The position numbers and the translations under genes are program-made. Positions 1-64,000 of a stretch of DNA of 64,000 nt are shown in pieces. The notes below the pieces were generated by a model that searched no databases, had not been told where the DNA came from, and saw nothing but the letters and a program-made list of their open reading frames with translations. Each line of letters begins with the position of its first letter. The first letter of the stretch is position 1. Origin of the DNA: an uncultured Pseudomonadales bacterium (lineage in GTDB: Bacteria; Patescibacteriota; Microgenomatia; UBA1400; UBA1396); contig CAZFLN010000003.1 of NCBI GenBank assembly GCA_964519905.1, positions 1,413 through 65,412 of the forward strand, given 5' to 3'.

Positions 1-512
1 GCACTTAGGTTGAAAATCGTATCAACGCACAAGTGTCCGCTGCTCAGCGATTCTTTTCCAAGACATTTACAGCTTTTACATGGTTCAAAAGCTTGAGAGT
101 GCATTTCAGTTTGTTTGAGTTTTGGTGCCCCAAGTTTCTCGAAAATTGGACCAGAGTTCTGGTTGGCGAAAGCAATTATTGTTTCGTTCGGCGCTTTCTT
201 GAGAACTGCTTCCAAAAGTTTTTTTCCAATCCCTGATTTTTGAGCTGATGGATCAACAGCCCAGGCCCCAAACTCCTTTTTCCCATCAGGATAAATCAAT
301 GTGATCCCCGCGGTTCCAATAACTTTTCCTTTTTCATTGCTGGCGATTGCCAGCAATCCTTGAGCAGCCATTTGTTGCAGTTGCTCGAGTGATACTGAAA
401 TCATTAGACCCTGCTCAGCGTAGCCATTAATTAAGGCGGCGGCAGCCAAAAGTGTTTCAGTATGCTGTTCGTTCGCAGCACGGATTTCAAACGAATGACT
501 TTTTTCTGTCAC
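1..512 (-). CDS. GNAT family N-acetyltransferase (C-terminus runs off window start)
   Basis: Minus-strand frame with a GTG start near 510-512 and no stop before position 1. It has an acetyl-CoA-binding-like block (QKSGIGKKLLEAVLKKA). The ORF track omits it because it lacks an in-window stop. Confidence 0.55.
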   Translation of the reverse strand, partial: MTEKSHSFEIRAANEQHTETLLAAAALINGYAEQGLMISVSLEQLQQMAAQGLLAIASNEKGKVIGTAGITLIYPDGKKEFGAWAVDPSAQKSGIGKKLLEAVLKKAPNETIIAFANQNSGPIFEKLGAPKLKQTEMHSQAFEPCKSCKCLGKESLSSGHLCVDTIFNLS

Positions 513-540
513 ACGTTCCTTTCTTAAGGAAAAGGGAATA

Positions 541-585
541 AAAAAACGCCCCTTTACCTACATATTTTGTAGACAAAGGGGCGTC
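541..585 (-). terminator. Rho-independent terminator (hairpin plus T-run on minus strand)
   Basis: Near-perfect inverted repeat acgcccctttacctaca/tgtagacaaaggggcgt (547-585). An A7 run at 541-547 gives a U-tract on the minus strand. It lies downstream of the 780-1313 minus-strand gene. Confidence 0.6.
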
Positions 586-779
586 TTCTAAACGCGATAC
601 CACCCTCAGTTTTATGTCCTGTTTCCAGTACATACTCTGTAACCTGCTCAGTTGCTCTTGCGAGTGACACAGGTCTGGAAGTTGAACGGTTTCCAACCGA
701 TCTCGATTTTGCGAGATTCCGCCCTTGAAGAATCAAGATCACAAGACGCGACGCTTGTTGATTGCGGATCAAGATCAAA

Positions 780-1313
780 TTATATCACGATGTGATTTCT
801 TGAAAGCCTTCGCTTCCCAAAGCCATGTCCAAACTCACCTAATTGCCCGCCAAAAGCATGCAGCCATGGATCAACTGCCAGAGTTTTGTGTTGGATATTC
901 TCATCTGATCCTGGGAGAGAGACTTGTAAGTACTGGTGCACTGACAGGTACCAAATGGCACTGTAAGCAATGCGCACGTCTTTTTCTCTGAACCACTCAC
1001 TTTTTATCAGGAGAATTCGTAATAAGTAGTTCAAATGCGTACAGTGGAGAAACTCTGTTCTTTTCCAGAGATGATTGGGATCTCTTTGAAATGCTTTCCA
1101 CAAGAAAATATAGGTGTGGAACCGTTTGCCTTGGTAGCGAGAGGTAATGATTTCGAAGGAAATTTCGAGTGCTTCTTCCGGCGAGCGTGAGCTTTTTACT
1201 TTCTCAATAGCTGACAAAAACTCTGGGTGAGAAATCTCATGAATTGGTTCTTTGGCGAGAAAATGAGGAACAAAGTGCTTCCAAAACGGATTTGGCACTT
1301 GAAGAAATTGCAT
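780..1313 (-). CDS. hypothetical protein (weak transglutaminase/papain-like Cys-His hints)
   Basis: Complete 177-aa ORF in a coding-dense region. It has LHCTHLN and WLHAFGG blocks. No secure family assignment. Confidence 0.4.
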   Translation of the reverse strand: MQFLQVPNPFWKHFVPHFLAKEPIHEISHPEFLSAIEKVKSSRSPEEALEISFEIITSRYQGKRFHTYIFLWKAFQRDPNHLWKRTEFLHCTHLNYLLRILLIKSEWFREKDVRIAYSAIWYLSVHQYLQVSLPGSDENIQHKTLAVDPWLHAFGGQLGEFGHGFGKRRLSRNHIVI

Positions 1314-1333
1314 GAAGTAATTATATCAATACC

Positions 1334-1651
1334 TTATTTCCAGTCCTGCTGAGAGAAAATTCTAATTTGGTCAAGAATGGGAAGTACGCCCTTGCCTTTG
1401 TCACTCAGTGTGTAAACCACTGACAATTTATCGACTGTTTCCTCTGCTCGAGCAATAAATCCCTCTTTTTCGAGGAGTTTGAGCCGAGAGGTGAGGGTGA
1501 CAGGATTATTTTTCTCGAGCGTTCGTTGGAGCTCTGAGAATCGTTTGCACCCAAAACTCAACGCTTCAATAATCTGAAGCGTCCAGAAGTCTCCAAGAAT
1601 TTTTAGACTTTCTGACGGACATTTTCCGTTTGTGTGATTCATATTTGACAT
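1334..1651 (-). CDS. HxlR-type winged-helix transcriptional regulator
   Basis: The internal Met (MSNMNHTNGKCPSESLKILGDFWTLQIIEALSFGCKRFSELQR...LTSRLKLLEKEGFI) matches the HxlR/MarR-like signature and size (~106 aa). The longer upstream ORF extension reads through AT-rich promoter DNA. Confidence 0.7.
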   Translation of the reverse strand: MSNMNHTNGKCPSESLKILGDFWTLQIIEALSFGCKRFSELQRTLEKNNPVTLTSRLKLLEKEGFIARAEETVDKLSVVYTLSDKGKGVLPILDQIRIFSQQDWK

Positions 1652-1652
1652 T

Positions 1653-1680
1653 ACTATAGTTTTTATAGTACTATAGTAAT
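1653..1680. promoter_or_regulatory. palindromic operator-like repeats in the divergent HxlR/LutC-like intergenic region
   Basis: ACTATAGT (1653-1660) and a 12-bp perfect palindrome TATAGTACTATA (1664-1675). Both sit in the 58-bp gap between divergent starts at 1651 and 1710. Confidence 0.45.
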
Positions 1681-1709
1681 TATAGCAAATAAAAAGAGAA
1701 AAGGAAATC

Positions 1710-2321
1710 ATGTCTGCGGTTGTAGCACACGAATCCATACAAAAAACAGTCAAAGCCTTACAGGAGAATAACTTGCAGGTACAGGTTTTACCAGACGGTG
1801 CAGCCGCACTGGAGACAATCAAGAGTTTGATTCCAGCTGGTGCTTCCGTTATGAATGGCGCCTCACGTACTCTCGAACAAATTGGTTTTGTTGAGTATCT
1901 CAAATCTGCAGAGCACCCTTGGAACAACTACCACGCCACGATTTTGGCGGAGAGTGATCCAGCCAAACAGGCTCGTATGCGTAAGGAGTTTACCGTTTCG
2001 GATTTCTACCTGGGAAGTGTGCATGCCGTGACCGAAGAAGGGGAACTCATCATTGCCACAAATTCAGGAAGTCAAATTCCTGGGATTGTTTTTAATGCGG
2101 ATAATATTATTTTTGTGGTCGGTACACAGAAGATTGTTCCAGATTTGTCTGCTGGACTGCAGCGCCTTGAAGAAGTTGTCATCCCTCAAGAAGACGAGCG
2201 GATGAAGCAAGTCTATGGCTTTGGGACACTCTTGAGTAAGATCTTGATCTTTAAGAAAGAGAATCCTGGTATGGGCCGCAATGTTCATTTGCTCTTAGTC
2301 GAAGAGACGCTCGGATTTTAA
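1710..2321 (+). CDS. LUD-domain (LutC/YkgG, DUF162) family protein
   Basis: 203 aa with conserved blocks (SVMNGASRTLEQIG, EFTVSDFYLGSVHAVTEEGELIIATNSGSQ). Good RBS (aaaaggaaatcATG). Confidence 0.6.
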   Translation: MSAVVAHESIQKTVKALQENNLQVQVLPDGAAALETIKSLIPAGASVMNGASRTLEQIGFVEYLKSAEHPWNNYHATILAESDPAKQARMRKEFTVSDFYLGSVHAVTEEGELIIATNSGSQIPGIVFNADNIIFVVGTQKIVPDLSAGLQRLEEVVIPQEDERMKQVYGFGTLLSKILIFKKENPGMGRNVHLLLVEETLGF

Positions 2322-2332
2322 TCCGAGCGTCT
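2305..2332 (+). terminator. hairpin terminator overlapping the LUD-gene stop
   Basis: Perfect inverted repeat agacgctcggatt/aatccgagcgtct around the TAA at 2319-2321. The following T-tract is weak. Confidence 0.45.
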
Positions 2333-2363
2333 TGTTTCGAAGTCGCTCGTCCAGTACACTGGT

Positions 2364-3455
2364 GTGATGTCGGATCAAGATCAAACGCACTCAAACATAG
2401 TAATTGTATTCGGAGGTGAGTCCTCTGAGCATGATGTCGCTGTCAAGTCATTTGAGTACCTCTTGGGTCGATTACTCCAGCACCCACTCAAGAATGGCTT
2501 ACAGGTGACGCATGTAGCGTATCTGACCAAAGACGGCCGAGCCGTTCTTTCTGAGTTTTTTCCAGAGAAGTCAGTTGCTGACTACATGCAACTGACGGAA
2601 ATCCAGTCTCTTCCTCACGTTTTACAGCAGATTCAAGAGCGTGGTCTCTTTATGTTTGCAGTGCTGCATGGTCAAAATGGGGAAGATGGACATTTCCAGG
2701 GCGCAGCAGAATTGTTTTCAATCCCAAGTAGTTTGGGTGGAGTGCTTGCTGGTAGTTTGACGATGAGTAAGTATCACCTGAACCAGTATTTGCAGGGTGG
2801 AAACTGGACCGTGAAAATTCCCGAGACCGTTGCGGTTCGATCTCTTCAGAATTTGGCAGAGCAACTCTCTCAGTTTAAGGATAAAGAGATAGTGATCAAG
2901 CCAAATTCTCTGGGTTCAAGTGTACTCACAGAAAAGATGGTGTATAACGAAGCAGGAAGAGCATCCGCTCATGAGCTCATAGAAAAAATTCTCGAATTTG
3001 ATGTTGTGGCTTTGGTTCAGGAGTATATTTCTGGTGAAGAGTACGGTGTTGCGGTGATGGAGAAGGCAGGCTCGACAGAAGTTTTGGCTCCAATTCATAT
3101 TGTTACGGCTGGAAAATTCTTTGGCAGTAAAGAGAAGTATATCACTGGCTACAGCGAAGAAATTGTGATGACTCTACAAGAAGAATCGCCACTGCTTCAG
3201 CAAGCAAAAGTGGCTGCTGAACAGATTTTTGTGGATGTTGGTTGTACCAACGGCGTGCGGTTTGATTTCATAATCACCGACACTGAAGTCTATCTGTTAG
3301 AAGCGAATCCGTTCCCAGGAATTTCTGGCGGAAGTCTATTGCCGAAAATGTTGCGTGCTCAAGGGCAAGATGTGGAAAACCTCATTGAGATCTACCACGA
3401 CAATTATTTCCGTCGAGCCAGGAGAAAAACTGAGTTTTCGGTTGAGATTTCGTGA
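2364..3455 (+). CDS. ddl: D-alanine--D-alanine ligase family ATP-grasp enzyme
   Basis: N-terminal VIVFGGESSEHDVAVKS, central IVIKPNSLGSSV and C-terminal EANPFPGISGGSLLPKML blocks. These are the three Ddl hallmark regions. Confidence 0.65.
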   Translation: MMSDQDQTHSNIVIVFGGESSEHDVAVKSFEYLLGRLLQHPLKNGLQVTHVAYLTKDGRAVLSEFFPEKSVADYMQLTEIQSLPHVLQQIQERGLFMFAVLHGQNGEDGHFQGAAELFSIPSSLGGVLAGSLTMSKYHLNQYLQGGNWTVKIPETVAVRSLQNLAEQLSQFKDKEIVIKPNSLGSSVLTEKMVYNEAGRASAHELIEKILEFDVVALVQEYISGEEYGVAVMEKAGSTEVLAPIHIVTAGKFFGSKEKYITGYSEEIVMTLQEESPLLQQAKVAAEQIFVDVGCTNGVRFDFIITDTEVYLLEANPFPGISGGSLLPKMLRAQGQDVENLIEIYHDNYFRRARRKTEFSVEIS

Positions 3456-3467
3456 TAGAATTTTGAG

Positions 3468-4445
3468 ATGTCTCCAGCCATTTCAGTGAAAAATTTGTCG
3501 GTACAGTTTCGTGTTCCCAAAAAAGAGTCAGGGCTCATGGCTGCTGTACGGGGGTTTGTTCAACCAAAATTTTCCACAGTCACGGCTGTTGATGCCATTA
3601 ATTTTTCGATTGATCAAGGAGAATTGATTGGTTTTATCGGGCCAAATGGTGCAGGGAAAACAACTACGCTCAAAACGCTTTCTGGACTCCTTTCACCAAC
3701 TTCTGGTGAGGTTCGTGTTCTTGGATACGAGCCATTTCGACGAGAGAACGCATTTCTCAAAGATATTTCTCTGATGATGGGACAACGTTCGCAACTGCTG
3801 TGGGATCTTCCAGCGACTGATACTTTTTCACTCAATCAAGCAATGTATGATGTCCCCGAAGCCAACTATAAGAAAATACTGAGTGATTTGATTGAGTTGC
3901 TTGATGTCTCAGGTCAGCTCGAAACCCCGGTACGACGCCTTTCTCTGGGACAGAGAATGAAGATGGAGTTGATTGCTGCTTTACTTCATTCTCCAAAAGT
4001 ATTGTTTTTAGATGAGCCTACAATTGGATTAGATATTGTCGTTCAGCGCAATTTGCGTGACTTCATCCGAGATTATAATCAGCGATACAATGCCACAATT
4101 TTACTTACCAGTCATTACATGGGGGATGTTCAAGAGTTGTGTAAAAGAGTGATTGTCGTATCTCAGGGAAAAGTTATGTTTGACGGAGAACTCAATACAT
4201 TAATATCAAAGTACTCTCCACGAAAAATAATTCATTTTGTCTTTGAAAAGAAAATTCCGCGAAGCGCCGTGGAACAGTATGGGACGGTGCACAATTGGAA
4301 TTTGCCGAACATTTCTTTGTCTGTTCCAAGAGAAGATGCGGCTAAAATAGCTGGAAAAATCATGCAAGAACATTCGGTTGTTGATCTTGCGATTGACGAA
4401 ACACCGATTGAAGACATTATTCGAGATATTTTTTATGCCAGCTAA
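3468..4445 (+). CDS. ABC transporter ATP-binding protein (ABC-2 type)
   Basis: Walker A GPNGAGKTTTLK, signature LSLGQRMK and Walker B LFLDEPTIGLD. Confidence 0.85.
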   Translation: MSPAISVKNLSVQFRVPKKESGLMAAVRGFVQPKFSTVTAVDAINFSIDQGELIGFIGPNGAGKTTTLKTLSGLLSPTSGEVRVLGYEPFRRENAFLKDISLMMGQRSQLLWDLPATDTFSLNQAMYDVPEANYKKILSDLIELLDVSGQLETPVRRLSLGQRMKMELIAALLHSPKVLFLDEPTIGLDIVVQRNLRDFIRDYNQRYNATILLTSHYMGDVQELCKRVIVVSQGKVMFDGELNTLISKYSPRKIIHFVFEKKIPRSAVEQYGTVHNWNLPNISLSVPREDAAKIAGKIMQEHSVVDLAIDETPIEDIIRDIFYAS

Positions 4446-5250
4446 TATTCAGAGAGCGTTACGAAAGAATGTGGCTATTTTTTCTGTATATCTGATAGAT
4501 GTTTTTCAGTATCGCTTGCGATCGTTCGTTTGGTTGCTTGTGGGAAGTGTGAATGTCGTGGTTTTACTCCTGTACTGGATTGCTTCACTCCAAGCGAGTG
4601 GATCGACTGAGTTTTCGATTCCTGGTATAACGAGTTACTATATTGTTTTATTATCCTTGAGCACGTTGGTTATTTGTCATATAGAAGAGGATATTTCTCA
4701 GATGGACATTTATAAAGGGCAACTTCATAGCTATCTTTTACGACCATATCCATATTTTCTTCGAAAATTTCATCAAGAAGTGGTATGGCGTCTGCTTGGG
4801 GGATTTTGGGCAAGTCTGATAGTTGTGGCGATGTTGCTGTTTGGTGTAAAGTTTCAGATTACGTCACAATGGCAGTATGTTCTTTTGACAATTTTGAGTG
4901 TTTTTCTTGGTATGGCCGTGTCTTTTTTCATGAAGGTGTGTTTGGGACTTTTAGCGATTTGGATTACCCAGATTCGTGGACTCATGGATACTATGTTGAT
5001 TTTGGAAATTATTTTCGCGGGCTTTATTATTCCACTCCATCTTTTTCCAATGAGTATAAAAAATATAGCGCTTTCTTTGCCATTTGCGTCAACAGTGTAT
5101 GCTCCAACAGCGTTGCTTACTCAGACACTTTCCTTGGGTGAAGTGGTTCAGCTTCTCGGTTTTCAAGTAATTTGGCTTACTATTTTTTATGTGTTGGCAA
5201 AATCTCTTTTCTCTCGAGGTGTTCGTCACTATACAGGAGTGAGTCAATGA
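4435..5250 (+). CDS. ABC-2 family transporter permease
   Basis: Polytopic hydrophobic protein. ATG 4435 overlaps the ATPase stop (ATGCCAGCTAA). The ORF-track start at 4378 lies inside the upstream gene. Confidence 0.65.
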   Translation: MPANIQRALRKNVAIFSVYLIDVFQYRLRSFVWLLVGSVNVVVLLLYWIASLQASGSTEFSIPGITSYYIVLLSLSTLVICHIEEDISQMDIYKGQLHSYLLRPYPYFLRKFHQEVVWRLLGGFWASLIVVAMLLFGVKFQITSQWQYVLLTILSVFLGMAVSFFMKVCLGLLAIWITQIRGLMDTMLILEIIFAGFIIPLHLFPMSIKNIALSLPFASTVYAPTALLTQTLSLGEVVQLLGFQVIWLTIFYVLAKSLFSRGVRHYTGVSQ

Positions 5251-6035
5251 TTCGTTTTTTCCGAATTTTTGGTCGACTGCTTTCGGTGTATCTTTCGGCC
5301 GCACTCAGTTATAAGTTAGATTTTATTCAGTCAGCGGTGAGTAGTCTCTCTTGGAGCGGACTGAGTTTTGTGTCGGCATTTTTACTCACTTCTCAAGTCC
5401 CAGGTGTGTTTGGAATGGAGCGGGCAGACCTTTTATTGCTCGCAGGTACATATGGGATTATTGTTGGTATTCATCATTGGTTATGTTCTCGAGGATTTAA
5501 CGATATTCCGAATATTATTCATCGCGGAGAGTTAGATACATACTTACTCAAGCCGTTTGATTCCTTGACCTATTTATCTTTTCGTAATGTGGCGTGGAGT
5601 GCTTTTATTCGTGTTCTCGGGTCCGTTGTTTTGACCGGACTGATTCTTCGAACATATGAATTTTCTGTCCATGCTGAGAGTGTTGTGTTATTCAGTATTT
5701 TGAGCATCGCAGCATTTTTTGCTATTTACGGATTTTACACACTAACTACTACTATTTTGATCTGGCATTCATATTTATCAAATATTATGGTGCTGATTCA
5801 AAATTTTATTGGTGCAGGTCGTTATCCTGTAGAAATTACTGACTATACACCAAAAGTTGTTCATATCTACTTTTTGCCATTTCTGCTTATAGTAAACATT
5901 CCGACACGAGCATTGGTCGGAAGACTTGATCTGGGAACAGCAGCATTCTTTATCTTCTTGAGTGTCGGGTTTTGGCTTCTCTCTCGAGCTTTCTGGCGCT
6001 ACGCTCTTCACTCTTATACCAGCGCAAGTGGCTAA
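5247..6035 (+). CDS. ABC-2 family transporter permease (second subunit)
   Basis: Polytopic hydrophobic protein. It is start/stop coupled (ATGA at 5247-5250) to the preceding permease. Confidence 0.65.
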   Translation: MIRFFRIFGRLLSVYLSAALSYKLDFIQSAVSSLSWSGLSFVSAFLLTSQVPGVFGMERADLLLLAGTYGIIVGIHHWLCSRGFNDIPNIIHRGELDTYLLKPFDSLTYLSFRNVAWSAFIRVLGSVVLTGLILRTYEFSVHAESVVLFSILSIAAFFAIYGFYTLTTTILIWHSYLSNIMVLIQNFIGAGRYPVEITDYTPKVVHIYFLPFLLIVNIPTRALVGRLDLGTAAFFIFLSVGFWLLSRAFWRYALHSYTSASG

Positions 6036-6036
6036 A

Positions 6037-7287
6037 TTATTTATTCACCAACACAATCCCAAATGGCGTGTTTCTTCCTGGTCCGGCTAAGTAGCGACCG
6101 TTCTGGTACAGGGCGGTAGAGCCACCACTGTCGAGATTCAGCGCCGATTGGAGTCCGAGTGCTTTGGCAACATAGGCAACTTCTGCGACCGTGGCATTTC
6201 TGACCACTCCAATATAGACCATATTGTCTCGCGTTCCGATAAAGCTTCTTGCTCCGCGGCTGCCTTTTTTCGGATCTCCGTCACCGCCAAAGGTAATGTT
6301 TCCGCCAGAGAGTAACATGGGCTGGCTGGCAATGACGGCATCAACTCCGGTGTCACGTCCCCATTCTTGAGTTGCCCCGACAAGCCGGGCAGAGCTGCCA
6401 CTAAAGATGAGTGCTGGCACGGTACTGTACACATTGTTGTCGGAGTTAAAGTAGGTCTTCTGACGATTCATGATGAGTGTATCGAAAGAGTTTGTTTTTC
6501 CAGCACAGCTCGGGTACTCAGCTGGACAAAAGTACGGACCGTTGATGCCAGCAAAGCCGCCAGCACTGCTCACAAATTGTGCCAGTGATTGAACTGGGCA
6601 GTCATTCCCACAAGTTTCGGAGGAAGCGGTTTCTACCACCACTCGGGTTGAGTTGAGATCCGCTGCAATGAGGTCAACGGCATACGGGCCAATTTCAGTT
6701 TCCACTACCTGTCGGCTCGAGTTTCCAGCAGCCGGTGGTGCATTCGAGGTTGGTAAGTTTGTTGGAATGCTTGCTTGTTGCACAAGCGCTTGGCGGGCGT
6801 CCGTGATACTGGTTTGCACAGCGCGAATACTCCCGGCTGCACTGGCATAGTTCCGCTCAGCCAACTGGGCGATGGAGCGAGCAAAAGCAATTTCTATTTC
6901 CTGGGTTTTGGCGCCAGATTCACGGAGGCGAATGAGATCTTCATACACCGCAACAGAACTGCTGTACGTGTTTTGAATGGCTCGAATCTCTTCCTGCAAT
7001 GTATTGTTCCGAACAGTTTGATCCTCATTTTGCAGCAGCGTGTATGCATCTTGCGCAGTAGTGAGCTCTTGTTCTTTTTGCCGTAAGGCAACTTCCAAAT
7101 CCGTGGCACGTTGCTGTTCTTGAACTATTTCCTGACTACTTTGGTGCCAAAAATAGGCCAGTGCTCCTGTTATGCCGAAAGTTGCGAAGAATGCGAGTGT
7201 GACAAAAATGGGAAGTTGTTTCCGGAGCCAGGATCGAAACGCTCTTTGTTTTGTAGAGAAATTGGAAGAGAGTTTTTTCAGATCCAT
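6037..7287 (-). CDS. membrane-anchored phosphodiester glycosidase (DUF2233/NAGPA-like) family protein
   Basis: N-terminal TM (IFVTLAFFATFGITGALAYFW), a coiled-coil Q/E-rich segment and a C-terminal domain with LNLDSGGSTALY and FIGTRDNMVYIGVV blocks, as in phosphodiester glycosidases. Confidence 0.45.
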   Translation of the reverse strand: MDLKKLSSNFSTKQRAFRSWLRKQLPIFVTLAFFATFGITGALAYFWHQSSQEIVQEQQRATDLEVALRQKEQELTTAQDAYTLLQNEDQTVRNNTLQEEIRAIQNTYSSSVAVYEDLIRLRESGAKTQEIEIAFARSIAQLAERNYASAAGSIRAVQTSITDARQALVQQASIPTNLPTSNAPPAAGNSSRQVVETEIGPYAVDLIAADLNSTRVVVETASSETCGNDCPVQSLAQFVSSAGGFAGINGPYFCPAEYPSCAGKTNSFDTLIMNRQKTYFNSDNNVYSTVPALIFSGSSARLVGATQEWGRDTGVDAVIASQPMLLSGGNITFGGDGDPKKGSRGARSFIGTRDNMVYIGVVRNATVAEVAYVAKALGLQSALNLDSGGSTALYQNGRYLAGPGRNTPFGIVLVNK

Positions 7288-7334
7288 ACACTCATTTTAG
7301 GCAGGAAGTGAGGGACTTGTCTCGGGCAATTTGC

Positions 7335-8855
7335 TTATACCGTTGGTGTAAATAGGTCCTCAAGTACTTCCCAAATTTTGACCATTGCCCAAGTATCAAG
7401 TTGGCAGTAGGTCAGAAGATTTTTACGGATGTGTTTGATTTCGTTCGTGTCAGAAATTTCACCAGAAACAATCGACCACCAAGCAAGTAAGGCTTGATCT
7501 CCTTTATGAATCTCGAGGGTGTCATAGCGGAGTTCCGGAACTAAGATCGGCAGAACATTTTTAATGGACCAGCTTCCATGGAATTCTCGGTCCACGTACA
7601 TACCGCGCCGGAAAACTTCCGCCAAGTCGTACATCCGATTATTCAAACCAAGCAAGAACTCCTTTGCGTCGAGCATGCCTTCCGCCATTTCTCGATTTCG
7701 ACTGGCTTCGAATGACTGATTCCAAACAATCACACTCCCCGTTTTTGGCATGCTTGCCTGCATATGCTGGACAACTTCTCGGCTGGGGTCTCCTGGGCCA
7801 AAGGATATATGTTCGTAATGCCGAATATGAGCGAGGTTTTTCATGGCGTGTTTGTCTGGAACGACGTGGAGTGAGTACTGGAAGACGACTTGCTGTTGCG
7901 GCACACAGCCATCGTAGAGCGGTAAGGCAGAGCTGTAGGCTTCATAGTCGAGGAAGCACAGGGGAAAGGTGAGCGTTTCGAGAGACTGCGCCAGGGCATG
8001 ACGATCAATTACTGGTTGGCCGCTTTTTACGGCTTGGACCATGCGGCGCTGCTTTGTTTCTAGTGAGAAATTATCTGGTACATCGACAAGACTTTCGATT
8101 CCACGATCAATGAGCTCGAGCGTGGTGTGTCTCAGACCAGGGAGATCATACACTGAATACGGCTTGAGATTGGGGTGACAAATGCTTGGACACGGGCAGG
8201 TTTTGGGGCGAGTGCAGGAGAGCCATTCATCACTGTTGGTGGAAGCAAGGACTTCGGAGGCGCGGGCGCGCTCTGCCCTTATTTCTGGTAGAAGTTCACG
8301 AACTTGCTCGGTGACTTCAACGAGCGTGAAGAGTTGGTCAAAGTCGAGCGCGCCCGCCCGAACGTACTCTTTATTCAGGTGTAACAGCCAGATACTTTCC
8401 ACAGGGCGGTTGGGATGGGCGTCTTGAATTACGGCGGTTTGGAATGCCAAGTCTACGAGTGCATCGTACTTTACTCGCGTGCTGCTTTTAATTTCGAACA
8501 AGTGGATGGCAGTAGACTTTGGGTCTTCCCACCAAGCATCTGTACGACAAAAGAAGGCGTTTCCTTCAGAATCTGTGCTTGAAAAACTGTCTTGCCAGTG
8601 CCATTTCCCTGATGTTTTTGAAGGATTGAGATGACTTGGGAACTTCTGGACTGCTCGCTGAGTGAGCCACTCTTGAGAGTGAACTTCTACGCTGTAGCCT
8701 TGCTCTTGAGAGTGTTGTTCAAAGGCACTGGGTTCTGGCCAAATTTCTGGCAGATGCGCCGCCGCCCATAAATGACGTGGTGCGTCTCGAAAAAGTTGAA
8801 ACTGTGATTTGCTCAGCGCGTTGAGAGGTTGTTGAAAATCGCGCGTACCAGACAT
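7335..8855 (-). CDS. PD-(D/E)XK (Cas4/RecB-like, Cys-cluster) nuclease fused to a DUF2779-like domain
   Basis: D...EIK motif (WEDPKSTAIHLFEIKSST), Cys cluster (CTRPKTCPCPSICHP) and a DLPGLRHTTLELIDRGIESLVDVPD block. Confidence 0.45.
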   Translation of the reverse strand: MSGTRDFQQPLNALSKSQFQLFRDAPRHLWAAAHLPEIWPEPSAFEQHSQEQGYSVEVHSQEWLTQRAVQKFPSHLNPSKTSGKWHWQDSFSSTDSEGNAFFCRTDAWWEDPKSTAIHLFEIKSSTRVKYDALVDLAFQTAVIQDAHPNRPVESIWLLHLNKEYVRAGALDFDQLFTLVEVTEQVRELLPEIRAERARASEVLASTNSDEWLSCTRPKTCPCPSICHPNLKPYSVYDLPGLRHTTLELIDRGIESLVDVPDNFSLETKQRRMVQAVKSGQPVIDRHALAQSLETLTFPLCFLDYEAYSSALPLYDGCVPQQQVVFQYSLHVVPDKHAMKNLAHIRHYEHISFGPGDPSREVVQHMQASMPKTGSVIVWNQSFEASRNREMAEGMLDAKEFLLGLNNRMYDLAEVFRRGMYVDREFHGSWSIKNVLPILVPELRYDTLEIHKGDQALLAWWSIVSGEISDTNEIKHIRKNLLTYCQLDTWAMVKIWEVLEDLFTPTV

Positions 8856-8880
8856 GGGAGTAGTATATCAGGCGAAAATG

Positions 8881-9810
8881 TTAGGTCAGGATAGTGAATG
8901 CTCGCACATTTCCTAAGGAAGTATGAATTTCTCGACCTGGAGTTTCTTTTTCGTGAACCATAAATTCGAGTTTCTTTTCTGATAAGAAGTTTTCGAGTTT
9001 GTCCATATAAAATGAATCAATTGTTGATGGCGCAGTAGGTGTATTCAGGTCGTTGATAGCGCAGTGCTTTCCGCCGATGATACAAGCGATCCTGCAAATA
9101 CCATCCGAATACAATTTCACAACAGTTTTCGTTTCTTTTGGTGCTGTTAAAAATAGTATCCGTTCAAGCACCATAAGTTTTTTCGCATATTCATTTAAAG
9201 CAGTAATGTCAGGATTATTCTCAGGATTTGCTTTTTCAAACGTGTCATAAAAGTAGCCAATTCCTTGTGTAGGATCAGCGTGCATTTCATTTTTCAGACT
9301 GTTTTTATGTTGCAATATATACTGATATAAGGTTCTGGTGACTTCGGTATTGGCATCGTAAAACGCTCTATTAAACTGAGAAGCAGGGGAACCGAAATTA
9401 ATAAATACTTCCGGCAAGTCTGTTGGGTTTAGCCCAAGCTCAAATGCTTTGTTTCGTACAACGTACTGGAGGGCATTGCACTTATGTATCGATTGGTGTT
9501 TTCTCAGATCATCAATCGAGGTGAGAGAATTAAGAGTGATATCAAACCACTCGCCGAGTCGACTAGCATCTTTTTCTGAGTAGGCGCGGATTGCGTTTTG
9601 ACTTTTATTTTCTGATTCAAGACAGATGGCAAAAATCTGCGGATCATTGACTAAACACTGTTTTCCATCTTTGAAGACCCCGTCTGCTGTGACCTGATAT
9701 CCATTTTTGAGCAAATTCTCTTGATAAATTCTGTGAGCTAAGGGCAAATGGTGCCCTCGTATATCGATTGATTTTGGGTTTTCAGAGAATTCTTGAGACA
9801 TAGGAAACAT
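8881..9810 (-). CDS. hypothetical protein (AT-richer than its neighbours)
   Basis: Complete 309-aa ORF, 25 nt downstream of the nuclease gene on the same strand. No recognisable motifs. Confidence 0.45.
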   Translation of the reverse strand: MFPMSQEFSENPKSIDIRGHHLPLAHRIYQENLLKNGYQVTADGVFKDGKQCLVNDPQIFAICLESENKSQNAIRAYSEKDASRLGEWFDITLNSLTSIDDLRKHQSIHKCNALQYVVRNKAFELGLNPTDLPEVFINFGSPASQFNRAFYDANTEVTRTLYQYILQHKNSLKNEMHADPTQGIGYFYDTFEKANPENNPDITALNEYAKKLMVLERILFLTAPKETKTVVKLYSDGICRIACIIGGKHCAINDLNTPTAPSTIDSFYMDKLENFLSEKKLEFMVHEKETPGREIHTSLGNVRAFTILT

Positions 9811-9869
9811 TTTATCAAAATTCTGGTGAATGTTTTCTTCAGTAGTACTTTCCCTGATATACTGACTCC

Positions 9870-11234
9870 ATGTCCTTGATTCCAGACGAAGCGGTGTTTT
9901 CGGTCGGTGAGTATCTCGATCTTTTGAATGGGCTGCTGCAGCCGGTTCGAGTCACTGTGCAAGGAGAAGTTACTCAGATGCAGGAGCGCGGGAGTGCGGT
10001 GTACTTTACGCTCAGTGACTCCAAACAGAAAGCCACTTTGAGTGCGCTGATTTGGCGCGACAAGCTCTATAAATCTGGTGTGACGTTGGCTGTGGGGCAA
10101 GAATTTTCTTGCGTTGGCGCGAGCAATATTTACAAGCCGATTGGTCGAATGAGTTTTTTAGTGGAGCAACTGCGCCCAGTTGGCGAAGGAGCACTCCAAC
10201 AGGCTTTTGAAAAACTCAAAAAGCAGCTCGAATCCGAAGGGTACTTTGCTTCGCAGCGCAAGCGCCCGTTGCCACTATATCCAGAGCGCGTGGTCGTGCT
10301 TTCTTCTGCGCAAGGTGATGCCATTCGTGATTTCCGCACTCACCTTGGAAACTATGTAACGCAACTGGAACTGATTGATGTGCGCGTGGAAGGGGTCAAC
10401 GCCATCCCGAGTATTGTTCAGGCACTCGATGCAGTCTATGCCCGTGCGGATCGTCCAGATGTTATTGTGCTGACTCGCGGTGGTGGCAGTCTGGAAAGTT
10501 TACAAGCCTTTAATTCGCGTGAAGTAGCTGAGGCGATTTTTCGCTCACCGGTGCCGGTCGTGAGTGCCATTGGGCATGAACGGGATGTTTCGATTGCTGA
10601 CATGGTGGCTGATCTCCGCGCTTCAACGCCAACTGACGCTGGAAAAATCCTCAGCCGCGAGTGGTCTCGAGCAGCAGAGCATATTGGACAGGTGCAACAA
10701 GCCATTGTGTGGCGACTGGGCGCGCTGGTTCAGCAGAAGCGCGAACGGATTGACGTGTTGCCTCAACGTTGGATTCAGCGACTTCAGGCGAGAATTCAGT
10801 ACCAGCGCGCCACACTCAACCATTCTGCTTTGCTCGGGAAAACAGTTCGTCAGCGGTTTGTGCAACACTTGGATCGTCGGACGCAACGACTCACGCAGTG
10901 GGAGCAGCGGTGGCAGAGTCTGCTGGGAGATCGTCGACTTCAAACCGAGGCGTACGGCTCCAGTATTGTGAATCGTTTCCGCCAGCATCTGCAACAGCAG
11001 CAACGAGCGGTGCAGGTGCAGGAACAGTTTTTCCAAGCAGTCAGTCCAGAGCGTCGATTGGCGCAAGGCTATGTCTGGCTTACCAGTGAGGACGGGAAAA
11101 TACTCCGTTCTGTGCAGAACGTACAGCCTGGTGATGCTTTCAGTGTTACCATGACTGACGGGACTGTCACCGCCTCTGTAAAAAATATTAACAGCAAAAA
11201 CAAACAAGAATCAGATAGAAAGAAGGAATCATGA
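9870..11234 (+). CDS. xseA: exodeoxyribonuclease VII large subunit
   Basis: N-terminal OB-fold block (VTVQGEVTQ...GSAVYFTLSD). Catalytic region VVVLSSAQGDAIRDF, VLTRGGGSLESLQAFN and SAIGHERDVSIADMVADLRASTPT. Confidence 0.85.
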   Translation: MSLIPDEAVFSVGEYLDLLNGLLQPVRVTVQGEVTQMQERGSAVYFTLSDSKQKATLSALIWRDKLYKSGVTLAVGQEFSCVGASNIYKPIGRMSFLVEQLRPVGEGALQQAFEKLKKQLESEGYFASQRKRPLPLYPERVVVLSSAQGDAIRDFRTHLGNYVTQLELIDVRVEGVNAIPSIVQALDAVYARADRPDVIVLTRGGGSLESLQAFNSREVAEAIFRSPVPVVSAIGHERDVSIADMVADLRASTPTDAGKILSREWSRAAEHIGQVQQAIVWRLGALVQQKRERIDVLPQRWIQRLQARIQYQRATLNHSALLGKTVRQRFVQHLDRRTQRLTQWEQRWQSLLGDRRLQTEAYGSSIVNRFRQHLQQQQRAVQVQEQFFQAVSPERRLAQGYVWLTSEDGKILRSVQNVQPGDAFSVTMTDGTVTASVKNINSKNKQESDRKKES

Positions 11235-11449
11235 GTCAAAACGACATGCAGACCCCAACATCATTCGCTGAGGCAATGAAGGAACTCGACACGCTCAACG
11301 AGTGGTTCCAGCAAGACGATCTCGATCTGGAGAAAGGTCTCGAAAAACTGCAACGCGCTCGTACACTGATTGAGTACTGTCAGAAACGACTCGACACCGT
11401 CGAAACCGAGTTCGTGCAGCTCAAGCAGGGATTTGAGAAGGTGGAGTAA
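11231..11449 (+). CDS. xseB: exodeoxyribonuclease VII small subunit
   Basis: 72 aa, SFAEAMKELDTLNEWFQQDDLDLEKGLEKLQRARTLIEYCQKRLDTVE. ATGA overlap with xseA. Confidence 0.8.
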   Translation: MSQNDMQTPTSFAEAMKELDTLNEWFQQDDLDLEKGLEKLQRARTLIEYCQKRLDTVETEFVQLKQGFEKVE

Positions 11450-11515
11450 GAAAATAAAAGTGAAGAAAACAGTTTTAAAATACGGTAGCATTAAAGGAAG
11501 TTCAACGCGGTGAGA

Positions 11516-12754
11516 TCAGTTGCTAAAGAAAACTGCCTCTTTTTCGACGGCAATGTACTCATCAAAGAGGGTTTTTAATTTTGGGAACTGCCAAGCTTTG
11601 CTGCTAACTGAACGAATATTTTCGAATCGGGGTTGGCCAAAAAAGTTCTGAAATGTTTCTTTTTTTATCTTATCCCAAAGTTCAGTTCTTTTTTGTTGAA
11701 TACTGTTTTTTGCTTCAATAAAGGGTATTCCCTCAGAGAGAAAGGGCAAAACTGTATCTTCATCGGGAGCTCTATCAACCACATTCATATTCTCCCCGCA
11801 TCGATCTCTGAGCCATTTTTGTGTAAAAGGTGGAAGTACTCCTGGAGAAACGGTTATCCTAAAACGTTTCAAACTCTGTGGGTGTTCTCGGATTAGCTGC
11901 CCAAAATCTGCCAAATCTTTTTGGTTTATTATCCAGGCACCGAGAGAGTCACACTGGTCAGGACTAATTGGCTCAAAAATCACTGCTTCGATATACGCGC
12001 TTGGATTTCCGTCGATAATAATTAATTTTTCTCGCTGCTCACTGGTTATTAAGTTCCCACCCACTACTAAGGCATTTTGAGTTGCCGCCGCTTGGTCTAT
12101 CAGATTAATCATAGCCTGGATAATCACAACATGTTCTTGGCTGAGTAAAGAACTCTGGTCGAAGCTATAAGAATCTCCATTTTTTTTCACATGTTTGAAG
12201 CTATCTTGAAAGCAGAAAGTCACGAATGTGAACTTTTTGGGGTCGAGTTCTAAGAAAAAATGGCCATAATTTGGACCAGCCCCTTGTTTTCTCGCAGAGT
12301 CGGATGCCACTACGGCTGCATAGAGAGGATGTTCTGTGAGGGGGTTTGTGGCAAGGGACTTCCGCAATGACTCTTCGGCGACTTGTCTGTACCGGATATA
12401 CTCATCGTGGAAGTTTTTCCCTTGAGTTGTTGCCCCCTTTTTGAGTTGATTGAGATCTCCTCCGGTCGAGGAGAGATGGTCCCAAAAAGTCTCCTGATTG
12501 TTTAACTCCAGAAAACGAGACAGACTTGCGGCGCTTAAATTAATACTGAATCGTATCTGGTTTTGTATCTGTTCCACTTCGTGTTGTAAAGCCAGCATAG
12601 CGGCTTCTTGGTTTGGATAGTACCCTTTGGTTACAGACTCTGTAAGAAATTGTGCTAAAAGGCGATTTGTATTTTGTCTTGAAGTTGTTTCTGTTTGTCT
12701 CTGAGGAAATTCAGGCGGATTTGTGATTTCTCTATTTTTGATATCTGCTGACAT
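11516..12754 (-). CDS. hypothetical protein (AT-richer than its neighbours)
   Basis: Complete 412-aa ORF, convergent with xseB. No recognisable family. Confidence 0.45.
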   Translation of the reverse strand: MSADIKNREITNPPEFPQRQTETTSRQNTNRLLAQFLTESVTKGYYPNQEAAMLALQHEVEQIQNQIRFSINLSAASLSRFLELNNQETFWDHLSSTGGDLNQLKKGATTQGKNFHDEYIRYRQVAEESLRKSLATNPLTEHPLYAAVVASDSARKQGAGPNYGHFFLELDPKKFTFVTFCFQDSFKHVKKNGDSYSFDQSSLLSQEHVVIIQAMINLIDQAAATQNALVVGGNLITSEQREKLIIIDGNPSAYIEAVIFEPISPDQCDSLGAWIINQKDLADFGQLIREHPQSLKRFRITVSPGVLPPFTQKWLRDRCGENMNVVDRAPDEDTVLPFLSEGIPFIEAKNSIQQKRTELWDKIKKETFQNFFGQPRFENIRSVSSKAWQFPKLKTLFDEYIAVEKEAVFFSN

Positions 12755-12755
12755 T

Positions 12756-13586
12756 TTACGTCCTCATCCCTCTCTTTAATTTTTCACTCGACAGGATGAG
12801 GCTCTCGGCATATTTCCGCTCGGCGGTTTTGTTGTACTCGACTAAACTGCTGCGCAGCAGTTCGCCGCTCAGACCGAGTGAAGCCTGGATCTCCTGCGCC
12901 AGCGTGTAGTCGGTGTAGACGGTGTCGCTGGTGGCGTGGAAGATTCCAAGTGGTCGGTTCGTAAAGCACCAGCGGATCACTTCACAGAGCCACTCGATTG
13001 GGGTGAGGGTGTAGAAGTGGTCGTCAAAAAATGGACCAGTTTTTCCCGCCTGCAGAGCTCCGGCCATTTTGTGCCAGATGTCCGGTTTGGTAAATTCGTC
13101 TTGACGGTATGGGAAGTTAATACGCAAAATCGTATGATTTTGCGGCAGAATTTCAGTTACTTTTTGTTCTGCTTCTAATTTGGTTTCGGCGTACCAATCG
13201 ATCGGATTGGGCGTGTCGGTTTCCACGTATGGTGCTTTGCTGGTTCCATCAAAAACAAAGCCAGTCGACATATGTACGAGGTGCTTACCATGTTTGGCGC
13301 AGGCACGAGCAATGTTTTCGGTTCCCAGAACATTCACCTTATACACCAAACCGGTGCGGTCGCCTTTTTCCTTTTCTGCGGTATTGAGATCCGTGAATGC
13401 AGCCAGGTGAAGCACAACTGTGGCAGGAGAAGCGGCGACTGCCGCTTCGACTTGCTCAGCATTCGTAATGTCCACACCTTGTGACAAGTCAAGATTTTGG
13501 AAGGTGAATGCGTCACCCAGCATTTCTACGACTTTTGTGCCAATCAGGCCACTTAAACCAGTACCGAGAACAGGAATTTTTTCCAT
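12756..13586 (-). CDS. rmlD: dTDP-4-dehydrorhamnose reductase
   Basis: Internal Met start (MEKIPVLGTGLSGLIGTKVV). Rossmann GxxGxxG, YAETKLEAEQ (YxxxK) and overall RmlD-like layout. It sits 2 nt downstream of rmlC. Confidence 0.7.
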   Translation of the reverse strand: MEKIPVLGTGLSGLIGTKVVEMLGDAFTFQNLDLSQGVDITNAEQVEAAVAASPATVVLHLAAFTDLNTAEKEKGDRTGLVYKVNVLGTENIARACAKHGKHLVHMSTGFVFDGTSKAPYVETDTPNPIDWYAETKLEAEQKVTEILPQNHTILRINFPYRQDEFTKPDIWHKMAGALQAGKTGPFFDDHFYTLTPIEWLCEVIRWCFTNRPLGIFHATSDTVYTDYTLAQEIQASLGLSGELLRSSLVEYNKTAERKYAESLILSSEKLKRGMRT

Positions 13587-13588
13587 GG

Positions 13589-14119
13589 CTACTCGCGGCT
13601 CATTTCCCACATGGCTTCGCCAAAGTGGTTCCAAGGCAGGCGCTTTTCGTCTGGATTCTGTGGATTGAAGTGGTTGGTGACAAAGTAGATCAGGTTGACT
13701 GGTGTGCCCCAGATGTTCCCAGCTCCGTGGATCACGCCAGCCGGAATACGCAACAGGGTGTTGCTGCCTGCTCCCAGGACCATGCGAACGTGTTCGCCCT
13801 GGGTTGGTGATCCTTCACGAGCATCGATCATGTTGACCAACAAGCGATCGTACGGAGAAACGTACCAAAGGTCTTCTTGGTGTTCATGGAAGTGGAAAGC
13901 TTTAATGACACCTGGCAAAACCACTGACATATTCACTTGCTTGGCCTCAAATCCTTCCAAACCCTGGTACATGCCACCTTCAAAACGACCCAGTTCGGTA
14001 AAGTTTCCACTGTCATCGCGATGGAATGGAGGAGTGATGATTTCTACTCCTTCGATACGTGGTTTCTTAAGGTATTCCTGCACCGTAACGGCGGCTTGGA
14101 TTTCGGAAGCGATTGTCAT
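13589..14119 (-). CDS. rmlC: dTDP-4-dehydrorhamnose 3,5-epimerase
   Basis: Cupin blocks (GNFTELGRFEGGMYQG, VVLPGVIKAFHFHEHQEDLWYVSPYDRLLVNMIDAREGSPT, GAGNIWGTPVNLIYFVTNHFNPQNPDEKRLPWN). Confidence 0.85.
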   Translation of the reverse strand: MTIASEIQAAVTVQEYLKKPRIEGVEIITPPFHRDDSGNFTELGRFEGGMYQGLEGFEAKQVNMSVVLPGVIKAFHFHEHQEDLWYVSPYDRLLVNMIDAREGSPTQGEHVRMVLGAGSNTLLRIPAGVIHGAGNIWGTPVNLIYFVTNHFNPQNPDEKRLPWNHFGEAMWEMSRE

Positions 14120-14148
14120 TGTATTCCTTTCTGCTCTGGATTCAGAGA

Positions 14149-15165
14149 TTAGACTCGACCTTGGTATTGTTGTTCGTAGTACTTGGCGTACTCACCAGAT
14201 TTAATGCGCTGCCACCACTCTGGATGCTCTTGATACCAGTCAATGGTTTGACGCAAGCCTTCTTCGAGCGTGACACTCGGCTTCCAGCCCAGCTCTCGCT
14301 CGATTTTTGAAAAGTCTATGGCATAGCGGCGGTCGTGTCCAGGGCGATCCTGCACGAACTCGATATCGTCTTCGGTTTTGCCCATCAGCTGGAGGAGCAT
14401 TTTGACTAAATCTAAGTTAGAAACATCTTGCCACAATCCACCAATGCAGTAGGTTTCACCAACTTTTCCTCGGAGCAAAATTGCTTCGATGGCTCTGCAG
14501 TGGTCGACTACGAACAGCCAATCTCGCACATTTAATCCGTCGCCATAGACCGGCACTTTTTTCCCCTCCAGCAGATTCGTGATCGCCAAAGGAATCAATT
14601 TTTCTGGGAAGTGATACGGGCCATAATTATTGGCACAGTTACTGATCGTGATTGGAAGCCCATATGTGTCGTAGTAGGCGCGTACGAGGTGATCGGACCC
14701 AGCTTTACTGGCTGAGTATGGGCTGTGTGGATCGTAGGGAGTATTTTCGTCGAACTTGGTGTCGCTCCCAAGTTCCAGACTGCCGAAGACTTCGTCGGTA
14801 GAAATATGGTGGAAGCGTTTGATGTTGAGTTCGCGCGCCGCGTCCAACAGGACCTGGGTGCCGACTACGTTGGTAGTCACAAACGAGCTTGGATCAACAA
14901 TTGAGCGGTCCACGTGACTTTCGGCCGCAAAGTGCACCACCACGTCGCACCCAGTCATCGCGGCGCGCACTTGCTCTGGATTGCGGATATCTCCCTGTAC
15001 GAAAGTGTAGTTTGGGTTGTCTTGAACAGAGCTCAAGTTCTCCAAATTTCCGGCGTAGGTCAGGAGATCAAAGTTCACGATAGAGTCAGCTGGGTGCTGC
15101 TGCATCCAGTGCAAAATGAAATTTGAGCCGATAAATCCGGCTCCTCCGGTCACAAAAAGCTTCAT
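14149..15165 (-). CDS. rmlB: dTDP-glucose 4,6-dehydratase
   Basis: Start at MKLFVTGGAGFIGSNFILHW with an AGGAGA RBS. SDR blocks throughout (YSASKAGSDHLVRAY). The ORF-track N-terminal extension to 15276 is spurious. Confidence 0.85.
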   Translation of the reverse strand: MKLFVTGGAGFIGSNFILHWMQQHPADSIVNFDLLTYAGNLENLSSVQDNPNYTFVQGDIRNPEQVRAAMTGCDVVVHFAAESHVDRSIVDPSSFVTTNVVGTQVLLDAARELNIKRFHHISTDEVFGSLELGSDTKFDENTPYDPHSPYSASKAGSDHLVRAYYDTYGLPITISNCANNYGPYHFPEKLIPLAITNLLEGKKVPVYGDGLNVRDWLFVVDHCRAIEAILLRGKVGETYCIGGLWQDVSNLDLVKMLLQLMGKTEDDIEFVQDRPGHDRRYAIDFSKIERELGWKPSVTLEEGLRQTIDWYQEHPEWWQRIKSGEYAKYYEQQYQGRV

Positions 15166-15226
15166 ACGATTCTTTCTCCTCTTCTTGCATTGTACAGGAC
15201 GACGTTTATCTGGCAGAATAGGCGGG

Positions 15227-16387
15227 ATGACCGAATCATCTCGAACCAACTCAACGACAGACATACCTCTCACCAAAGGATCTAATGACCCTGGGGTAAC
15301 GGTACGTGTGGTCCTGGTCTCTTATAATACTGCCAAGCTTACCCTGCAAGCAATTGACTCAGTTTTACAGACAAAAATCCCGAAAAACAAGAAGCTGACG
15401 TACGAGATTGTCGTAATTGATAATGCCTCGAGCGATCGAACACTCGCTTCTTTGCGCCGAAAATATGCAGTACGGTTGAATCGCACTGCGCACAGAACTT
15501 GGCAAACAAAAGTGAGTTCTCCGGAAGTTTTTGAAAAACTGCCATCAGTGCAGCGTGATAGAGCCGTGGTCACCGAGATGCTTACTGGCACAATCGATGG
15601 GGTAAATATCTCCGTACTGTTGTCAAAAGAAAATCTTGGGTTTGGACGCGCCAATAATCTGGCTCTGGCTGGCTCCGATGCGCAGTTCTACTTTCTGCTC
15701 AATACCGATGCGCAAGTTTCGAGTAACACATTGCCTCGTCTTGTTTCGCATTTCAAGAAGCCACGAAAAGCCAGTACCTCTGTATTAGGTCGTGCTCGCC
15801 ATAAACTGGATAATCCAGGGATTATTGCAGCTGATCTTCGGTATCCAGATGGATCAACCCAGCGGCAAGGCGGAGATCTTCCAAATCTTTCAAATATTGG
15901 GAATTGGGTGCTTTTTATAGATGACATTCCTGTGTTGCAGCAATTTTTGTCTTCCTACCAACACCATGACTCTGAAATGCGGAGCTTGCGTCGTCGACCC
16001 CTCAGTAAAGTCGGGTGGGTTGGTGGCACAGCTATGATGATCTCAGCCGCCTGTGTCGATGAAATTGGTGGATTTGATGAACAGTTGTTCATGTACGGTG
16101 AAGACGTTGAACTGTGTCTCCGTGCCACAAAACGTCATTGGGATGTTGCGCTCGCCACAGACACGACAGTAATCCACGTTGGATCGGCGAGCGCCGGCAG
16201 CAAAAATGCTCTTCATGGCGAGATTCGAGGCTTGCTCCATATCTGGAAAAAACACAGATCATCTCAAGAACTATGGGTTCTTCGGCAGATTCTCAAACTT
16301 GGACTTCACATGCGGGTCTTTGTGTTTGGTATACTGAGGCGATATGGCCAACAACGGATTTATGCAGAAGCTTTGGAACTGGTTTGA
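15227..16387 (+). CDS. glycosyltransferase family 2 (WbbL-like rhamnosyltransferase subfamily)
   Basis: Start at MTESSR (the upstream ORF extension overlaps rmlB on the other strand). Blocks VVLVSYNTAKLTL, VVIDNASSDRT, ENLGFGRANNL and FDEQLFMYGEDVELCLR. Confidence 0.7.
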   Translation: MTESSRTNSTTDIPLTKGSNDPGVTVRVVLVSYNTAKLTLQAIDSVLQTKIPKNKKLTYEIVVIDNASSDRTLASLRRKYAVRLNRTAHRTWQTKVSSPEVFEKLPSVQRDRAVVTEMLTGTIDGVNISVLLSKENLGFGRANNLALAGSDAQFYFLLNTDAQVSSNTLPRLVSHFKKPRKASTSVLGRARHKLDNPGIIAADLRYPDGSTQRQGGDLPNLSNIGNWVLFIDDIPVLQQFLSSYQHHDSEMRSLRRRPLSKVGWVGGTAMMISAACVDEIGGFDEQLFMYGEDVELCLRATKRHWDVALATDTTVIHVGSASAGSKNALHGEIRGLLHIWKKHRSSQELWVLRQILKLGLHMRVFVFGILRRYGQQRIYAEALELV

Positions 16388-18203
16388 CAACTCGTTTTTG
16401 TTGTTTGCTACTATTTTCTTCGTTGCCTTCATTCCGCTGTACCCCAAGATTCCACTCACAGACTTAATTCCAGGCTACATTGTTCGCTTACGTCTTGAAG
16501 ACTTTTTTGTTGCCGCCGCCGCAGCTTGGTGGGGTATTCAAGTATTACGGAAAAAAATTCATTGGCGAACACCTCTCACAGCGGCTATTGGCGGATACGT
16601 TTTAATTGGTTTGATCTCAAATCTTTCTGGAATGTTTCTCACTCAAACCATTCCAACCACGTTTGTACATGTGGGTAAGTCGGCGCTGCATTGGGCACGA
16701 TATATCCAGTATTTTTCGTTATTTTTCATTGCGTATAGTGGTGTAAAAACACGTGCGCAAGGTTTGTTGGCTGTGAGTACCTCAATACTCACGGTTGTAC
16801 TGGTTGGAATCTACGGATATGGTCAGAAATACTGGTACTGGCCACTGTACTCAACTATGAACCGAGAATTTAGTAAAGGCTTGCGCTTGGTACTCTCTCC
16901 GTATGGTCGAGTTCAGTCTACGTTTGCTGGTCATTACGATCTTGGAGCCTATTTAGTAATCGTCATTCCATTTGCTTTAGCTCTCTTCTTTGTCTTGGGT
17001 AGGAGAGAGTTATTACCAAGCTGGATAAAAACCAGGTGGATTCGTCCACTTCGCATAGTAAGTTTTCTCGCTTGGTTTTCTGGTTTGTGGCTTTTGGTTA
17101 TGTCTGCTTCTCGTGCAGCGTTTGTTGGCTACTTGGCTGGATTAGGTCTAGTTTTGCTTATTTGGGCTTGGAAAATCAAAGATTGGCGCTGGTTCTTGAC
17201 TCGTTCCATTGGTTTTTTCTTATTTAGCACAATAATGCTTGTGTTTGTGGGTGATCTGAGAACGCGTTTTGCTCAGCTGATTGATCAAAATAAATATCCT
17301 CGCGTTCACACTGCGTATCACACGGTAAATGACTATGCCAATAATCCACAAAAATTCTTAGCTTTTGTTGGTGTAAATGTTGAAGTGTCTGATGAGCAAA
17401 AATCCCTACAACAACTTGAAGCAGAACTCAACGAACAAGGGATGACTTTGAGTGACACGCAACCATTGCCTCGTCCGAGTGATGTAACAGTTGATGTTCC
17501 ATTGAAGGAATTTGACCTTGATGATCCTGCAGCCACTTTGGCTGCAAATGTGATTCGCCAAGGAGATAAACTCGTGCAACAGCAGACATTTTCTGATTGT
17601 GCTTTGAAGAGAAGCTTATCTCTGTGCATTCGTTTAGAAACACTCTGGCCTCAAGCAATTCAAGGTTTCTTGAAGAATCCAGTCGTAGGTTCTGGCTACG
17701 CTACATTGACTAAGTCACAGGTTGAGCAGTTTACCGAAGCCGATAGCACCGATAATAATTTCCTTCGGACGCTTGGTGAAAATGGAGTGGTAGGATTTGC
17801 CTTCTTCTACGGAGCGATCGGATTGAGTATGTGGTTCTCTTGGAGAATGGCCTTTGATTCTTCCGATACTGTTCTGAGTTCGTTCGGTATCGCGGCGTTT
17901 GCTGGCGCAGTTGGTTTACTCTTGAACGCTGTGTACATCGATGTATTCGCCGCCTCGAAAGTCGCATATACTTTTTGGCTGATGCAAGGTGTGGTGCTCG
18001 CTGTTGGCGTGAAAGAGGGAGTTATTGCCCCAAAATTCGCATTTGAGCGAGCAAAACAATCGGAAGAACTGGCACAAATTTCTGCACTTTTGCAGAAAAT
18101 GGAGAGTAAGCGGACCGAGAAGTACCAAGATTCTCATTACTTGTCAGCTGCGAAGCAGTCTCAGAAGCGTCGAAAGCCAAAGAAGAACGTTCGTCATGTT
18201 TAA
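16344..18203 (+). CDS. O-antigen ligase/polymerase (Wzy_C) family polytopic membrane protein with a large inserted soluble region
   Basis: SASRAAFVGYLAGLGLVL motif. Many TM segments. A hydrophilic coiled-coil-like insert (~aa 330-450). C-terminal GSGYATLT...NNFLRTLGENGVVGFAFF block. Confidence 0.55.
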   Translation: MANNGFMQKLWNWFDNSFLLFATIFFVAFIPLYPKIPLTDLIPGYIVRLRLEDFFVAAAAAWWGIQVLRKKIHWRTPLTAAIGGYVLIGLISNLSGMFLTQTIPTTFVHVGKSALHWARYIQYFSLFFIAYSGVKTRAQGLLAVSTSILTVVLVGIYGYGQKYWYWPLYSTMNREFSKGLRLVLSPYGRVQSTFAGHYDLGAYLVIVIPFALALFFVLGRRELLPSWIKTRWIRPLRIVSFLAWFSGLWLLVMSASRAAFVGYLAGLGLVLLIWAWKIKDWRWFLTRSIGFFLFSTIMLVFVGDLRTRFAQLIDQNKYPRVHTAYHTVNDYANNPQKFLAFVGVNVEVSDEQKSLQQLEAELNEQGMTLSDTQPLPRPSDVTVDVPLKEFDLDDPAATLAANVIRQGDKLVQQQTFSDCALKRSLSLCIRLETLWPQAIQGFLKNPVVGSGYATLTKSQVEQFTEADSTDNNFLRTLGENGVVGFAFFYGAIGLSMWFSWRMAFDSSDTVLSSFGIAAFAGAVGLLLNAVYIDVFAASKVAYTFWLMQGVVLAVGVKEGVIAPKFAFERAKQSEELAQISALLQKMESKRTEKYQDSHYLSAAKQSQKRRKPKKNVRHV

Positions 18204-19794
18204 GCTTTCTGTGAAGATAAAAAACTGGATTTTTCTGCTCTCCTTGAGTGCGATTTTCCTCGTTTCGTTTGCTGTTCGACTCTCTGGATTTGATCGTCCA
18301 TTGGCTGATTGGCACTCTTTCCGTCAGGTTGATACTGCTTCAGTAACGAGAGAGTATCAAAAGCACGGTATCGATCCCCTTCGACCCAGGTACCACGATG
18401 TCTCGAACATCCAGTCTGGGTACGACAATCCAGAGGGTTGGCGCATGGTAGAGTTTCCACTTTTAAATATTGTGGTGGCCAGTATTTTGCAGTGGCAGCC
18501 AGAATGGAACTTGGTGGAAACTCATCGGGGAGTATCAATTTTTTCTTCGCTTGTATCGCTTTTGTGTTTGTCTTTTTTACTGCTCCGCTGGTATGGAAAG
18601 TTGGTGAGTTTGGTTGGTGCCTTTATTTTTGGTACGATGCCATTTAATATTTTCTTCTCGACTGTAGTCTTGCCAGAACCATTTATGGTGATGTGGGCAT
18701 TGTTAGCGGCAGTGTTTTTTACACTCTGGGCACAAGACAGTGCTCGGAAGTTTGATCAGGGTCAAGGAAAAGTGTTTATTTTTTCTGATATTTGGTTGCT
18801 TTTTGCTGGGCTGAGTTTTGCTGCTGCGCTGTTAGTAAAGCCGATGGCTGTTTTCTTTGTTCCAGTGTATGCCGCTGTAATTTGGCAGCAACGTCGTTGG
18901 AGTTGGCCTGCAATTGTCAAAGCAGGTATCGTTTTTTTCGCCGCTATTTTACCGCTCCTTTGGTGGCGCAATTGGATTCAAAATTTCCCAACAGGCATTC
19001 CTGCCTCGGATTGGTTGCTGAACGGAAATGGAATTCGTTTTCGTCCGGCTTGGTGGCGTTGGCTCTTTGGTGATCGCATTGGTCGAATGATGTTTGGTCA
19101 CTGGGGAGCATCTTTGGTGCTTCTTGGTGGTGTAGCAGCTTTGTGGAATTGGCCAAAGAAGCGCTTGTCCAGACAATCTTGGTTCGGTTGGGTGGTGTCA
19201 GAGCTTGATCGCCTTGTACGCACGGAGGGTTTGGTGCTGGCATTTGCCGTTGGGTGTCTTTCGTATCTCGTAATTTTTGCTTCTGGAAATGTTCAACATG
19301 ATTATTATCAAACACTTATTGTTCCAGCACTTTCGGTTTTAGCTGCTCGAGGAAGCGTGTGGCTTTTCAGGTTTGCTCGAAATGCTTGGCAGCAGGTGTG
19401 GATTGCCTTTGGGCTCTTGAGTGTCATTCTGTTTTCCTGGATGTTTGCATGGCATGACATTCAGCAGTTGTTTGCAATTAATAATCCGGCGGTCGTGCCT
19501 GCTGGCCAAGCGGTGCAGCGCCATGCGGGAGCTGATGATCTCGTAATTGCCTCATATATGGGTGACACGACACTTCTTTTTGCCAGTGATCGTCGTGGCT
19601 GGCCGATTGGTTTTTCGCTTGATCAAAAACTTGAGGCAGGAGCAGCGTGGTATCTTTCCACCGCGTTGGATGACGAAACACGAGATTTAATTGAACGATT
19701 TACATTGGTAGAGCAAACGGACCTGTATTCATTGATCGATCTGCGAAAAGTTTCTACTGAGTCGGCGGATGTTGGCCCACGGTTAAGAGAGTAA
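18196..19794 (+). CDS. GT-C fold membrane glycosyltransferase (ArnT/PMT-like)
   Basis: Start MFKLSVKIKNW overlaps the upstream stop. More than 10 predicted TM segments. Early loop with RQVD acidic motif. Hydrophilic C-terminal domain. Confidence 0.5.
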   Translation: MFKLSVKIKNWIFLLSLSAIFLVSFAVRLSGFDRPLADWHSFRQVDTASVTREYQKHGIDPLRPRYHDVSNIQSGYDNPEGWRMVEFPLLNIVVASILQWQPEWNLVETHRGVSIFSSLVSLLCLSFLLLRWYGKLVSLVGAFIFGTMPFNIFFSTVVLPEPFMVMWALLAAVFFTLWAQDSARKFDQGQGKVFIFSDIWLLFAGLSFAAALLVKPMAVFFVPVYAAVIWQQRRWSWPAIVKAGIVFFAAILPLLWWRNWIQNFPTGIPASDWLLNGNGIRFRPAWWRWLFGDRIGRMMFGHWGASLVLLGGVAALWNWPKKRLSRQSWFGWVVSELDRLVRTEGLVLAFAVGCLSYLVIFASGNVQHDYYQTLIVPALSVLAARGSVWLFRFARNAWQQVWIAFGLLSVILFSWMFAWHDIQQLFAINNPAVVPAGQAVQRHAGADDLVIASYMGDTTLLFASDRRGWPIGFSLDQKLEAGAAWYLSTALDDETRDLIERFTLVEQTDLYSLIDLRKVSTESADVGPRLRE

Positions 19795-19796
19795 AT

Positions 19797-21020
19797 ATGC
19801 GAATTTTAATGTTAACCCCCTACTTGCCGTATCCACTCTTGAGTGGTGGTCAGGTTCGATCGTACAATCTCCTCAAGGAAATTTCGAAGGAGCATGACGT
19901 AACACTTTTTTCGCTCGTTAAAGATTCATCTGAGAAGGAGAATATTCGAGAGCTGGAAAAATTTTGTTCTCGAGTTGAAGTGTTTCAACGAACTGCCAAG
20001 CCTTGGCATCCTCGAAACATTTTGCTGGCTGCGGTTACGCCATATCCGTTTGTAGTGACACGGAATTTAGTTTTGTCTCTGCGTGGTGCCATTGCGGAAG
20101 AGTTACAGCGTCAAAAATATGACCTGATTCACGTCGAAACGTTCTACATGATGCCAAGTATTCCTAAGACAACAACACCAACACTTCTGGTGGAGCAGAC
20201 CATTGAGTATCTTGGGTATCAGCAGTTTGCTGATCAGATAACGAAAAAGTTTCCCTTTCTTTCTCCACTACTTTCGGTTGATATTGCCAAGATTACATAC
20301 TGGGAACGACTCTACTGGCGAACCTGCAATCAGCTGATTACTGTGTCGGAGGATGATCGCGAGTTTATTCATGAACAGCTCCCAGAAATTCCACCGATAA
20401 AAGTGGTGAGCAATGGTGTTGACTCCGCTTTTTTTGCTGAGAAACCAAAGAAAGCCGACTCAATTCCGACACTGCTCTTTGTCGGAACGTTTCACTGGCG
20501 TCCAAATGTTGAGGCTGTGGAGTACTTGGTAGAAAAAGTCTGGCCTTTGGTAAAGAAACAGGTCCCCAATGCACGATTACGAATAGCTGGCGCGTCTCCG
20601 ACCGCCAAAATTCAATCTTTCCAAGAGAAAGATGCAAGTATTATTGTGACTGGACGTGTTCCAGATATTCGCGACGAGTATAGCCGAGCACATGTTCTCG
20701 TGGCTCCGGTGCTCAGTGGAAAAGGAACCCGGTATAAGGTTCTTGAGGCAATGGCCAGTAAGACGCCAGTAGTGGGGACAGAGATCGCACTTGAAGGTAT
20801 TGGCGCCGAACCAGAAACGGAGTGTCTCATTGGCAACACACCGGTTGAGTTAGCTGCGCAAACAGTTCGAGTTTTGCAAGATGTTTCGTTGCAGAAATCA
20901 CTGGGTGAAGCAGGAAGAAAGTTTGTAACCAAGAACTTTAGCTGGAAGAGTATTGGTCAAGATTTGTTGCGAATTTATGAGGAAACTGCCTCCGAAAATA
21001 AAGTGCCAGATTCTCAATGA
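19797..21020 (+). CDS. glycosyltransferase family 4
   Basis: MRILMLTPYLPYPLLSGGQVRSYNLLKEISK N-terminus. C-terminal GT4 block EAMASKTPVVGTEIALEGI. Confidence 0.75.
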   Translation: MRILMLTPYLPYPLLSGGQVRSYNLLKEISKEHDVTLFSLVKDSSEKENIRELEKFCSRVEVFQRTAKPWHPRNILLAAVTPYPFVVTRNLVLSLRGAIAEELQRQKYDLIHVETFYMMPSIPKTTTPTLLVEQTIEYLGYQQFADQITKKFPFLSPLLSVDIAKITYWERLYWRTCNQLITVSEDDREFIHEQLPEIPPIKVVSNGVDSAFFAEKPKKADSIPTLLFVGTFHWRPNVEAVEYLVEKVWPLVKKQVPNARLRIAGASPTAKIQSFQEKDASIIVTGRVPDIRDEYSRAHVLVAPVLSGKGTRYKVLEAMASKTPVVGTEIALEGIGAEPETECLIGNTPVELAAQTVRVLQDVSLQKSLGEAGRKFVTKNFSWKSIGQDLLRIYEETASENKVPDSQ

Positions 21021-21946
21021 TCAATACTTCAAATCTCACTATTGTCTTAGTAAATTACAACTCTGGAGTGTGGTTAGAGCGGTGTTTAGCCTCTTTTCGC
21101 AACATAATTGGTTGGAATGAGCAAGAACCTCCGTACAGAGTAATTTTGGTAGACAATGCTTCAAGCGACGGTTCAACTGAACTGGTTGAACGAGCGTATG
21201 ACTGGCTCGAAGTGATTCGTTTACCAGAGAATGTTGGATTTTCAGCCGGGAATAACGTCGCACTTTCTCAAGTGACTACCCCGTTTGCCATGCTGCTCAA
21301 CACTGATACAGAGTTTATTCCAGGAACAGACTTGAGTGTTTTTATTGAACAAAACTTTTCTGATCCGAATGTTGGCGTGCTATCTCCACGAGTGGAGTTT
21401 CCAGATGGAACGTTGGATCATGCGAGCCATCGAGGTTTTCCGACACTTTGGAATGCAGCGGCATATTTTTCTGGTTTGAGTCGTGCATTTCCGCGGAGTA
21501 AAATTTTTGCTGGTTACACTCTTGGATGGAAAAACCCAACAGAAGCACATGAAATTCAAGCCTGTACCGGGGCAGCCATGATTGTACGAACCAGCGCTAT
21601 GCAAGAAGTCGGATTGCTTGATGAATCTTTCTTTATGTACGCAGAGGATATCGATTGGTGCAAACGATTTTTTGATGCCGGTTGGAAAATTTGGTACGAC
21701 CCAAGCTTGGTGGTAATTCATCATAAGCACAAGTCGGGGCAAGGGAAAGATGCTGATTTTTCCACAAAAGAGCGGACAATTCGTGCGTTTTATGACACGA
21801 TGAAGCAGTACTTCCGAAAACATAGTTCTCAATCACCAGCTCTGGTACTTCTGGGCGCATTTGCTATGATAGATATATTGAAGTATCGAAAACTGAATCA
21901 AGAAAGGAAACGTCATGTACGTTCAAGAACTTCGATCCAAAATTGA
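21017..21946 (+). CDS. glycosyltransferase family 2 (WbbL-like subfamily)
   Basis: LTIVLVNYNSGVWLERCL, VILVDNASSDGS and LDESFFMYAEDIDWCKR. ATGA overlap with the upstream GT4. Confidence 0.75.
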   Translation: MINTSNLTIVLVNYNSGVWLERCLASFRNIIGWNEQEPPYRVILVDNASSDGSTELVERAYDWLEVIRLPENVGFSAGNNVALSQVTTPFAMLLNTDTEFIPGTDLSVFIEQNFSDPNVGVLSPRVEFPDGTLDHASHRGFPTLWNAAAYFSGLSRAFPRSKIFAGYTLGWKNPTEAHEIQACTGAAMIVRTSAMQEVGLLDESFFMYAEDIDWCKRFFDAGWKIWYDPSLVVIHHKHKSGQGKDADFSTKERTIRAFYDTMKQYFRKHSSQSPALVLLGAFAMIDILKYRKLNQERKRHVRSRTSIQN

Positions 21947-22472
21947 AATTGAGCAGCGCCGTCAACTCAACAATAGTGTTTTTGCTTTAGTAATCATCTT
22001 TTTCAGCGTCATTTTTAGTTCTGTGGCTCCGCAAATGATGTATGAATACTTGTTGCAAGGCGTTTCTGTTGAACAGCAACTCATGCTTTTACAGTATATT
22101 CCTTTGGCTTCTTACTTGGTGGCTTTTGTAGCTTTTGCGATGACTGTTTTTGGACATTTTTCTCACCGTCGACGAGTGCGTTTGTACGAGCAAGAAATGA
22201 TGTTGCTTGAGTACACTCAAGATGACTGCAATTGTGGTCATGAACACCACTCACATCATGCACACGCTGATCTCACCGATTTGTCAGATACAGATTTTGA
22301 AATTGAAACCGAAGAAGTAATTGTTGAGGCTACTCCAGAAGTTCGAGAGGGTTCCGTAGCTGATTTGTCAGCTGCACTCTCTAATGCTAATGCCAAAGCA
22401 ATGCCAAAGAAATCCGTTTCTTCTTCCAAGAAGCGTGGACGATCTGCTGGCAAGAAGTCAAGTAAAAAATAA
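21915..22472 (+). CDS. hypothetical membrane protein with Cys/His-rich motif and polybasic tail
   Basis: Two TM segments, then CNCGHEHHSHHAH, then an acidic stretch, then a K/R/S-rich C-terminus. Confidence 0.4.
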   Translation: MYVQELRSKIEIEQRRQLNNSVFALVIIFFSVIFSSVAPQMMYEYLLQGVSVEQQLMLLQYIPLASYLVAFVAFAMTVFGHFSHRRRVRLYEQEMMLLEYTQDDCNCGHEHHSHHAHADLTDLSDTDFEIETEEVIVEATPEVREGSVADLSAALSNANAKAMPKKSVSSSKKRGRSAGKKSSKK

Positions 22473-22485
22473 CAAGTGAGGCAGC

Positions 22486-23652
22486 TTGCCGGAATACCGA
22501 AGAATCGGGATTGATGCGCGGCTCGCTGGAGCTCGCCACGCTGGCATTGGTCGCTACGAGGCCGAAATAATTTCTCGCCTCGTAGCAGAGCCAAAATTCC
22601 TTGATGAAACAAGGAAGATACAAGTGCAGTGGGTGATTTGGCTGCACAGTTCTGATGATGGCGCATGGCTCCCGCAGGAACTCCCTGCTTGGGTGCAAGT
22701 GAAGCGGACTTCTGTCCGGCACTACAGTCTGGCGGAACAGTGGCTCTGGCCGTTGCAGTTGAGATCGGTCGCTTGTGAGCTCTTGTGGGTGCCGCATTTT
22801 AATGTTCCGGTTCTTTGTCCATTTCCATGGGTGGTGACACTCCATGATTTGCTGTGGCATAAAGAAAAAGATGCTCGGTCAACAACACTCCCTGGATGGA
22901 AGCATTTCCTGAAACATCGAGTCTATACCCTTGTGACTCGTTTGGCTGCGCAGCGTGCCGAAAGCGTCATAGTTCCCAGCAAAGAGGTCGGGAAAGATGT
23001 GAAGTCCCGCTTTGGGAAGGAACTCAACATTCACGTTACTCCAGAAGGAGTGGCGGAAATTTATCGCACAATAGATTTGGTCAACAATGATTCGCAGTCC
23101 TCACAAACACATCCAAGAATTGTGTATGTGGGAAGTTTATATCCACATAAAAACCTGGAAGTGGTACTGCAATCGTTGCGAGGTTTGCCAGAATTCACTT
23201 TGGAAGTTGTGAGCACTCGATCTGTTTTTACTGAAGCTTTTTTGGAGCGTGCTGATGAGCTGGGTGTTCGTACTCAGGTTGAGTACATTGGCTATCTTCC
23301 TGATCAAGAGTTGATACAACGTTTGCATGGCGCTGTGGCCTTGATTCAACCTTCGAGCTTTGAAGGGTTTGGTTTAACTGGATTGGAAGGTATGTCTGTT
23401 GGAGTTCCGGTCGTTGCCAGTGACCTGCCTGTTTTTGCAGAAGTGTATGGAAAACACGCCTATTCTTTCCCCAAACATGATGCTATTGCATTAGCAAAAG
23501 TCCTCAAAGAACTCTGGAAGCACCCACCAAAGCGACAGGTTTTGCAGGATGCTCAACGATATGCGCAGCGTTTTAGTTGGGATCGCACGACTCAGCAAAC
23601 TTGGGAAGTATTACGAAGTTCCTGGAAAGGGATACGTGATTCTGACAGATAA
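22486..23652 (+). CDS. glycosyltransferase family 4
   Basis: RIGIDARLAGARHAGIGRYEAEII N-terminus typical of GT4. C-terminal GFGLTGLEGMSVGVPVVASD. Confidence 0.7.
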   Translation: MPEYRRIGIDARLAGARHAGIGRYEAEIISRLVAEPKFLDETRKIQVQWVIWLHSSDDGAWLPQELPAWVQVKRTSVRHYSLAEQWLWPLQLRSVACELLWVPHFNVPVLCPFPWVVTLHDLLWHKEKDARSTTLPGWKHFLKHRVYTLVTRLAAQRAESVIVPSKEVGKDVKSRFGKELNIHVTPEGVAEIYRTIDLVNNDSQSSQTHPRIVYVGSLYPHKNLEVVLQSLRGLPEFTLEVVSTRSVFTEAFLERADELGVRTQVEYIGYLPDQELIQRLHGAVALIQPSSFEGFGLTGLEGMSVGVPVVASDLPVFAEVYGKHAYSFPKHDAIALAKVLKELWKHPPKRQVLQDAQRYAQRFSWDRTTQQTWEVLRSSWKGIRDSDR

Positions 23653-23659
23653 AAAGCAA

Positions 23660-24805
23660 GTGGGCTCCGAACATCCAAAAGTAGCATTGGTGTATGACCG
23701 TGCTGCGGCGCAAGGTGGAGCGGAGCGGGTGCTCACAGCTTTGCGGGAAGGATTCCCTGATGCTCCGCTTTTTACATCTGTGGTAGTGCGGAAAGAAGCG
23801 CCTTGGACAGCTGGTTGGACAATTCGTACCAGCTGGATTCAGCGTTTGCCAGGTTTCTTCCAGCGGTATCGCTGGTGGGGCTGGGCAATGCCCTTTGTTT
23901 TCGAAGGTTTCGATTTTTCTCAGTATGATGTCGTGATTTCGGTCACTGGCGAGGCCGCCAAGGGAGTCATTACCCAGCCCCACCAGCTTCATATTTGTTA
24001 TCTCCTCACACCAACACGGTATCTCTGGTCTCATCGCCAAGAAGCGGAGAAATCTCTTTGGGGAGGCATCCGTCCGCTTGGCGCAAAAGTACTCGATGTT
24101 TTGCAGCGCTGGGACGCGGTTGCAGCACAACGCCCAGATGTCATTATTCCGATTTCTCGCTTAGTCGCTGAGCGAACGAAGCAGTATTATCAGCGAGCAA
24201 CGTTGGCCCCATTCTATCCGCCGTTGACGACACTGCCGACGGCTCAACAGCCAACGCTTGCCTTAGAGACTCCTTTTTTCTTTACCTGGGGAAGGCATGT
24301 GGCGTACAAGCGTTTTGATTTGGTCATTCGGGCTGCCATACAGCAGAAAGAGCAACTGGTTATCGCTGGGTATGGACCTGAGACCTCCAAGCTGCGTCGT
24401 TTGGCACGTAAGTATGATGCGTCTTCTCAGTATGTTCGCTTTGTGGGACGTGTTTCCGATGCGGAGCTCAAATGGTACTTGGAGCGGGCGAAGGCAGCAG
24501 TTTTCCCTCAGATCGAGGATTTTGGGATCGCCGCGGGCGAAGCCATCTTGGCAGGTTGCCCGGTAATTCTGCATGAAAAGTCTGGAGTAGCAGAAATTCT
24601 CACCAAGAATTCTGCAGTAAAAATTTCCGAAGAATCAGTAAAAAGTGTGGCTGAAGCAATGCAAGCAGTGAAGAAAAAACAGTGGTCAAGACTTGACATG
24701 CAGCGAGAAGCACGACAATATGCAGGGGCACGCTTTGTCAGGCAGTGGCAAGATCTCGTCGAGAAGCAATGGCGCGATCACCAGAAATCTTGGCAAACGC
24801 TTTAA
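23660..24805 (+). CDS. glycosyltransferase family 4 (start uncertain: GTG 23660, or an upstream alternative at 23549 overlapping the previous gene)
   Basis: KVALVYDRAAAQGGAERVLTAL N-terminus. E-x7-E motif EDFGIAAGE near the C-terminus. Confidence 0.6.
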   Translation: MGSEHPKVALVYDRAAAQGGAERVLTALREGFPDAPLFTSVVVRKEAPWTAGWTIRTSWIQRLPGFFQRYRWWGWAMPFVFEGFDFSQYDVVISVTGEAAKGVITQPHQLHICYLLTPTRYLWSHRQEAEKSLWGGIRPLGAKVLDVLQRWDAVAAQRPDVIIPISRLVAERTKQYYQRATLAPFYPPLTTLPTAQQPTLALETPFFFTWGRHVAYKRFDLVIRAAIQQKEQLVIAGYGPETSKLRRLARKYDASSQYVRFVGRVSDAELKWYLERAKAAVFPQIEDFGIAAGEAILAGCPVILHEKSGVAEILTKNSAVKISEESVKSVAEAMQAVKKKQWSRLDMQREARQYAGARFVRQWQDLVEKQWRDHQKSWQTL

Positions 24806-24816
24806 GAAAGGACAAC

Positions 24817-25929
24817 ATGAGTCAAATCGATACATCACACGTTTACGCGGTGGTTTTGGCAGGTGGCAGCGGTACTCGCTTGTGGCCAAAATCTCGAGAT
24901 AACACTCCAAAGCAATTTTTAAAACTTGGGGGTGATCGGACGCTGCTCCAGCAGACGGTTGACCGCATTTTAGACATGATCCCTTGGGAACGCGTGATTG
25001 TTGTCACCAACGAAAAATACGTCGAGGATGTACGCGCGCAACTTCCTGAGGTTCCTGCCGAAAATATTATTGCCGAACCTGCGAAACGCGACACCGCTTT
25101 AGCCATGGGACTTGGTGCCGTGATTGCCCAGAAGCGTGATCCGGAAGCAATTGTTGTTAACATGGCGTCTGACGCCGTGTTACAAGATGTCGAAGAATAC
25201 AAAAGAGTGCTCCTGGCAGCGATCGAACTCTCTGCCAAGAAAACACACCTCACAACAGTAGGTATTACTCCAAGTTCTCCCAATGTCAACTTTGGATATA
25301 TTAAGGCGGGTGAGTCTCTCGACACCATTGCTGGCTATCCAGTATTGGCAGTGAAGAGTTTTAAAGAAAAGCCAGATTTGCAAACCGCTGAACAGTTTTT
25401 AGCGGAAGGAGATTATTACTGGAACGCCAATATGTACACCTGGCATTCTCAGACGGCTTTGGCGGCCTTTCAAGAACATCAGCCTGAAATGTATGCTGCA
25501 CTCTTGAGAATTTCTGATGCGGTTGATACTCCAGCCTTTGAGTCCGTTTTGGCAAAAGAATATGAGGCAGCTGAAAAAGTGGCAATCGATGTTGCCATTT
25601 CGGAGAAAGTCTCAAACTTGGCGCTTTTCCCTGGTAATTTTGGTTGGGATGACATCGGTTTGTGGAGTACTGTTTTCGAGCTGGGCGAAAAAGACTCAAA
25701 CGGAAACGTGCAAGTTCGTGACGGCTTTGATACTGCCCCAGTTTTGTCTCTCGACTCGAAGAACAACCTGGTTGCGACCAACAAGCGTTTAGTCGCTCTG
25801 CTTGGGGTCGAAGATTTGGTTGTGATCGACAGCGGAGATGTTCTCCTGGTCTTGCCACGAAGTCGAGCCGCAGACGTAAAGAAAGTTGTTCAACAGCTCG
25901 AAGCTGATGGACAGCAGCAGTATTTATGA
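24817..25929 (+). CDS. manC: mannose-1-phosphate guanylyltransferase (ManC/CpsB-type nucleotidyltransferase)
   Basis: Start MSQIDTS with RBS aaagga. VVLAGGSGTRLWPKSRDNTPKQF signature. The upstream ORF-track extension is spurious. Confidence 0.7.
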   Translation: MSQIDTSHVYAVVLAGGSGTRLWPKSRDNTPKQFLKLGGDRTLLQQTVDRILDMIPWERVIVVTNEKYVEDVRAQLPEVPAENIIAEPAKRDTALAMGLGAVIAQKRDPEAIVVNMASDAVLQDVEEYKRVLLAAIELSAKKTHLTTVGITPSSPNVNFGYIKAGESLDTIAGYPVLAVKSFKEKPDLQTAEQFLAEGDYYWNANMYTWHSQTALAAFQEHQPEMYAALLRISDAVDTPAFESVLAKEYEAAEKVAIDVAISEKVSNLALFPGNFGWDDIGLWSTVFELGEKDSNGNVQVRDGFDTAPVLSLDSKNNLVATNKRLVALLGVEDLVVIDSGDVLLVLPRSRAADVKKVVQQLEADGQQQYL

Positions 25930-26546
25930 TGTACGAACAGCAAAAGCGGGTGCTCGATATCATCGTCGCTTGTGGTCTGGTAATTGCCTTTTTGCCGTTT
26001 TGGGTATTGGTACCGCTGCTTATTTGGTTTGATTCTGGTTGGCCTGTATTCTTTACTCATACCCGAGTTGGAAAAGGTGGAAAGCCGATTAAACTCTACA
26101 AGTTCAGATCTATGGTTCCAAACGCCGACCGAATTTTGCATGAACAGAATCCAGAACTTCTCAAACAGTTCAAGAAAAATGACTGGAAGCTTGAGCATGA
26201 TCCTCGAATTACTCGTTTGGGGAAAGCCTTGCGCGCGCTTACCATTGATGAGTTTCCACAACTTCTCAACGTTCTTCGTGGCGAGATGAGTATGGTTGGC
26301 CCTCGAGCCTACGTTCAGAAAGAACTGGACGAGCAAACCAAACGGTACCCAGAAACCAAGCCACTTGTAAAAGAGATCATGAGTGTGAAACCTGGTATTA
26401 CTGGGCCTTGGCAAGTTTCGGGCAGAAATGATGTTCCATTTGTCCAACGTGCCAAAATGGACTCCGATTATGCTCGACAGAAGAGCATTTATAATGATAT
26501 CCTAATACTACTGAAGACTCCCCGAGCTATGATTTCTCGGTGGTAA
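25926..26546 (+). CDS. initiating sugar-1-phosphate transferase (bacterial sugar transferase, WbaP/WcaJ C-domain type)
   Basis: KRVLDIIVACGLV, YKFRSM, DEFPQLLNVLRGEMSMVGPR and PGITGPWQVSGR blocks. ATGA overlap with manC. Confidence 0.8.
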   Translation: MMYEQQKRVLDIIVACGLVIAFLPFWVLVPLLIWFDSGWPVFFTHTRVGKGGKPIKLYKFRSMVPNADRILHEQNPELLKQFKKNDWKLEHDPRITRLGKALRALTIDEFPQLLNVLRGEMSMVGPRAYVQKELDEQTKRYPETKPLVKEIMSVKPGITGPWQVSGRNDVPFVQRAKMDSDYARQKSIYNDILILLKTPRAMISRW

Positions 26547-26585
26547 TTTCGTTTCTCTCTTTGAGGAACAGATCAGAAGGAACCT

Positions 26586-28628
26586 ATGTCACAAACTGCT
26601 GCACAGCCCAATCAGGACTGGAAACAGTCTGGATTCAAGAAAGCAAATACTTCTTCACCGGAAGAGCGTGAGGCACCACTCACCAGAGTGATTCCTGCGG
26701 TGCCTGTTGCGGCGACTTCTAGAATTTCTGGAAATGGTTCCAAGAAATTCTGGCATCGTTCTCGTAAGTTTTGGATGATTACTGGCTCCGTGGCTGCGGT
26801 TTTTGCTTTTGTTTTTGGAGTGGCTGCGGTTCTCGGTTTTTGGACCTACGGAAAAGTTCAGAAAATTCAGGCTGATGCCCAAACTATTCAGGCTGAAGGT
26901 CGATTGTTTTATGATGCCTTCAAAGGGCAGAACTTACCACAGTCTCGAGTTCATCTTGAGAATGTGAAGCAGCGTTTAGTGAGCGCTGACGAGACGTATC
27001 AAGAATTAAGCCTGTATAAAAATATTCCGTTTGCTAGTCGATACTACAACGACGGAACCGCGGGTATTACTGCGGCACATGCTGGTATTCGGGCTGGCGA
27101 AAAGTTCTTAGATGCTATCGAGCCACATGCTGATTTGCTGGGATTCTCTGGCGAGGAAGTTTACTTTGGCACTACCGAAGATCGTGTTGGTATGGTCTTA
27201 GAAACCCTGAGCCAAATTGCTCCGCAGCTTGATGGGATTGCTGAAGAAATCGATGTAGTAAAGCAAAACCTCGACACGATTGATCCGATGGATTATCCAG
27301 AGGAATTCCGCGGATATCCATTGCGACAATTGCTTATGCAGGCACGTGGTGGCGCGGAAGCGGCAGAAATTGCCTTAAACGAAGCTCGTCCAGCCTTGGA
27401 ACGTCTGCCCGCTATTGCCGGTGCGGAAGGTCGTCGCAAATACTTAGTCATTTTCCAAAACGATAATGAGCTCCGTCCAACGGGTGGATTTATGACCGCC
27501 TATGCCGTGGTTTTTGTGGAAGACGGAAAAGTCACGCCAGAAAAGTCAGACGACATTTACGAGCTCGACAAAAAATTCCGGAACAAACCAGCTATTCCCG
27601 CTATTCTTGGCAAGTATTTGACCACTGAGAGTACTTGGAACCTTCGAGATATGAACATGGATCCAGATTTTGCTACCTCTATGCAGACTTTCTATGAGCA
27701 TTACTCCAAACTTCCTGGCGAGCCGCAGGATATCGACGGCATTATCGCGGTCGATACAGAGCTGCTGAAGAAAGTGGTAGACGTAATTGGCCCAGTTGAG
27801 GTTCCTGGGTACGGAACTTTCTCAAGTCAGATTCTTCCACGATGTGATTGTCCGCAGATTATTTACATGTTGTCCGAAATTATTGACCGGCCAACTCCGT
27901 ACATCCGCGAAAATCGAAAAGGTATCTTGGCTCCAATGATGCAGTCGATTATTCAAAAGACCTATGCTTCTCCTCGAGAAACTTGGCCACAGCTGGCGCA
28001 GATTGCTTGGGAAGGGATCCAAGGCCGCCACGTGCAGATGTACTTCTTTAATGAGGAAGATCAAATCGCCGCCAAGGCAGTGAAAGCAGCTGGTGTTTTA
28101 CCAGATACTTCTGTTGAGGGTGATTTCTTAGCCGTTATTGATGCCAACTTGGCAGGGGCGAAGTCAAACTTATTTATCGACACCTCTGCTGAAGTACAGG
28201 TACAAAGTGTGGAAAATGGAGTAGTGACCAAGCAGGTCGAGATGACCTATCGCAACACGCATCCACCAAGCAATTGTAACCTCGAAGCTGGTGAACTCTG
28301 TTTGAACGGTTTGTTGAACGACTGGAGTCGCTGGTATGTGCCAAAAGGTGCGCAAGTTCAGGAAGCACTTGGGTTTAAGAATGAGTACACCATCGATACC
28401 AGTCACCCAGATTACGACGTGATCGAAGGATTCTTTACTGTCGCACCGCTGGCTCAAGCCAAGGTTCGTATCACCTACTCGGTTCCATATTCTGGCCCAG
28501 AGAATGCCTACGTCTTTACTCTGCAGAAGCAGGGTGGACTGGACATGATTTCTACGAACATTATTACGCCATGGGGGAGCGAAGAGATTGATTTGGTCGC
28601 TGACCGAACCTTCCGCTTCGCCCGCTAG
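26586..28628 (+). CDS. large single-pass membrane-anchored extracytoplasmic protein (possibly DUF4012 family)
   Basis: 680 aa. Disordered N-terminus, one TM (WMITGSVAAVFAFVFGVAAVLGFW) and a long soluble domain. It sits directly downstream of the priming transferase. Confidence 0.4.
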   Translation: MSQTAAQPNQDWKQSGFKKANTSSPEEREAPLTRVIPAVPVAATSRISGNGSKKFWHRSRKFWMITGSVAAVFAFVFGVAAVLGFWTYGKVQKIQADAQTIQAEGRLFYDAFKGQNLPQSRVHLENVKQRLVSADETYQELSLYKNIPFASRYYNDGTAGITAAHAGIRAGEKFLDAIEPHADLLGFSGEEVYFGTTEDRVGMVLETLSQIAPQLDGIAEEIDVVKQNLDTIDPMDYPEEFRGYPLRQLLMQARGGAEAAEIALNEARPALERLPAIAGAEGRRKYLVIFQNDNELRPTGGFMTAYAVVFVEDGKVTPEKSDDIYELDKKFRNKPAIPAILGKYLTTESTWNLRDMNMDPDFATSMQTFYEHYSKLPGEPQDIDGIIAVDTELLKKVVDVIGPVEVPGYGTFSSQILPRCDCPQIIYMLSEIIDRPTPYIRENRKGILAPMMQSIIQKTYASPRETWPQLAQIAWEGIQGRHVQMYFFNEEDQIAAKAVKAAGVLPDTSVEGDFLAVIDANLAGAKSNLFIDTSAEVQVQSVENGVVTKQVEMTYRNTHPPSNCNLEAGELCLNGLLNDWSRWYVPKGAQVQEALGFKNEYTIDTSHPDYDVIEGFFTVAPLAQAKVRITYSVPYSGPENAYVFTLQKQGGLDMISTNIITPWGSEEIDLVADRTFRFAR

Positions 28629-28631
28629 TGC

Positions 28632-29183
28632 ATGAATCGGCTGGGCCAAACATCGGTTGCGCTGATTCTCCACGGTCGTGATCTCAAGGAGACTGATCGA
28701 CTGATTACGATTCTCACTCCCGAATTTGGCCGACTCACCTTGACTGCAAAGGGAGTACGTAAGCTCAAATCCAAGCGCGCTGCAGCATTGAACGTCGGGA
28801 ATATTGTGCGGTGTAGTTGGGTCACCAAGAACGACTGGCATACACTCACCGAAGTGGTAAACCGAGAGTCACTGTTGGGAACGGGCGCGAGTTTGGAAAG
28901 AATGCGCGATTTTTCTGGATTACTGGAAATGATGTATCACCTGAGTGCCGAAGGAATCGATCAGGCTGATCTGTACGACCATGCCGTGCGCCTGCTTCGT
29001 ACGGTTGGACAGCAAGCTGACTACAACCGTGGGTGGGTACGCCAACAGTTGCTCGAGCTTGCCGAGATGCACGGATTTTTGGAAGAATCGAGTCAGCAGC
29101 AGCCGAGCCAATCCGTCACCCAGATTTTTGAGGCACTCCTGGAACGACCCTTGCGAAGCTTTGGATTTTTGACGGTGGAGTAA
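28632..29183 (+). CDS. recO: DNA repair protein RecO (short form)
   Basis: N-terminal OB-fold block ALILHGRDLKETDRLITILTPEFGRLTLTAKGVRKLKSKRAAAL. Only 183 aa, with no zinc-finger region. Confidence 0.65.
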   Translation: MNRLGQTSVALILHGRDLKETDRLITILTPEFGRLTLTAKGVRKLKSKRAAALNVGNIVRCSWVTKNDWHTLTEVVNRESLLGTGASLERMRDFSGLLEMMYHLSAEGIDQADLYDHAVRLLRTVGQQADYNRGWVRQQLLELAEMHGFLEESSQQQPSQSVTQIFEALLERPLRSFGFLTVE

Positions 29184-29214
29184 CGATTCTCCAGAAACCT
29201 GTTTTCTGCTCTCC

Positions 29215-30627
29215 ATGATATACTTTCCCGATATGTCGTCCGTTTCTTTAGATACTATCGCTGCTTTGGCCAAACGCCGCGGGTTTGTGTACCCGACCTC
29301 CGAAATTTACGGTGGTTTAGGCAATAGTTATGACTACGGTCCGATGGGAACCGAACTGATGCGCAACATTCGCAATTTATGGTGGAAGCGTTTTGTGCAG
29401 CAACGAGCCGACATGCAAGGTTTGGACAGCGCCATTATTTTGCATCCGCAGACTTGGGTGGCTTCTGGTCACGTGGCATCGTTTACCGATCCAATGGTCG
29501 AGGATCGTGTCACCAACAAACGTTACAGAGCTGATCACTTGATCGAAGCCTGGATTGCTGAGCAGCCAGCCGAAAAATTCGCTGAAGTAGTGGTGGAAAA
29601 AATGAAGACACCAGACATGGCCAAGTTTATCGCTGACAACAAAATCCTCAGCCCAGAAGGCAATCCCATTAGTGAACCAAAGGACTTTAACATTCTGTTC
29701 GAGACGGCGATTGGTGCTGTGAGCGGTGAGAAATCTGTAGCCTACTTGCGCGGCGAAACAGCCCAAGGAATTTTTAGTAACTTTAAACAAGTCATGAACT
29801 CAACTCGCGCCAAGCTCCCGTTTGGATTGGGTCAAATCGGAAAAAGTTTCCGGAACGAAATTACGCTCGGACAGTTTGTGTTCCGTACTTTGGAGTTTGA
29901 GCAAGCGGAAATTGAGTACTTCTTCGATCCAGAGTCAAGTGAGTGGCAGCCAATCTTCGAAAACTGGAAAGATGCCATGTGGCGTTTCGTAACCGAAGAT
30001 CTCGGGGTAAACACCGATGATCTGCGCTGGCGCGAACATCGCGACGAAGAGCGGAGTCACTACAGCAAACGCACCGAAGACTTAGAGTATAAATTCCCAT
30101 TTGGTGGTTTCAAGGAACTGTGGGGAATTGCGTATCGCACGGACTACGACTTGCAACAACACATCAAGCACTCTGGTCAAGATTTGAGCGTGGTTGACAG
30201 CGCGACTGGACGAAAGTTTGTGCCACACGTGATTGAACCAGCATTGGGCGTGAATCGCGCGTTCCTGATGGTGCTGTGCAGCAGTTACTGGTACGACGAG
30301 GAACGCGCCCGTACCGTTCTGCGCCTGCCTGCCAAGTTGGCACCCTATCGTGCAGCAGTCTTCCCGTTGCTCAAGAATAAGCCAGAGTTAGTCGCCAAAG
30401 CACAAGAATTGTTCAATGCGTTATTGCCTGAAGTTTCGGTCAACTGGGACGACCGAGGCAATATCGGGAAGCGTTACTTGAGCCAAGACGAAATCGGAAC
30501 TCCAGTTTGTTTAACGGTCGACTTCCAGACACTCGAAGACAACACTGTTACCTGGCGCGATCGCGATTCAGCCGAGCAAATTCGCGTTCCGATTGCAGAA
30601 ATCTTGCCAAAGTTACTGACTCTCTAA
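29215..30627 (+). CDS. glyQS: glycine--tRNA ligase (class II, dimeric GlyQS type)
   Basis: AKRRGFVYPTSEIYGGLGNSYDYGPMG, motif-2-like FRNEITLGQFVFRTLEFEQAEIEYF and GVNRAFLMVL. The true start may be the Met at 29233. Confidence 0.85.
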   Translation: MIYFPDMSSVSLDTIAALAKRRGFVYPTSEIYGGLGNSYDYGPMGTELMRNIRNLWWKRFVQQRADMQGLDSAIILHPQTWVASGHVASFTDPMVEDRVTNKRYRADHLIEAWIAEQPAEKFAEVVVEKMKTPDMAKFIADNKILSPEGNPISEPKDFNILFETAIGAVSGEKSVAYLRGETAQGIFSNFKQVMNSTRAKLPFGLGQIGKSFRNEITLGQFVFRTLEFEQAEIEYFFDPESSEWQPIFENWKDAMWRFVTEDLGVNTDDLRWREHRDEERSHYSKRTEDLEYKFPFGGFKELWGIAYRTDYDLQQHIKHSGQDLSVVDSATGRKFVPHVIEPALGVNRAFLMVLCSSYWYDEERARTVLRLPAKLAPYRAAVFPLLKNKPELVAKAQELFNALLPEVSVNWDDRGNIGKRYLSQDEIGTPVCLTVDFQTLEDNTVTWRDRDSAEQIRVPIAEILPKLLTL

Positions 30628-31262
30628 CGATTGTTTCGTTCTTGTTGTCGGGTGCTGATGCTGGAAAGTCTAAGATTGATTTTGTCAAAAATTTCTGACT
30701 TGCGCTGTTGTTGATAGATTACTTGACTCACAGAAGGATAAACTCTGAGACCGTGTCGACGCAAAAGATAATAGACATCTTTTCCTTGACGGTCATCTGG
30801 CACACAGAGTGCTTCTTCGTTTTGCAGTCTTTTCCCAAGACCAAAATAGGCAGTTTGCTCAAAGCAGAGAAAAAAGTGGAGAAGAAACGAAGTGTAAGCG
30901 CTTTCTACCAGTGTCTCTCCTTTTCTACGCAATTCATATACCACGCAATCACCTTGTCGGACAAGACTGAGCAAAAAAGGATTTTTTTGTGTACTCATGA
31001 TCCTTGAAGACTCTGCCAATACATGTCTGCCGCTTGGAGTTTTCGATCTCAGATCATTGTTGAGAATTTCAGTAATTCCGTCGAGAAAATTTTGCTGTTG
31101 TTCAGAAAGGAGAATTGGCACTTCTGGTGGTACAAAGTTGTTCGCAAGTTGTCGAACTTTACTTTCTCGCCGCTTTCTTTTTGTAAACGGAAACGCAATT
31201 GGTTGCTCAAATTTGTTTTTCATATCTTGGCTATCTGCTATGATAAATAAATGTTTGCACAA
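30624..31262 (-). CDS. hypothetical basic protein
   Basis: 212-aa complete ORF. K/R-rich C-terminal third. No secure family. Its 5' end overlaps the divergent downstream gene start. Confidence 0.35.
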   Translation of the reverse strand: MCKHLFIIADSQDMKNKFEQPIAFPFTKRKRRESKVRQLANNFVPPEVPILLSEQQQNFLDGITEILNNDLRSKTPSGRHVLAESSRIMSTQKNPFLLSLVRQGDCVVYELRRKGETLVESAYTSFLLHFFLCFEQTAYFGLGKRLQNEEALCVPDDRQGKDVYYLLRRHGLRVYPSVSQVIYQQQRKSEIFDKINLRLSSISTRQQERNNR

Positions 31263-32072
31263 TTTTCTAAGAAGTATATCGCAATAATCGCCGTTGTCCT
31301 GGGAGGATTTCTTTTAGTCGGTGCTCTGGTGTGGGGCTTAAGCCCTGCTCCAACCGAGCAAGCTGGTCCAACCCCTCGCCCAACCCTTCCACCAGAACCA
31401 GTGAATGTGATTCCGGTCGAAGAGCGCCCATATGCTCGTATTACTCCCACAGTTGACGGACGGACGCTCAAGCTTTCCCTGGAAGCAATAAATAAACCAG
31501 CTGACGAAGCAGAGTACGAAATCGAGTACCAAACAGGTACGGTCTTGCAAGGCGCTGGTGGTTTGTTTTCACTCTCAGCTTTACCAAGTACGCAAGACGT
31601 CCTCTTGGGAAGTTGTAGTGCTGGTGGGAAGTGTAGCTACCATGAAGGCGTGACTGGTGGACAGCTCACCTTCCGGATGAGCGGCGATTCTCGATACGCT
31701 GTGCGGGGTGAGTGGTCATTGTGGAGTAATCCAAGTGGAGCTGAGAGTACTCTTTCTTCCAGAGACGGAAAGTTTGGCTTGTCTGGAACCGGTTTGACAC
31801 GCGTTCGCTACGGGGTTGTTTTCTTGAGCCCTGGATATCCAGCTGAGCTTCCTGGCGAAGCACTGTCTTCCATGTATGCGATTGGAGTCTCGAGCGTGCC
31901 AACAGGGAGCACCGAAGTTTCTCTTCGACTGAACTCCGATGTAGCATCCGCTGACATTGCTGTGTGGGACGGAACAGCCTGGAAAACTGTGTCTGGAACT
32001 GTGGCAGATAAAACGGTAACTGCTTCGCTTGCCACTGTTCCACAGGCCGTGATAGCCGTAACAGCAGAATAG
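31251..32072 (+). CDS. hypothetical secreted/membrane-anchored protein
   Basis: N-terminal TM (IAIIAVVLGGFLLVGALVWGL). Pro-rich linker (PTPRPTLPPEP). Beta-rich G/S/T domain. Confidence 0.45.
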   Translation: MFAQFSKKYIAIIAVVLGGFLLVGALVWGLSPAPTEQAGPTPRPTLPPEPVNVIPVEERPYARITPTVDGRTLKLSLEAINKPADEAEYEIEYQTGTVLQGAGGLFSLSALPSTQDVLLGSCSAGGKCSYHEGVTGGQLTFRMSGDSRYAVRGEWSLWSNPSGAESTLSSRDGKFGLSGTGLTRVRYGVVFLSPGYPAELPGEALSSMYAIGVSSVPTGSTEVSLRLNSDVASADIAVWDGTAWKTVSGTVADKTVTASLATVPQAVIAVTAE

Positions 32073-32111
32073 TGCAGAAAAATTTCAAATCGCTTGGTAT
32101 AATCACCCAGC

Positions 32112-32184
32112 GCCGTCTTAGCTCAGTTGGTAGAGCAGCACCTTTGTAACGTGCAGGTCGTGGGTTCGAGTCCCACAGACGGCT
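32112..32184 (+). tRNA. tRNA-Thr (anticodon UGU)
   Basis: Cloverleaf folded by hand. Acceptor GCCGTCT/AGACGGC, D-arm GCTC-AGTTGGTA-GAGC, anticodon loop TTTGTAA, T-arm GTGGG-TTCGAGT-CCCAC. One C-C mismatch at the base of the anticodon stem. Confidence 0.85.
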
Positions 32185-32238
32185 CCCAAGGTTGAAGGTT
32201 CGACCTTTAGGCCTATAACTCCTGCCCAGGAGAGAAAA

Positions 32239-32799
32239 GTGCTAAAAGAGACGCATCATCTTGATGATCACGTGCTAAGTTTCATGTCTTCTTTTCTTCC
32301 TTCGGAGAGTAAGGTCTCTGGAGATATATTGAATGAGATCGCTAAGATTTCCCGTCTTCTTGCTCAGTCAGAATCATTTCTCGATGGAAGTGTGTTTATC
32401 CCCGAGACTGACTCTTTAGCGCTTGATGCAGAAAAAATCGAGGTTTTTCACCGATGTATTCAAGAAATAGAGATGAGAGCATTTTTTCACAATGCTCAAG
32501 AGTATTTCTTTTCCCTGGTTGGTATGTATGACGAGGTAAGAAGGTTTTTCGTTGAAAACCCTGGATTTGAAAGAAATACGCGCAAGTGGATTCAGGCATA
32601 TTTAGAAGATACCTTCTCGCCAGAGATGTTTTATTGGACCGTGACACTATTTTTATGGCAACGACTTTCCAAGCAGTGTCGAAATATTACCTTGCAAGGA
32701 TTACTTGATGTGGTGAATACAGTGCTGCATTTAGAGCGGAATAACTCGGCTCAAAAGTTCCACAAAAAACTTATTCCTCATCTGACAGTTCTCCGCTAG
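32239..32799 (+). CDS. hypothetical protein
   Basis: 186-aa complete ORF. No recognisable motifs. Confidence 0.35.
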   Translation: MLKETHHLDDHVLSFMSSFLPSESKVSGDILNEIAKISRLLAQSESFLDGSVFIPETDSLALDAEKIEVFHRCIQEIEMRAFFHNAQEYFFSLVGMYDEVRRFFVENPGFERNTRKWIQAYLEDTFSPEMFYWTVTLFLWQRLSKQCRNITLQGLLDVVNTVLHLERNNSAQKFHKKLIPHLTVLR

Positions 32800-32837
32800 C
32801 ATATGATATAATGCACCTCTGACACCAAAAGGAAATT

Positions 32838-33029
32838 ATGGCAAAAAAGAAAAAAGGTCCACGACAAATTGTCGGTCTCAAGTCCACTGAATCTGGACAC
32901 GTTACCTACGTTACCAGTCGTAACAAGCGCAATCGCACCGAAAAAGGTCAAGGCAAGCTCGAACTCATGAAGTACGACCCTGTGCTCCGTAAGCGTGTGT
33001 TGCACAAAGAAGTTGAAAAACTCAAGTAA
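32838..33029 (+). CDS. rpmG: 50S ribosomal protein L33
   Basis: 63 aa (MAKKKKGPRQIVGLKSTESGHVTYVTSRNKRNRTEKGQGKLELMKYDPVLRKRVLHKE). Upstream TATAAT and RBS aaaaggaaa. Confidence 0.85.
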   Translation: MAKKKKGPRQIVGLKSTESGHVTYVTSRNKRNRTEKGQGKLELMKYDPVLRKRVLHKEVEKLK

Positions 33030-33052
33030 ACTTTTTTTCACTCTGAAATTCA

Positions 33053-33082
33053 AACGCCCGGCTAGAAACCGGGCGTTTTTTC
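33053..33082 (+). terminator. Rho-independent terminator after rpmG
   Basis: aacgcccgg-ctagaaa-ccgggcgtt hairpin followed by a T6 run. Confidence 0.8.
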
Positions 33083-33097
33083 TGCCACAATGCCAGT

Positions 33098-33625
33098 ATG
33101 TTTACACTCAATGGTTCACTTGTAAAAGCCGCCGTGTATGGCGCCAATGACGGAATTATTACGACTTTTGCGGTTGTATCTGGAGCGACTGGCGCCAGTA
33201 TGGGTTTGGAAGTGGTCGTGATTCTGGGAATTGCCAATCTTATTGCGGATGGAATCAGTATGGGTGCGAGCGATTATCTTGGTGAGCATGCTGAGCACGA
33301 TTATCTGAAGAGCCAAGGGGAATCGCATGACGATGAGCCGATTTGGCATACTGGCGCCATGACTTTTGCCAGCTTTGTGGTTGCTGGAAGCGTGCCGCTG
33401 ATTCCGTATATTTTGGCATTGGTGGTGCACATTGATCTGCAGCACCAATTTCTCATTTCTTGCTTGGGAGCTGGTCTTGCTTTGTTTTTGGTCGGTGCGG
33501 CTCGAACATTCGTAACGCAAGGGAATTGGGTCAAGAATGGTTTGCAAGTTTTAGTGGTCGGTGCTGGTGCAGCTGCGGTCGCCTACTTCTTAGGTGATGT
33601 AGTGGCTGGTTGGTTCTTGAAATAG
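33098..33625 (+). CDS. VIT1/CCC1 family metal (Fe/Mn) transporter, compact form
   Basis: AAVYGANDGIITTFAVVSGATGA signature. Five hydrophobic segments. 175 aa. Confidence 0.65.
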   Translation: MFTLNGSLVKAAVYGANDGIITTFAVVSGATGASMGLEVVVILGIANLIADGISMGASDYLGEHAEHDYLKSQGESHDDEPIWHTGAMTFASFVVAGSVPLIPYILALVVHIDLQHQFLISCLGAGLALFLVGAARTFVTQGNWVKNGLQVLVVGAGAAAVAYFLGDVVAGWFLK

Positions 33626-33638
33626 AGAGCAGTAAAAA

Positions 33639-35804
33639 CTAAATCTCGATTCGCTCAATCGTGTCACGAATTTTGGCCGCGAGTTCGAAGTTCCAGTCTT
33701 TCGACGCCTCGTTCATCACGCGCTTGAGTTGCTTGACGAGTTGGGCGGCATCTTGTGGAGTCAGTGAATCAGCCTGAATATCCTCTAGCACGACATGTTG
33801 TCGTTTATTGAGTTGCAGTATTGTTTCTCCACGCTTGGGGGATTTTCCGGCTGCTGAGTCAACGGTGAATCGTTTGTCTCGATTTTTGAAGACACCAGGA
33901 AGAGTGTTTTCGTCATCTTCTTCGCGTTGAATGAGCTGTTCTCGAATTGGTTTGCTAATTGAGGCTGGAGTGATGCCATGTTTTTCGTTGTAGGCAACCT
34001 GAATTTCTCGACGGCGGTCTATTTCGTCGATGGCCTCGCGCATGGAGCGAGTAATTTTATCGGCGTACAAGATCGCTCGGCCCTCGACGTGACGTGCTGC
34101 GCGACCCATTGTTTGGATCAGTGAAGATCGAGAACGCAAGAATCCTTCTTGGTCGGCGTCGAGTACTGCTACGAGTGTGACCTCAGGGAGATCAAGTCCT
34201 TCCCGCAATAAGTTCACGCCGATAACAGCGTCGTACACGCCGCGCCGCAAGTCATCCAGAATGTCAGAGCGATCCAGTGTTTCGATGTCTGAGTGCAAGT
34301 ACTGCACTTTCGGGAGATACTCTGGGTTTTCGACTCGATCATAGCCAGCAGTTTCCAGCACTTGGTTCATTTTTTTGTGATCATTCAAATACTCGGTGAG
34401 TGTTTCAGCCATTTTTTTTGTAAGGGTGGTGACAATAGCTCTTTGATGGAGTTTCTTGCGAAGCACCAGTTCGTTTAATAAGTCTGGGACTTGGCCCTTC
34501 ACTGGTCGAATTTCGATTGGAGGATCAGTGAGGCCGGTTGGACGGACGATTTGCTCCACAACAGAGTTCTCAGAACGATCGATTTCCCACTGATTTGGTG
34601 TGGCAGATACAAAAATCGTGTCGTTTGTTTTCTGTAAGAATTCGTCAAACTGTAATGGGCGATTATCAATGGCCGCCGGGAGACGAAATCCGTACTCAAT
34701 GAGATTCTTCTTGCGAGATTGATCTCCAGCGTACATTCCACCAATTTGTGGCACCGTAATGTGGCTCTCATCGATGACGGTTAAGAAAGAACCGTCACCA
34801 AATTTATTGGCGTTGTACTTGAAGAATTCAAGCATAGAAAAAGGTGGTTCTCCTGGCTGTCGACCATCGAAGTAGCGGGAATAGTTTTCGATACCGTTTA
34901 CAAATCCAACTTCACGGAGCATATCGAGATCGTGGAGTGTCCGCTGCTCTAATCGATACGCTTCTACCACTTTTCCTGCCGACTTCAGTTCGGCCACGCG
35001 GGTACGAAGATCAGCTTCGATTTGAGCTAAAACCGGTGTTTTATCACTCCCGGCAATATAGTGTTTGGCTGGATAAATGGTGATTTTATTGAGGGGACCA
35101 GCGGCTTTATCCCAAGGAGATCCAGAAGTTGGATCAATAATTTCCAGTTGGGTGATCTGATCTGCGGGAATGGTAATGGTGAGCGCCCAACTCTCGTGAG
35201 CTGGCCAAATTTGAATCTGGTCTCCTCTGAGTCGGAAGGTTCCGCGGAGCAAATCCGTGTTTGTCCGGGTGTACTGCATGTCGGTAAAACGTTGAATGAG
35301 CGTTTGACGAGGGATCATTTCTCCGTCGATCAGCCGAATGGCCAAATGCTCAATATCGTCTGGTTTTCCAATGTTGTAAATACACGACACGGAGGAGATA
35401 ACAATCGTGTCAGGTCGAGACAGCAAATTTGCCGTTGCAGCCAGGCGAAGTTTGTCTATTTCGTCGTTGATTGTTGCTTCCTTTTCGATGTAGGTGTCGG
35501 TCGTGGCAATATAGGCTTCTGGTTGATAGTAATCGTAATACGAAACAAAATAACTCACGGCATTGTTTGGGAAAAATTCACGAAACTCTTGGTACAGTTG
35601 AGCGGCAAGTGTTTTGTTATGAGCAATAATAAGTGTTGGTTTTTGCAGTTGCTGAATAGTGTGGGCGATTGTAAATGTTTTTCCAGACCCAGTCACACCC
35701 AGCAGAACCTGATTCTGCTGACCAGATCGAGAATTTTCGACTAACTTCTCAATCGCTTTTGGCTGATCTCCGGCTGGTGTGTAGTTGGATTTTAGTTGAA
35801 ACAT
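33639..35804 (-). CDS. uvrB: excinuclease ABC subunit B
   Basis: LLGVTGSGKTF, NKTLAAQLYQEFREFFPNNAVSYFVSYYDYYQPEAY and a C-terminal UVR-domain-like helix. A TATAAT element lies ~20 nt upstream on the minus strand. Confidence 0.95.
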   Translation of the reverse strand: MFQLKSNYTPAGDQPKAIEKLVENSRSGQQNQVLLGVTGSGKTFTIAHTIQQLQKPTLIIAHNKTLAAQLYQEFREFFPNNAVSYFVSYYDYYQPEAYIATTDTYIEKEATINDEIDKLRLAATANLLSRPDTIVISSVSCIYNIGKPDDIEHLAIRLIDGEMIPRQTLIQRFTDMQYTRTNTDLLRGTFRLRGDQIQIWPAHESWALTITIPADQITQLEIIDPTSGSPWDKAAGPLNKITIYPAKHYIAGSDKTPVLAQIEADLRTRVAELKSAGKVVEAYRLEQRTLHDLDMLREVGFVNGIENYSRYFDGRQPGEPPFSMLEFFKYNANKFGDGSFLTVIDESHITVPQIGGMYAGDQSRKKNLIEYGFRLPAAIDNRPLQFDEFLQKTNDTIFVSATPNQWEIDRSENSVVEQIVRPTGLTDPPIEIRPVKGQVPDLLNELVLRKKLHQRAIVTTLTKKMAETLTEYLNDHKKMNQVLETAGYDRVENPEYLPKVQYLHSDIETLDRSDILDDLRRGVYDAVIGVNLLREGLDLPEVTLVAVLDADQEGFLRSRSSLIQTMGRAARHVEGRAILYADKITRSMREAIDEIDRRREIQVAYNEKHGITPASISKPIREQLIQREEDDENTLPGVFKNRDKRFTVDSAAGKSPKRGETILQLNKRQHVVLEDIQADSLTPQDAAQLVKQLKRVMNEASKDWNFELAAKIRDTIERIEI

Positions 35805-35937
35805 ATATGCTTTTAGGCATCTAGCATTATAACATTTTATGAGTCGTATTGCGATTGTGTGCGGAGAGAATCCAGATTTGTTGCTGCTTGAGCGAATGTC
35901 GTATACTAAGCATCTGTTTGAGTGAGCAGAGAATGGA

Positions 35938-37047
35938 GTGCATGTGAAGAAATCTGAACTTTACTTTGCCGGCGGATGTTTTTGGGGTGTAGAAAAGTAT
36001 TTTCAGAACATGCCATGGATTCTCGAAACTGAAGCGGGATATGCAAATGGGTCTCTCCAATCGGTGGGAGCAGATTCACCAAGTTATCAAGAAGTTCGGT
36101 CTGGAGAGACCGGCTTTGCTGAAACCGTTCGTGTTGTTTGGGATGCAGAAGCACTCACCGTTACAACACTTGTTCGTAGATTTTTTGACGTGATTGATCC
36201 ACTGTCTCAAAACAAGCAAGGGAACGACGTTGGGACACAGTATAGAACCGGTGTGTACTATGGTTCAGATTTTTCAGAGCAAGAGAGTGTTCAAAAAGTG
36301 TTTGCAGAAGTAGAGAAGAAGCTTGGGGTTACATCTTTAATGACTGAGTTTTTGCCATTAAAAAATTTCTTTCGCGCTGAGTCTGAACATCAATCCTATC
36401 TTACGTCAAATACATCTGGGTACTGTCATATTCCTGTGGAAAAATTGAACCAAACATTTGAACTTATCGATGCTGAACGCTACCCCAGACCAAGTCTAGA
36501 GCAAATTCGAAAAAAACTTTCTGGTATACAGTTTTCTGTAACGCAAGAGTCTGACACTGAGGAAGCATTTACGGGTGAAACATGGGATAACTATAAAAAA
36601 GGGATTTACGTTGATATTGTGACCGGTGAGCCACTTTTTATTTCTGCTCAGAAGTATGAAAGTGGCTGTGGTTGGCCTTCATTTTCTCGACCGATCGATG
36701 AGAGTGTAATTCAAGAGTTTCACGATGATTCAATCCCTGGGCGAACCAGAGTAGAGGTGCGCAGTCGTTCTGGGACACATTTGGGTCATGTTTTTTCTGA
36801 TGGCCCGAAAGAAACAGACACTGGAGTTATTCGTGAAAGAGACACTTCTGCAGAAAGTTTTCATGATGAGAATTCTGCGAAACAGAGATTACTCGAGCAG
36901 GGACTTTCGGAAAAAGAGGCAGAAAAACGTCTGGTACCTCAAGAATCAACGGGATTAAGATACTGTATAAACTCTGCATCTCTTGAGTTTATCCCTTCAT
37001 CAGAGTTGAACGATCGTGGATACGGGTATTTGATGGAGCTTCTGTAA
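35938..37047 (+). CDS. msrAB: bifunctional peptide methionine sulfoxide reductase MsrA/MsrB fusion
   Basis: MsrA motif GGCFWGVE near the N-terminus. MsrB motifs GCGWPSF and RVEVRSRSGTHLGHVF in the C-terminal half. Confidence 0.8.
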   Translation: MHVKKSELYFAGGCFWGVEKYFQNMPWILETEAGYANGSLQSVGADSPSYQEVRSGETGFAETVRVVWDAEALTVTTLVRRFFDVIDPLSQNKQGNDVGTQYRTGVYYGSDFSEQESVQKVFAEVEKKLGVTSLMTEFLPLKNFFRAESEHQSYLTSNTSGYCHIPVEKLNQTFELIDAERYPRPSLEQIRKKLSGIQFSVTQESDTEEAFTGETWDNYKKGIYVDIVTGEPLFISAQKYESGCGWPSFSRPIDESVIQEFHDDSIPGRTRVEVRSRSGTHLGHVFSDGPKETDTGVIRERDTSAESFHDENSAKQRLLEQGLSEKEAEKRLVPQESTGLRYCINSASLEFIPSSELNDRGYGYLMELL

Positions 37048-37190
37048 CTTATTTTTCTTGAGAGATGAGTATACGATCGTTTGTCTCTTTTTGATCTAGC
37101 AAGATGTGGTTTACAAGTGCTTCGGGTTTTGGCTATTCTGTGGGTAGTTCGGATAATATTCGCCGAAGAAAACGCAGAGGAGAAATCAAC

Positions 37191-37811
37191 ATGGCCGTGA
37201 CTTTATACCGCCGACAAAGACAAATTGTAGACTTTATTGCGCAGTATATCCAGTTGAATAACTACTCTCCAACCTTGCAGGAAATTGCAGACGCTATCAA
37301 TGTTTCTTCTTTAGCTACTGTTCATGAGCACTTGTGCGCGCTCGAAAAGAAAAGTGTCATTCGTCGCTCCGAGGGCGCGGTGCGCGGTATTGAGTTGATG
37401 GATCGAACATTCTTGAAGCTGACAGAAGGCATTGATCTCCCAATCATGGGCTTCGTGGCAGCTGGTCGACCGATCGAACCATTTACAGATCCAAACGCCA
37501 CATTTAAGGTTTCACCACAGTTGATTTCTGGAAAGCGTCGTGCCTATGTGCTGCAGGTGAAAGGCGACTCGATGGTTGATGATGGAATTCTCGACGGAGA
37601 TCACGTGGTGATTGAAGAGCAAGATGAAGTTCACGATGGAGATATTGTGGTTGCTATGCTCGACAATGGTTTGGCTACCTTGAAGCGCTTTTATAAAGAA
37701 GCGACTCGAATTCGTCTTGAGCCCGCAAACGCAACCATGTCCCCAATTTATGCTACGAACGTTCGTATTCAAGGGCGATGCGTTGGTCTCATTCGAAAGT
37801 TTGTGGCATAG
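37191..37811 (+). CDS. lexA: LexA repressor
   Basis: Internal Met start (MAVTLYRRQRQIVDFI). N-terminal winged HTH. S24 peptidase catalytic blocks (VKGDSMVDDGILDGDHVV, GLATLKRFY). The ORF-track start at 37104 adds a nonconserved extension. Confidence 0.85.
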   Translation: MAVTLYRRQRQIVDFIAQYIQLNNYSPTLQEIADAINVSSLATVHEHLCALEKKSVIRRSEGAVRGIELMDRTFLKLTEGIDLPIMGFVAAGRPIEPFTDPNATFKVSPQLISGKRRAYVLQVKGDSMVDDGILDGDHVVIEEQDEVHDGDIVVAMLDNGLATLKRFYKEATRIRLEPANATMSPIYATNVRIQGRCVGLIRKFVA

Positions 37812-37819
37812 TACTCGTT

Positions 37820-38725
37820 TTACACGAGCTCGGTTTCAAAATTTTGCTGAATGGATCTGATCCAGGTCCGTTGACGCTTTGCATATTGTCGCTCGAGGTG
37901 AATCCATTTTTCTACTGCTTCATCTTGTGTGATCTCGTTTTCAAGAAGGTCTCTTAAGACTGTATATCCAGGAACTTGGAAAGCCGGAATATTCCAGTTT
38001 GGGAAGTTTTCCATAAGAAATTTGGTTTCTGCGATTGCTCCAGAATGGATACGCTCTAATACCCTGGCGGTGATATTGGCAGTAAGATCGGAAATCTCGG
38101 CATCACGCAGGAAAATTTTGTACTCACCTTTTTGGACTAAAGGCGCTGGTTTTTTCGACTCATTTGCCTGAACAACTTCGACGGCACGAACCAGTCTTTG
38201 TGGATTTGATTGATCTGATTGATTCAAGCTTTCCCAAGCGGTTACAGAGTGAGTTTGCAGTTCTTTTTGTAATTCAGATATGGAGAGGTGCTGTGCTTTC
38301 TTTCTCCAGTTTGGGTTTGGAGGGACGAATAAAGTGGCAGGTGGGTCAAGAATTGCTTGCATCCACTGCCAAGTGCCTCCGACAATCATGAGCGGTACAT
38401 GTTGTTCTCGATGCCACTGCAAAATGGGTTGTACCCAGTCATACCAATGGCGAAGAGAAAACTCTTGATCAGGAGAAACGACATCAACTCCCCACAAGAA
38501 AAATTTCTCCGGGGAAAGCCAGGCAGGTGGTCCTGCAGGAGTCTCTATTTGCCAGGTCGCTCCAGGGGCGATATCTTTCCCAACCACAATATTGCAGTGT
38601 TGAAAGACTTGACGCGAGTCTGCCGAGAGGAGATTTCCTTTATGTTGTTTTGCCCACTGAAAAGCAAACTGTGTTTTCCCACTCGCAGTTGGACCGTACA
38701 AAAAATGAAATAAGGTTTGAGACAT
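37820..38725 (-). CDS. miaA: tRNA dimethylallyltransferase
   Basis: Start at MSQTLFHFLYGPTASGKTQFAFQWA (P-loop). About 302 aa. The long upstream ORF extension overlaps the response-regulator gene. Confidence 0.7.
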   Translation of the reverse strand: MSQTLFHFLYGPTASGKTQFAFQWAKQHKGNLLSADSRQVFQHCNIVVGKDIAPGATWQIETPAGPPAWLSPEKFFLWGVDVVSPDQEFSLRHWYDWVQPILQWHREQHVPLMIVGGTWQWMQAILDPPATLFVPPNPNWRKKAQHLSISELQKELQTHSVTAWESLNQSDQSNPQRLVRAVEVVQANESKKPAPLVQKGEYKIFLRDAEISDLTANITARVLERIHSGAIAETKFLMENFPNWNIPAFQVPGYTVLRDLLENEITQDEAVEKWIHLERQYAKRQRTWIRSIQQNFETELV

Positions 38726-38727
38726 AG

Positions 38728-39429
38728 TTACCGTGAAAATGCTTGGAGCTCGTAGCCTGTTCCATAGTGTACGACAATTGTGAGCCCAAGAGACTGAAGT
38801 TTTTTTCTTAATCGTTGAATGGTGACATGCATGGCCGCTGTAGGATTGTTTCGCAGTGAAAGTGGAAGTGTAAAGCGCAGTTGTTCGTGTGACACTTGCC
38901 CCGTATCCGAAGAAAAAAAGCGTGATAAAAATTGACACTCTCGTTTGGTTAATTTTGTTTTTTCTGAATCGGTGCGTTTTTGCACCGTTTGTTGTGCGGG
39001 ATGCAGTAGAAATTCTCGCCAGGTTTGAGTTTTTTTCTCATGAAGTGAATGAATTCTTCTGGCTGCCCAAACGTGTTCACTTACCAATTGGGCCGAGAGT
39101 GGTTTGCACAAGTATAGATCTGCCCCTGCTTGGAGGGCTGTGCGTTGCTCATGTTCTTGACTAATTCCCGAAAGGACGCAGAGTAATGTGTGTGGAAAGT
39201 CTTTTTTCAGGGGTTGTATGAGTTCCAGGCCATCTCCGTCTGGAAGAGTTCGGTCAAGAATAACCACGTCGTATCCAGAATCCTTTTCAGCCAAATGATA
39301 GAAAGCGCCTGCCAAGGTGGTGACTTGATCTACGGTGTGAATTGGCTTTCGACGCAAAGAACGTGCGAGTAGACGATTCAGGTGAGGATCATCTTCAACA
39401 ATAAGCGACTGCATCGGTCGATTTGGCAT
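38728..39429 (-). CDS. OmpR-family response regulator (receiver plus winged-helix DNA-binding domain), no cognate kinase in window
   Basis: Receiver acidic pocket VEDD and phospho-acceptor VVILDRTLPDGDG. C-terminal winged helix (LTKRECQFLSRFF...VHYGTGYEL). Its stop abuts the miaA start. Confidence 0.7.
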   Translation of the reverse strand: MPNRPMQSLIVEDDPHLNRLLARSLRRKPIHTVDQVTTLAGAFYHLAEKDSGYDVVILDRTLPDGDGLELIQPLKKDFPHTLLCVLSGISQEHEQRTALQAGADLYLCKPLSAQLVSEHVWAARRIHSLHEKKTQTWREFLLHPAQQTVQKRTDSEKTKLTKRECQFLSRFFSSDTGQVSHEQLRFTLPLSLRNNPTAAMHVTIQRLRKKLQSLGLTIVVHYGTGYELQAFSR

Positions 39430-39497
39430 ACGGGTATTGTACTGCAAAATCAAACAAAAAACGAACAAAACACGAATCTATTTGTCTTGAGACGGGT

Positions 39498-39815
39498 CTA
39501 GAGCTGCTGCCAAATGGCCTCATCGCTGGCCTGGAGAAGGAGTTCTTCTCGAGCGCGACGTTCGAGCTCAAAGCTGCTGGTGGCCGTTTGAATACTGTGT
39601 TCGAGCTGCATTTTTTGTGCTTCTAGCTCTAGCACTTTTTGTGATTCTGATTCAAGAAGTGTTTGCACTGTTTTGGCTCTCCAGACCAAACGAACACAAG
39701 ACACGATCAGTGAAATCGCTAGAATCAAGAGGAGAATTCGCTGAGTAATGCGAAAAAAATATGTTTTTTTGTCTGGATGTGCACGATTCTTCATAAATAA
39801 GTAGTACTTGACCAA
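39498..39815 (-). CDS. septum formation initiator (FtsB/DivIC/FtsL-like) protein
   Basis: Single TM (ILLLILAISLIVSCV) followed by a coiled coil (LLESESQKVLELEAQKMQLEHSIQ). Confidence 0.55.
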   Translation of the reverse strand: MVKYYLFMKNRAHPDKKTYFFRITQRILLLILAISLIVSCVRLVWRAKTVQTLLESESQKVLELEAQKMQLEHSIQTATSSFELERRAREELLLQASDEAIWQQL

Positions 39816-39868
39816 ATATTATCGGACATTACAATACACCTAGGTGAAAGGCACTTTCATCATACTCT

Positions 39869-40726
39869 ATGTGGAACTCATATCGCGACAACTATATTTC
39901 ATGGCTTCGTCAGGCTGGAAAAGCTCAGGCTACGGTTATTGCGTATCAAAAAGATATCGAACAGTGCATTGAATTTGTGCTCCGTGCCGGAAAAACTGAG
40001 CCAAATCAGGTAACTGCTGAAGATGTTGAAGCGTTTAAGCAAGAGTTGCTGACGCTTCGCTACACCGATAAATCTGTTTCTCGAAAACTCAATTCTGTGA
40101 AGTCATTCTTCCGTTTTCTTCGTGAACAAGATGTTGTTCCTGGAAATCCAGTGCAAAAGGTTGAGCACCCAAAGTATGAAGTTGCTCCGCCACGAGTTCT
40201 CACCAAAACTGAGTACCGTGCACTGCGTGATGCTTGTAAAGCAGATGCTCGCATGAGTGCGGTAATTGAAATTTTACTGCAAACGGGAATTCGAATCAGC
40301 GAACTGGCTGCCTTGCGAGTTGAGGATATTTCAGTTACGAAGCGTGAGCTTTTTATTGCTCCACATGGTTCTCATCCGTCTCGAATTGTCCCGCTCAATG
40401 ATGCCGCAATAGAAACGATCAAACAGTATGAAAAAGTCCGACCACGAAGCAAAGAACGTACTTTTTTCCTGACGAAAAGCTGTAGACCATTTTTGGTACG
40501 GAACATCCGCAGCGCGGTGGATCGTTACTTTAAGATCGCTGGGATTAAGGATGCTCGAGTCAATGATTTGCGACACACGTTTATTGTGGAGCAGTTGGCA
40601 GCTGGGATGTCGCTGCTCACCGTGAGTCAAATTGTTGGTCACAAGCGTATTTCTACTACCGAGCGATACCTGCAGTTCCTTGATATGAATGCTTTATCGG
40701 CGAATGTGAAGCTCCGTACATTGTAA
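39869..40726 (+). CDS. tyrosine site-specific recombinase (XerC/XerD type)
   Basis: N-terminal SAM-like domain. Catalytic blocks GIRISELAALRVEDI and LRHTFIVEQLAAGMSLLTVSQIVGHKRISTTERYL (R..K..HxxR..Y). Confidence 0.8.
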   Translation: MWNSYRDNYISWLRQAGKAQATVIAYQKDIEQCIEFVLRAGKTEPNQVTAEDVEAFKQELLTLRYTDKSVSRKLNSVKSFFRFLREQDVVPGNPVQKVEHPKYEVAPPRVLTKTEYRALRDACKADARMSAVIEILLQTGIRISELAALRVEDISVTKRELFIAPHGSHPSRIVPLNDAAIETIKQYEKVRPRSKERTFFLTKSCRPFLVRNIRSAVDRYFKIAGIKDARVNDLRHTFIVEQLAAGMSLLTVSQIVGHKRISTTERYLQFLDMNALSANVKLRTL

Positions 40727-40774
40727 TTACAGAGTACTCTGTTCGGGAGTGAATGTTCGTTTTCTACCCCAGAC

Positions 40775-41155
40775 ATGCGCTATAATGTGCCTATGTCTGA
40801 ATCCTCTGAATACCTTTCATTTCAACAGTGGCAATCTGCGGATATCCGTCTGGGCACGGTTGTGGACGCTACTGAGCCAGAGTGGTCAGAAAAACTCATT
40901 GAGTTGACGGTTGATTTTGGAACAGAACTGGGTCAGCGTACTATTTTTACCGGATTGAGACCACACAAAACAGCGGCTGATTTTCTGGGGAAGCAAACAT
41001 TGTTTTTAACCAACTTACCACCTCGAAAAATGGGTCCAAGTGTCTCTCAAGGTATGTTGTTAGCGTTTGATCCTCCAGGTGTTGAGTCAGATCCTGCCAA
41101 TGTTGTTCTTATGCTGTTTGACAACCTTGGACCAAATGGCTCACGACTTTTATAG
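40775..41155 (+). CDS. tRNA-binding protein (CsaA/Trbp111/MetRS C-terminal-like OB-fold domain)
   Basis: DIRLGTVVDATEPEWSEKLIELTVDFG block typical of the Myf tRNA-binding domain. Confidence 0.55.
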   Translation: MRYNVPMSESSEYLSFQQWQSADIRLGTVVDATEPEWSEKLIELTVDFGTELGQRTIFTGLRPHKTAADFLGKQTLFLTNLPPRKMGPSVSQGMLLAFDPPGVESDPANVVLMLFDNLGPNGSRLL

Positions 41156-41195
41156 AAAAATAGGCTACACTTGCCCTTCACTTTTAAGGAGTTTT

Positions 41196-43085
41196 ATGGC
41201 GAAAAAGAATACCACAGCACCAGAATCACAGGAATCAGAAAAGAAATCGATTCGCAAGCGAATTGAGGTACAGCTGCCTCTCAACCCTCGTCGAAGTATT
41301 GTGTGGGTGCTCGTTGCATTACTGTTTGTGCCGTTTATTTTTAGTATTTTCTTCTCTGGTGGAAATAACAGAGTTCCACTCTCACAGCTTTTAGAAGATG
41401 TTCGTTCTGAGCAGGTCCAGAAGGTTACCATTGAGGGAGCTGATATTAAGCTGAGTTACCACGATGGAACCGCGAAAGTTTCGCGAAAAGAGAACAATCA
41501 AGATTTTGTAAGTTTGTTGCAGCAGGTTGGTGTTGATCCGACACAGGTTGAAATTGAAGTAAAGGGTATGACTGCAGCAACACTTTTCTGGCAGTTTGTG
41601 GTGAATTTCTTGCCGCTTTTGCTGATGGTCGGATTTTTCTTGTTCTTATTCCGCCAAGCTCGAGGTTCTCAAGGGGACATGATGGGATTTGGCAAGAGCA
41701 AAGCCAAGTTTTTCGTCAAAGGAAAGCAAGACATTAAGTTCGCCGACGTTGGTGGGATGCAAGAGTCCAAGCAAGAGCTGGAAGAAATCGTGGACTTCCT
41801 TCGATCTCCGAAAAAGTATCAGAAAGTTGGCGCACGCACTCCAAAGGGTGTGTTATTAGTTGGACCAGCCGGAACAGGAAAGACTCTGTTGGCTCGAGCT
41901 GTGGCTGGAGAAGCCGGTGTGACGTTCTTGTCTATAGCTGGTTCTGAATTTATGGAAATGCTCGTTGGTGTTGGAGCAGCTCGCGTGCGCGATTTGTTTG
42001 ATACCGCAAAGAAAATGTCCCCAGCAATTATTTTTATTGATGAAATCGATGCCATTGGGCGTCGTCGTGGTCAATCGAGTGGTATGGGAAGTCATGATGA
42101 GCGAGAGCAAACACTCAACCAAATTCTGGTAGAGATGGATGGATTTACCACCAACGACAATGTCATCGTCTTAGCCGCCACTAACCGTGGTGACGTTTTA
42201 GATCCAGCATTGACTCGACCAGGTCGTTTCGACCGTCGTGTGACGGTTTCTTTGCCAGACATTGAAGAGAGAAAAACTATCCTCAAGATTCACTCTGACA
42301 GTAAACCGTTTGCGTCAGACGTAGACTGGGACAAGATTGCTCGCCGTACGGTTGGATTTTCTGGAGCGGATATTGAGAATATGTTAAACGAAGCGGCTAT
42401 TATGATCGCTCGACAGAATCGGACCGAAATCACGGCTGTTGATCTGGAAGAAGCTGCCTTGAAGGTCAAACTTGGTCCTTCCAAGAAACGTTTGCACTCT
42501 GAGTACGAGCGGAAGATGACCGCCTACCATGAAGCGGGTCACGCTTTGGTAGCGCACTTATCTCCACATGCTGATCGAGTGCACCGTATCTCGATTGTGT
42601 CTCGTGGATACGCTTTAGGCTTCACCTTGACTCCACCGGATACAGATAAGTATCAGTCAACCTACTCAGAAATGATTGATGAAATGGCTGTGCTCCTGGG
42701 TGGTCGAATTGCTGAGGATGTTTTCTTTGGTGAGCTGACCGGCGGTGCCACCAGTGATATCGAAAAAGTGACGCGAATTGCTCGCGCTATGGTGACTGAG
42801 TATGGTATGAGCACTTTGGGTCCATTGAACTTTAATCCAATGCTGGACAACCGTGGTTACTCGAGTACTGAGCCATTCAAGATCTCAGACAAATTACAAG
42901 AAAAAGTTGATGCTGAGATGGCTCGATTTGTTGAGATTGCTGACAAGCGATCCCGAGAACTCATAACCAAAAATAAGAAGAAGATGGATGCGATCGTTGA
43001 GCGACTCCTCGATATTGAAACACTCGAGTCAGAAGAGTTCGAAGAAGTGATGGGTGTTCCTAAAGCGCAGCCAAAAGTTTCTTAA
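41196..43085 (+). CDS. ftsH: ATP-dependent zinc metalloprotease FtsH
   Basis: AAGGAG RBS. Two N-terminal TM segments. Walker [24 protein letters not shown] region and zinc site HEAGHALV. The ORF-track start at 41067 is an upstream extension. Confidence 0.95.
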
Positions 43086-43139
43086 GAGCAGATTTGCTGT
43101 AAAGAACTCTGGTTGGTGTGTCACAATAGGGAGAGTCAT

Positions 43140-44087
43140 ATGCTGTTGGAACCGCAATCACCTGATTTAATCATTTTTGATTGTTATTCAGTGTTGTTTC
43201 GAGCATTTCACGCTTTTCCAGAAACCTTGACATCTCGAGACGGAGAACCAACGAATGGGGTCTATGGTTTCACCAAGATGGTGTTGGACGTTCTGAACGA
43301 GATTCGTCCAGAATATGTGATTGCCGCGGTCGATATGGGAAAACCCACGTTTCGTCATGAAGCGTTTGAGGCATATAAAGCGAATCGAGAAGAGGCGCCA
43401 GCGAGTTTGAAGCACCAAATTCCATTTATGCATGAGGTTCTCGCTGCCCTCGCCATTCCCACGATTGGGGTAGAAGGATATGAAGCGGATGATGTTATTG
43501 GCACGCTGGCTACGCAGTTACCCGCTCAGAATCCAGATCTCCAAGTTGGAATTTTTACTGGCGACAAGGATGCATATCAGCTGGTAAACGACCAAGTATT
43601 TGTGCTGCGTCCTGGTCGTAAGCCAAAAGAGTCCTGGAAGCAAGTTGATCGAGAAGGCGTGATTGATGCGCTCGGCGTTACTCCAGAACAGGTTCCTGAC
43701 TACAAGGCCTTGTGTGGCGATAGTTCTGACAATATTCCAGGTGTTCGTGGGATTGGGCCTAAGACAGCGCAAAAGCTGTTAGCTCAAGCGCAAACTCTTG
43801 AGAACTTATATGCCGTGTTGGAAGATTTGGCACAGCCATTTCCTTGGGATGTCTCGGCGGCAATCCAGCAAAAGTTGCGTGATGGTCGTCAGGATGCTTT
43901 TTTGAGTCAACAATTAGCCCAAATCGATCGGGCTGTTCCCGTTCATGTCACGCTTGAACAGGCAAAACTGAGTGATTATCGCAAAGAAGAAGCTCAAGAA
44001 GTATTTGAGAAATATGCCTTTCGATCGCTGATTTCTCGTTTACCTTCTGATGATTTTGAAATGGGAATTCAAGAATCATTATTCTAA
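43140..44087 (+). CDS. 5'-3' exonuclease (stand-alone Pol I N-terminal/FEN-like domain)
   Basis: LIIFDCYSVLFRAFHAF, GEPTNGVYGF, GDKDAYQLV and the H3TH block PGVRGIGPKTAQKLL. Confidence 0.85.
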   Translation: MLLEPQSPDLIIFDCYSVLFRAFHAFPETLTSRDGEPTNGVYGFTKMVLDVLNEIRPEYVIAAVDMGKPTFRHEAFEAYKANREEAPASLKHQIPFMHEVLAALAIPTIGVEGYEADDVIGTLATQLPAQNPDLQVGIFTGDKDAYQLVNDQVFVLRPGRKPKESWKQVDREGVIDALGVTPEQVPDYKALCGDSSDNIPGVRGIGPKTAQKLLAQAQTLENLYAVLEDLAQPFPWDVSAAIQQKLRDGRQDAFLSQQLAQIDRAVPVHVTLEQAKLSDYRKEEAQEVFEKYAFRSLISRLPSDDFEMGIQESLF

Positions 44088-44127
44088 ATTCGCCTGAAAC
44101 TCTTGAGGTGTGCTAGGATTGGAGTAT

Positions 44128-45447
44128 ATGAAACTGACTGTTATTGGAACTGGATTTGTTGGTGTCGTGAGCGCAGCGGTGTTTGCTTCGTTTGGAAACG
44201 ACGTCTTTGGACTTGATATTGACGAAAAAAAGGTGGAAAGCCTTCGGGCTGGGAAAGTCCCCTTTTACGAACCTGGGCTTGAAGAACTCCTCCAGTCCGA
44301 ACAAGCTGCCGAGAGACTCCAATTTACCACCAGTTATGAATCCGCCGTTGCGGATGCAGATGTTATTTTCATCGCTGTTGGAACTCCTTCAGCCCCAGAC
44401 GGCAATGCCGATCTCCGTTTTGTGTTTGCAGCCGCAGAATCAGCAGCTCAGCATGCAAAAGAAGGTGCCGTTCTTGCCATCAAAAGCACTGTCCCACCAG
44501 GAACACTTGAAAAAATTCAGCCGCTTGTAGAAAAAGCAGCCAAGAATCACATAGTGTTGGCAAGCGTTCCAGAATTTTTACGAGAAGGAACAGCGGTGCA
44601 AGACACGCTGCATCCAGATCGAGTCGTGATTGGCTGTGACGACGAAGTGGCTCGAACCACATTAGCAACCCTGCATGAGCCACTGAACGCTCCGATTATT
44701 TTTACGAAGCCTGAGAGCGCTCAGATGGGCAAGTATGCTGCCAATGCGTATCTGGCGACTCGTATTAGTTTCATTAATCAAATCGCTGATTTGTGTGAGC
44801 AAAATGGCGCCGATGTGCAAGAAGTCATCGAAATTATTGGTCAAGATAAGCGTATTGGACAGCACTACTGGTTCCCTGGTCTCGGGTACGGTGGTTCCTG
44901 TTTTCCAAAGGATGTAAACGAGTTGGCTGCTTACTCTCGTTCTGTTGGTTTGGGTGGAAACTTGTTTAACAAAATTTCTGAGATTAATAAGGATAGAATC
45001 TATCAAAAACTTGATGAGGTGGAAAGCGTTATCGGTGGCTGGCAAGGTAAGACAGTCGCCGTTTTAGGGCTTTCTTTCAAGCCGAATACCGATGACATGC
45101 GAGAGGCTCCGAGTACGAAAGCAGTGCCTCACTTGGTGCAGCGCGGTGCAGTAGTTCAAACATATGATCCTATGGCTACAAAAGCTGCGAAGACTTGGTT
45201 TGCCGACCTTCAGACCGTGGTCTATGCAGATGAAATTTCACAAGCGCTCGAAGGTGCCGATGTTGTTCTGGCTTTAGTGGAGTGGCCAGAGATTATCGGT
45301 TTTGATTTTGTTTCCTGGAAGCAGCAATTTGCGGCCAATCGTGATGTGACCTTCTTTGATGCACGCAACCAATTCAACATGGAAGCACTGGAAAACGCGG
45401 GTTGGAACGTAGTGGCGATTGGCCGCGGAAAGAATCTTTCCGCATGA
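44128..45447 (+). CDS. ugd: UDP-glucose 6-dehydrogenase family (nucleotide-sugar dehydrogenase)
   Basis: MKLTVIGTGFVGVVSAAVFA Rossmann. Catalytic GGSCFPKD block. UDP-binding C-terminal domain. Confidence 0.85.
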   Translation: MKLTVIGTGFVGVVSAAVFASFGNDVFGLDIDEKKVESLRAGKVPFYEPGLEELLQSEQAAERLQFTTSYESAVADADVIFIAVGTPSAPDGNADLRFVFAAAESAAQHAKEGAVLAIKSTVPPGTLEKIQPLVEKAAKNHIVLASVPEFLREGTAVQDTLHPDRVVIGCDDEVARTTLATLHEPLNAPIIFTKPESAQMGKYAANAYLATRISFINQIADLCEQNGADVQEVIEIIGQDKRIGQHYWFPGLGYGGSCFPKDVNELAAYSRSVGLGGNLFNKISEINKDRIYQKLDEVESVIGGWQGKTVAVLGLSFKPNTDDMREAPSTKAVPHLVQRGAVVQTYDPMATKAAKTWFADLQTVVYADEISQALEGADVVLALVEWPEIIGFDFVSWKQQFAANRDVTFFDARNQFNMEALENAGWNVVAIGRGKNLSA

Positions 45448-46415
45448 TTTCTCCACACTCTCGAATTCTCATAACTGGGGCGGACGGTTTTGTTGGTTGG
45501 CATGTTTTGCAGCAGCTGCAGAAATCAGGGTATCAAGATCTGCACGTTACAACCTATTCTTCCTCGGAAAGACTCAAAGCTGCTTGTGGGGCGGAGAATG
45601 TCCATCAGTTAGACCTTACTGACACCAGCGCAGTTTTGGAATGTGTGAGAGAACTCCAGCCAGCAGCGATCCTGCATTTTGCTGCTTGGTCGGCAGTGGG
45701 CAGCAGCTTTGATAACGCCTCAAAAGTTATGAATATGAATACGGCCTTGCAGCTTTCTGTTCTTGAAGCGATTCGTCAAGCTGCACCACAAGCGCGACTC
45801 CTCTGTATTGGTTCAGCTCATGGGTATGGTCACATTTCAGCCGACCTCAATCCACATCAAATCACTGAAGAGTATCCATTGAATCCAGACAATCCCTATG
45901 CGGTTTCGAAAATTACACAGGAAATGTTGTCACGGGCTTACAAGTTTGCGTATGGTCTGGATATTGTTTTTGTACGTCCATTTAATCAAATTGGGCCTGG
46001 TCAATTGAATGAGTTTGCTGTTCCAAGTTTTGCTGAGCAAATTGCGGCGGTAGAACGAGGAGAGCAAAGTGTCGTTCAAGTTGGGAACTTAGACGCGGTG
46101 CGAGATTTTACCGATGTCCGAGACGCCGCTGTAGCGTATCAAATTCTGCTTGAATCAGGTATTTCTGGAGAGACCTACAACTTGGGATCCGGTGTGGGAA
46201 ATACCATGGAAGCTGTGCTCAACATTTTAAGAGGTCTTGCCGAGACAGAAGTACGTGTCGAAGTCGATCCCAGTCGTCTGCGTCCAAGTGATATTCCAGT
46301 ATTTGTAGCTGATGCTACTCGGCTCAGAGCACTTGGGTGGCAGCCTTCCTACTCGCTTGAGGACACGCTCCATGATATTCTCAAGGATATACGATCAAAA
46401 AAGAAACACGAATAA
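45444..46415 (+). CDS. rmd: GDP-4-dehydro-6-deoxy-D-mannose reductase (Rmd-like SDR)
   Basis: ATGA overlap with ugd. [34 protein letters not shown] and [16 protein letters not shown] blocks closely resemble Rmd rather than Fcl. It sits immediately upstream of gmd. Confidence 0.6.
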
Positions 46416-46429
46416 AAGAAGTGGAACGT

Positions 46430-47404
46430 ATGAAAAAAGCGTTTATTACCGGAATCACCGGACAAGATGGATCCTACTTGGCGGAGTTATTGCTGAGCAA
46501 AGGATACAAAGTATATGGCCTGACTCGACGAACCAGCACTCAGAATTTTGAGCGTATCGAGAGCATAGTCGAGAATCCGAACTTGGAATTGGTTTCTGGA
46601 GACTTGACCGATCAACACTCCATGACCCAAGCTCTCTCCGAAATTCAGCCAGATGAAGTATATAACTTAGCAGCTCAGTCATTCGTAAAGACCAGCTGGG
46701 ACCAGCCAGTTTTGACCGGTGATGTTACAGCTATTGGTGTGACTCGATTGCTGGAAGCAGTTCGCTTGGCTTGTCCTCAAGCAAAAGTGTATCAAGCTTC
46801 ATCTTCTGAAATGTTTGGTCGCGTGATGGAGGTTCCTCAATCTGAGCAGACACCTTTCTATCCACGTTCTCCGTACGGTGTTGCCAAGGTATATGGTCAC
46901 TGGATCACAGTGAACTACCGCGAATCATATGACATGTTTGCTGTCTCTGGAATTCTCTTTAATCATGAATCACCACGTCGTGGCTTGGAGTTTGTCACTC
47001 GTAAGATTAGTTACAACGTGGCACGTATTGCGCTTGGGTTACAAAAAACGGTCAAGCTGGGCAATCTTGATGCCAAGCGAGACTGGGGATATGCCAAGGA
47101 TTACGTAGAAGCTATGTGGCTCATGCTGCAGCAGGAAAACCCAGATGATTACGTCATCGCTACTGGTGAAACCCATTCAGTTCGCGAGTTTGTGCAAAAG
47201 GCCTGTGCTGTAGCGGGAATTGCTGATTGGGAATCTATTGTTGAGATCGATGAACGATTTATGCGACCGGCAGAAGTTGATTTGTTGATCGGAGATCCAA
47301 GTCACGCTAAGAACCAATTAAACTGGGAACCAAAAACTTCTTTCGACGAACTTGTGCAACTGATGGTAGAAGCCGATTTAGAAAGTATTCGGAAGACACT
47401 GTAA
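46430..47404 (+). CDS. gmd: GDP-mannose 4,6-dehydratase
   Basis: [30 protein letters not shown] and [18 protein letters not shown] blocks. An alternative GTG at 46421. Confidence 0.9.
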
Positions 47405-47440
47405 ATACAATCGAAAAGAGAGAAAGCGATTAAAGTTACT

Positions 47441-48667
47441 ATGGCCACGAAAAAACTGCCACGAGCCATCATTCTTATTCCAACGTATAACGAGGCTGGG
47501 AACATCCCAAAACTCCTTCCTCGCATTGCCAAGGTTCGAGAAGGAATAGATTCGTGGGATGTTCAAGTTCTGGTTATTGATGACTCTTCCCCAGATGGTA
47601 CGGGTCAAGTCGTTTTAGATTTACGTAAGAAGTACGATTTTCTCCATTTGTTAGTGAACAAGAAAAAGAGTGGTCTCGGTGGTGCCTACTTAAAAGGTAT
47701 GGCCGAAGCTTTTGGGAACATGGGCGCGGATGTTGTATTTGAAATGGATGCTGATCTGTCTCATGATCCCAAAAAACTTCCAGAGTTTTTGGCTGCTCTC
47801 GATGCTGGGGCTGATATGGTGCTGGGATCTCGTTACATTCCAGGTGGATCTATTCCAAGTAATTGGGGTCCGCACCGAAAATTTTTAAGTGTGGCCGGCA
47901 ATCTCTTTATTTCTTTGGTCTTGATGTCTCGAGCAGTTCGAGACTGGACTGGGGGCTACCGGGCAATTCGACGGAATGTCTATGAAGCCGTGCATGAGGA
48001 AATGGAGCAGTCAGCCAAGTTCACTGGGTATACTTTCCAAATTGGATTTTTGCATAAAGCGTTGCGCGCTGGATACAAAATTGTAGAAGTGCCTTTCCAC
48101 TTTGTTGATCGTACCGTTGGTGAGTCAAAGTTGGGAACAGAGTACATTATTAACACACTGAAGTACATTCTCCGAGTTCGAGTCGAAGAGATTTTTTCTT
48201 CTCGGATTTTTAAGTTTGCCATGGTTGGTGGAATTGGTTTCCTGGTCAACTTAATTGCCTTTAATATTTTCAAACTTTTCTCACTGTGGACAGGCTTGGC
48301 ACAAGTTCTTGGTGTGGCAGTGGAAAATCCAATTTTTTCTGATCAATCACTGGCTGTGATTCTGGGGGCTGAAGTTGCCATCGTTTCGAATTATTTACTG
48401 AATAATCTCTGGACTTTCCAAGACAGACAGATACACGGATTTTTCCGCCACTTACGCAAATTCTTTCAGTTTAACGTTGGCTCCGTTGGATCGATAGTGA
48501 TTCAATACGTTGTTATGCAGGCCAGCGTGGCTTTGCTGGGGGTGTTCCCTCTGTTCCATATCGGAAGCTTTGCTTTGCAGAGTGACAATTTATACTTAGT
48601 GGCCGGGGTGCTCATTGGCATGATTTGGAATTTCTCGGTATATAGTTTGATAATTTGGAGAAAATAA
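47441..48667 (+). CDS. polyprenol-phosphate glycosyltransferase (DPM1-like GT2) fused to a C-terminal GtrA-like membrane domain
   Basis: AIILIPTYNEAGNIPKLL, VLVIDDSSPDGT and DADLSHDP. The C-terminal ~120 aa has four TM segments (FKFAMVGGIGFLVNLIAFNI...) typical of GtrA. Confidence 0.7.
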   Translation: MATKKLPRAIILIPTYNEAGNIPKLLPRIAKVREGIDSWDVQVLVIDDSSPDGTGQVVLDLRKKYDFLHLLVNKKKSGLGGAYLKGMAEAFGNMGADVVFEMDADLSHDPKKLPEFLAALDAGADMVLGSRYIPGGSIPSNWGPHRKFLSVAGNLFISLVLMSRAVRDWTGGYRAIRRNVYEAVHEEMEQSAKFTGYTFQIGFLHKALRAGYKIVEVPFHFVDRTVGESKLGTEYIINTLKYILRVRVEEIFSSRIFKFAMVGGIGFLVNLIAFNIFKLFSLWTGLAQVLGVAVENPIFSDQSLAVILGAEVAIVSNYLLNNLWTFQDRQIHGFFRHLRKFFQFNVGSVGSIVIQYVVMQASVALLGVFPLFHIGSFALQSDNLYLVAGVLIGMIWNFSVYSLIIWRK

Positions 48668-50283
48668 TGGCTCGAACTTTACAGAATTTTTGGGAACGGT
48701 ATACAGCTTGGTGGGAGAAACAATCCAATCTTGAACAGTGGGCGTTTGTTTCCCTCTGTGTTTCGTTTTGTATTGGTGCTGCTTTTCGATTCACAAATCT
48801 AGCCGCGAGTCTCCAATTTCAAGCCGATCAAGGAAGAGACGCAATTGTTGCCTACAATATTTTGCATGGTGACATTGCTTTGTTGGGACCATCCACAAGT
48901 GTGGGGAGTATGTATCTTGGTCCACTCTATTACTACTTCATGGCACCGTTTATTAGTTTATTTGGTATGAGTCCGATTGGACCAGCCATAGCGGTGGCTA
49001 CACTAAGCCTTTTGACTCTACCTATTTTGTTCTTGATTGTACGACGGTGGTTGGGCGTGACTGTGGCCACTTTTTCTGTTCTTGCTTATGCCACAGCTCC
49101 TTGGGTAGTAGAGTACTCACGATTTTCTTGGAATCCTAATCCTGCTCCAATTGTCAGTCTATTGCTGTGGTGGTCTGCCTGGAAGGCATTGCAGGGAAAG
49201 TACCGATGGTGGATGGCTGTTGGATTGTGGGCAGCAGTATTAATGCAGCTGCACTATGTTGCATTGCTCGCTATTGCTCCAGTTGGAGTGTGGTGGTTGT
49301 GGAATGGCGGGGAACTACTCTGGAAGCGTTCTTGGCATCAGCTTCGATCTTTTCTACTTTGGAGTTTTGGTGCTGGTTTGGTAGTTCTTGCTTCATTTAC
49401 TCCATTAGTGGCGTTTGATATCCGTTTTGACGGATTGATTCGCAGCGGATTCGAAGAATTTTTGTCAGGGTCTCAATCTGGTGAAGCATCGTCAATTGGA
49501 AGTTTACAGCGAGTTTGGCGCGAGCAAGAAGGAAGAACACTCTATAGTTTTGGTGAGTTTTGGGGTGGAAAAGATTCTATTCCTGCGTATCGAACAGTTC
49601 TGAAGAGTGTTCTCTTGGGAGTTGGAGTGGTATGGTTGTTTTTTGCATGGAGACTGAGGAGTCTTGGGAAATTAAAAATTTGGATGTACCTTACTTCCAT
49701 AATAGTTACTTCTATTGTCGGATTAGCTTGGTATCGTGGAGTTTTGCATGCGCATTACATAACATATTTGTATCCCATTGTGGGCATTGTTTTGGGTTCA
49801 GGAGTTACAGAATTGGCTTGTAGAGGACGCCTGGGACGAGTATTTGCTGGTATATTATTATCCCTAGCAATTGGAGCAAGTCTTATCCCAGGGACATACT
49901 ATTTCTTGGACTCTGCTGGCTGGCAATACAAAGATATGAGATTTATCTCACAACGGGTATTAGCTGAAGTTCCAAAAGATGCTACTTACTCTTTGACATT
50001 GCTTTCAGAAATTCGTGACTATCGTGGAATGAACTATAGGTATTTCCTTATTACATCTGATCATCCACCGATTGATTTAGCAGTTTCCCATGAAGCAGAC
50101 TACTTGGTTATTATCGCAGAATCTCCTGATGAAGCAGCTGATGTTCTTGGCTCACCGGTGTATGAAATTGTAACTTTCCCGAAAGGACAGTATCGTGTTG
50201 TTCAAGAGGATCGTGGACCAAAGATTTACATTATTGAAAATAGGGACAAAACACTCGGCATTCCAGAGAACGATACTCCGTGA
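48667..50283 (+). CDS. GT-C fold membrane glycosyltransferase (family 39/83, ArnT/PMT-like)
   Basis: First-loop acidic motif FQADQGRDA. More than 10 TM segments. Hydrophilic C-terminal domain. Start coupled to the upstream stop. Confidence 0.55.
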   Translation: MARTLQNFWERYTAWWEKQSNLEQWAFVSLCVSFCIGAAFRFTNLAASLQFQADQGRDAIVAYNILHGDIALLGPSTSVGSMYLGPLYYYFMAPFISLFGMSPIGPAIAVATLSLLTLPILFLIVRRWLGVTVATFSVLAYATAPWVVEYSRFSWNPNPAPIVSLLLWWSAWKALQGKYRWWMAVGLWAAVLMQLHYVALLAIAPVGVWWLWNGGELLWKRSWHQLRSFLLWSFGAGLVVLASFTPLVAFDIRFDGLIRSGFEEFLSGSQSGEASSIGSLQRVWREQEGRTLYSFGEFWGGKDSIPAYRTVLKSVLLGVGVVWLFFAWRLRSLGKLKIWMYLTSIIVTSIVGLAWYRGVLHAHYITYLYPIVGIVLGSGVTELACRGRLGRVFAGILLSLAIGASLIPGTYYFLDSAGWQYKDMRFISQRVLAEVPKDATYSLTLLSEIRDYRGMNYRYFLITSDHPPIDLAVSHEADYLVIIAESPDEAADVLGSPVYEIVTFPKGQYRVVQEDRGPKIYIIENRDKTLGIPENDTP

Positions 50284-50300
50284 TACAGTAAGGAAGCACT

Positions 50301-51062
50301 ATGGCACATCCATATCTCTCAGTCATTATTCCTGCCTATAACGAAGCCAAGAATTTCCAGCGTGGAGCACTCGACGAAGTATTGGCATATCTTCAGAAAC
50401 AGTCATTTGCTTGGGAAGTTATTCTGAGTGATGATGGTTCAACCGACAATACCGTCGAACTCCTTGAAAAGTTTGCCAAGCGTCATGCTGGAGTTCGTGT
50501 TTTGCAGAATCCACATCAGGGAAAAGGCCCAACTGTGACTGCTGGTATGCTGGCTGCGACTGGAAAGTATCGTTTGTTTACTGATTTTGATCAGTCTACG
50601 CCGCTGTCTGAGTTTGAGAAATTCGAACCTTTCTTTGACGACGGATATGATGTGGTAATCGGTTCACGAGAGATTCAAGGAGCTCGTCGAAAAGACGAAC
50701 CAATTCATCGTCACATAATGGGCAAGGGATTTAATATGCTGGTGCAGTTTGTGGCTGTTCCAGGGATTCATGATACGCAGTGTGGATTTAAGCTTTTTTC
50801 TGCGGAAGCCACCGAAAAACTTTTTCCTCGTTTGCGCGTCTATGGAGCCAAAAAGCGACAGGATGCTTTCACTGGTGCGTTTGATGTGGAGTTGCTTTTG
50901 CTCGCCAGGCATTTTAAGTATCGCATCGCTGAGGTTCCGGTAGAGTGGAATCATCATGAGACTGATCGAGTGAGTCCACTCAAAGACTCTATTCGAATGT
51001 TGGTTGATGTTTTGCGAATTCGCTGGACTGCTCTACGAGGACTGTACTCACATGCTGAGTAA
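50301..51062 (+). CDS. polyprenol-phosphate glycosyltransferase (DPM/GtrB-like GT2)
   Basis: LSVIIPAYNEAKNF, VILSDDGSTDNT, DFDQSTP and a TQCGFKLF block. Confidence 0.75.
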   Translation: MAHPYLSVIIPAYNEAKNFQRGALDEVLAYLQKQSFAWEVILSDDGSTDNTVELLEKFAKRHAGVRVLQNPHQGKGPTVTAGMLAATGKYRLFTDFDQSTPLSEFEKFEPFFDDGYDVVIGSREIQGARRKDEPIHRHIMGKGFNMLVQFVAVPGIHDTQCGFKLFSAEATEKLFPRLRVYGAKKRQDAFTGAFDVELLLLARHFKYRIAEVPVEWNHHETDRVSPLKDSIRMLVDVLRIRWTALRGLYSHAE

Positions 51063-52332
51063 ATGGATATCTCAACCGCAATTCCCCCGCTTTTTTTGGC
51101 TTTTTTCTGCGTTCTGGAGTGTGATCCTCTTGTCACTGTCATGGTGGTCATACGCTTTGGTTGATGGGAATCTTACCTTGCTCCCCTGGGAACCATTTAT
51201 GCAGTGGCAAACAAGTCGTTGGCAAGCTCAAGCGAATTTTTCGCTGATTGCTTGGCAGTATGTTGGGATTGTTCTGGTCTGGTGGGGAATGTTTTTATCT
51301 GTATTTGCCTTGTGGCACAAAGAATCAGTGCAAAAAGTTTCTTGGGCTTTTGGAGTGTTGTCTTTGACAGGAATTCTTTTCCTGTTTCTTGGACATAATG
51401 CTCACACTCGAGATATTTACAATTACCTTTTTAATGCCAAGATGTGGTTGAGTTACGGCGCGGATCCTCATATACGTACGGCGCTTGAATTCTCATACGA
51501 TCCCTGGACTCGTTTTATGCATAATACCCATATGCCAGCCCCATATGGATATGGCTGGACTCTCTGGTCATTTATTCCGTATATTCTTTCTGGAGCAGGG
51601 ATGTCATTTTTACTTTCATATTTTGCTATGCGAGGTTGGATGGTTTTGGGACTGCTCTTGCTTTTGGTTGCCACCTGGTGGGCGGTTCAATCTCAGGTTT
51701 TCTCAAAATCAGAACGCTGGTGGCGTTGGGCATTGGTTGGCTTGCATCCACTTCTACTCATGGAAGCTGTTTTGAACGGTCACAACGACGTGTGGATGAT
51801 GGCTCCAGTGATTGTAGCCTACGGTATTGCCCTGAGACCTCGACAGCGATGGCATTGGATTGTGATTCTCTTTTTGTTGGCATTCTCTGCGTTTTTGAAG
51901 TTTGCAACCGTCGCCGTTTGGCCAATATTTGTCTTGTTTCTCTTGCAGGATGTTGTTACTCAGATGAAGATTGGAATTCCAAGAATACTGTCTGTTTGGA
52001 AAAATTTTGGCATTCGGTACTCTGGAGATTTCGCCGCAGTGTGTATGGTGCTGCCACTGCTCACTCCGCGTTCAAAGTTTTTCCTCCCATGGTATGCCGT
52101 TTGGTTTCTGGCCTGGTTGCCATTTGGTCGGCTAGAAGGAGTTCGGTGGATACTCTTGGGGTTAAGTTTTACGAGTATGCTTCGTTACGTCCCATGGATG
52201 CTGGCGAACTATTCTTATGACTCTGCGACGATTCAGTCAGAGATGCAACTTATTACTTGGTCAGGATGTTTGCTAGGGTTGAGCTTGTGGATAGTGTGGC
52301 GAGTTATTCAATGGCGTAGATCACAAACATAA
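51052..52332 (+). CDS. polytopic membrane protein, putative GT-C/DUF2029-like glycosyltransferase
   Basis: About 12 predicted TM segments. Conserved-looking loop LNGHNDVWMMAPV. Lies between the GT2 and UbiA genes. The ORF-track start at 51004 overlaps the upstream gene. Confidence 0.35.
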   Translation: MLSKWISQPQFPRFFWLFSAFWSVILLSLSWWSYALVDGNLTLLPWEPFMQWQTSRWQAQANFSLIAWQYVGIVLVWWGMFLSVFALWHKESVQKVSWAFGVLSLTGILFLFLGHNAHTRDIYNYLFNAKMWLSYGADPHIRTALEFSYDPWTRFMHNTHMPAPYGYGWTLWSFIPYILSGAGMSFLLSYFAMRGWMVLGLLLLLVATWWAVQSQVFSKSERWWRWALVGLHPLLLMEAVLNGHNDVWMMAPVIVAYGIALRPRQRWHWIVILFLLAFSAFLKFATVAVWPIFVLFLLQDVVTQMKIGIPRILSVWKNFGIRYSGDFAAVCMVLPLLTPRSKFFLPWYAVWFLAWLPFGRLEGVRWILLGLSFTSMLRYVPWMLANYSYDSATIQSEMQLITWSGCLLGLSLWIVWRVIQWRRSQT

Positions 52333-53254
52333 CAAGAATTCCCCAAGCAATTGCCGCAACCAAAAGTGGTTTATCGCGCAGCAAGACGCGTTCTGGGGAC
52401 TCTCCCTCATTTGATTCATAGACGAGTTGTAGATACCGCATGACTCCGTAAATCGTGAGTGGGACCGTAAGCATGAGAAGTTTTTGCGCCGAAAAAGCGC
52501 GAGGCAGAAACGCAAGGACTGGTGGGACCACGCCAGTAGAAATATCTGTTTCTTGTTGGAAGGCAAAGAGCGCATAGGTCAACCATGCCGCATTGGCGAA
52601 CATACCTGTGTAAATATCGAGCAAACGCACGGAATAGGTGTTGAGCGCTTTGCGTGTGGCAAAACTTTTTCCGGACTCATCAACTCCTGTGAGCAGTGTT
52701 CGCTCACTTTGGCGCTTGGCCACCGCAATAAAGAGTGAGACAGAAATAACTGTCAGCAAGAACCAGACGCTCATGTGCAGATTTACGACGACTGCTCCCG
52801 CGTATACTCGTACCATAAATCCCGCGGCAATGGAGAGCACATCAAGAATGGAAATATGCTTAAACACAAAGCTGTAGCTGACTTGCAAAGCGACATACGC
52901 CAACATCAGTAAAAACACAAACGGTGACAGCAACCAGCCGCCAAAAAGGGCTATGCTGACCAGCACTGAAGCGGCGATTCCGGCTGTAACTGGTGAGAGC
53001 TTTCCACTTGCCAACGGGCGCTTTTTCTTGAAGGGATGTTTGCTATCGGATTCGCGATCAACAATATCATTGAGAACGTAGATCGACGAGGAAAGAAAAC
53101 AAAACAAAATAAACGTTTCCGTGACTCTCCAAAAATAACTTGGGAAATCATAAAAGAAAAAACCAGAGAACACCAGAGCAGCGAAGACAGCCAAGTTTTT
53201 TAACCATTGGCGCGGTCGGAAAGTCTTGAGGAGATAATAGAGCGTTGTAACCAT
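52304..53254 (-). CDS. UbiA prenyltransferase family protein (decaprenyl-phosphate phosphoribosyltransferase-like)
   Basis: NDIVDRESD (NDxxDxxxD) motif followed by KKKRPLASGKLS. Eight to nine TM segments. Confidence 0.55.
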   Translation of the reverse strand: MVTTLYYLLKTFRPRQWLKNLAVFAALVFSGFFFYDFPSYFWRVTETFILFCFLSSSIYVLNDIVDRESDSKHPFKKKRPLASGKLSPVTAGIAASVLVSIALFGGWLLSPFVFLLMLAYVALQVSYSFVFKHISILDVLSIAAGFMVRVYAGAVVVNLHMSVWFLLTVISVSLFIAVAKRQSERTLLTGVDESGKSFATRKALNTYSVRLLDIYTGMFANAAWLTYALFAFQQETDISTGVVPPVLAFLPRAFSAQKLLMLTVPLTIYGVMRYLQLVYESNEGESPERVLLRDKPLLVAAIAWGILVMFVIYAIE

Positions 53255-54294
53255 ACCAGCAGAGTGATAAAGATCAGTCCTGCAGCCATCATAGCATATC
53301 GCTTGCCCTCACTGCGGAGGCTTAGAGCCAGGATTCCAAAGATGAGCGTGGTAAGCCAGTAAAATCGAGCTATCTGCGGAATACTCCAGCCTGAATCGAG
53401 CATGCGGTGGTGGAGGTGTCCTCGGTCTCCCCAGAACGGTGATTTGCCCGCCGCCAGGCGGCGGGTGACGGCAAAGACGGCGTCGGCGGTCGGGATCGCC
53501 AGGAGAAGTAAAACCGTGGCAAGTTTTGCCCCCGACAAAATAGCTAACACGGCTAGAAAGTATCCGGCCAGCGATCCCGCGGCGTATCCAGGCATCATTT
53601 TCTGTGGATATTTATTCCACATCAGCAAACCAAAGTAGGCTCCACTGACGCTCAGTGCCAAAATAGTCACTGGCCATTGGCTGGTATCTCCGGCAAATCG
53701 AAGACTCAGCAAGGCAATGACCAAGGCAGCAATTGTTACGAAGCCGGGAAGTTGCCCATCCACGCCTTTGGACCAGTTTACAGCGTTCATGTTCCAGACA
53801 ATCCACAAGAGCGCGAGTCCGTCGGCAATGGGAGAAAAAGAGGCCTGGTAACCGAGAATCGAAAAAACTTGTGTGCCAATGGTTAAGTCTATGGTTCCAG
53901 GACCAAATGGATTGGTGACATAGTCGATGCCCACTCCGCCAAGGATCACACAGCCAGCAGCCAAAAAATTGAGGAGCCAGCGAATAAGTGGGTGAATGTC
54001 GTAGCGGTCATCGAGTGTTCCGCTGATCAGGAGAATAATAGCCCCAAGAATGACGCCAAGAATGGCGGAATCCCAAGGCCAGAGCAAAAATCCTCCCAAA
54101 ATGAGTCCAGCGGCAATCACGAGTCCTCCACCACGGGGAACCGGTGTGGTATGCACAGTTTTGGGATGGGAATTTTTATTGGGATCGTCAATCCAGCCAA
54201 TTTGTGAATAGAGTCGAATCACCAATGGCGCGGCTGCGGTGGACAGAAAAGCGGATCCTGCCCAAAGCAGCCCAAAGAGTGCCGCGGGGTTCAT
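53200..54294 (-). CDS. polyprenyl-phosphate N-acetylhexosamine-1-phosphate transferase (WecA/MraY family)
   Basis: IDDPNKNSHPKTVHTTPVPRGGGLVI block and multiple TM segments. Start taken at MNPAALFGLLW. Confidence 0.6.
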   Translation of the reverse strand: MNPAALFGLLWAGSAFLSTAAAPLVIRLYSQIGWIDDPNKNSHPKTVHTTPVPRGGGLVIAAGLILGGFLLWPWDSAILGVILGAIILLISGTLDDRYDIHPLIRWLLNFLAAGCVILGGVGIDYVTNPFGPGTIDLTIGTQVFSILGYQASFSPIADGLALLWIVWNMNAVNWSKGVDGQLPGFVTIAALVIALLSLRFAGDTSQWPVTILALSVSGAYFGLLMWNKYPQKMMPGYAAGSLAGYFLAVLAILSGAKLATVLLLLAIPTADAVFAVTRRLAAGKSPFWGDRGHLHHRMLDSGWSIPQIARFYWLTTLIFGILALSLRSEGKRYAMMAAGLIFITLLVWLQRSIISSRLSDRANG

Positions 54295-54644
54295 AGGATA
54301 ACTTTCATTATTCTCAGGAGCGCTAAGAGAAGCATTCCTTGTAAGAAACATACCGCCCACCAATTTAAGTGAGCGAGGTAGTTTTCGTGCTCAAGGTCGG
54401 TGACTCGTCCGTACAAAAATCCGATTACGAGAATCCATGTACTCAGCGCCGCGAAACTTACAACTGCCCAACTTGGAGCCAGTTGGTCCGTGAATTGGGT
54501 CAGTGAGTACCAGAGGGGAAGCGTTGTTGGGCCAATCCAGTACAGAAGTCCGCTGAGCGCACAGACACTGAACCAGAGAGCAGTGGAAATTCCCATCAGT
54601 CGGTTATGCTTAAAGTCGTAGCGAGGGAAACGAATCTTGGCCAT
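54291..54644 (-). CDS. small hypothetical membrane protein
   Basis: 117 aa with three hydrophobic segments. Coupled between two glycosyltransferase genes. Coding status is uncertain. Confidence 0.3.
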   Translation of the reverse strand: MAKIRFPRYDFKHNRLMGISTALWFSVCALSGLLYWIGPTTLPLWYSLTQFTDQLAPSWAVVSFAALSTWILVIGFLYGRVTDLEHENYLAHLNWWAVCFLQGMLLLALLRIMKVIL

Positions 54645-54656
54645 ACGTGTATTGTA

Positions 54657-56300
54657 TCAATTCTGGAAAAGGTGCAGACTTGGGTTGTTTGGTAGAGCAC
54701 CGCTTTCTGCAGAACTGCGATGGTAGATGATCATTTCACTCGTTTCGAGCACGGGTACATAATTTTGATTCATGTAGGTTTTTAGTTCTGGCCAGAGGGA
54801 CTCTTTTTTCATTTCAACAATAATTTTTGGTTCTGCCGCGATGACATCTTGGAGTACTTCATCATAGTTCTTGAGATCGTGTATATGGAAGGCTACAGTA
54901 AAACGACTGGCCGGATGACGCTGTGCTTGCGCGTAGAGAGTTGGGTTTGTACCCCAAATAAAAATAGGATCACCAGATGGAACAACACTCTGGATGTATG
55001 GCACGAGAGTTTCATTTTGCGGAACGATTCCGTTGAATCGAGCGCGATACTCAGCTGGTTGGGTGTGTCCAGTGAGAAGTTTCCAGGCGTTTTCGTAGTA
55101 CTGTCGTGTGGGATAGTGTCCGAATCCAATAAGCTCAGAGGCTCCCCAGAAAAGAAAGAATGTTACGAGGATTCCCCCTCGAGTTAGCCAGCCGGTGCTT
55201 GTCTGAATGAACCAACCCACAAGAAGTGCCATTGGTGGCACGACTTGGATCAGATAGTGCGGATAGGGCCGATTGGATAATAGTGCGCCAAACAGCGCCG
55301 CAACCAGCCAGAACATGGTCCAGGCTGGGAGTGCTTGTTTGGGAAACTTCCAAGTCAGAAGCAGTGCCAGGAGGAAACTTGAGATGAGTACCATTGTTTT
55401 GCCTGGCAAACTGAGAAGAAACAGCAAAGCCGGGTTTTGAACTGGCAGTGACCATGTTCCAGTGTAATGGAAGTTGTAGAGCAGTCCAAATTCAAGATAC
55501 TCTGTCCCCGCGCCTCGCACCCAGAAATAGAGGATGGAGAGGAGCAGAGGAGTAACGAAACCAGCAGTGAGTGCCAAGCCATGGGCCAAGAGTATTTGCA
55601 GATTTTTGAAAGGTGATTTTTTCCTAGATTTAAGCGAGAGAAGGAACGAAAAAATCACCACACTGCCTATGGCTCCAAGATCCAGAATAGCAGGCACTTT
55701 TGTGAGCAATGCCAAGCCGACGACTGCTCCAGCAGCACCAAATCTCCAGAGTTGGTACCCAGGCGCAACAGGTGCTTTCTTATTTTCCAGTGTTTTCCAC
55801 CAGCCAGCACGAGCGAGCCACCACATACCAGCCAACAAAAATCCAAGCACAAAGAGTTCCCCATTTGGAATATTTCCTTCCCAGCGAGGCAGACAGGTGG
55901 CGAGTACAAATATTCCAGTTGCGAGCCACGTTCCCCAACGATTCAACCAGCGTTTCGCAAGAAGATAGAAAAAGGTAGTACTTGCCAAGCTCCAGACTAT
56001 ATTGAGCACTCGGAACCAAAACTGATCCGGAACCATTGCCAGGTAATAAATAATCGGAGTCTTATGATCAACGATGTCCCTGTACAGAATGGCTCCATTG
56101 CGGAGTGCAGTTCCTATGGTGAGATAGATGGCTTCGTCACCGTACCAGTAGGGCTCTGCTAAGTTGGGGATTCGCAAAAGCAGATTCAGTGCCAGGAATA
56201 TTAACAAGGCTTCCTGATTATTCGCCCAGGTATTGAATTGAAGAAATCGAGTTTTGATACTTTGCCACGAAAGAGTGTGTGAGACACGAGACATACACAA
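54657..56300 (-). CDS. GT-C fold membrane glycosyltransferase (family 39/83, ArnT/PMT-like)
   Basis: Loop motif AEPYWYGDEAIYLTIGTAL (DE motif). More than 10 TM segments. C-terminal soluble domain. Confidence 0.6.
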   Translation of the reverse strand: MCMSRVSHTLSWQSIKTRFLQFNTWANNQEALLIFLALNLLLRIPNLAEPYWYGDEAIYLTIGTALRNGAILYRDIVDHKTPIIYYLAMVPDQFWFRVLNIVWSLASTTFFYLLAKRWLNRWGTWLATGIFVLATCLPRWEGNIPNGELFVLGFLLAGMWWLARAGWWKTLENKKAPVAPGYQLWRFGAAGAVVGLALLTKVPAILDLGAIGSVVIFSFLLSLKSRKKSPFKNLQILLAHGLALTAGFVTPLLLSILYFWVRGAGTEYLEFGLLYNFHYTGTWSLPVQNPALLFLLSLPGKTMVLISSFLLALLLTWKFPKQALPAWTMFWLVAALFGALLSNRPYPHYLIQVVPPMALLVGWFIQTSTGWLTRGGILVTFFLFWGASELIGFGHYPTRQYYENAWKLLTGHTQPAEYRARFNGIVPQNETLVPYIQSVVPSGDPIFIWGTNPTLYAQAQRHPASRFTVAFHIHDLKNYDEVLQDVIAAEPKIIVEMKKESLWPELKTYMNQNYVPVLETSEMIIYHRSSAESGALPNNPSLHLFQN

Positions 56301-56331
56301 CAGTGTACCAGCTTGCAGAAGAGGCGGAAAC

Positions 56332-56360
56332 TCGAAAAATGACCGAATTTTTGGTATAAT
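56332..56360 (+). promoter_or_regulatory. promoter of ssrA (extended -10)
   Basis: TGgTATAAT at 56352-56360 with a weak -35 tcgaaa 17 bp upstream. Confidence 0.5.
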
Positions 56361-56402
56361 AAATAGGTGCGAATTTTTGCAATCAGAAATTCACACAGTT
56401 CT

Positions 56403-56788
56403 GGGGATGCATTGCGTTGACGGAACGAGATCGTGAACAGGAGCATGCCGAATTCTCCCGCGTTATGGGGGAGGCTTTTATCTGCCAATAAGATTTCATC
56501 TCTCGTGAACCGAGTAGCTACGGCTGTCTTTGGTTCCGAGTCTGCTTACGCTTTCGCGTAAACCAGATGTCGACTCATTCATCGTCTTAGCGTGAGTGAA
56601 CTCGGCAAAAACCCAGCTAAGATGCGTGTGTCGTTCTGCCCTTTGAGGAACGCGCACTAAGACACGCATTGGCGCCAAGTGTACGTTGGATCACTCACGA
56701 CACTTGGTTTAAGCAAAAGTGATCTGAGCATGGAGTGCCTGTTTATTTTCTCTTTCAGACTCGGGGTCGCTCCCCGACATCTCCACCA
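56403..56788 (+). ncRNA. ssrA: transfer-messenger RNA (tmRNA, SsrA)
   Basis: 5' GGGGAUG pairs with 3' CAUCUCC-A-CCA, including a G3-U wobble (the AlaRS identity element). T-arm-like hairpin before ACCA. GCAUGCCGA block as in E. coli tmRNA. Internal tag frame ends ...ESAYAFA-TAA (stop 56559-56561). A T7 run follows the 3' end. Confidence 0.85.
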
Positions 56789-56801
56789 GTTTTTTTGATG
56801 T

Positions 56802-57431
56802 TTATGCTCTTGCCACTGTGAGCGCATATATGTTTCTCACTCCAGCAGCGTTGAGAGCTCGAGCGCACGCACTGAGTGTGGCTCCTGTTGTGTGGACATC
56901 GTCTACCAGGCAAACGGTTTTGTACTGACTGCGTCGTGTACATCGAAACGCGGTGGTAATGTGGTGACGGTGATTTTTATCTTGTCCCGCCTGCGACTGC
57001 TGCCAGTGGGTTCGGTGTAGGAGTGTTGTGTCCGTGGGAATGCCTGATCGACAAGAAAGACGTTCTGCGAGCAGAACTGTCTGATTGAATCCTCGAGCGC
57101 GCTGGCGCTTGGGGTGGAGAGGGACTGGGATGAGTGCTTCTATTTTGTGTTGGTGGAGCCAAGGTTGGCTTTGCTGCGCCAGCGCGTCTCCCAGCGGCTG
57201 AGCAAGTACTCGTGCTCGTTTGTACTTATAGGTATGGAGGATTTTTGCCATGTGCTCGTCGTACTCACAGAGACTCCAGATTTTTCGCAGACTTGGATGG
57301 GCGAGTTTGGGCAGGACTTCTGGCCGATCACACCAAGACATTCTGCGCCAGCAACGGGCGCAAATCCATTTCCTGAATCGCCCACACCCTTGGCAAAACG
57401 GTGGAAACAATATATCGAGGATATGCATCAA
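56802..57431 (-). CDS. comF: ComF family protein (phosphoribosyltransferase domain)
   Basis: N-terminal Cys-rich zinc finger (CQGCGRF...CARCW). C-terminal PRTase motif VCLVDDVHTTGATL. Confidence 0.75.
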   Translation of the reverse strand: MMHILDILFPPFCQGCGRFRKWICARCWRRMSWCDRPEVLPKLAHPSLRKIWSLCEYDEHMAKILHTYKYKRARVLAQPLGDALAQQSQPWLHQHKIEALIPVPLHPKRQRARGFNQTVLLAERLSCRSGIPTDTTLLHRTHWQQSQAGQDKNHRHHITTAFRCTRRSQYKTVCLVDDVHTTGATLSACARALNAAGVRNIYALTVARA

Positions 57432-57461
57432 TCAGACAGTAGCAGTTAAATCAAACAACAT

Positions 57462-57490
57462 TTGTACAAAATCTCGCTTTCCCCTACAAT
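57462..57490 (+). promoter_or_regulatory. sigma70-like promoter directly abutting the dedA start (leaderless or very short leader)
   Basis: TTGTAC, 17-bp spacer, TACAAT. ATG at 57497 lies only 7 nt after the -10. Confidence 0.45.
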
Positions 57491-57496
57491 GACGGA

Positions 57497-58168
57497 ATGG
57501 AAGAAATGCTCGCCCCGCTTATTAATTGGATTGAGTCGCTCGCCACGAGTGTCAGTCTCGAAGTTTTTGTGGTAGTGGGAGCGTTCTTAGAAGAGCTGAT
57601 TGCTCCGATTCCTTCTCCGTTTGTGATGACTACTGCTGCCGTGCTGGCACAAGTCCAAGGGTATACTTGGATGCATCTTGGATTCTTGATCCTGCTCGCC
57701 ACTGCTGCCAAAACGCTCTCTACGTACTGTGTGTACGTGATTGCTGATAAAGCAGAAGATGTGGTGATCGGGCGTTTTGGAAAGTATTTTGGCGTTTCCC
57801 ACGGTCACATTGAAAGTCTTGGCAAGATGTTGACCAAGTCTTGGTGGGATGATGTGCTGCTGCTGATCGCTCGCTCGGTGCCGATTATCCCAACCTTCCC
57901 AGTTTCTGTTGGTGCGGGTGTGATCAAGTACAACGTTCGCTCGTACGTGCTAATGACATTTATTGGAACATTTATTCGAAACATTATTTATCTTTGGGTC
58001 GCGTACTTTGGCTGGAATGGTTTCCAAGCCATTCGCCGAGATCTGTGGGAACACCCACTGTGGCTGGCGATTGGTGTGATTGTTTTGCTCTTGATCTTCA
58101 TCTGGATTATGCGGGCCAAAGATACGCTCTGGGAGCGAATTCTGCGCAGAAATCCGTTTCAAAAGTAG
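57497..58168 (+). CDS. DedA/VTT-domain family membrane protein
   Basis: 223 aa with multiple TM segments and DedA-like blocks (GAFLEELIAPIPSPFVM, LIARSVPIIPTFPVSVGAGV). Confidence 0.6.
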   Translation: MEEMLAPLINWIESLATSVSLEVFVVVGAFLEELIAPIPSPFVMTTAAVLAQVQGYTWMHLGFLILLATAAKTLSTYCVYVIADKAEDVVIGRFGKYFGVSHGHIESLGKMLTKSWWDDVLLLIARSVPIIPTFPVSVGAGVIKYNVRSYVLMTFIGTFIRNIIYLWVAYFGWNGFQAIRRDLWEHPLWLAIGVIVLLLIFIWIMRAKDTLWERILRRNPFQK

Positions 58169-58269
58169 TGTTTGTTGCGAATTTTTAGCAGAAGATTTTC
58201 AGAGAAGGATTTTCCGGTCTGATGATACAATATGACAACACGACAAAGAGTTTTTACTCTTCGTTCCTT

Positions 58270-58356
58270 GGAAGGGTCGCATAGTGGTCGAGTGCGGTAG
58301 TCTTGAAAACTACTGAGGGTTTACGCTCTCCGTGGGTTCGAATCCCACCCCTTCCG
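58270..58356 (+). tRNA. tRNA-Ser (anticodon UGA)
   Basis: Acceptor GGAAGGG/CCCTTCC, 3-bp D-stem, anticodon stem GTAGT/ACTAC with loop CTTGAAA, long variable arm, T-arm GTGGG-TTCGAAT-CCCAC. No encoded CCA. Confidence 0.9.
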
Positions 58357-58486
58357 CAAGTCTTTCTCGCTTTCCCATTCGCTGCTATACATGGAATAAT
58401 TTGATGTATGGTGTACTATATGTTGTAAACTCACATCTCAGTTTTCCTTGTTTTTTTATGTAGTATGTAGAAGAAAAAATTTGTTT

Positions 58487-59317
58487 ATGAAAAATGCACA
58501 TTTTTTAAATGGTCAAATTGTCTCTGAGGATGATCTACAGATATCACCACGAGATTTGGGCTATTCCCGTGGATATGCTGTTTTTGAATTTATGCTTGCT
58601 CATAAAGGTCGTCCGTTTATGCTTGATAAGCATATGGATAGATTGTTTGCTTCTTGTGAGTCAATAGCACTTACTCTACCTTGGTCAAAAGAGCAAATTT
58701 CTGAATGGGTACTAAAAACTCTTGATGCAAATAAGTCTAAAGAAGAAAAAGTTATACGTATCATAATTTCCGGGGGACCATCTGAGACACTTGTTCCTGC
58801 AAGTATGCCCACCATAGTGATGGTGGTTGATTCTCGTCTTGGAGGCCTCCCTGAAGAATATGAAAAGGGCGTTCATGTTTTGCTTTCTGAATTTCAAAGG
58901 TATGAGCCTCAAGCTAAAACAAATAATTATATTGAAGCAGTTCGGCAGTTTAGATCCATACCTAAGGATATTCATGAAGTTATATATCATTCCGAAAATA
59001 TGGTGCGTGAAGGAACAAGGTGTAATGTGTTTGCATTGGTAAATGGTACTTTGGTCACTCCTAGAACTGGTATTTTGGAAGGAATCACAAGAAGTGTAAT
59101 ACTTAATGAATTACAACTGTCCCTACCAGTTGAGACGAGAGATTTTTCTGTAAAAGAATTACTTGAATCTCCAGAAGTATTCATCACTGCAACAAGTAAG
59201 GAAGTGATGCCAGTAACTAAGCTGAACAACCAACTTGTGGGAGATGGTTTAGTAGGTCCCGTCACCAAAGAGGTAATGAGTAAGTTCCGCGCTTTTTTTG
59301 AGTCAGATCTTTGGTAG
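58487..59317 (+). CDS. class IV (fold type IV) aminotransferase (D-amino-acid/branched-chain aminotransferase family)
   Basis: RGYAVFEFM, RIIISGGPS and EGTRCNVFALVNGTLVTPRTGILEGITRSV blocks. AT-rich codon usage. The true start is taken as MKNAHF. Confidence 0.65.
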   Translation: MKNAHFLNGQIVSEDDLQISPRDLGYSRGYAVFEFMLAHKGRPFMLDKHMDRLFASCESIALTLPWSKEQISEWVLKTLDANKSKEEKVIRIIISGGPSETLVPASMPTIVMVVDSRLGGLPEEYEKGVHVLLSEFQRYEPQAKTNNYIEAVRQFRSIPKDIHEVIYHSENMVREGTRCNVFALVNGTLVTPRTGILEGITRSVILNELQLSLPVETRDFSVKELLESPEVFITATSKEVMPVTKLNNQLVGDGLVGPVTKEVMSKFRAFFESDLW

Positions 59318-59325
59318 TTTTTTTG

Positions 59326-60138
59326 TTAGGTCCACAAAGATAGTGCCCCATCTTTCAATGTCATGAATGTGTTAAGTGCAAGTCGTGGTTTGTTTGACTT
59401 TATTGCTTCTACTTGGTGAAAATTTCGTGATCGAAACACTACTAAATCTCCCGCTGAGGGCATTACCGTGGCGTGTGGAGTACTATTGAGAAAGTCCTCG
59501 GTGAAGCCATACGTTCCTTTTTGTCCAATATCATTATTGTGCCCCTCGTCCTCTTGTTTCCAAGGTCGATTGTAGACAGTCAACCCTCCACCTTGAGCGA
59601 CCATCTGGAGATATAATACGAGACCAAATTGCTCCTGTGAATCAGATACGCTCCATCCTGGCAGTTGATTTGGAGCATAGTCAAAGTGTAGGGTGCTTTT
59701 TGCTCCCATAGCTCTAATAAGGCCTGCGAAGTATTGAGCATTTTGCATATCTGGTTCAGTCGCTAGAGAAGTGATGTAACTACGTGAAAAAAGTTCAATA
59801 ATTCTATTGATTGGGTTTCGGACGCCTTCAAATATTTCATCTCGAACTCTTGAAGCTTGTGGAGCTGAATCAAAGTACTTTTTCTTACCATCATCTTTAT
59901 AGTGATATTCTGTTGTGCTTATACCAATTCTACCCTGCTGATTTTCTTTGTTTGGGTACCACTGTATTGCTTTTTTTTCCAAATTTTTGATCACTATTTC
60001 GAGTTCTTGTGATAATAAGAATTGACTGATTTGAATAGCTGCAAATTCGTTTGCTGAAAGTGCTGGAAGGAGTGAGGATACTTCAACTGAGTCATCTGCG
60101 CCTAATTGAGCCACGCTCCATTGATTCTCTTTGCTCAT
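59326..60138 (-). CDS. 2-oxoglutarate/Fe(II)-dependent oxygenase superfamily protein
   Basis: HxD (LHFDY), distal His (NFHQVEAI) and Arg (RLAL) spaced as in PhyH/P4H-like dioxygenases. Confidence 0.5.
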   Translation of the reverse strand: MSKENQWSVAQLGADDSVEVSSLLPALSANEFAAIQISQFLLSQELEIVIKNLEKKAIQWYPNKENQQGRIGISTTEYHYKDDGKKKYFDSAPQASRVRDEIFEGVRNPINRIIELFSRSYITSLATEPDMQNAQYFAGLIRAMGAKSTLHFDYAPNQLPGWSVSDSQEQFGLVLYLQMVAQGGGLTVYNRPWKQEDEGHNNDIGQKGTYGFTEDFLNSTPHATVMPSAGDLVVFRSRNFHQVEAIKSNKPRLALNTFMTLKDGALSLWT

Positions 60139-60261
60139 AGTATCTCCTTTTCCTATCTATAATATGTTGTTTATAAATTTGGATCTTATCATGGAAGTTA
60201 CTTGGAAAGTAGCGCATACTTGGAATCGTGTATAATTTAGCATCTGGGAAAAGGTACTCAT

Positions 60262-61713
60262 ATGAAAATTGTAAATTTGCTGCTCATTGGACTCGGCCCT
60301 CACGCGAGACGTATTTATGTCCCCGCTCTTTTCAAATTAGCTAAGGATTTTCCTGTACGACTCATTGTCGCTGTAGACTTGAAAAGCCAAAAAAATTCTA
60401 TCGAGAATTACCTTCAGAATAATGGATATGATTTGGAAATGTTGTATCTTAATCCCTTTGATGTCACTGAAGGAATTCCTGATCGCTCAGAGCAAATGCT
60501 AAATTTTTTGGTTGATAGGTTTGATATACATGGTGTTGTCATATCGACAGAGCCCACTGTTCATAAGTCCTATGCCGAATGGGCCCTTCGAAAAAGGCTA
60601 CACATTCTTATGGACAAACCAATTTCTGTGAGGAAGGGTATTAGCGTTGATCAATCTCAAGCAAAGGGTTTGATTGATGACTATAATGAGCTTTTCAAGC
60701 TATACAAATCTATTCAGAAAGATAAATCAACAATTTTTTCTATAAACGTTCAGAGAAGATATGAGCGAGGCTTCGATAAAGTTCGAGATCTGGTTTCAGA
60801 AACAACTCAAAAGTTTAATGTTCCCGTGACATCTATGCAAATTATGCATGCTGACGGTTCATGGAGATTCCCAAAAGAAATACTCAGCCAACCATCTCAT
60901 GGTCTCCAAGATGGATTTGGGAAAGTGTCACATAGTGGATATCACTTGTTTGATATGGCTTGGCAAATCTATCAGTCTAGTCGTGTTCAAAATAAGCAAC
61001 CTGATCAACTAGAAATTTTTTCTTCACCTTTAAATCCTACAGGGCTCGACGTTAACTTGAATGAGAAAGACTATATCAAATATTTTGGATCTAACTATGA
61101 ACGAACCGGACTTTCTTCGAAGCAATACTTAGCCAAAGTCTCTGACTATGGTGAGATCGACTCATTTAACATGATCAGACTCCTTAAGGAGGGTGAGAAT
61201 ATTTGTAACATCTCTATAAATTTGTTGCATAGTAGTTTTTCAAGACGTTCATGGGCAAAACCCAATGAAGACCTATATAAGGGGAATGGAAGAGTAAAGC
61301 ATCAGCAATTTACAATTCAACAAGGGCCTTTTCAGTGTATCCAAGTTCATAACTATCAATCTAAAGATAAACATGATGTAGATAACTCTAATGAGTTTGA
61401 GGTGGGTGGAAACAATCATTTTGATATATATGTATTCCGTAATGTTGGTATGTTTGGTGAAGGAAATGCCTTCCAGAAAATATCTGCAACGGAATTAGAG
61501 GAACGGACAGATGATACCGGACTGACAAATGAAAATGCTAAACACCGTGTAATAATAGAATTTATTAATTTTATTCTTGGGCGAATACATTTGAATGATG
61601 TGAAATCAAATATTGACTCCCATGATGTTCCTACGAAGTTAATGAGTGGGGTGTCTCAGTCGAGTGCAAATATTCGTAGTAATAAAAATCCTTTAGTTCG
61701 TATCACGATATGA
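60262..61713 (+). CDS. Gfo/Idh/MocA family oxidoreductase with extended C-terminal domain
   Basis: N-terminal Rossmann KIVNLLLIGLGPHARRIYVPAL and HILMDKP (EKP-like) motif. 483 aa. An extended -10 TGTATAAT lies upstream. Confidence 0.6.
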   Translation: MKIVNLLLIGLGPHARRIYVPALFKLAKDFPVRLIVAVDLKSQKNSIENYLQNNGYDLEMLYLNPFDVTEGIPDRSEQMLNFLVDRFDIHGVVISTEPTVHKSYAEWALRKRLHILMDKPISVRKGISVDQSQAKGLIDDYNELFKLYKSIQKDKSTIFSINVQRRYERGFDKVRDLVSETTQKFNVPVTSMQIMHADGSWRFPKEILSQPSHGLQDGFGKVSHSGYHLFDMAWQIYQSSRVQNKQPDQLEIFSSPLNPTGLDVNLNEKDYIKYFGSNYERTGLSSKQYLAKVSDYGEIDSFNMIRLLKEGENICNISINLLHSSFSRRSWAKPNEDLYKGNGRVKHQQFTIQQGPFQCIQVHNYQSKDKHDVDNSNEFEVGGNNHFDIYVFRNVGMFGEGNAFQKISATELEERTDDTGLTNENAKHRVIIEFINFILGRIHLNDVKSNIDSHDVPTKLMSGVSQSSANIRSNKNPLVRITI

Positions 61714-62336
61714 CAGGATCAATTTATCTCATCGGGGGAGGAGAAATTAGAGGTGGGGAAACCCATCTAATCCATGAGAATATTATGTCGCTTGCTCCCA
61801 AAGGATCTACTCTCGTGTTTTTTGGTTTTGCTGCACAAGATAGTGCTGATTATGCTAATGCTATCAAATCTGTTTTTGGCAAGAAATTTAAAGTTTTAGT
61901 TCCTACAAAAGAAAAAGGTCATGAATATGCTATCAACGCTATTCAATCCTCATCAGTAATATATCTTGGCGGTGGCGATACAGATCTATTGATACGATTA
62001 TTTTCTGAGTGGAAGCTTGTTGAACATTTATCAGCTGCAGTCGCAAAAGGTGTTCATGTTGCGGGTATGAGTGCTGGGGCTCAAGCGTTGTCTCATTGGT
62101 ATATCCATGAAGAAGGCGAAAACATGGAAGTAAGAAAGGGTTGGGGTTTTGCTTCTGTCTGCACGCTAGTACATGCTCATCGAGACTCATTCGAAAAGGC
62201 CAAATCTGTATGGGAGAACTTCCCGAGAGAGGATGAGTGTTCTTTTGTGGCGATTGGCGAGAGAGCCGCCTGGTGTATTAACTCATCGGGAAAGCAAAGA
62301 ATTGGCAGTGGCAATATTTATGGAGAAGATTCTTAG
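61710..62336 (+). CDS. peptidase S51 family (dipeptidase E/cyanophycinase-like)
   Basis: IYLIGGGE, VIYLGGGDTDLL and catalytic-Ser block VAGMSAGAQAL. ATGA overlap with the upstream oxidoreductase. Confidence 0.6.
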   Translation: MTGSIYLIGGGEIRGGETHLIHENIMSLAPKGSTLVFFGFAAQDSADYANAIKSVFGKKFKVLVPTKEKGHEYAINAIQSSSVIYLGGGDTDLLIRLFSEWKLVEHLSAAVAKGVHVAGMSAGAQALSHWYIHEEGENMEVRKGWGFASVCTLVHAHRDSFEKAKSVWENFPREDECSFVAIGERAAWCINSSGKQRIGSGNIYGEDS

Positions 62337-62416
62337 TATTGTTTACCGAGTTAAGGTAACGAACGTGATACAATGCAATTGTTCTATTAAATCGCTAGGC
62401 ACCCAAGGGAGACGCA

Positions 62417-63079
62417 GTGAGTGAAAGAATAAATAACGTCTTTCGAACTGTTCAAGCTGAGACGCAGTGTCCTTTTGCTAAATCAGCCATTATCACATTT
62501 GCACGTCCAATTTCAGCTGAGTTTTCTATACCAGAAGCCGCTCAACAACTTTTTGAAGATCTTGTTGCTTATGTTAAAGAAGGTATTGTAACAGTGCCTG
62601 ATGGTCTGGCAGTTGCTCTGCCCAATACGGTGATTGGAGAAGACTTTAAATCCTTAACGTTAGGATTTAAGGCTCTGTACCACGCACTAAAAATACATGA
62701 TGGATTGAGCGAAGAGTCTATAACTACCGAGAACATTGAAGATCCAGGCTGGCAACTGACGATAGCCGAACAACGTCTATTTACACTTGTTTTTGGATCG
62801 TTGTATCCTGCTAATAACCCACGTCATATTTCTATAGCGGACACTACTTTTGTATTTTTTCAACCAGTTCAAAGTTTTAGCGATCGAATACCAGCTGATA
62901 AGCACAGCGAAGAATTCAAGAAACTAAAACAGAGTATTCGGACTCGCTTTAGTGAAGCAGGAAGAGCGTATGATGCAGCCATCCATGATGACCCACGAGA
63001 AGCTGCGAAATATCTGTCCCCTCTACATTTAGGCATGCCAGCGGTGGAGTGGTGGAAAAGTGATCGGCCTGAAGAATAG
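62417..63079 (+). CDS. YqcI/YcgG family protein (tentative)
   Basis: N-terminal QCPFAKSAIITF resembles the FPCxFA signature of YqcI/YcgG. Size is ~220 aa. Confidence 0.35.
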   Translation: MSERINNVFRTVQAETQCPFAKSAIITFARPISAEFSIPEAAQQLFEDLVAYVKEGIVTVPDGLAVALPNTVIGEDFKSLTLGFKALYHALKIHDGLSEESITTENIEDPGWQLTIAEQRLFTLVFGSLYPANNPRHISIADTTFVFFQPVQSFSDRIPADKHSEEFKKLKQSIRTRFSEAGRAYDAAIHDDPREAAKYLSPLHLGMPAVEWWKSDRPEE

Positions 63080-63121
63080 TTTTATTCAACCTAAAATTTA
63101 TCAGTAATTAAAGGAGTTGTT

Positions 63122-64000
63122 ATGACGGAGCATTTGAAATCGAGATTTCAGCAATACCATCAGGATAAAGGTTTTTCTATTTACAAACCCTTTCCATTAG
63201 TAACTACTGATGATCCTACGGTTTTGTTTACCAATGCTACTATTACTCCATTTAAAAACATGTTTACCGGAGAAACGGCTGCTGGAAATTATGCTCTTGT
63301 GCAAAAGTGTCTTCGTTTAGGCGGCACGGGTGGGAATGCGGATAGAGCTCGCGAGGACATACACTACACTTCACTGTTTGAGATGCTTGGTAGTGGGTAT
63401 TTTGGTGTAAGTCCAGTGGTTGCCCTAGAATATTTCGTTGAAATGTTAGAGGCATTAGGGCTCCAAATGGAAAAAATGATCTTTTCTTCAATAGAAGGCA
63501 ATCCACTAGCAGCGGCACTCATGTCTTCGACCTTAGATTTAAATCAGATTCGTATTGTTAAAGACCCGAAAGAATTGCAACATGAGTGGAGTTTTGGCGA
63601 AGGAGATTTGCATGGCGTTGGCGTGATTGCATGGTTTGACTCAGAAGGACTAGGAAAAAACACTGCTTTGAGTGACTGTTTGCAGATAGGTAGGATTGTA
63701 CACATTGATGGTATTTCTGAAGGCGGATCTGTAAGACCTTTTGAGTACAACGCATTTGATGTGGGATTGGGTATGGGTAGAGTTGAGCGTGCTATAACAG
63801 GTCAAGGGGAAGCTTCCTTACAGCCTTGGAGGGATCTATCTAAACAATTTAAAAATATTTTTGAGCATATCTCTGATGGAGATGCTCACTACATGTCAAA
63901 TCTTTGCCTGGTTATTGATGAGTTAACTTTTGAAGGACTAGAACCAGGGAAGAAGAAACACTCGTACGTACTTAGAAAAATTATTCGTTCCTTGATAGAG
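63122..64000 (+). CDS. alanyl-tRNA synthetase catalytic-domain paralog (divergent; C-terminus beyond window)
   Basis: Strong RBS AAAGGAG. Open frame to the window end. Collinear AlaRS blocks: DPTVLFTNATITPFKNMFTG, QKCLRLGG, HYTSLFEMLGSGYFG, DVGLGMGRVERAI and SYVLRKIIRSL. The motif-2 Arg context (RHHTFFEMLGN) and the GPCGPC block are not conserved. Confidence 0.6.
   Translation, partial: MTEHLKSRFQQYHQDKGFSIYKPFPLVTTDDPTVLFTNATITPFKNMFTGETAAGNYALVQKCLRLGGTGGNADRAREDIHYTSLFEMLGSGYFGVSPVVALEYFVEMLEALGLQMEKMIFSSIEGNPLAAALMSSTLDLNQIRIVKDPKELQHEWSFGEGDLHGVGVIAWFDSEGLGKNTALSDCLQIGRIVHIDGISEGGSVRPFEYNAFDVGLGMGRVERAITGQGEASLQPWRDLSKQFKNIFEHISDGDAHYMSNLCLVIDELTFEGLEPGKKKHSYVLRKIIRSLIE

What the first reader, a model, noticed from the sequence alone, without database searches (positions are those of the whole stretch)
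58357..64000. AT-rich island at tRNA-Ser carrying an AlaRS paralog, YqcI/YcgG, S51 peptidase, oxidoreductase, oxygenase and aminotransferase
Directly 3' of tRNA-Ser(UGA) the sequence becomes visibly AT-richer. Gene content switches from housekeeping to six genes of amino-acid and small-molecule chemistry:
- a class IV aminotransferase;
- a 2OG/Fe(II) oxygenase (HxD...H...R seen);
- a 483-aa Gfo/Idh/MocA oxidoreductase, translationally coupled to
- a peptidase S51/cyanophycinase-like enzyme;
- a YqcI/YcgG-like protein;
- an AlaRS catalytic-domain paralog that runs off the window.
tRNA adjacency plus a compositional shift is the classic signature of a horizontally acquired island. aaRS paralogs inside such islands are known as self-resistance genes or tailoring ligases (IleRS in mupirocin producers, SerRS in albomycin, AlaRS-like AcmD/AcmF in ascamycin). 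I am not aware of this gene combination as a described system. It is a candidate for biosynthesis of, or immunity to, an amino-acid-derived or aminoacyl-nucleotide-like compound.
Basis: partly seen in the sequence, partly recalled or inferred. Interest (0 to 1): 0.8.

Follow-up and report, generated by a model that had tools for sequence, protein, structure and literature searches.

The report
Mobile AlaRS-core biosynthetic cassette in Patescibacteria
Next to a tRNA-Ser gene sits a low-GC, horizontally moving six-gene cassette found in scattered ultra-small (CPR/Patescibacteria) bacteria; its enzymes, including a truncated alanyl-tRNA-synthetase core that still looks able to activate an amino acid, probably build an unknown amino-acid-bearing small molecule.

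Summary
tRNA-Ser(UGA) ends at 58357. GC then falls from 0.46 to 0.39 (GC3 0.24-0.33 against about 0.44), and all six predicted genes are present.

Extending the window with an identical contig shows the AlaRS-like gene encodes only 370 aa, the catalytic core. The low-GC tract runs about 8.1 kb.

The core set is class IV aminotransferase, HxD Fe/2OG oxygenase, 483-aa Gfo/Idh/MocA dehydrogenase, coupled S51 peptidase and AlaRS core. It recurs as a unit, with unrelated flanks, in Levybacteria, Saccharimonadales, Nomurabacteria and other Patescibacteria MAGs, often beside different tRNA genes. The YqcI/YcgG haem N-hydroxylase is an optional sixth gene.

The ligase keeps AlaRS adenylation residues but has an invariant Asn212-to-Arg change. 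It lacks the editing and C-Ala domains and the distal part of the tRNA-recognition region, so a housekeeping or resistance AlaRS is unlikely.

Best reading: an undescribed mobile small-molecule pathway. It would hydroxylate, oxidise and transaminate a precursor, then add an ATP-activated small amino acid. The peptidase would serve immunity or maturation. The product is unknown; a puromycin-like aminoacyl-aminonucleoside and an arginine-derived dipeptide are both open. No integrase or attachment repeat was found.

The parts
58270..58357 (+). tRNA-Ser(UGA), marking the left edge of the low-GC island
   Evidence: ARAGORN. GC drops immediately 3' of it. No copy of its 3' end occurs downstream to position 66852.
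58358..58486 (.). Spacer between the tRNA and the cassette, not conserved with relatives
   Evidence: DNA homology to the closest relative L002 starts only at 58485. One weak promoter-like match at 58372-58400 is not above shuffled expectation.
58487..59317 (+). Fold-type IV (class IV) PLP aminotransferase, 276 aa from the ATG (the ORF is open from TTG at 58448)
   Evidence: PF01063 at 138.8 bits. It is equally close to BCAT and D-amino-acid transaminase structures (E about 1e-37 to 1e-34). No NCBIfam equivalog cut-off is reached. K144, E175 and R91 are invariant in 13 orthologs. The exact 276-aa product is on record.
59326..60138 (-). Fe(II)/2-oxoglutarate oxygenase of the WelO5-type family, of hydroxylase type (HxD)
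   Evidence: PF22814 at 70.5 bits and PF13640 at 34.7 bits. H151-F-D153, H241 and R252 are invariant in 13 orthologs. It is only remotely similar to WelO5 structures (E about 1e-4). It is convergent with the aminotransferase gene, 8 bp apart.
60139..60261 (.). Divergent intergenic region between the oxygenase gene and the dehydrogenase operon, presumed to hold promoters
   Evidence: Gene layout. The same divergent layout is conserved in the co-linear loci and, mirrored or permuted, in L007 and L020. The promoter scan is uninformative, so the promoter role is inference only.
60262..61713 (+). Enlarged (483 aa) Gfo/Idh/MocA-fold NAD(P) dehydrogenase, the most conserved cassette protein
61710..62336 (+). 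Peptidase S51 (cyanophycinase/PepE-like serine peptidase), translationally coupled to the dehydrogenase
   Evidence: PF03575 at 67 bits. It matches cyanophycinase 7uqv at E 1e-5 and PepE at 8e-3. S121 in G-x-S-A-G-A, H155 and E184 are invariant. The 4-nt ATGA overlap with the upstream gene is conserved in 10 other loci.
62417..63079 (+). YqcI/YcgG-family protein (thiolate-haem N-hydroxylase fold), an accessory gene of the cassette
   Evidence: PF08892 at 21 bits, below the cut-off. Most of 82 close relatives carry a precomputed PF08892 hit, and some are named 'FPC/CPF motif-containing protein YcgG'. For the AF2 model (pLDDT 68) the five best PDB matches are all AglA (probability 1.0, TM 0.51-0.55), with the next match at probability 0.11. 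C18-P19 are invariant and F20 nearly invariant. The gene is present in 6 of 13 loci, in two alternative positions.
63122..64000 (+). AlaRS catalytic-core paralog ('alanine--tRNA ligase-related protein'). It continues to 64234 in the identical contig L001 and is 370 aa in total
   Evidence: PF01411 at 74.8 bits. The alaS equivalog scores 65 bits against a cut-off of 457. The full ORF is in L001 1080-2192. An AAAGGAG ribosome-binding site lies upstream. Equivalents of E. coli R69, F90/M92, W170, V214, D235, G237 and the motif-3 Arg are invariant, while N212 is an invariant Arg.

Best explanation
The region is a horizontally mobile small-molecule pathway cassette of Patescibacteria (CPR bacteria). 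It is about 5.75 kb long and carries five core genes plus one optional gene. In this genome it sits inside an 8.1-kb low-GC island immediately 3' of tRNA-Ser(UGA).

**Shown**
- The five core genes travel together across distant CPR lineages with unrelated flanks.
- All catalytic residues are conserved.
- The ligase is a 370-aa AlaRS core that is not the housekeeping AlaRS.

**Inferred mechanism**
1. The HxD Fe/2OG oxygenase hydroxylates a C-H bond of a free precursor.
2. The Gfo/Idh/MocA dehydrogenase oxidises a secondary alcohol to a ketone. This is either the new hydroxyl or a sugar hydroxyl.
3. The fold-type IV aminotransferase converts the ketone into an amine.
4. The AlaRS core activates a small amino acid (Ala, Gly or Ser size) as an aminoacyl-AMP. 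It then transfers it to that amine or to another small-molecule acceptor rather than to tRNA, giving an aminoacyl or peptidyl conjugate.
5. The S51 serine peptidase is made stoichiometrically with the dehydrogenase. It hydrolyses the amide for self-protection or for maturation.
6. In some lineages, including this one, a YqcI/YcgG thiolate-haem enzyme adds an N-hydroxyl group.

**Product**
The product is unknown. Two concrete versions remain open: a puromycin-like aminoacyl-aminonucleoside and an arginine-derived dipeptide.
For: **Island**
- GC is 0.39 against 0.46 and GC3 is 0.24-0.33 against about 0.44. The region lies below every upstream 5.6-kb window.

**Mobility as a unit**
- The same genes are present in L002 (88% ligase identity), a Levyibacteriota MAG, several Saccharimonadales MAGs, a Nomurabacteria MAG (permuted order) and others. 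The flanks are completely different.
- DNA homology to L002 is confined to 58485-64211.
- At least 31 contig lengths of 5 kb or more are shared between the ligase and dehydrogenase hit lists. This is a proxy for co-occurrence.
- Only 12 of 185,579 GTDB species representatives matched the ligase patterns. Eleven of them carry the cassette and one carries the distant 35% homolog.
- A tRNA lies within 600 bp in 5 of 13 loci: Ser, Asn twice, Tyr and His.
- The cassette GC is 4-8 points below the flanks in higher-GC hosts.
- An IS30-type transposase sits next to the cassette in L015.

**Enzymology**
- Catalytic residues are invariant in all five core proteins.
- The ligase retains the motif-2 Arg, the adenine-stacking Phe, the Trp/Val/Gly pocket residues, the alpha-amino-binding Asp and the motif-3 Arg.
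- AcmF, by contrast, lost its adenylation residues and uses Ala-tRNA (PMC12945691).
- The position equivalent to the G3:U70-reading Asn is variable (N16/K11/S4). The protein stops near E. coli residue 400.
- The dehydrogenase's closest folds include WlbA, GenD2 and GnnA. Each feeds a partner aminotransferase (established knowledge).
- The Pur10/Pur4 pair sets the same precedent on ATP (PMC11641026).

**Not housekeeping**
- A canonical-type 623-aa AlaRS lies beside the cassette in L020.

**Not a known defence system**
- PADLOC gave no specific hits.
Against: - No product, substrate or activity is shown. Every chemical step is inferred from family membership.
- No transporter, regulator, integrase or att repeat is part of the conserved unit.
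- Sugar or nucleoside aminotransferases that partner with Gfo/Idh/MocA dehydrogenases are normally fold type I, not type IV (my knowledge).
- The aminotransferase keeps the BCAT-type carboxylate-binding Arg (R91). This fits alpha-keto-acid chemistry rather than amination of a ketone.
- The helical segment that contacts the tRNA acceptor stem in AlaRS is strongly conserved and basic (K278, R285, K286, R289), so tRNA or minihelix binding is not excluded.
- Two lineages add an editing-less 431-aa AlaRS fragment. This would fit a tRNA-dependent route.
- The host's taxonomy and its own alaS could not be checked, because the NCBI contig was not retrievable.
Confidence: 0.6

Rival explanations
1. This is a tRNA-dependent pathway. 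The 370-aa AlaRS core either works like AcmF, taking Ala-tRNA(Ala) as the acyl donor for a small-molecule amine. Or it is a minimal, editing-free synthetase that charges tRNA(Ala) or a minihelix with Ala, Ser, Gly or a non-canonical amino acid made by the other enzymes.
For: - AcmF is a truncated AlaRS-like enzyme with exactly this role (PMC12945691).
- The acceptor-stem-contacting helix region P275...R289 is highly conserved and basic.
- L015 and L016 carry an extra 431-aa AlaRS fragment covering the catalytic and tRNA-recognition regions (alaS model 1-411, 299 bits) directly upstream of the cassette. This is reminiscent of the AcmD/AcmF pair.
- The cassette often sits beside tRNA genes.
Against: - AcmF lost its ATP and alanine-activation residues, whereas this family keeps them invariant.
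- The Asn equivalent that reads G3:U70 is not conserved (N/K/S).
- The protein ends near E. coli residue 400. From my recollection of the Schimmel-laboratory deletion studies, this is short of the 461-residue fragment needed for tRNA charging.
- The neighbouring tRNAs are Ser, Asn, Tyr and His, never Ala.
- The second AlaRS fragment is present in only 2 of 13 loci.
Confidence: 0.2
2. This is a nutrient-salvage or catabolic module of an auxotrophic episymbiont. The S51 peptidase would split scavenged (iso)dipeptides such as beta-Asp-Arg or Asp-X. The oxygenase, dehydrogenase and aminotransferase would then interconvert the released amino acids.
For: - S51 enzymes are cyanophycinases and dipeptidases.
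- Class IV aminotransferases are primary-metabolism enzymes (BCAT, D-amino-acid transaminase).
- CPR bacteria lack most amino-acid biosynthesis (general knowledge).
- The conserved unit contains no exporter.
Against: - An ATP-consuming aaRS-core ligase that is strictly linked to the set has no role in catabolism.
- The distribution is very patchy, with only 12 GTDB species representatives matching the ligase patterns.
- The cassette shows island-like composition and flank turnover.
- The optional partner is a YqcI/YcgG N-hydroxylase. All characterised members of that family act in antibiotic or toxin biosynthesis (PMC12866846).
Confidence: 0.12
3. The AlaRS paralog is a self-resistance (decoy or insensitive) AlaRS, or one half of a split housekeeping AlaRS.
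For: No canonical alaS is present within the 66.8 kb examined.
Against: - The protein is only 370 aa, with no editing or C-Ala domain and an incomplete tRNA-recognition region.
- It has an invariant N212-to-Arg change in the active site.
- It scores 65 bits against the alaS cut-off of 457.
- It is always embedded in the enzyme cassette.
- L020 has a canonical-type 623-aa AlaRS next to it.
- It is absent from nearly all CPR genomes, so it cannot be a needed half of the essential enzyme.
Confidence: 0.04

Closest known systems
AcmF (with AcmD and AcmE) of ascamycin biosynthesis, Streptomyces sp. 80H647
   Same: It is a truncated AlaRS-like protein inside a small-molecule gene cluster that attaches an alanyl group to a small-molecule amine. 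A hydrolase (AcmE) removes the aminoacyl group (PMC12945691).
   Different: - AcmF has lost its ATP and Ala-activation residues (N219Q, D232E) and uses Ala-tRNA. The CPR family keeps R65, F86, W156, V193, D213, G215 and R220 invariant and has N212-to-Arg instead.
- No sulfamate or nucleoside-sulfamate genes are present.
- The hydrolase here is S51, not an alpha/beta-hydrolase.
- The hosts are CPR bacteria, not actinomycetes.
aaRS-core paralogs that ligate an activated amino acid to a non-tRNA amine: MshC (CysRS-like, acting on GlcN-Ins), EpmA/PoxA (LysRS-like, acting on EF-P) and SerRS-like amino acid:carrier-protein ligases (from my own knowledge)
   Same: A catalytic core without the tRNA-body-binding part makes an aminoacyl-adenylate and transfers it to an amine or thiol acceptor other than tRNA. 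This is the mechanism proposed here.
   Different: Those enzymes derive from CysRS, LysRS or SerRS. To my knowledge and in the searches made, no adenylation-competent AlaRS-derived example has been described. The acceptor here is unknown.
Puromycin, A201A, cystocin and ADG 3'-aminonucleoside pathways (Pur10 dehydrogenase, Pur4 aminotransferase, Pur6 coupling enzyme, PAC GNAT, NapH hydrolase)
   Same: - The logic is an NAD-dependent secondary-alcohol dehydrogenase, then an aminotransferase, then aminoacyl coupling, with acetyltransferase or hydrolase self-protection (PMC11641026).
- The ADG cluster is also a small low-GC island (PMC9239236).
- A GNAT follows the cassette in this genome.
   Different: - The conserved unit has no Pur7 NUDIX, Pur3 phosphatase or Pur6 homolog.
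- The aminotransferase is fold type IV. Pur4-type enzymes are fold type I by my recollection, which was not checked here.
- An Fe/2OG oxygenase is present that the pur pathway lacks.
- The GNAT is not conserved with the cassette.
- The similarity is one of pathway logic, not homology.
WlbA/WlbC, GnnA/GnnB and GenD2/GenS2 dehydrogenase-aminotransferase pairs
   Different: - Sequence identity is only 11-13%.
- The cassette enzyme is about 140 residues longer.
- It has DKP instead of the EKP motif.
- It is paired with a type IV aminotransferase.
- No nucleotide-sugar genes are in the cassette.
YqcI/YcgG thiolate-haem guanidine N-hydroxylases (AglA, DcsA, GntA, Mhr24, AmbT, ChmN)
   Same: The fold matches AglA, and the N-terminal Cys-Pro-Phe motif that supplies the haem thiolate is conserved (PMC12866846). 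Family members work in peptide, nucleoside and amino-acid antibiotic pathways.
   Different: - Identity to AglA is only 13-16%.
- The window protein scores below Pfam's gathering threshold.
- No redox partner is encoded nearby.
- The substrate is unknown.
- The gene is optional in the cassette.

Membership tests
Canonical alanine--tRNA ligase (alaS) | Reaches the curated equivalog score for alaS (TIGR00344 cut-off 457 bits), with a full architecture of catalytic, tRNA-recognition, editing and C-Ala domains | tested here: not met
   It scores 65.1 bits and covers only model positions 3-307 of 847. The protein is 370 aa, and the profile aligns to E. coli AlaRS residues 5-371 only.
Canonical alanine--tRNA ligase (alaS) | Active-site Asn212 (E. 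coli numbering) and the Asn that reads the G3:U70 pair | tested here: not met
   The N212 equivalent is Arg in 31 of 31 family members. The position aligned with the PSNEN segment is N16/K11/S4 and is Lys in the window protein. The exact residue correspondence to N303 is my own reading of the alignment.
Class II aaRS adenylation core (AlaRS type) | Motif-2 Arg, adenine-stacking Phe, alpha-amino-binding Asp, motif-3 Arg | tested here: met
   R65, F86, D213 and G215 are invariant, and R220 is present in 30 of 31 sequences. Activity itself cannot be tested with these tools.
AcmF-type AlaRS-like aminoacyl-tRNA-dependent transferase | Loss of ATP and alanine-activation residues (N219Q, D232E in AcmF), with a dedicated AlaRS partner in the cluster | tested here: not met
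   The Asp and both Arg residues are retained. A partner AlaRS fragment is present only in L015 and L016, not in the window. The AcmF sequence itself was not available for direct comparison.
Peptidase S51 | Pfam PF03575 above its gathering score, plus the Ser nucleophile in a GxSxG-type motif with His and Glu | tested here: met
   It scores 67 bits against a cut-off of 23.9. S121 in G-M-S-A-G-A, H155 and E184 are invariant in 12 orthologs. Assigning H155 and E184 to the catalytic triad is inference. The cyanophycinase and PepE equivalog cut-offs are not reached.
Gfo/Idh/MocA oxidoreductase | Two-domain fold (N-terminal Rossmann plus C-terminal alpha/beta domain), a GxGxxG/A dinucleotide motif and an EKP motif | tested here: met
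Fe(II)/2OG oxygenase, WelO5-type; halogenase versus hydroxylase | PF22814 above its cut-off; halogenases have HxG/A, hydroxylases have HxD/E | tested here: met
   It scores 70.5 bits against a cut-off of 27. H151-F-D153 is invariant, so it is a hydroxylase-type member and not a halogenase. The motif rule is as stated in PMC11186838.
YqcI/YcgG haem N-hydroxylases | PF08892 membership, the AglA 'sandwich' fold, and the N-terminal Cys haem ligand (FPC/CPF motif) | tested here: met
   The window protein scores 21 bits, below the cut-off of 27, but most close relatives carry a precomputed PF08892 hit. The top five Foldseek PDB matches are AglA at probability 1.0, although the model's pLDDT is only 68 and the Cys region has low confidence. 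C18-P19 are invariant. Haem binding cannot be tested here.
Class IV aminotransferase subfamilies (BCAT, D-amino-acid transaminase, ADC lyase) | Reaches a curated equivalog or subfamily score; carries the subfamily-specific carboxylate-binding residues | tested here: inconclusive
   PF01063 scores 138.8 bits, but every NCBIfam model is far below its cut-off, the best being 160 against 363. The protein has the BCAT-like Arg (R91). By my manual alignment it lacks the R98/H100 pair of D-amino-acid transaminases. Its specificity is undetermined.
tRNA-integrated genomic island | tRNA adjacency, compositional shift, variable presence among relatives, an integrase, and a direct repeat of the tRNA 3' end | tested here: inconclusive
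   The first three features are met. No repeat of the tRNA-Ser 3' end of 15 nt or more occurs up to 66852. No integrase ORF lies in the 8.5 kb downstream. About 10 kb of the source contig could not be retrieved.
Puromycin-type 3'-aminonucleoside gene cluster | Homologs of Pur10, Pur4, Pur7 (NUDIX), Pur3 (phosphatase) and Pur6 | tested here: not met
   Only a fold-level analog of the dehydrogenase is present. The aminotransferase is fold type IV, and the cassette has no NUDIX, phosphatase or Pur6-like gene. Sequences of the Pur proteins were not available for direct comparison. The resemblance is one of pathway logic only.
Known anti-phage defence systems (PADLOC) | A hit to any defence-system protein model | tested here: not met
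   There were only generic 2OG-domain 'CRISPR-associated' hits for the oxygenase. The other seven proteins gave nothing.

The most novel reading that the evidence does not exclude
CPR bacteria use an AlaRS catalytic core, freed from tRNA, as the coupling enzyme of a puromycin-like pathway.

- The oxygenase, Gfo-type dehydrogenase and aminotransferase would make a 3'-amino (or other amino) nucleoside or nucleotide.
- The AlaRS core normally acylates the 3'-OH of the terminal adenosine of tRNA. Here it would acylate that amine instead, producing a stable mimic of the aminoacyl-tRNA 3' end.
- The mimic would be used against hosts or competitors.
- The S51 peptidase, together with the neighbouring GNAT, APH or Erm-type genes, would provide self-protection.

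If true, this would be a new enzymatic route to aminoacyl-nucleoside antibiotics and the first defined antibiotic pathway of the Candidate Phyla Radiation.
Probability: 0.15. Interest if true: 0.85.

Novelty: new variant of a known kind. Interest (0 to 1): 0.62.

Why it matters
Patescibacteria/CPR bacteria have tiny genomes and are thought to have almost no specialised metabolism.

A conserved, laterally exchanged enzyme cassette suggests they make, or at least process, a dedicated bioactive small molecule. It was found in hundreds of metagenomic contigs, but only 12 species representatives in GTDB matched its ligase. This bears on how these episymbionts interact with hosts and competitors.

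The cassette also defines a new paralog family of AlaRS: 366-392 aa, adenylation residues kept, Asn212 replaced by Arg. This may be the first AlaRS-derived, tRNA-independent amide ligase. If so, it adds to the short list of aaRS cores recruited to small-molecule chemistry.

The unit is small (under 6 kb) and self-contained, so it can be tested directly by synthesis and heterologous expression.

Tried and rejected
1. **Attachment-site repeat.** I searched for the tRNA-Ser 3' end (15-45 nt, with mismatches allowed) and for shared 11-mers downstream. Nothing was found.
2. **Integrase or recombinase in the extension.** None was found.
3. **Retrieving the 77.4-kb NCBI source contig.** Look-ups with four window proteins returned only short Logan contigs or nothing. 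The last roughly 10 kb, the assembly accession and the host taxonomy therefore remain unknown.
4. **Sequence searches against the PDB.** Neither single sequences nor profiles found informative relatives for the GFO-like and YqcI-like proteins. Structure prediction plus fold search was needed.
5. **Promoter and terminator scans.** Results were not above shuffled expectation.
6. **PADLOC.** This is not a known defence system.
7. **Microcin-C analogy.** I tested it on the cluster around the 35%-identical ligase (L008). The S66 peptidase is only generically LdcA-like and the decarboxylase only generically LysA-like, so I did not rely on the analogy.
8. **Substrate class from the WelO5 Pfam hit.** I rejected this, because the literature treats the WelO5, BesD and AdaV families as separate.
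9. **Split or housekeeping AlaRS and resistance AlaRS.** I rejected both on architecture, score, patchy distribution and the adjacent canonical-type AlaRS in L020.
10. **Literature.** Searches for AlaRS-like paralogs and for CPR gene clusters found no description of this cassette.

Full report
**1. Checking the observation**

ARAGORN finds tRNA-Ser(UGA) at 58270-58357 on the + strand.

The composition shift is real.
- In 1-kb windows GC is 0.48-0.50 for 52-58 kb and 0.36-0.43 for 58-64 kb.
- Region 58358-64000 has GC 0.391, against 0.463 for everything upstream.
- No 5.6-kb window upstream goes below 0.423 (mean 0.464, sd 0.014).
- Third-position GC is 0.24-0.33 for every gene of the region. 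It is 0.47-0.54 for the three genes just upstream and 0.33-0.57 across the rest of the window.

The six genes exist as described: class IV aminotransferase 58487-59317 (+), Fe/2OG oxygenase 59326-60138 (-), a 483-aa protein 60262-61713 (+), S51 peptidase 61710-62336 (+, ATGA overlap), a YqcI/YcgG-like protein 62417-63079 (+), and an AlaRS-like ORF from 63122 (+) that runs off the window.

The upstream flank (46-58 kb) is an envelope-glycosylation cluster. It holds GDP-mannose 4,6-dehydratase, two GT2 genes, GtrA, PMT_2, GT4, UbiA and a DedA/VTT protein.

**2. Extending the window**

An exact-protein look-up returned a 4,810-bp contig, L001. It is identical to the window over the 1,958-nt overlap.

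- The AlaRS-like gene ends at window-equivalent 64234 and encodes only 370 aa.
- An SDR (237 aa), a 65-aa ORF and a GNAT (168 aa) follow, all with low GC (0.36-0.43).
- On the opposite strand comes the 3' part of a gene of host-like GC (0.49). It scores as an Erm-type 23S rRNA methyltransferase (E 2e-18) rather than KsgA (2e-6).

The low-GC island is therefore about 8.1 kb long (58358 to about 66490).

It contains no integrase and no copy of the tRNA-Ser 3' end. The window comes from a 77,420-bp NCBI contig that I could not retrieve. About 10 kb downstream, the host's taxonomy and its own alaS therefore remain unchecked. No canonical AlaRS lies within the 66.8 kb available.

**3. The gene set is a conserved, mobile unit of Patescibacteria**

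The 370-aa protein has more than 500 homologs. Nearly all are 366-392 aa, and NCBI names some of them 'alanine--tRNA ligase-related protein' in Levybacteria, Saccharimonadales, Nomurabacteria and unclassified Patescibacteria MAGs.

Neighbourhoods were taken from 11 look-ups and a GTDB scan, then mapped by tblastn.
- The aminotransferase, oxygenase, dehydrogenase, S51 peptidase and ligase co-occur wherever the ligase is at least 48% identical. The one exception is L020, which lacks the S51 gene.
- Order and orientation are the same in all loci except two: L007 is permuted, and L020 is mirrored and lacks the S51 gene.
- The flanks are entirely unrelated from locus to locus.
- At DNA level, homology between the window and its closest relative (L002, 85% identity) runs from 58485 to 64211. 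This is almost exactly from the aminotransferase start codon to the end of the ligase gene.
- The SDR and GNAT genes are not shared with any other locus.
- The dehydrogenase/S51 start-stop overlap is conserved in ten other loci.
- The YqcI gene is present in six lineages and in two alternative positions, before or after the ligase gene. Its 82 database relatives form one tight clade of at least 56% identity.
- At least 31 contig lengths of 5 kb or more are shared between the ligase and dehydrogenase hit lists. This is a rough proxy for co-occurrence.
- Only 12 of 185,579 GTDB species representatives matched the ligase search patterns. Two of them are labelled Dormiibacterota and Bdellovibrionales, which may be binning errors.

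A tRNA lies within 600 bp of the cassette in 5 of 13 loci (Ser, Asn twice, Tyr, His), and within 2 kb in two more. I assumed about one tRNA per 22 kb in a 1-Mb genome and about eight independent contexts. On that basis I estimate the chance of four or more such adjacencies at below 1e-3. This is a rough calculation of my own, not a tool result.

The cassette GC (0.33-0.48) is 4-8 points below the flanks in the higher-GC hosts and similar to the flanks in low-GC hosts.

An IS30-type transposase lies next to the cassette in L015. L017 has a tandem duplicate that includes its tRNA-His.

Together these results support repeated lateral transfer of the cassette as a unit, preferentially into tRNA-proximal sites. 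The classical integrase and att signature is missing.

**4. The proteins**

*Ligase.*
- A family profile aligns to E. coli AlaRS residues 5-371 (E 8e-27) and ends near residue 400.
- These positions are invariant in 31 diverse members (E. coli residue in brackets): R65 (R69, motif 2), F86 and M88 (adenine stacking), W156 (W170), V193 (V214), D213 (D235, which binds the alpha-amino group) and G215 (G237). R220 (motif-3 Arg) is present in 30 of 31.
- N212 is replaced by an invariant Arg (R191).
- The position aligned with the Asn that reads G3:U70 is variable (N16/K11/S4). The surrounding basic helix (K278, R285, K286, R289) is conserved.
- The alaS equivalog model scores 65 bits against a cut-off of 457.
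- In L020 a canonical-type 623-aa AlaRS lies right beside the cassette.

The protein is therefore an extra paralog. It looks competent for adenylating a small amino acid but is not built like a tRNA synthetase. By my recollection of the classic E. coli deletion studies, a fragment of about 368-385 residues makes Ala-AMP but needs residues up to 461 to charge tRNA. I could not check this here.

The closest described precedent is AcmF, a truncated AlaRS-like enzyme of ascamycin biosynthesis. AcmF has lost its activation residues and uses Ala-tRNA as donor (PMC12945691). The CPR family differs on exactly that point.

*Dehydrogenase.*
- Sequence methods see only the Rossmann/EKP segment.
- An AlphaFold2 model from 46 homologs is confident (pLDDT 89.6, pTM 0.92).
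- G10-x-G12 and D118-K119-P120 are invariant.
- WlbA, GenD2 and GnnA each oxidise a sugar hydroxyl for a partner aminotransferase (established knowledge).
- Pur10 and Pur4 do the same on ATP in puromycin-type pathways (PMC11641026).

*Oxygenase.* It belongs to PF22814 (70.5 bits) with invariant H151-x-D153, H241 and R252. It is therefore a hydroxylase-type, carrier-protein-independent Fe/2OG enzyme and not a halogenase.

*Aminotransferase.* PF01063 scores 139 bits. The protein is equidistant from BCAT and D-amino-acid transaminase structures. K144, E175 and R91 are invariant, and no equivalog cut-off is met.

*S51 peptidase.* It scores 67 bits. S121 in GxSAGA, H155 and E184 are invariant. It is weakly closest to cyanophycinase and PepE.

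*YqcI-like protein.*
- The Pfam score is below threshold.
- The AF2 model (pLDDT 68) hits only AglA structures convincingly: probability 1.0 and TM 0.51-0.55, with the next hit at probability 0.11.
- The Cys-Pro-Phe motif that supplies the haem thiolate is conserved.
- Characterised members N-hydroxylate guanidine groups in antibiotic and toxin pathways (PMC12866846).
- A member also sits in a Yersinia microcin-C-like operon (PMC4010828).

None of the proteins belongs to a known defence system.

**5. How it most likely works**

*Shown.* This is a conserved, laterally mobile set of five catalytically intact enzymes plus an optional sixth. The ligase is neither the housekeeping AlaRS nor an AcmF-type enzyme.

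*Inferred.* The oxygenase, dehydrogenase and aminotransferase form a C-H to C-OH to C=O to C-NH2 sequence, or oxidise and aminate an existing hydroxyl, on a free precursor. The AlaRS core activates an Ala-, Gly- or Ser-sized amino acid and couples it to an amine of that precursor. The S51 peptidase, co-translated with the dehydrogenase, reverses or matures the amide. YqcI adds an N-hydroxyl group in some lineages.

Two concrete product classes fit.

(a) An aminoacyl-aminonucleoside.
- *For:* the dehydrogenase's structural neighbours; the Pur10/Pur4 precedent; the natural acceptor of AlaRS is an adenosine 3'-OH.
- *For:* NUDIX genes sit next to dehydrogenase homologs of about 50% identity in L025 and L026.
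- *For:* GNAT, APH and Erm-type genes lie near some cassettes.
- *Against:* the aminotransferase is fold type IV, and the cassette has no NUDIX or phosphatase gene.

(b) An arginine- or diamino-acid-derived dipeptide.
- *For:* all characterised YqcI enzymes act on Arg derivatives; S51 enzymes cleave Asp-X and beta-Asp-Arg bonds; the aminotransferase has a BCAT-like carboxylate-binding Arg.
- *Against:* a sugar-type dehydrogenase fold would be unusual for this chemistry.

I cannot discriminate between the two with the tools available.

**6. Rivals**

- *tRNA-dependent route* (AcmF-like transfer, or a minimal editing-free synthetase). It remains possible at about 0.2. The acceptor-stem-contacting helix is conserved, and L015 and L016 add a 431-aa AlaRS fragment covering the catalytic and tRNA-recognition regions.
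- *Salvage or catabolic role* (about 0.12). It does not explain an obligatorily linked ATP-dependent ligase, the patchy island-like distribution or the YqcI partner.
- *Resistance or split-AlaRS role* (about 0.04). Architecture, score and distribution contradict it.

**7. Comparison with what is known, and novelty**

The kind is known: aaRS paralogs recruited into small-molecule pathways, such as AcmF, SbzA, MshC and the SerRS-like ligases. This combination of enzymes, this AlaRS-core family (adenylation residues kept, N212 to Arg) and its restriction to CPR bacteria appear undescribed in the literature I could search.

I rate it a new variant of a known kind. It is interesting mainly because CPR bacteria are thought to lack specialised metabolism, and because the unit is small enough to test directly.

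Noticed in passing
L001 4448-4810 (-), equivalent to window positions 66490-66852, just beyond the low-GC island: The 3' part of a gene scores as an Erm-type 23S rRNA (A2058) methyltransferase (NF000499, E 2e-18) rather than KsgA (E 2e-6). Its GC is host-like (0.49). An rRNA-methylase resistance gene bordering a possible antibiotic cassette is suggestive, but the gene is cut by the contig end.
   Followed up: partly
L001 2561-4428, equivalent to window positions 64603-66470: An SDR (237 aa; aldose or butanediol dehydrogenase-like, below cut-offs), a 65-aa ORF, a GNAT (168 aa) and a 64/85-aa ORF are as AT-rich as the cassette (GC 0.36-0.43). They have no homolog next to the cassette in any other locus, so this is a second, host-specific cargo segment of the island.
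   Followed up: partly
L015 3159-5617 and L016 3820-4998: Two Saccharimonadales-type loci carry, directly upstream of the cassette, an extra 431-aa AlaRS fragment. It covers the catalytic and tRNA-recognition regions (alaS model positions 1-411, 299 bits) and has no editing domain. L015 also carries an IS30-type transposase.
   Followed up: partly
L017 5608-17362: The whole cassette together with its tRNA-His is present twice in tandem, with a period of about 6,250 bp and identical tblastn scores. The contig is labelled Bdellovibrionales. This is either a real duplication or an assembly or binning artefact.
   Followed up: no
L008, L009 and L023 (Hainich groundwater Patescibacteria MAG), around 3534-12107: A ligase homolog of 35% identity sits in a different cluster. 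That cluster contains an S66 peptidase, a LysA-like PLP decarboxylase, three methyltransferases, two dCTP-deaminase-like proteins, AdoMet decarboxylase and deoxyhypusine synthase, next to a large serine recombinase. It may be a second AlaRS-core-based small-molecule pathway, nucleotide- or polyamine-related.
   Followed up: partly
L025 8482-16553 and L026 8102-17328: Homologs of the 483-aa dehydrogenase at about 50% identity lie in another conserved cluster. It contains an SHMT-like PLP enzyme, a TPP-dependent enzyme and an SDR or GNAT. It is flanked by several NUDIX hydrolases, and by a pyrophosphatase (L025) or a nucleoside deoxyribosyltransferase-like gene (L026).
   Followed up: no
L005 and L006 13847-14611: A heliorhodopsin gene (PF18761) lies about 2.7 kb downstream of the cassette in two Saccharimonadales MAGs.
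   Followed up: no
window 46421-57431: This is a large envelope-glycosylation cluster: GDP-mannose 4,6-dehydratase, two GT2 genes (one fused to GtrA), PMT_2-type glycosyltransferases, GT4 and a UbiA prenyltransferase. Three large ORFs have no Pfam hit: 51004-52332, 54657-56300 and 56802-57431.
   Followed up: partly
window 3468-6035 and 8881-9810: These are other low-GC patches (GC 0.39-0.41; gene GC3 0.35-0.37) inside the otherwise 0.46-GC window. They may be further acquired segments.
   Followed up: no
L003 11367-12317 and L007 5600-6517: An APH-family phosphotransferase gene lies close to the cassette in the Levybacteria and Nomurabacteria MAGs: just downstream of the ligase gene in L003, and about 2.8 kb upstream of the S51 gene in L007. 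It could be a resistance-type kinase.
   Followed up: no

Follow-up and report, generated by a model that had tools for sequence, protein, structure and literature searches.

A truncated AlaRS-like protein from a small, apparently mobile gene cassette of Patescibacteria, and its possible kinship in function with the aminoacyl transferase AcmF

The single stand-alone enzyme derived from alanyl-tRNA synthetase (AlaRS) to have been characterized is AcmF, which acts in ascamycin biosynthesis in Streptomyces and is reportedly the subject of Zheng et al. 2024, ACS Catal 14:3533. AcmF, a truncated AlaRS-like protein of 370 aa, takes alanine from Ala-tRNA and transfers it onto dealanylascamycin; it is encoded beside a canonical AlaRS, AcmD (871 aa), and a hydrolase, AcmE (PMC12945691; PMC4257720). 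Other aminoacyl-tRNA synthetase (aaRS) domains have likewise been recruited outside translational tRNA charging. Examples are the IleRS-like transferase SbzA, the SerRS-like amino acid:carrier-protein ligases, AsnA, and PoxA/EpmA, all of which differ from the protein described here in descending from other parent synthetases. Here, an AlaRS-like gene is analysed that lies at the end of a 64,000-nucleotide stretch of DNA—referred to as the window—and stands last in a small cassette:

58270–58357, plus strand: tRNA-Ser(UGA) gene bordering the cassette on its upstream side, with GC content falling there from ~0.49 to ~0.40
58487–59317, plus strand: class IV (BCAT/DAAT-fold) aminotransferase; the ORF is open from 58448, with ATG 58487 the likely start
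59326–60138, minus strand: Fe(II)/2OG oxygenase of the WelO5/BesD family (Pfam PF22814, 70.5 bits) with invariant HFD and RNFHQ motifs
60262–61713, plus strand: Gfo/Idh/MocA-type NAD(P) dehydrogenase of 483 aa, the most conserved cassette member
61710–62336, plus strand: S51 peptidase (PepE/cyanophycinase family) with conserved Ser (in GxSAG), His, and Glu; the gene overlaps at its start with the stop of the one before it
62417–63079, plus strand: YqcI/YcgG-like protein of 220 aa with a conserved N-terminal Cys (CPFA); PF08892 gives 21.1 bits, below its cutoff of 27
63111–63116, plus strand: Shine-Dalgarno sequence AAGGAG, read directly, 5 nt 5′ of ATG 63122
63122–64000, plus strand: AlaRS-like gene, its N-terminal 293 of ~369 codons, the rest lying beyond the window

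The AlaRS-like ORF runs without a break from ATG 63122 to the end of the window (293 codons) and spans the class II aminoacylation domain together with the beginning of a helical, tRNA-recognition-type domain. It is a real gene, homologous to the AlaRS catalytic fragment: tRNA-synt_2c (PF01411) matches residues 5–290 (E = 6.4e-21, 74.9 bits against a Pfam cutoff of 30.3), the A. aeolicus AlaRS catalytic fragment (1riq/3htz) is matched with E = 7.6e-18, and identity to E. coli AlaRS amounts to 23% by tblastn, with 18–21% for the PDB fragments in structural alignments. The block-by-block homology with the AlaRS N-terminal domain described in the original prediction is thus borne out, the blocks DPTVLFTNAT, QKCLRLGG, FEMLG, and YVLRKIIRS all being present. 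Two orthologues, 94% (P0001) and 90% identical, both terminate at 369 aa; in the second of these, from locus L001, the stop is followed by an unrelated gene. Among the 120 matches listed, the apparently full-length homologues measure 362–392 aa and carry PF01411 only, with one exception of 449 aa (P0005). A fusion was considered for P0005 and rejected, the extra 80 residues being an N-terminal extension that most likely stems from a mis-called start. Neither the editing domain (tRNA_SAD) nor the C-Ala domain (DHHA1) is found in the full-length orthologues, which end at 366–392 aa, the window protein itself being cut at residue 293. The AF2 model of P0001 (pLDDT 91.2) has exclusively AlaRS catalytic fragments as its top Foldseek matches (5knn, 3htz, 1riq, 3hxu; E = 3e-21, TM 0.77). 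The window protein nevertheless falls far below the cutoffs of the alaS models, with 64.5 bits on TIGR00344 (cutoff 457) and 40.4 bits on NF002436 (cutoff 529); full-length P0001 scores 66 and 39.2 bits, respectively, both under the cutoffs. Judged by its sequence, the product is predicted to be an accessory enzyme derived from the AlaRS catalytic fragment, and not the cell's AlaRS.

The clade to which this gene belongs consists of stand-alone “alanine--tRNA ligase-related” proteins of 362–409 aa and is monophyletic in 100 of 100 bootstraps of a neighbor-joining tree. When 1.84 billion representatives were searched with a profile, clade members scored at least 278 bits, as against at most ~154 bits for full-length canonical AlaRS (~800–880 aa). 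A signature is shared throughout the clade: FTNAT(I/V)TP, no KHND or RHH, Phe for M172, and Thr, Ile, or Val for E183. With 12 loci among 185,579 species genomes, the family is uncommon; its members come chiefly from Patescibacteria, and cyanobacterial proteins also fall within the clade. A search seeded with P0263, the member most similar to AcmF in loop lengths, returned cyanobacterial and CPR proteins and no Streptomyces protein. The dN/dS ratio between the window gene and the L001 orthologue is 0.087, indicating purifying selection. A decaying or pseudo gene is unlikely in view of this low ratio and of an active-site core that does not vary. The core of the original view, that of a divergent AlaRS catalytic-domain paralogue with a new function, agrees with the short orthologues, the alaS score of 64.5 bits against 457, and the separate clade. 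Moreover, the family member of locus L017 has a bona fide AlaRS (623 aa, 641.5 bits against the cutoff of 529) on the same contig, beside the cassette, so that short orthologues and a second, genuine AlaRS were found instead of a full-length protein serving as the sole alaS. Canonical AlaRS of CPR bacteria is itself short, at ~600 aa.

Compared with the canonical AlaRS catalytic fragment—E. coli 1–441/461N (3HXU) or A. aeolicus AlaRS453 (1RIQ)—the AlaRS-like protein has the fold in common (TM 0.77) and is collinear up to E. coli residue 411, but it is ~50–90 residues shorter, is changed at the KHND loop, RHH, GPCGPC, E183, E209, N212, and D400, and, unlike canonical AlaRS, lies under the alaS HMM cutoffs and is encoded by an accessory, island-borne gene. 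The elements of the active site are located as follows, with canonical residues in E. coli numbering:

63314–63316, plus strand: R65, the equivalent of motif-2 Arg R69, kept within QKCLR and invariant in 107 of 107 family members
63353–63406, plus strand: second strand of motif 2, EDIHYTSLFEMLGSGYFG (residues 78–95), with RHH changed to H-Y-T and with the adenine-stacking F86 and M88 kept
63590–63622, plus strand: SFGEGDLHGVG (residues 157–167) in place of canonical QMGDTGPCGPC; the preceding W156 (W170) is kept
63683–63703, plus strand: strand LQIGRIV, canonical IEIWNIV, with E209 changed to Q188, N212 to R191 (63692–63694), and V214 kept
63758–63781, plus strand: motif 3, D213-V-G-L-G-M-G-R220, with the α-amino-binding Asp and the motif-3 Arg kept and E241 changed to Gly

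The class-defining motif-2 Arg of AlaRS is E. coli R69, in QRCVR; the roles given here to R69, K73, N212, D235, and G237 follow in part the AcmF review. Kept are R69, F90, M92, W170, V214, D235, G237, G239, and R242, so that the class II core reads R65, F86, W156, V193, D213, G215, G217, and R220 in window numbering. Across the family, including members that are only 36–40% identical, R65, R220, D213, and G215 show no or almost no variation. Lost are K73/H74/N75/D76, R85/H86/H87, and E183, with Gln for E209 and Arg for N212: the loop K73-H74-N75-D76 has become T-G-G-N and R85-H86-H87 has become H/N-Y-T, so that canonical KHND...RHHTFFEMLGN reads TGGN...IHYTSLFEMLGS, and GDLHGVGV stands at the GPCGPC(S/T)E site. 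Both strings quoted in the original prediction, that of residues 78–95 and SFGEGDLHGVG, are exact. The replacement of the motif-2 Arg deduced from the first was, however, a mis-assignment, R65 being kept and the RHH triad and KHND loop being what changed. The one-residue insertion proposed for the same region does not appear in HMMER or MAFFT alignments, which instead place a one-residue deletion after GYF. The motif given as DxGxGxER is not borne out: in register, the motif-3 Arg (R220) is kept, but the Glu preceding it is Gly219, and the “ER” at 222–223 is out of register and unconserved. Four pocket changes (N212 to Arg, E209 to Gln, F215 to His, and Q217 to Asp) are specific to group 1, the group around the window gene, Asn being kept at the N212 site in the sister groups.

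High conservation extends over the helical domain, which includes a basic helix, PGxKKHxYVLRKxIRS, and a TFGI(K/R)P motif; this argues that an RNA-like partner is still bound. Binding of tRNA in the canonical mode is uncertain because Asp400 and K73 are lost, the latter a residue of AlaRS that cross-links to the tRNA 3′ end. At the sites of the G3:U70 readers, Asp400 corresponds to Ala in P0001 and to Ala, Ser, or Gly across group 1, and Asn303 corresponds to Lys277 in the window protein. In E. coli AlaRS, the exchange D400A leaves the enzyme virtually inactive (PMC6055181).

The cassette is best explained as a self-contained, horizontally mobile unit of 5–7 genes. This conserved setting, which lay outside the view of the original prediction, is decisive for how the gene is read. 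In all 10 distinct group-1 loci examined, the aminotransferase, 2OG oxygenase, and Gfo-like genes are no more than a few kb away from the AlaRS-like gene, a linkage that holds despite shuffled gene order in L004, L015, and L017. The S51 peptidase is present in all group-1 loci examined except L017, and the YqcI/YcgG-like gene is optional, occurring in about half of the loci. Cassette GC content is 39.2%, compared with 46.3% in the remainder of the window, and 8 of the 10 loci have a tRNA gene at most ~1.2 kb from a cassette edge. The flanking tRNA is not the same in every locus (Ser, Asn, His, Tyr, or Gln), so that these tRNAs point to sites of insertion and not to substrates; a dedicated cassette tRNA was rejected on the same ground. 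Neither a transporter nor a regulator was found in the window's cassette, nor was a PP-binding carrier protein.

As to the individual enzymes, the AF2 model of the Gfo/Idh/MocA-type protein (pLDDT 89) is closest in fold to scyllo-inositol, glucuronide-3-, and levoglucosan dehydrogenases and to DgpA. A faint similarity to DltC is seen at its residues 292–336 (NCBIfam E = 0.0028; PDB E = 0.11). The protein was considered as a carrier protein and rejected as such, since the DltC-like Ser varies among 115 homologues and an ordinary Gfo/Idh/MocA fold is seen in the model. The WelO5-like gene was likewise rejected as a halogenase gene, its invariant H-F-D (H-x-D...H) being a hydroxylase-type triad. 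The YqcI/YcgG-like protein is read as a heme, Arg-hydroxylase-like enzyme, following the function described for the family (PMC12866846). A related Gfo483/2OG pair lies between LysRS-type genes in locus L023.

Canonical-type AlaRS copies accompany several of these cassettes. No other AlaRS homologue was found in the 64-kb window by tblastn with E. coli AlaRS, hence none in the window's cassette. A scan of flanks detected canonical-type copies around L012, L013, L017, L024, L025, and L026. The group-1 cassettes of L012 and L013 open with canonical-type AlaRS fragments of 431 and 439 aa, and the sister-group pairings comprise a 433-aa fragment in L024, an 877-aa AlaRS in L025, and a 436-aa fragment in L026; the sister-group locus L005 has no canonical-type copy within its flanks. 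The cassette-linked fragments of L012, L013, L024, and L026 resemble the AlaRS-like proteins in being truncated, in lacking the editing domain, and in occurring in the same cassettes. Unlike the window protein, they keep motifs of the types GPCGPCTE, HH(G/L)T, (Y/H)(I/V)EIWN, and (H/Y)D(S/T)xG(F/V)P, score 281–435 bits on the alaS models (compared with 64.5 on TIGR00344 and 40.4 on NF002436), and group with canonical AlaRS in the tree, apart from the AlaRS-like clade.

Compared by description rather than by sequence, the window protein is akin to AcmF in several respects. The lengths agree (~369 versus 370 aa), and both consist of aminoacylation and tRNA-recognition-type domains only; in both, the motif-2 Arg is kept, the Asn212 equivalent is mutated, and the Asp-plus-Asn reader of G3:U70 is lost. 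A neighboring hydrolase that can undo the aminoacylation (AcmE), or is predicted to do so (S51 or S66), is encoded in either case. A canonical-type AlaRS lies alongside AcmF (AcmD) and, in many relatives but not in the window's cassette, alongside the AlaRS-like gene (the 431–439-aa fragments or the 877-aa copy). Differences exist as well. AcmF has exchanged D235 for Glu (D232E) and N212 for Gln (N219Q), whereas the window protein keeps the Asp and has N212 changed to Arg and E209 to Gln; Glu at the D235 site occurs in several sister-group members, Asp being present in group 1. The motif-2 loop of AcmF is shorter, as deduced from its residue numbers. Furthermore, AcmF comes from Streptomyces and not from a CPR bacterium, and the ascamycin sulfamoyl-nucleoside pathway is unrelated to the aminotransferase IV, 2OG oxygenase, Gfo-like dehydrogenase, and S51 peptidase of the window. 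With respect to the other recruited synthetase domains, the window cassette lacks a carrier-protein partner, and the tRNA-recognition-type domain is kept, in contrast to AsnA.

By analogy with AcmF, the AlaRS-like protein may be an aminoacyl transferase or ligase acting on a small molecule, a reading to which we give an even chance. The kept class II pocket would hold an alanine-sized aminoacyl group beside an adenosine-type ligand. The donor would be the alanyl (or a Gly- or Ser-sized) group of Ala-tRNA, for which the charging enzyme would be the housekeeping AlaRS or, where a cassette encodes one, its AlaRS fragment. A small molecule in the usual adenylate site would offer an amine as acceptor, and a stable amide would result. 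The dehydrogenase and the aminotransferase could supply this amine by converting a secondary alcohol of a scaffold that resembles a sugar, cyclitol, or nucleoside and that the 2OG and heme enzymes would hydroxylate. The S51 peptidase would cleave the amide again, in a role in immunity or activation like that of AcmE and MccF.

A wider reading, put forward tentatively and with considerable doubt, is that the cassette encodes a mobile CPR pathway to an aminoacyl-amino-sugar or aminonucleoside antimetabolite that would mimic Ala-tRNA or Ala-AMP, in the manner of puromycin or ascamycin, and would strike at translation or at the AlaRS of hosts or competitors. Group 1 would then be a new enzyme type whose remodelled site (N212 to Arg, E209 to Gln, and the GGTGG loop) builds the amide directly, with the S51 peptidase as partner for immunity or activation.

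The alternative that survives best, though we consider it unlikely, is an ATP-dependent, tRNA-independent amide or ester ligase. Such an enzyme would form its own aminoacyl-adenylate, with ATP and a small amino acid as substrates, and pass the aminoacyl group to the amine of a cassette-made small molecule, for example a 3′-amino-nucleoside occupying the A76 pocket, to give a puromycin-like amide. R65, the adenine-stacking F86, R220, the amino-binding D213, and G215/G217 are invariant, and the Gly-rich GGTGG loop together with the near-invariant R77 could bind phosphates. On the other hand, K73, H74, R85, H86, E183, and E209, the expected holders of triphosphate and Mg, are replaced. The loss of both K73 and the G3:U70-reading Asp400 speaks for independence of tRNA, as does the end of the protein, which corresponds to E. 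coli residue 411; in classic deletion work, AlaRS fragments shorter than 461N reportedly form the adenylate and do not charge tRNA. Against this stands the tRNA-recognition-type helical domain of ~120 aa, which is strongly constrained here and which tRNA-independent aaRS paralogues usually lose. The window's cassette lacks any further activating enzyme as well as an AlaRS copy; the canonical-type AlaRS of related cassettes would, however, be redundant if alanine were self-activated. In favor of the ligase, the combination of a Gfo/Idh/MocA dehydrogenase with an aminotransferase follows the Pur10/Pur4 logic of aminonucleoside synthesis (PMC11641026).

Improbable in comparison is an aaRS-like loader that would attach a cassette-made non-proteinogenic amino acid, e.g., a hydroxylated or transaminated one, to tRNA, another RNA, or a carrier for use by another enzyme. 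The group-1-specific pocket changes do co-occur with the BCAT-like aminotransferase, the BesD/WelO5-type hydroxylase, and the Arg-hydroxylase-like YqcI/YcgG protein; the helical domain is kept, and the pair in L023 sits between LysRS-type genes. Yet the small-pocket residues W170, V214, and G237 are unchanged, the cassette holds neither an aminoacyl-tRNA-using transferase (Fem/GNAT, CDPS, MprF) nor a carrier protein, and the DltC-like similarity of the Gfo-like protein depends on a non-conserved Ser. We attach an equally small probability to a non-catalytic pseudo-synthetase with a binding, immunity, or regulatory role, which would sequester an aminoacyl-adenylate-like compound or sense alanine. 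Many catalytic residues of AlaRS are indeed replaced, and regulatory aaRS paralogues such as HisZ exist; against it, R65, D213, G215, G217, and R220 remain invariant at 36–40% identity under a dN/dS of 0.087, the gene shares its operon with enzymes and a peptidase, and AcmF, the one characterized analogue, is catalytic. A genuine translational AlaRS—minimal, split, second-copy, or inhibitor-resistant—is very improbable: despite collinearity with E. coli AlaRS residues 1 to ~411, a kept class II core, and the reduced CPR genomes with their ~600-aa canonical AlaRS, the alaS score lies far below the cutoff, the family occurs in 12 of 185,579 species genomes and always within the cassette, the gene sits on a low-GC island, a true AlaRS shares the contig in L017, and Asp400 is Ala or Ser, which, together with the many changed catalytic residues, also makes the “resistant or copy-2 AlaRS” first suggested unlikely. 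A split AlaRS as in Nanoarchaeum was rejected, there being no adjoining second-half gene and the catalytic motifs being non-canonical.

To the single case of AcmF, the present data add a whole monophyletic clade, mainly of Patescibacteria with cyanobacterial members. Each of the members examined forms part of a small cassette, which nearly always encodes a peptidase and in many cases carries an additional AlaRS of the canonical type. CPR bacteria are thought to be minimal in biosynthesis and to live on other cells. If the AcmF analogy were true, aaRS-derived aminoacyl transferases would constitute a recurrent route to aminoacylated small molecules, the cassette would be among the few signs of specialized antimetabolite chemistry in CPR bacteria, and new enzymes for aminoacyl-nucleoside or amino-sugar conjugates would become available. 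Since the cassette comprises only 5–7 genes in ~5.5–7 kb, its synthesis and expression are feasible and the question is directly testable.

A further likeness, by gene content only, links the sister-group cassettes to microcin C (MccD, the decarboxylase MccE, and the S66 peptidase MccF). MccF-type S66 peptidases occur in all four sister-group loci (L005, L024, L025, L026), together with SAM-dependent methyltransferase-fold proteins. Microcin C differs in that its MccA peptide and the ThiF-like enzyme MccB are both absent from these cassettes, and the window cassette is devoid of S66, methyltransferases, and a decarboxylase; its S51 peptidase takes a place analogous to that of S66 in the sister groups. 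While L025 has no decarboxylase, one of the Orn/DAP/Arg type is found in L005 and L024, and an AdoMet decarboxylase in L005 and L026.

The AlaRS-like open reading frame starts at an ATG at 63122, five bases after an AAGGAG at 63111-63116, and continues uninterrupted for 293 codons to the window end. It is the last gene of a co-directional run in which a 2OG oxygenase alone lies on the opposite strand:

58487-59317, forward strand: class IV aminotransferase, first in the cassette order
59326-60138, reverse strand: WelO5/BesD-family 2OG oxygenase with an invariant H-F-D
60262-61713, forward strand: Gfo/Idh/MocA dehydrogenase, 483 aa
61710-62336, forward strand: S51 peptidase, its start overlapping the stop of the dehydrogenase gene
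62417-63079, forward strand: YqcI/YcgG-like protein, directly before the AlaRS-like gene
63122-64000, forward strand: AlaRS-like ORF, cut by the window edge

Residues 5-290 of the ORF match Pfam tRNA-synt_2c (E = 6.4e-21, 74.9 bits), and the catalytic fragment of A. aeolicus AlaRS is matched with E = 7.6e-18. Both strings quoted in the original prediction—EDIHYTSLFEMLGSGYFG and SFGEGDLHGVG—were found, at residues 78-95 and 157-167, respectively. Both the homology to AlaRS and the divergence from it are thus real and exceed chance by far. The motif-2 arginine, thought to have been replaced, is in fact kept as R65, invariant in 107/107 relatives and equivalent to E. coli R69 (in QRCVR), which we take to be the class-defining motif-2 arginine of AlaRS. 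The real losses around motif 2 are those of the K73-H74-N75-D76 loop and R85-H86-H87 triad, and the supposed one-residue insertion in this block disappears on alignment. Motif 3, previously given as DxGxGxER, reads D-V-G-L-G-M-G-R in register, with the arginine kept and the glutamate before it changed to glycine.

A homologue search of 5.8 billion proteins returned 342 matches. Among the best 120 of these, apparent full-length proteins measure 362-392 aa, bar one 449-aa entry whose start is most likely mis-called, and PF01411 stands alone in all but four, which are short fragments without a recorded domain match. Because the orthologues P0001 (94% identical) and P0002 (90%) are each 369 aa long, and because the gene on L001, a 94-kb contig, reaches its stop after 369 codons with an unrelated gene next in line, the window edge is predicted to remove about 76 C-terminal residues and not an editing and C-Ala module. 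The six-gene cassette would then span 58487 to about 64230. A further orthologue, P0042, is carried by the 817,656-bp contig CAMTYB010000001.1 (GCA_947085855.1).

Several results mark the AlaRS-like proteins as a separate, rare, and functional clade. When 1.84 billion cluster representatives were searched with a profile, the stand-alone proteins (367-404 aa) scored at least 278 bits and a few more distant ones 165-219 bits, with a clear gap down to full-length canonical AlaRS (~800-880 aa) at about 154 bits or less. The stand-alone proteins form four groups, the window protein falling in group 1, and are monophyletic in 100/100 bootstraps of an NJ tree that sets them against canonical AlaRS, among which is the short Patescibacteria type of ~600 aa. 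Only 12 loci were found across 185,579 species (one genome per species), and the dN/dS of 0.087 between the window gene and its L001 orthologue implies that the gene is functional. The window protein scores 64.5 bits against TIGR00344 (cutoff 457) and 40.4 bits against NF002436 (cutoff 529); NCBI uses the label 'alanine--tRNA ligase-related protein' for part of the family, whose named sources comprise Saccharimonadales, Levybacteria, Nomurabacteria, and 'Patescibacteria group'.

The AF2 model of P0001 (pLDDT 91.2, pTM 0.88) superposes on the AlaRS catalytic fragments 5knn, 3htz, 1riq, and 3hxu (TM 0.77). Collinearity with E. coli AlaRS extends to about residue 411, and the C-terminus lies just past TFGI(K/R)P, the counterpart of canonical YDTYGFP. 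In E. coli numbering without Met (Met-inclusive for Asp400), R69, F90, M92, W170, V214, D235, G237, G239, and R242 are retained. Changed throughout the clade are G42 (to T), M43 (to I), K73/H74/N75/D76, R85/H86/H87, M172 (to F), E183 (to I/T/V), and W211 (to G/L), and in group 1 only E209 (to Q in most members), N212 (to R), Q217 (to D), and Asp400 (to Ala/Ser/Gly). The Asn303 site is Lys in the window protein. In canonical AlaRS, Asn303 and Asp400 read G3:U70, and E. coli AlaRS D400A is virtually inactive (PMC6055181). Despite the changes at these two sites, the helical domain is strongly conserved, featuring a basic PGxKKHxYVLRKxIRS helix and invariant E293, W296, T358, and G360.

The aminotransferase, oxygenase, and Gfo-like genes accompany the AlaRS-like gene at all distinct group-1 loci examined (AlaRS-like identity 49-90%), an association kept even where gene order is rearranged (L004, L015, and L017). 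The S51 gene is absent from L017 alone, and about half of the loci have the YqcI/YcgG-like gene. The oxygenase matches the Pfam family 'carrier-protein-independent halogenase WelO5'; because its invariant motif is His-x-Asp (HFD) and not His-x-Gly/Ala, it should be a hydroxylase rather than a halogenase. The Gfo-like model (pLDDT 89) is nearest in fold to scyllo-inositol, glucuronide-3-, and levoglucosan dehydrogenases and DgpA, a hint that it may act on secondary alcohols of sugars or cyclitols. A faint likeness to the D-alanyl carrier protein DltC in its residues 292-336, around a DSF motif (NCBIfam E = 0.0028; PDB E = 0.11), was dismissed as chance because the Ser lacks conservation across 115 homologues. 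In natural-product pathways, proteins of the YqcI/YcgG type act as thiolate-heme N-hydroxylases on arginine derivatives (PMC12866846).

The cassette (within 58270-64000) looks like a mobile island inserting at tRNA genes, given its low GC content (39.2% vs 46.3% in the remaining window), the tRNA gene at its edge, and its differing flanks. It begins directly after tRNA-Ser(UGA) (58270-58357); in other loci, tRNA-Asn, -His, -Tyr, or -Gln lies within about 1.2 kb of one cassette edge, and even the 90% relative shares no related flanks with the window. A 342-aa ORF immediately 5′ of the cassette in L012 (3159-4187, reverse strand) resembles an IS30-family transposase on inspection and would be consistent with mobility. 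In L015, tRNA-His (5608-5683 and 11860-11935) and the AlaRS-like gene (10001-11044 and 16253-17296) both recur at a spacing of exactly 6252 nt, reflecting either tandem duplication of the cassette or assembly wrap-around. The window also holds an ordinary class II aaRS (tRNA-synt_2b + HGTP_anticodon; 29215-30627, forward strand), a tyrosine recombinase (Phage_integrase family, possibly XerC/D-type; 39869-40726, forward strand), FtsH, UvrB, MiaA, and MsrAB, which mark it as chromosomal DNA of a small-genome bacterium. Before the cassette, at 44110-57431, runs a long series of cell-envelope glycan genes—among them those for a UDP-glucose/GDP-mannose dehydrogenase, two GDP-mannose-4,6-dehydratase-family enzymes, GT2 and GT4 glycosyltransferases, a PMT_2 protein, and a UbiA prenyltransferase—which is not kept beside the cassette in other genomes.

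A truncated AlaRS-like enzyme within a biosynthetic cluster is of a kind known from one case, ascamycin (acm cluster of Streptomyces sp. JCM9888/80H647), whose genes are ordered acmD (871-aa AlaRS), acmE (hydrolase), and acmF (370-aa AlaRS-like). AcmD charges tRNA-Ala, AcmF passes the alanine of Ala-tRNA on to the sulfamoyl amine on a nucleoside in its adenylate site, and AcmE strips the alanyl group (PMC12945691; PMC4257720). The combination of AlaRS-like gene, canonical-type AlaRS, and peptidase in related cassettes mirrors acmD/acmE/acmF, AcmF being compared here by its published description. In group 1, the first cassette gene of L012 (4322-5617) and L013 (3763-5082) encodes a canonical-type AlaRS catalytic fragment of 431 and 439 aa (TIGR00344, 299 and 316 bits), and in L017 a bona fide 623-aa short-form AlaRS (14444-16315) adjoins the cassette and exceeds both alaS cutoffs (NF002436, 641.5 vs 529). 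Sister groups carry a different but related cassette type, compared at four loci:

L005, 3534-9732 (group 2): 385-aa AlaRS-like protein, no canonical-type AlaRS within the flanks; S66 MccF-type peptidase, Orn/DAP decarboxylase, AdoMet decarboxylase, methyltransferases, two DCD-fold proteins
L024, 3692-11181 (group 3): 399-aa AlaRS-like protein, tandem 433-aa canonical-type fragment (37.5% identical to E. coli AlaRS 4-425); S66 peptidase, Orn/DAP decarboxylase, methyltransferases, two DCD-fold proteins, carbamoyltransferase
L026, 10001-15885 (Berkelbacteria): 397-aa AlaRS-like protein, 436-aa canonical-type fragment; S66 peptidase, tRNA-synt_2-like gene, methyltransferases, AdoMet decarboxylase
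L025, 5451-15234 (Microcoleus): 380-aa AlaRS-like protein, 877-aa AlaRS; S66 peptidase, tRNA-synt_2-like gene, methyltransferases, ATP-grasp

The MccF-type S66 peptidase and methyltransferases thus recur in all four and a decarboxylase in three (Orn/DAP-type in L005 and L024, AdoMet type in L005 and L026). By analogy, these cassettes represent a microcin-C/ascamycin-like logic in CPR bacteria and a Microcoleus cyanobacterium. No description of the clade, its CPR distribution, or the group-1 cassette was found in the literature searched.

From the likeness to ascamycin biosynthesis, we regard it as about evenly probable that the window ORF encodes an accessory, cassette-dedicated aminoacyl-transfer enzyme, most likely with Ala-tRNA as the donor, as in AcmF. 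The acceptor amine would be put on by the dehydrogenase/aminotransferase pair; RifL pairs with RifK. On the acceptor, a hydroxyl would be converted to a ketone and then to an amine, as with Pur10/Pur4, Pur10 resembling RifL (PMC11641026). The 2OG and heme enzymes may serve as tailoring hydroxylases, and the amide may be reversed by the S51 peptidase. The main rival, self-activation with ATP followed by tRNA-independent ligation, has about one chance in four. It is favoured by three features: the arginines are intact, a GGTGG loop with R77 is present, and Asp400 is lost. Against it, basic and acidic residues are gone from the motif-2 loop and adjacent strands, the tRNA-type domain is kept, and AlaRS copies are repeatedly co-encoded. 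We give a low probability to each of two further readings, that the protein loads a non-proteinogenic amino acid or that it is not catalytic, and it is very unlikely to be a translational, split, or resistant AlaRS.

Beyond the AlaRS-like loci, paralogues of the 483-aa Gfo-like protein (about 50% identity) mark a second recurrent cassette on uncultured-bacterial MAG/metagenome contigs (L021 6752-13116; L022 8001-14046; L027 8001-13336; L028 4870-13221). There the Gfo-like gene is joined by genes for a TPP-dependent and an SHMT-like enzyme, with SDR, DegT aminotransferase, alanine racemase, and NUDIX as variable members. On L023 (3570-11949), a 54%-identical Gfo-like homologue and a WelO5-like oxygenase are flanked on one side by a 525-aa class I LysRS and on the other by a class II aaRS-like protein of 824 aa, and an LPG_synthase_C gene is close by. 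The dehydrogenase/oxygenase pair thus accompanies aaRS-type genes in a second setting.
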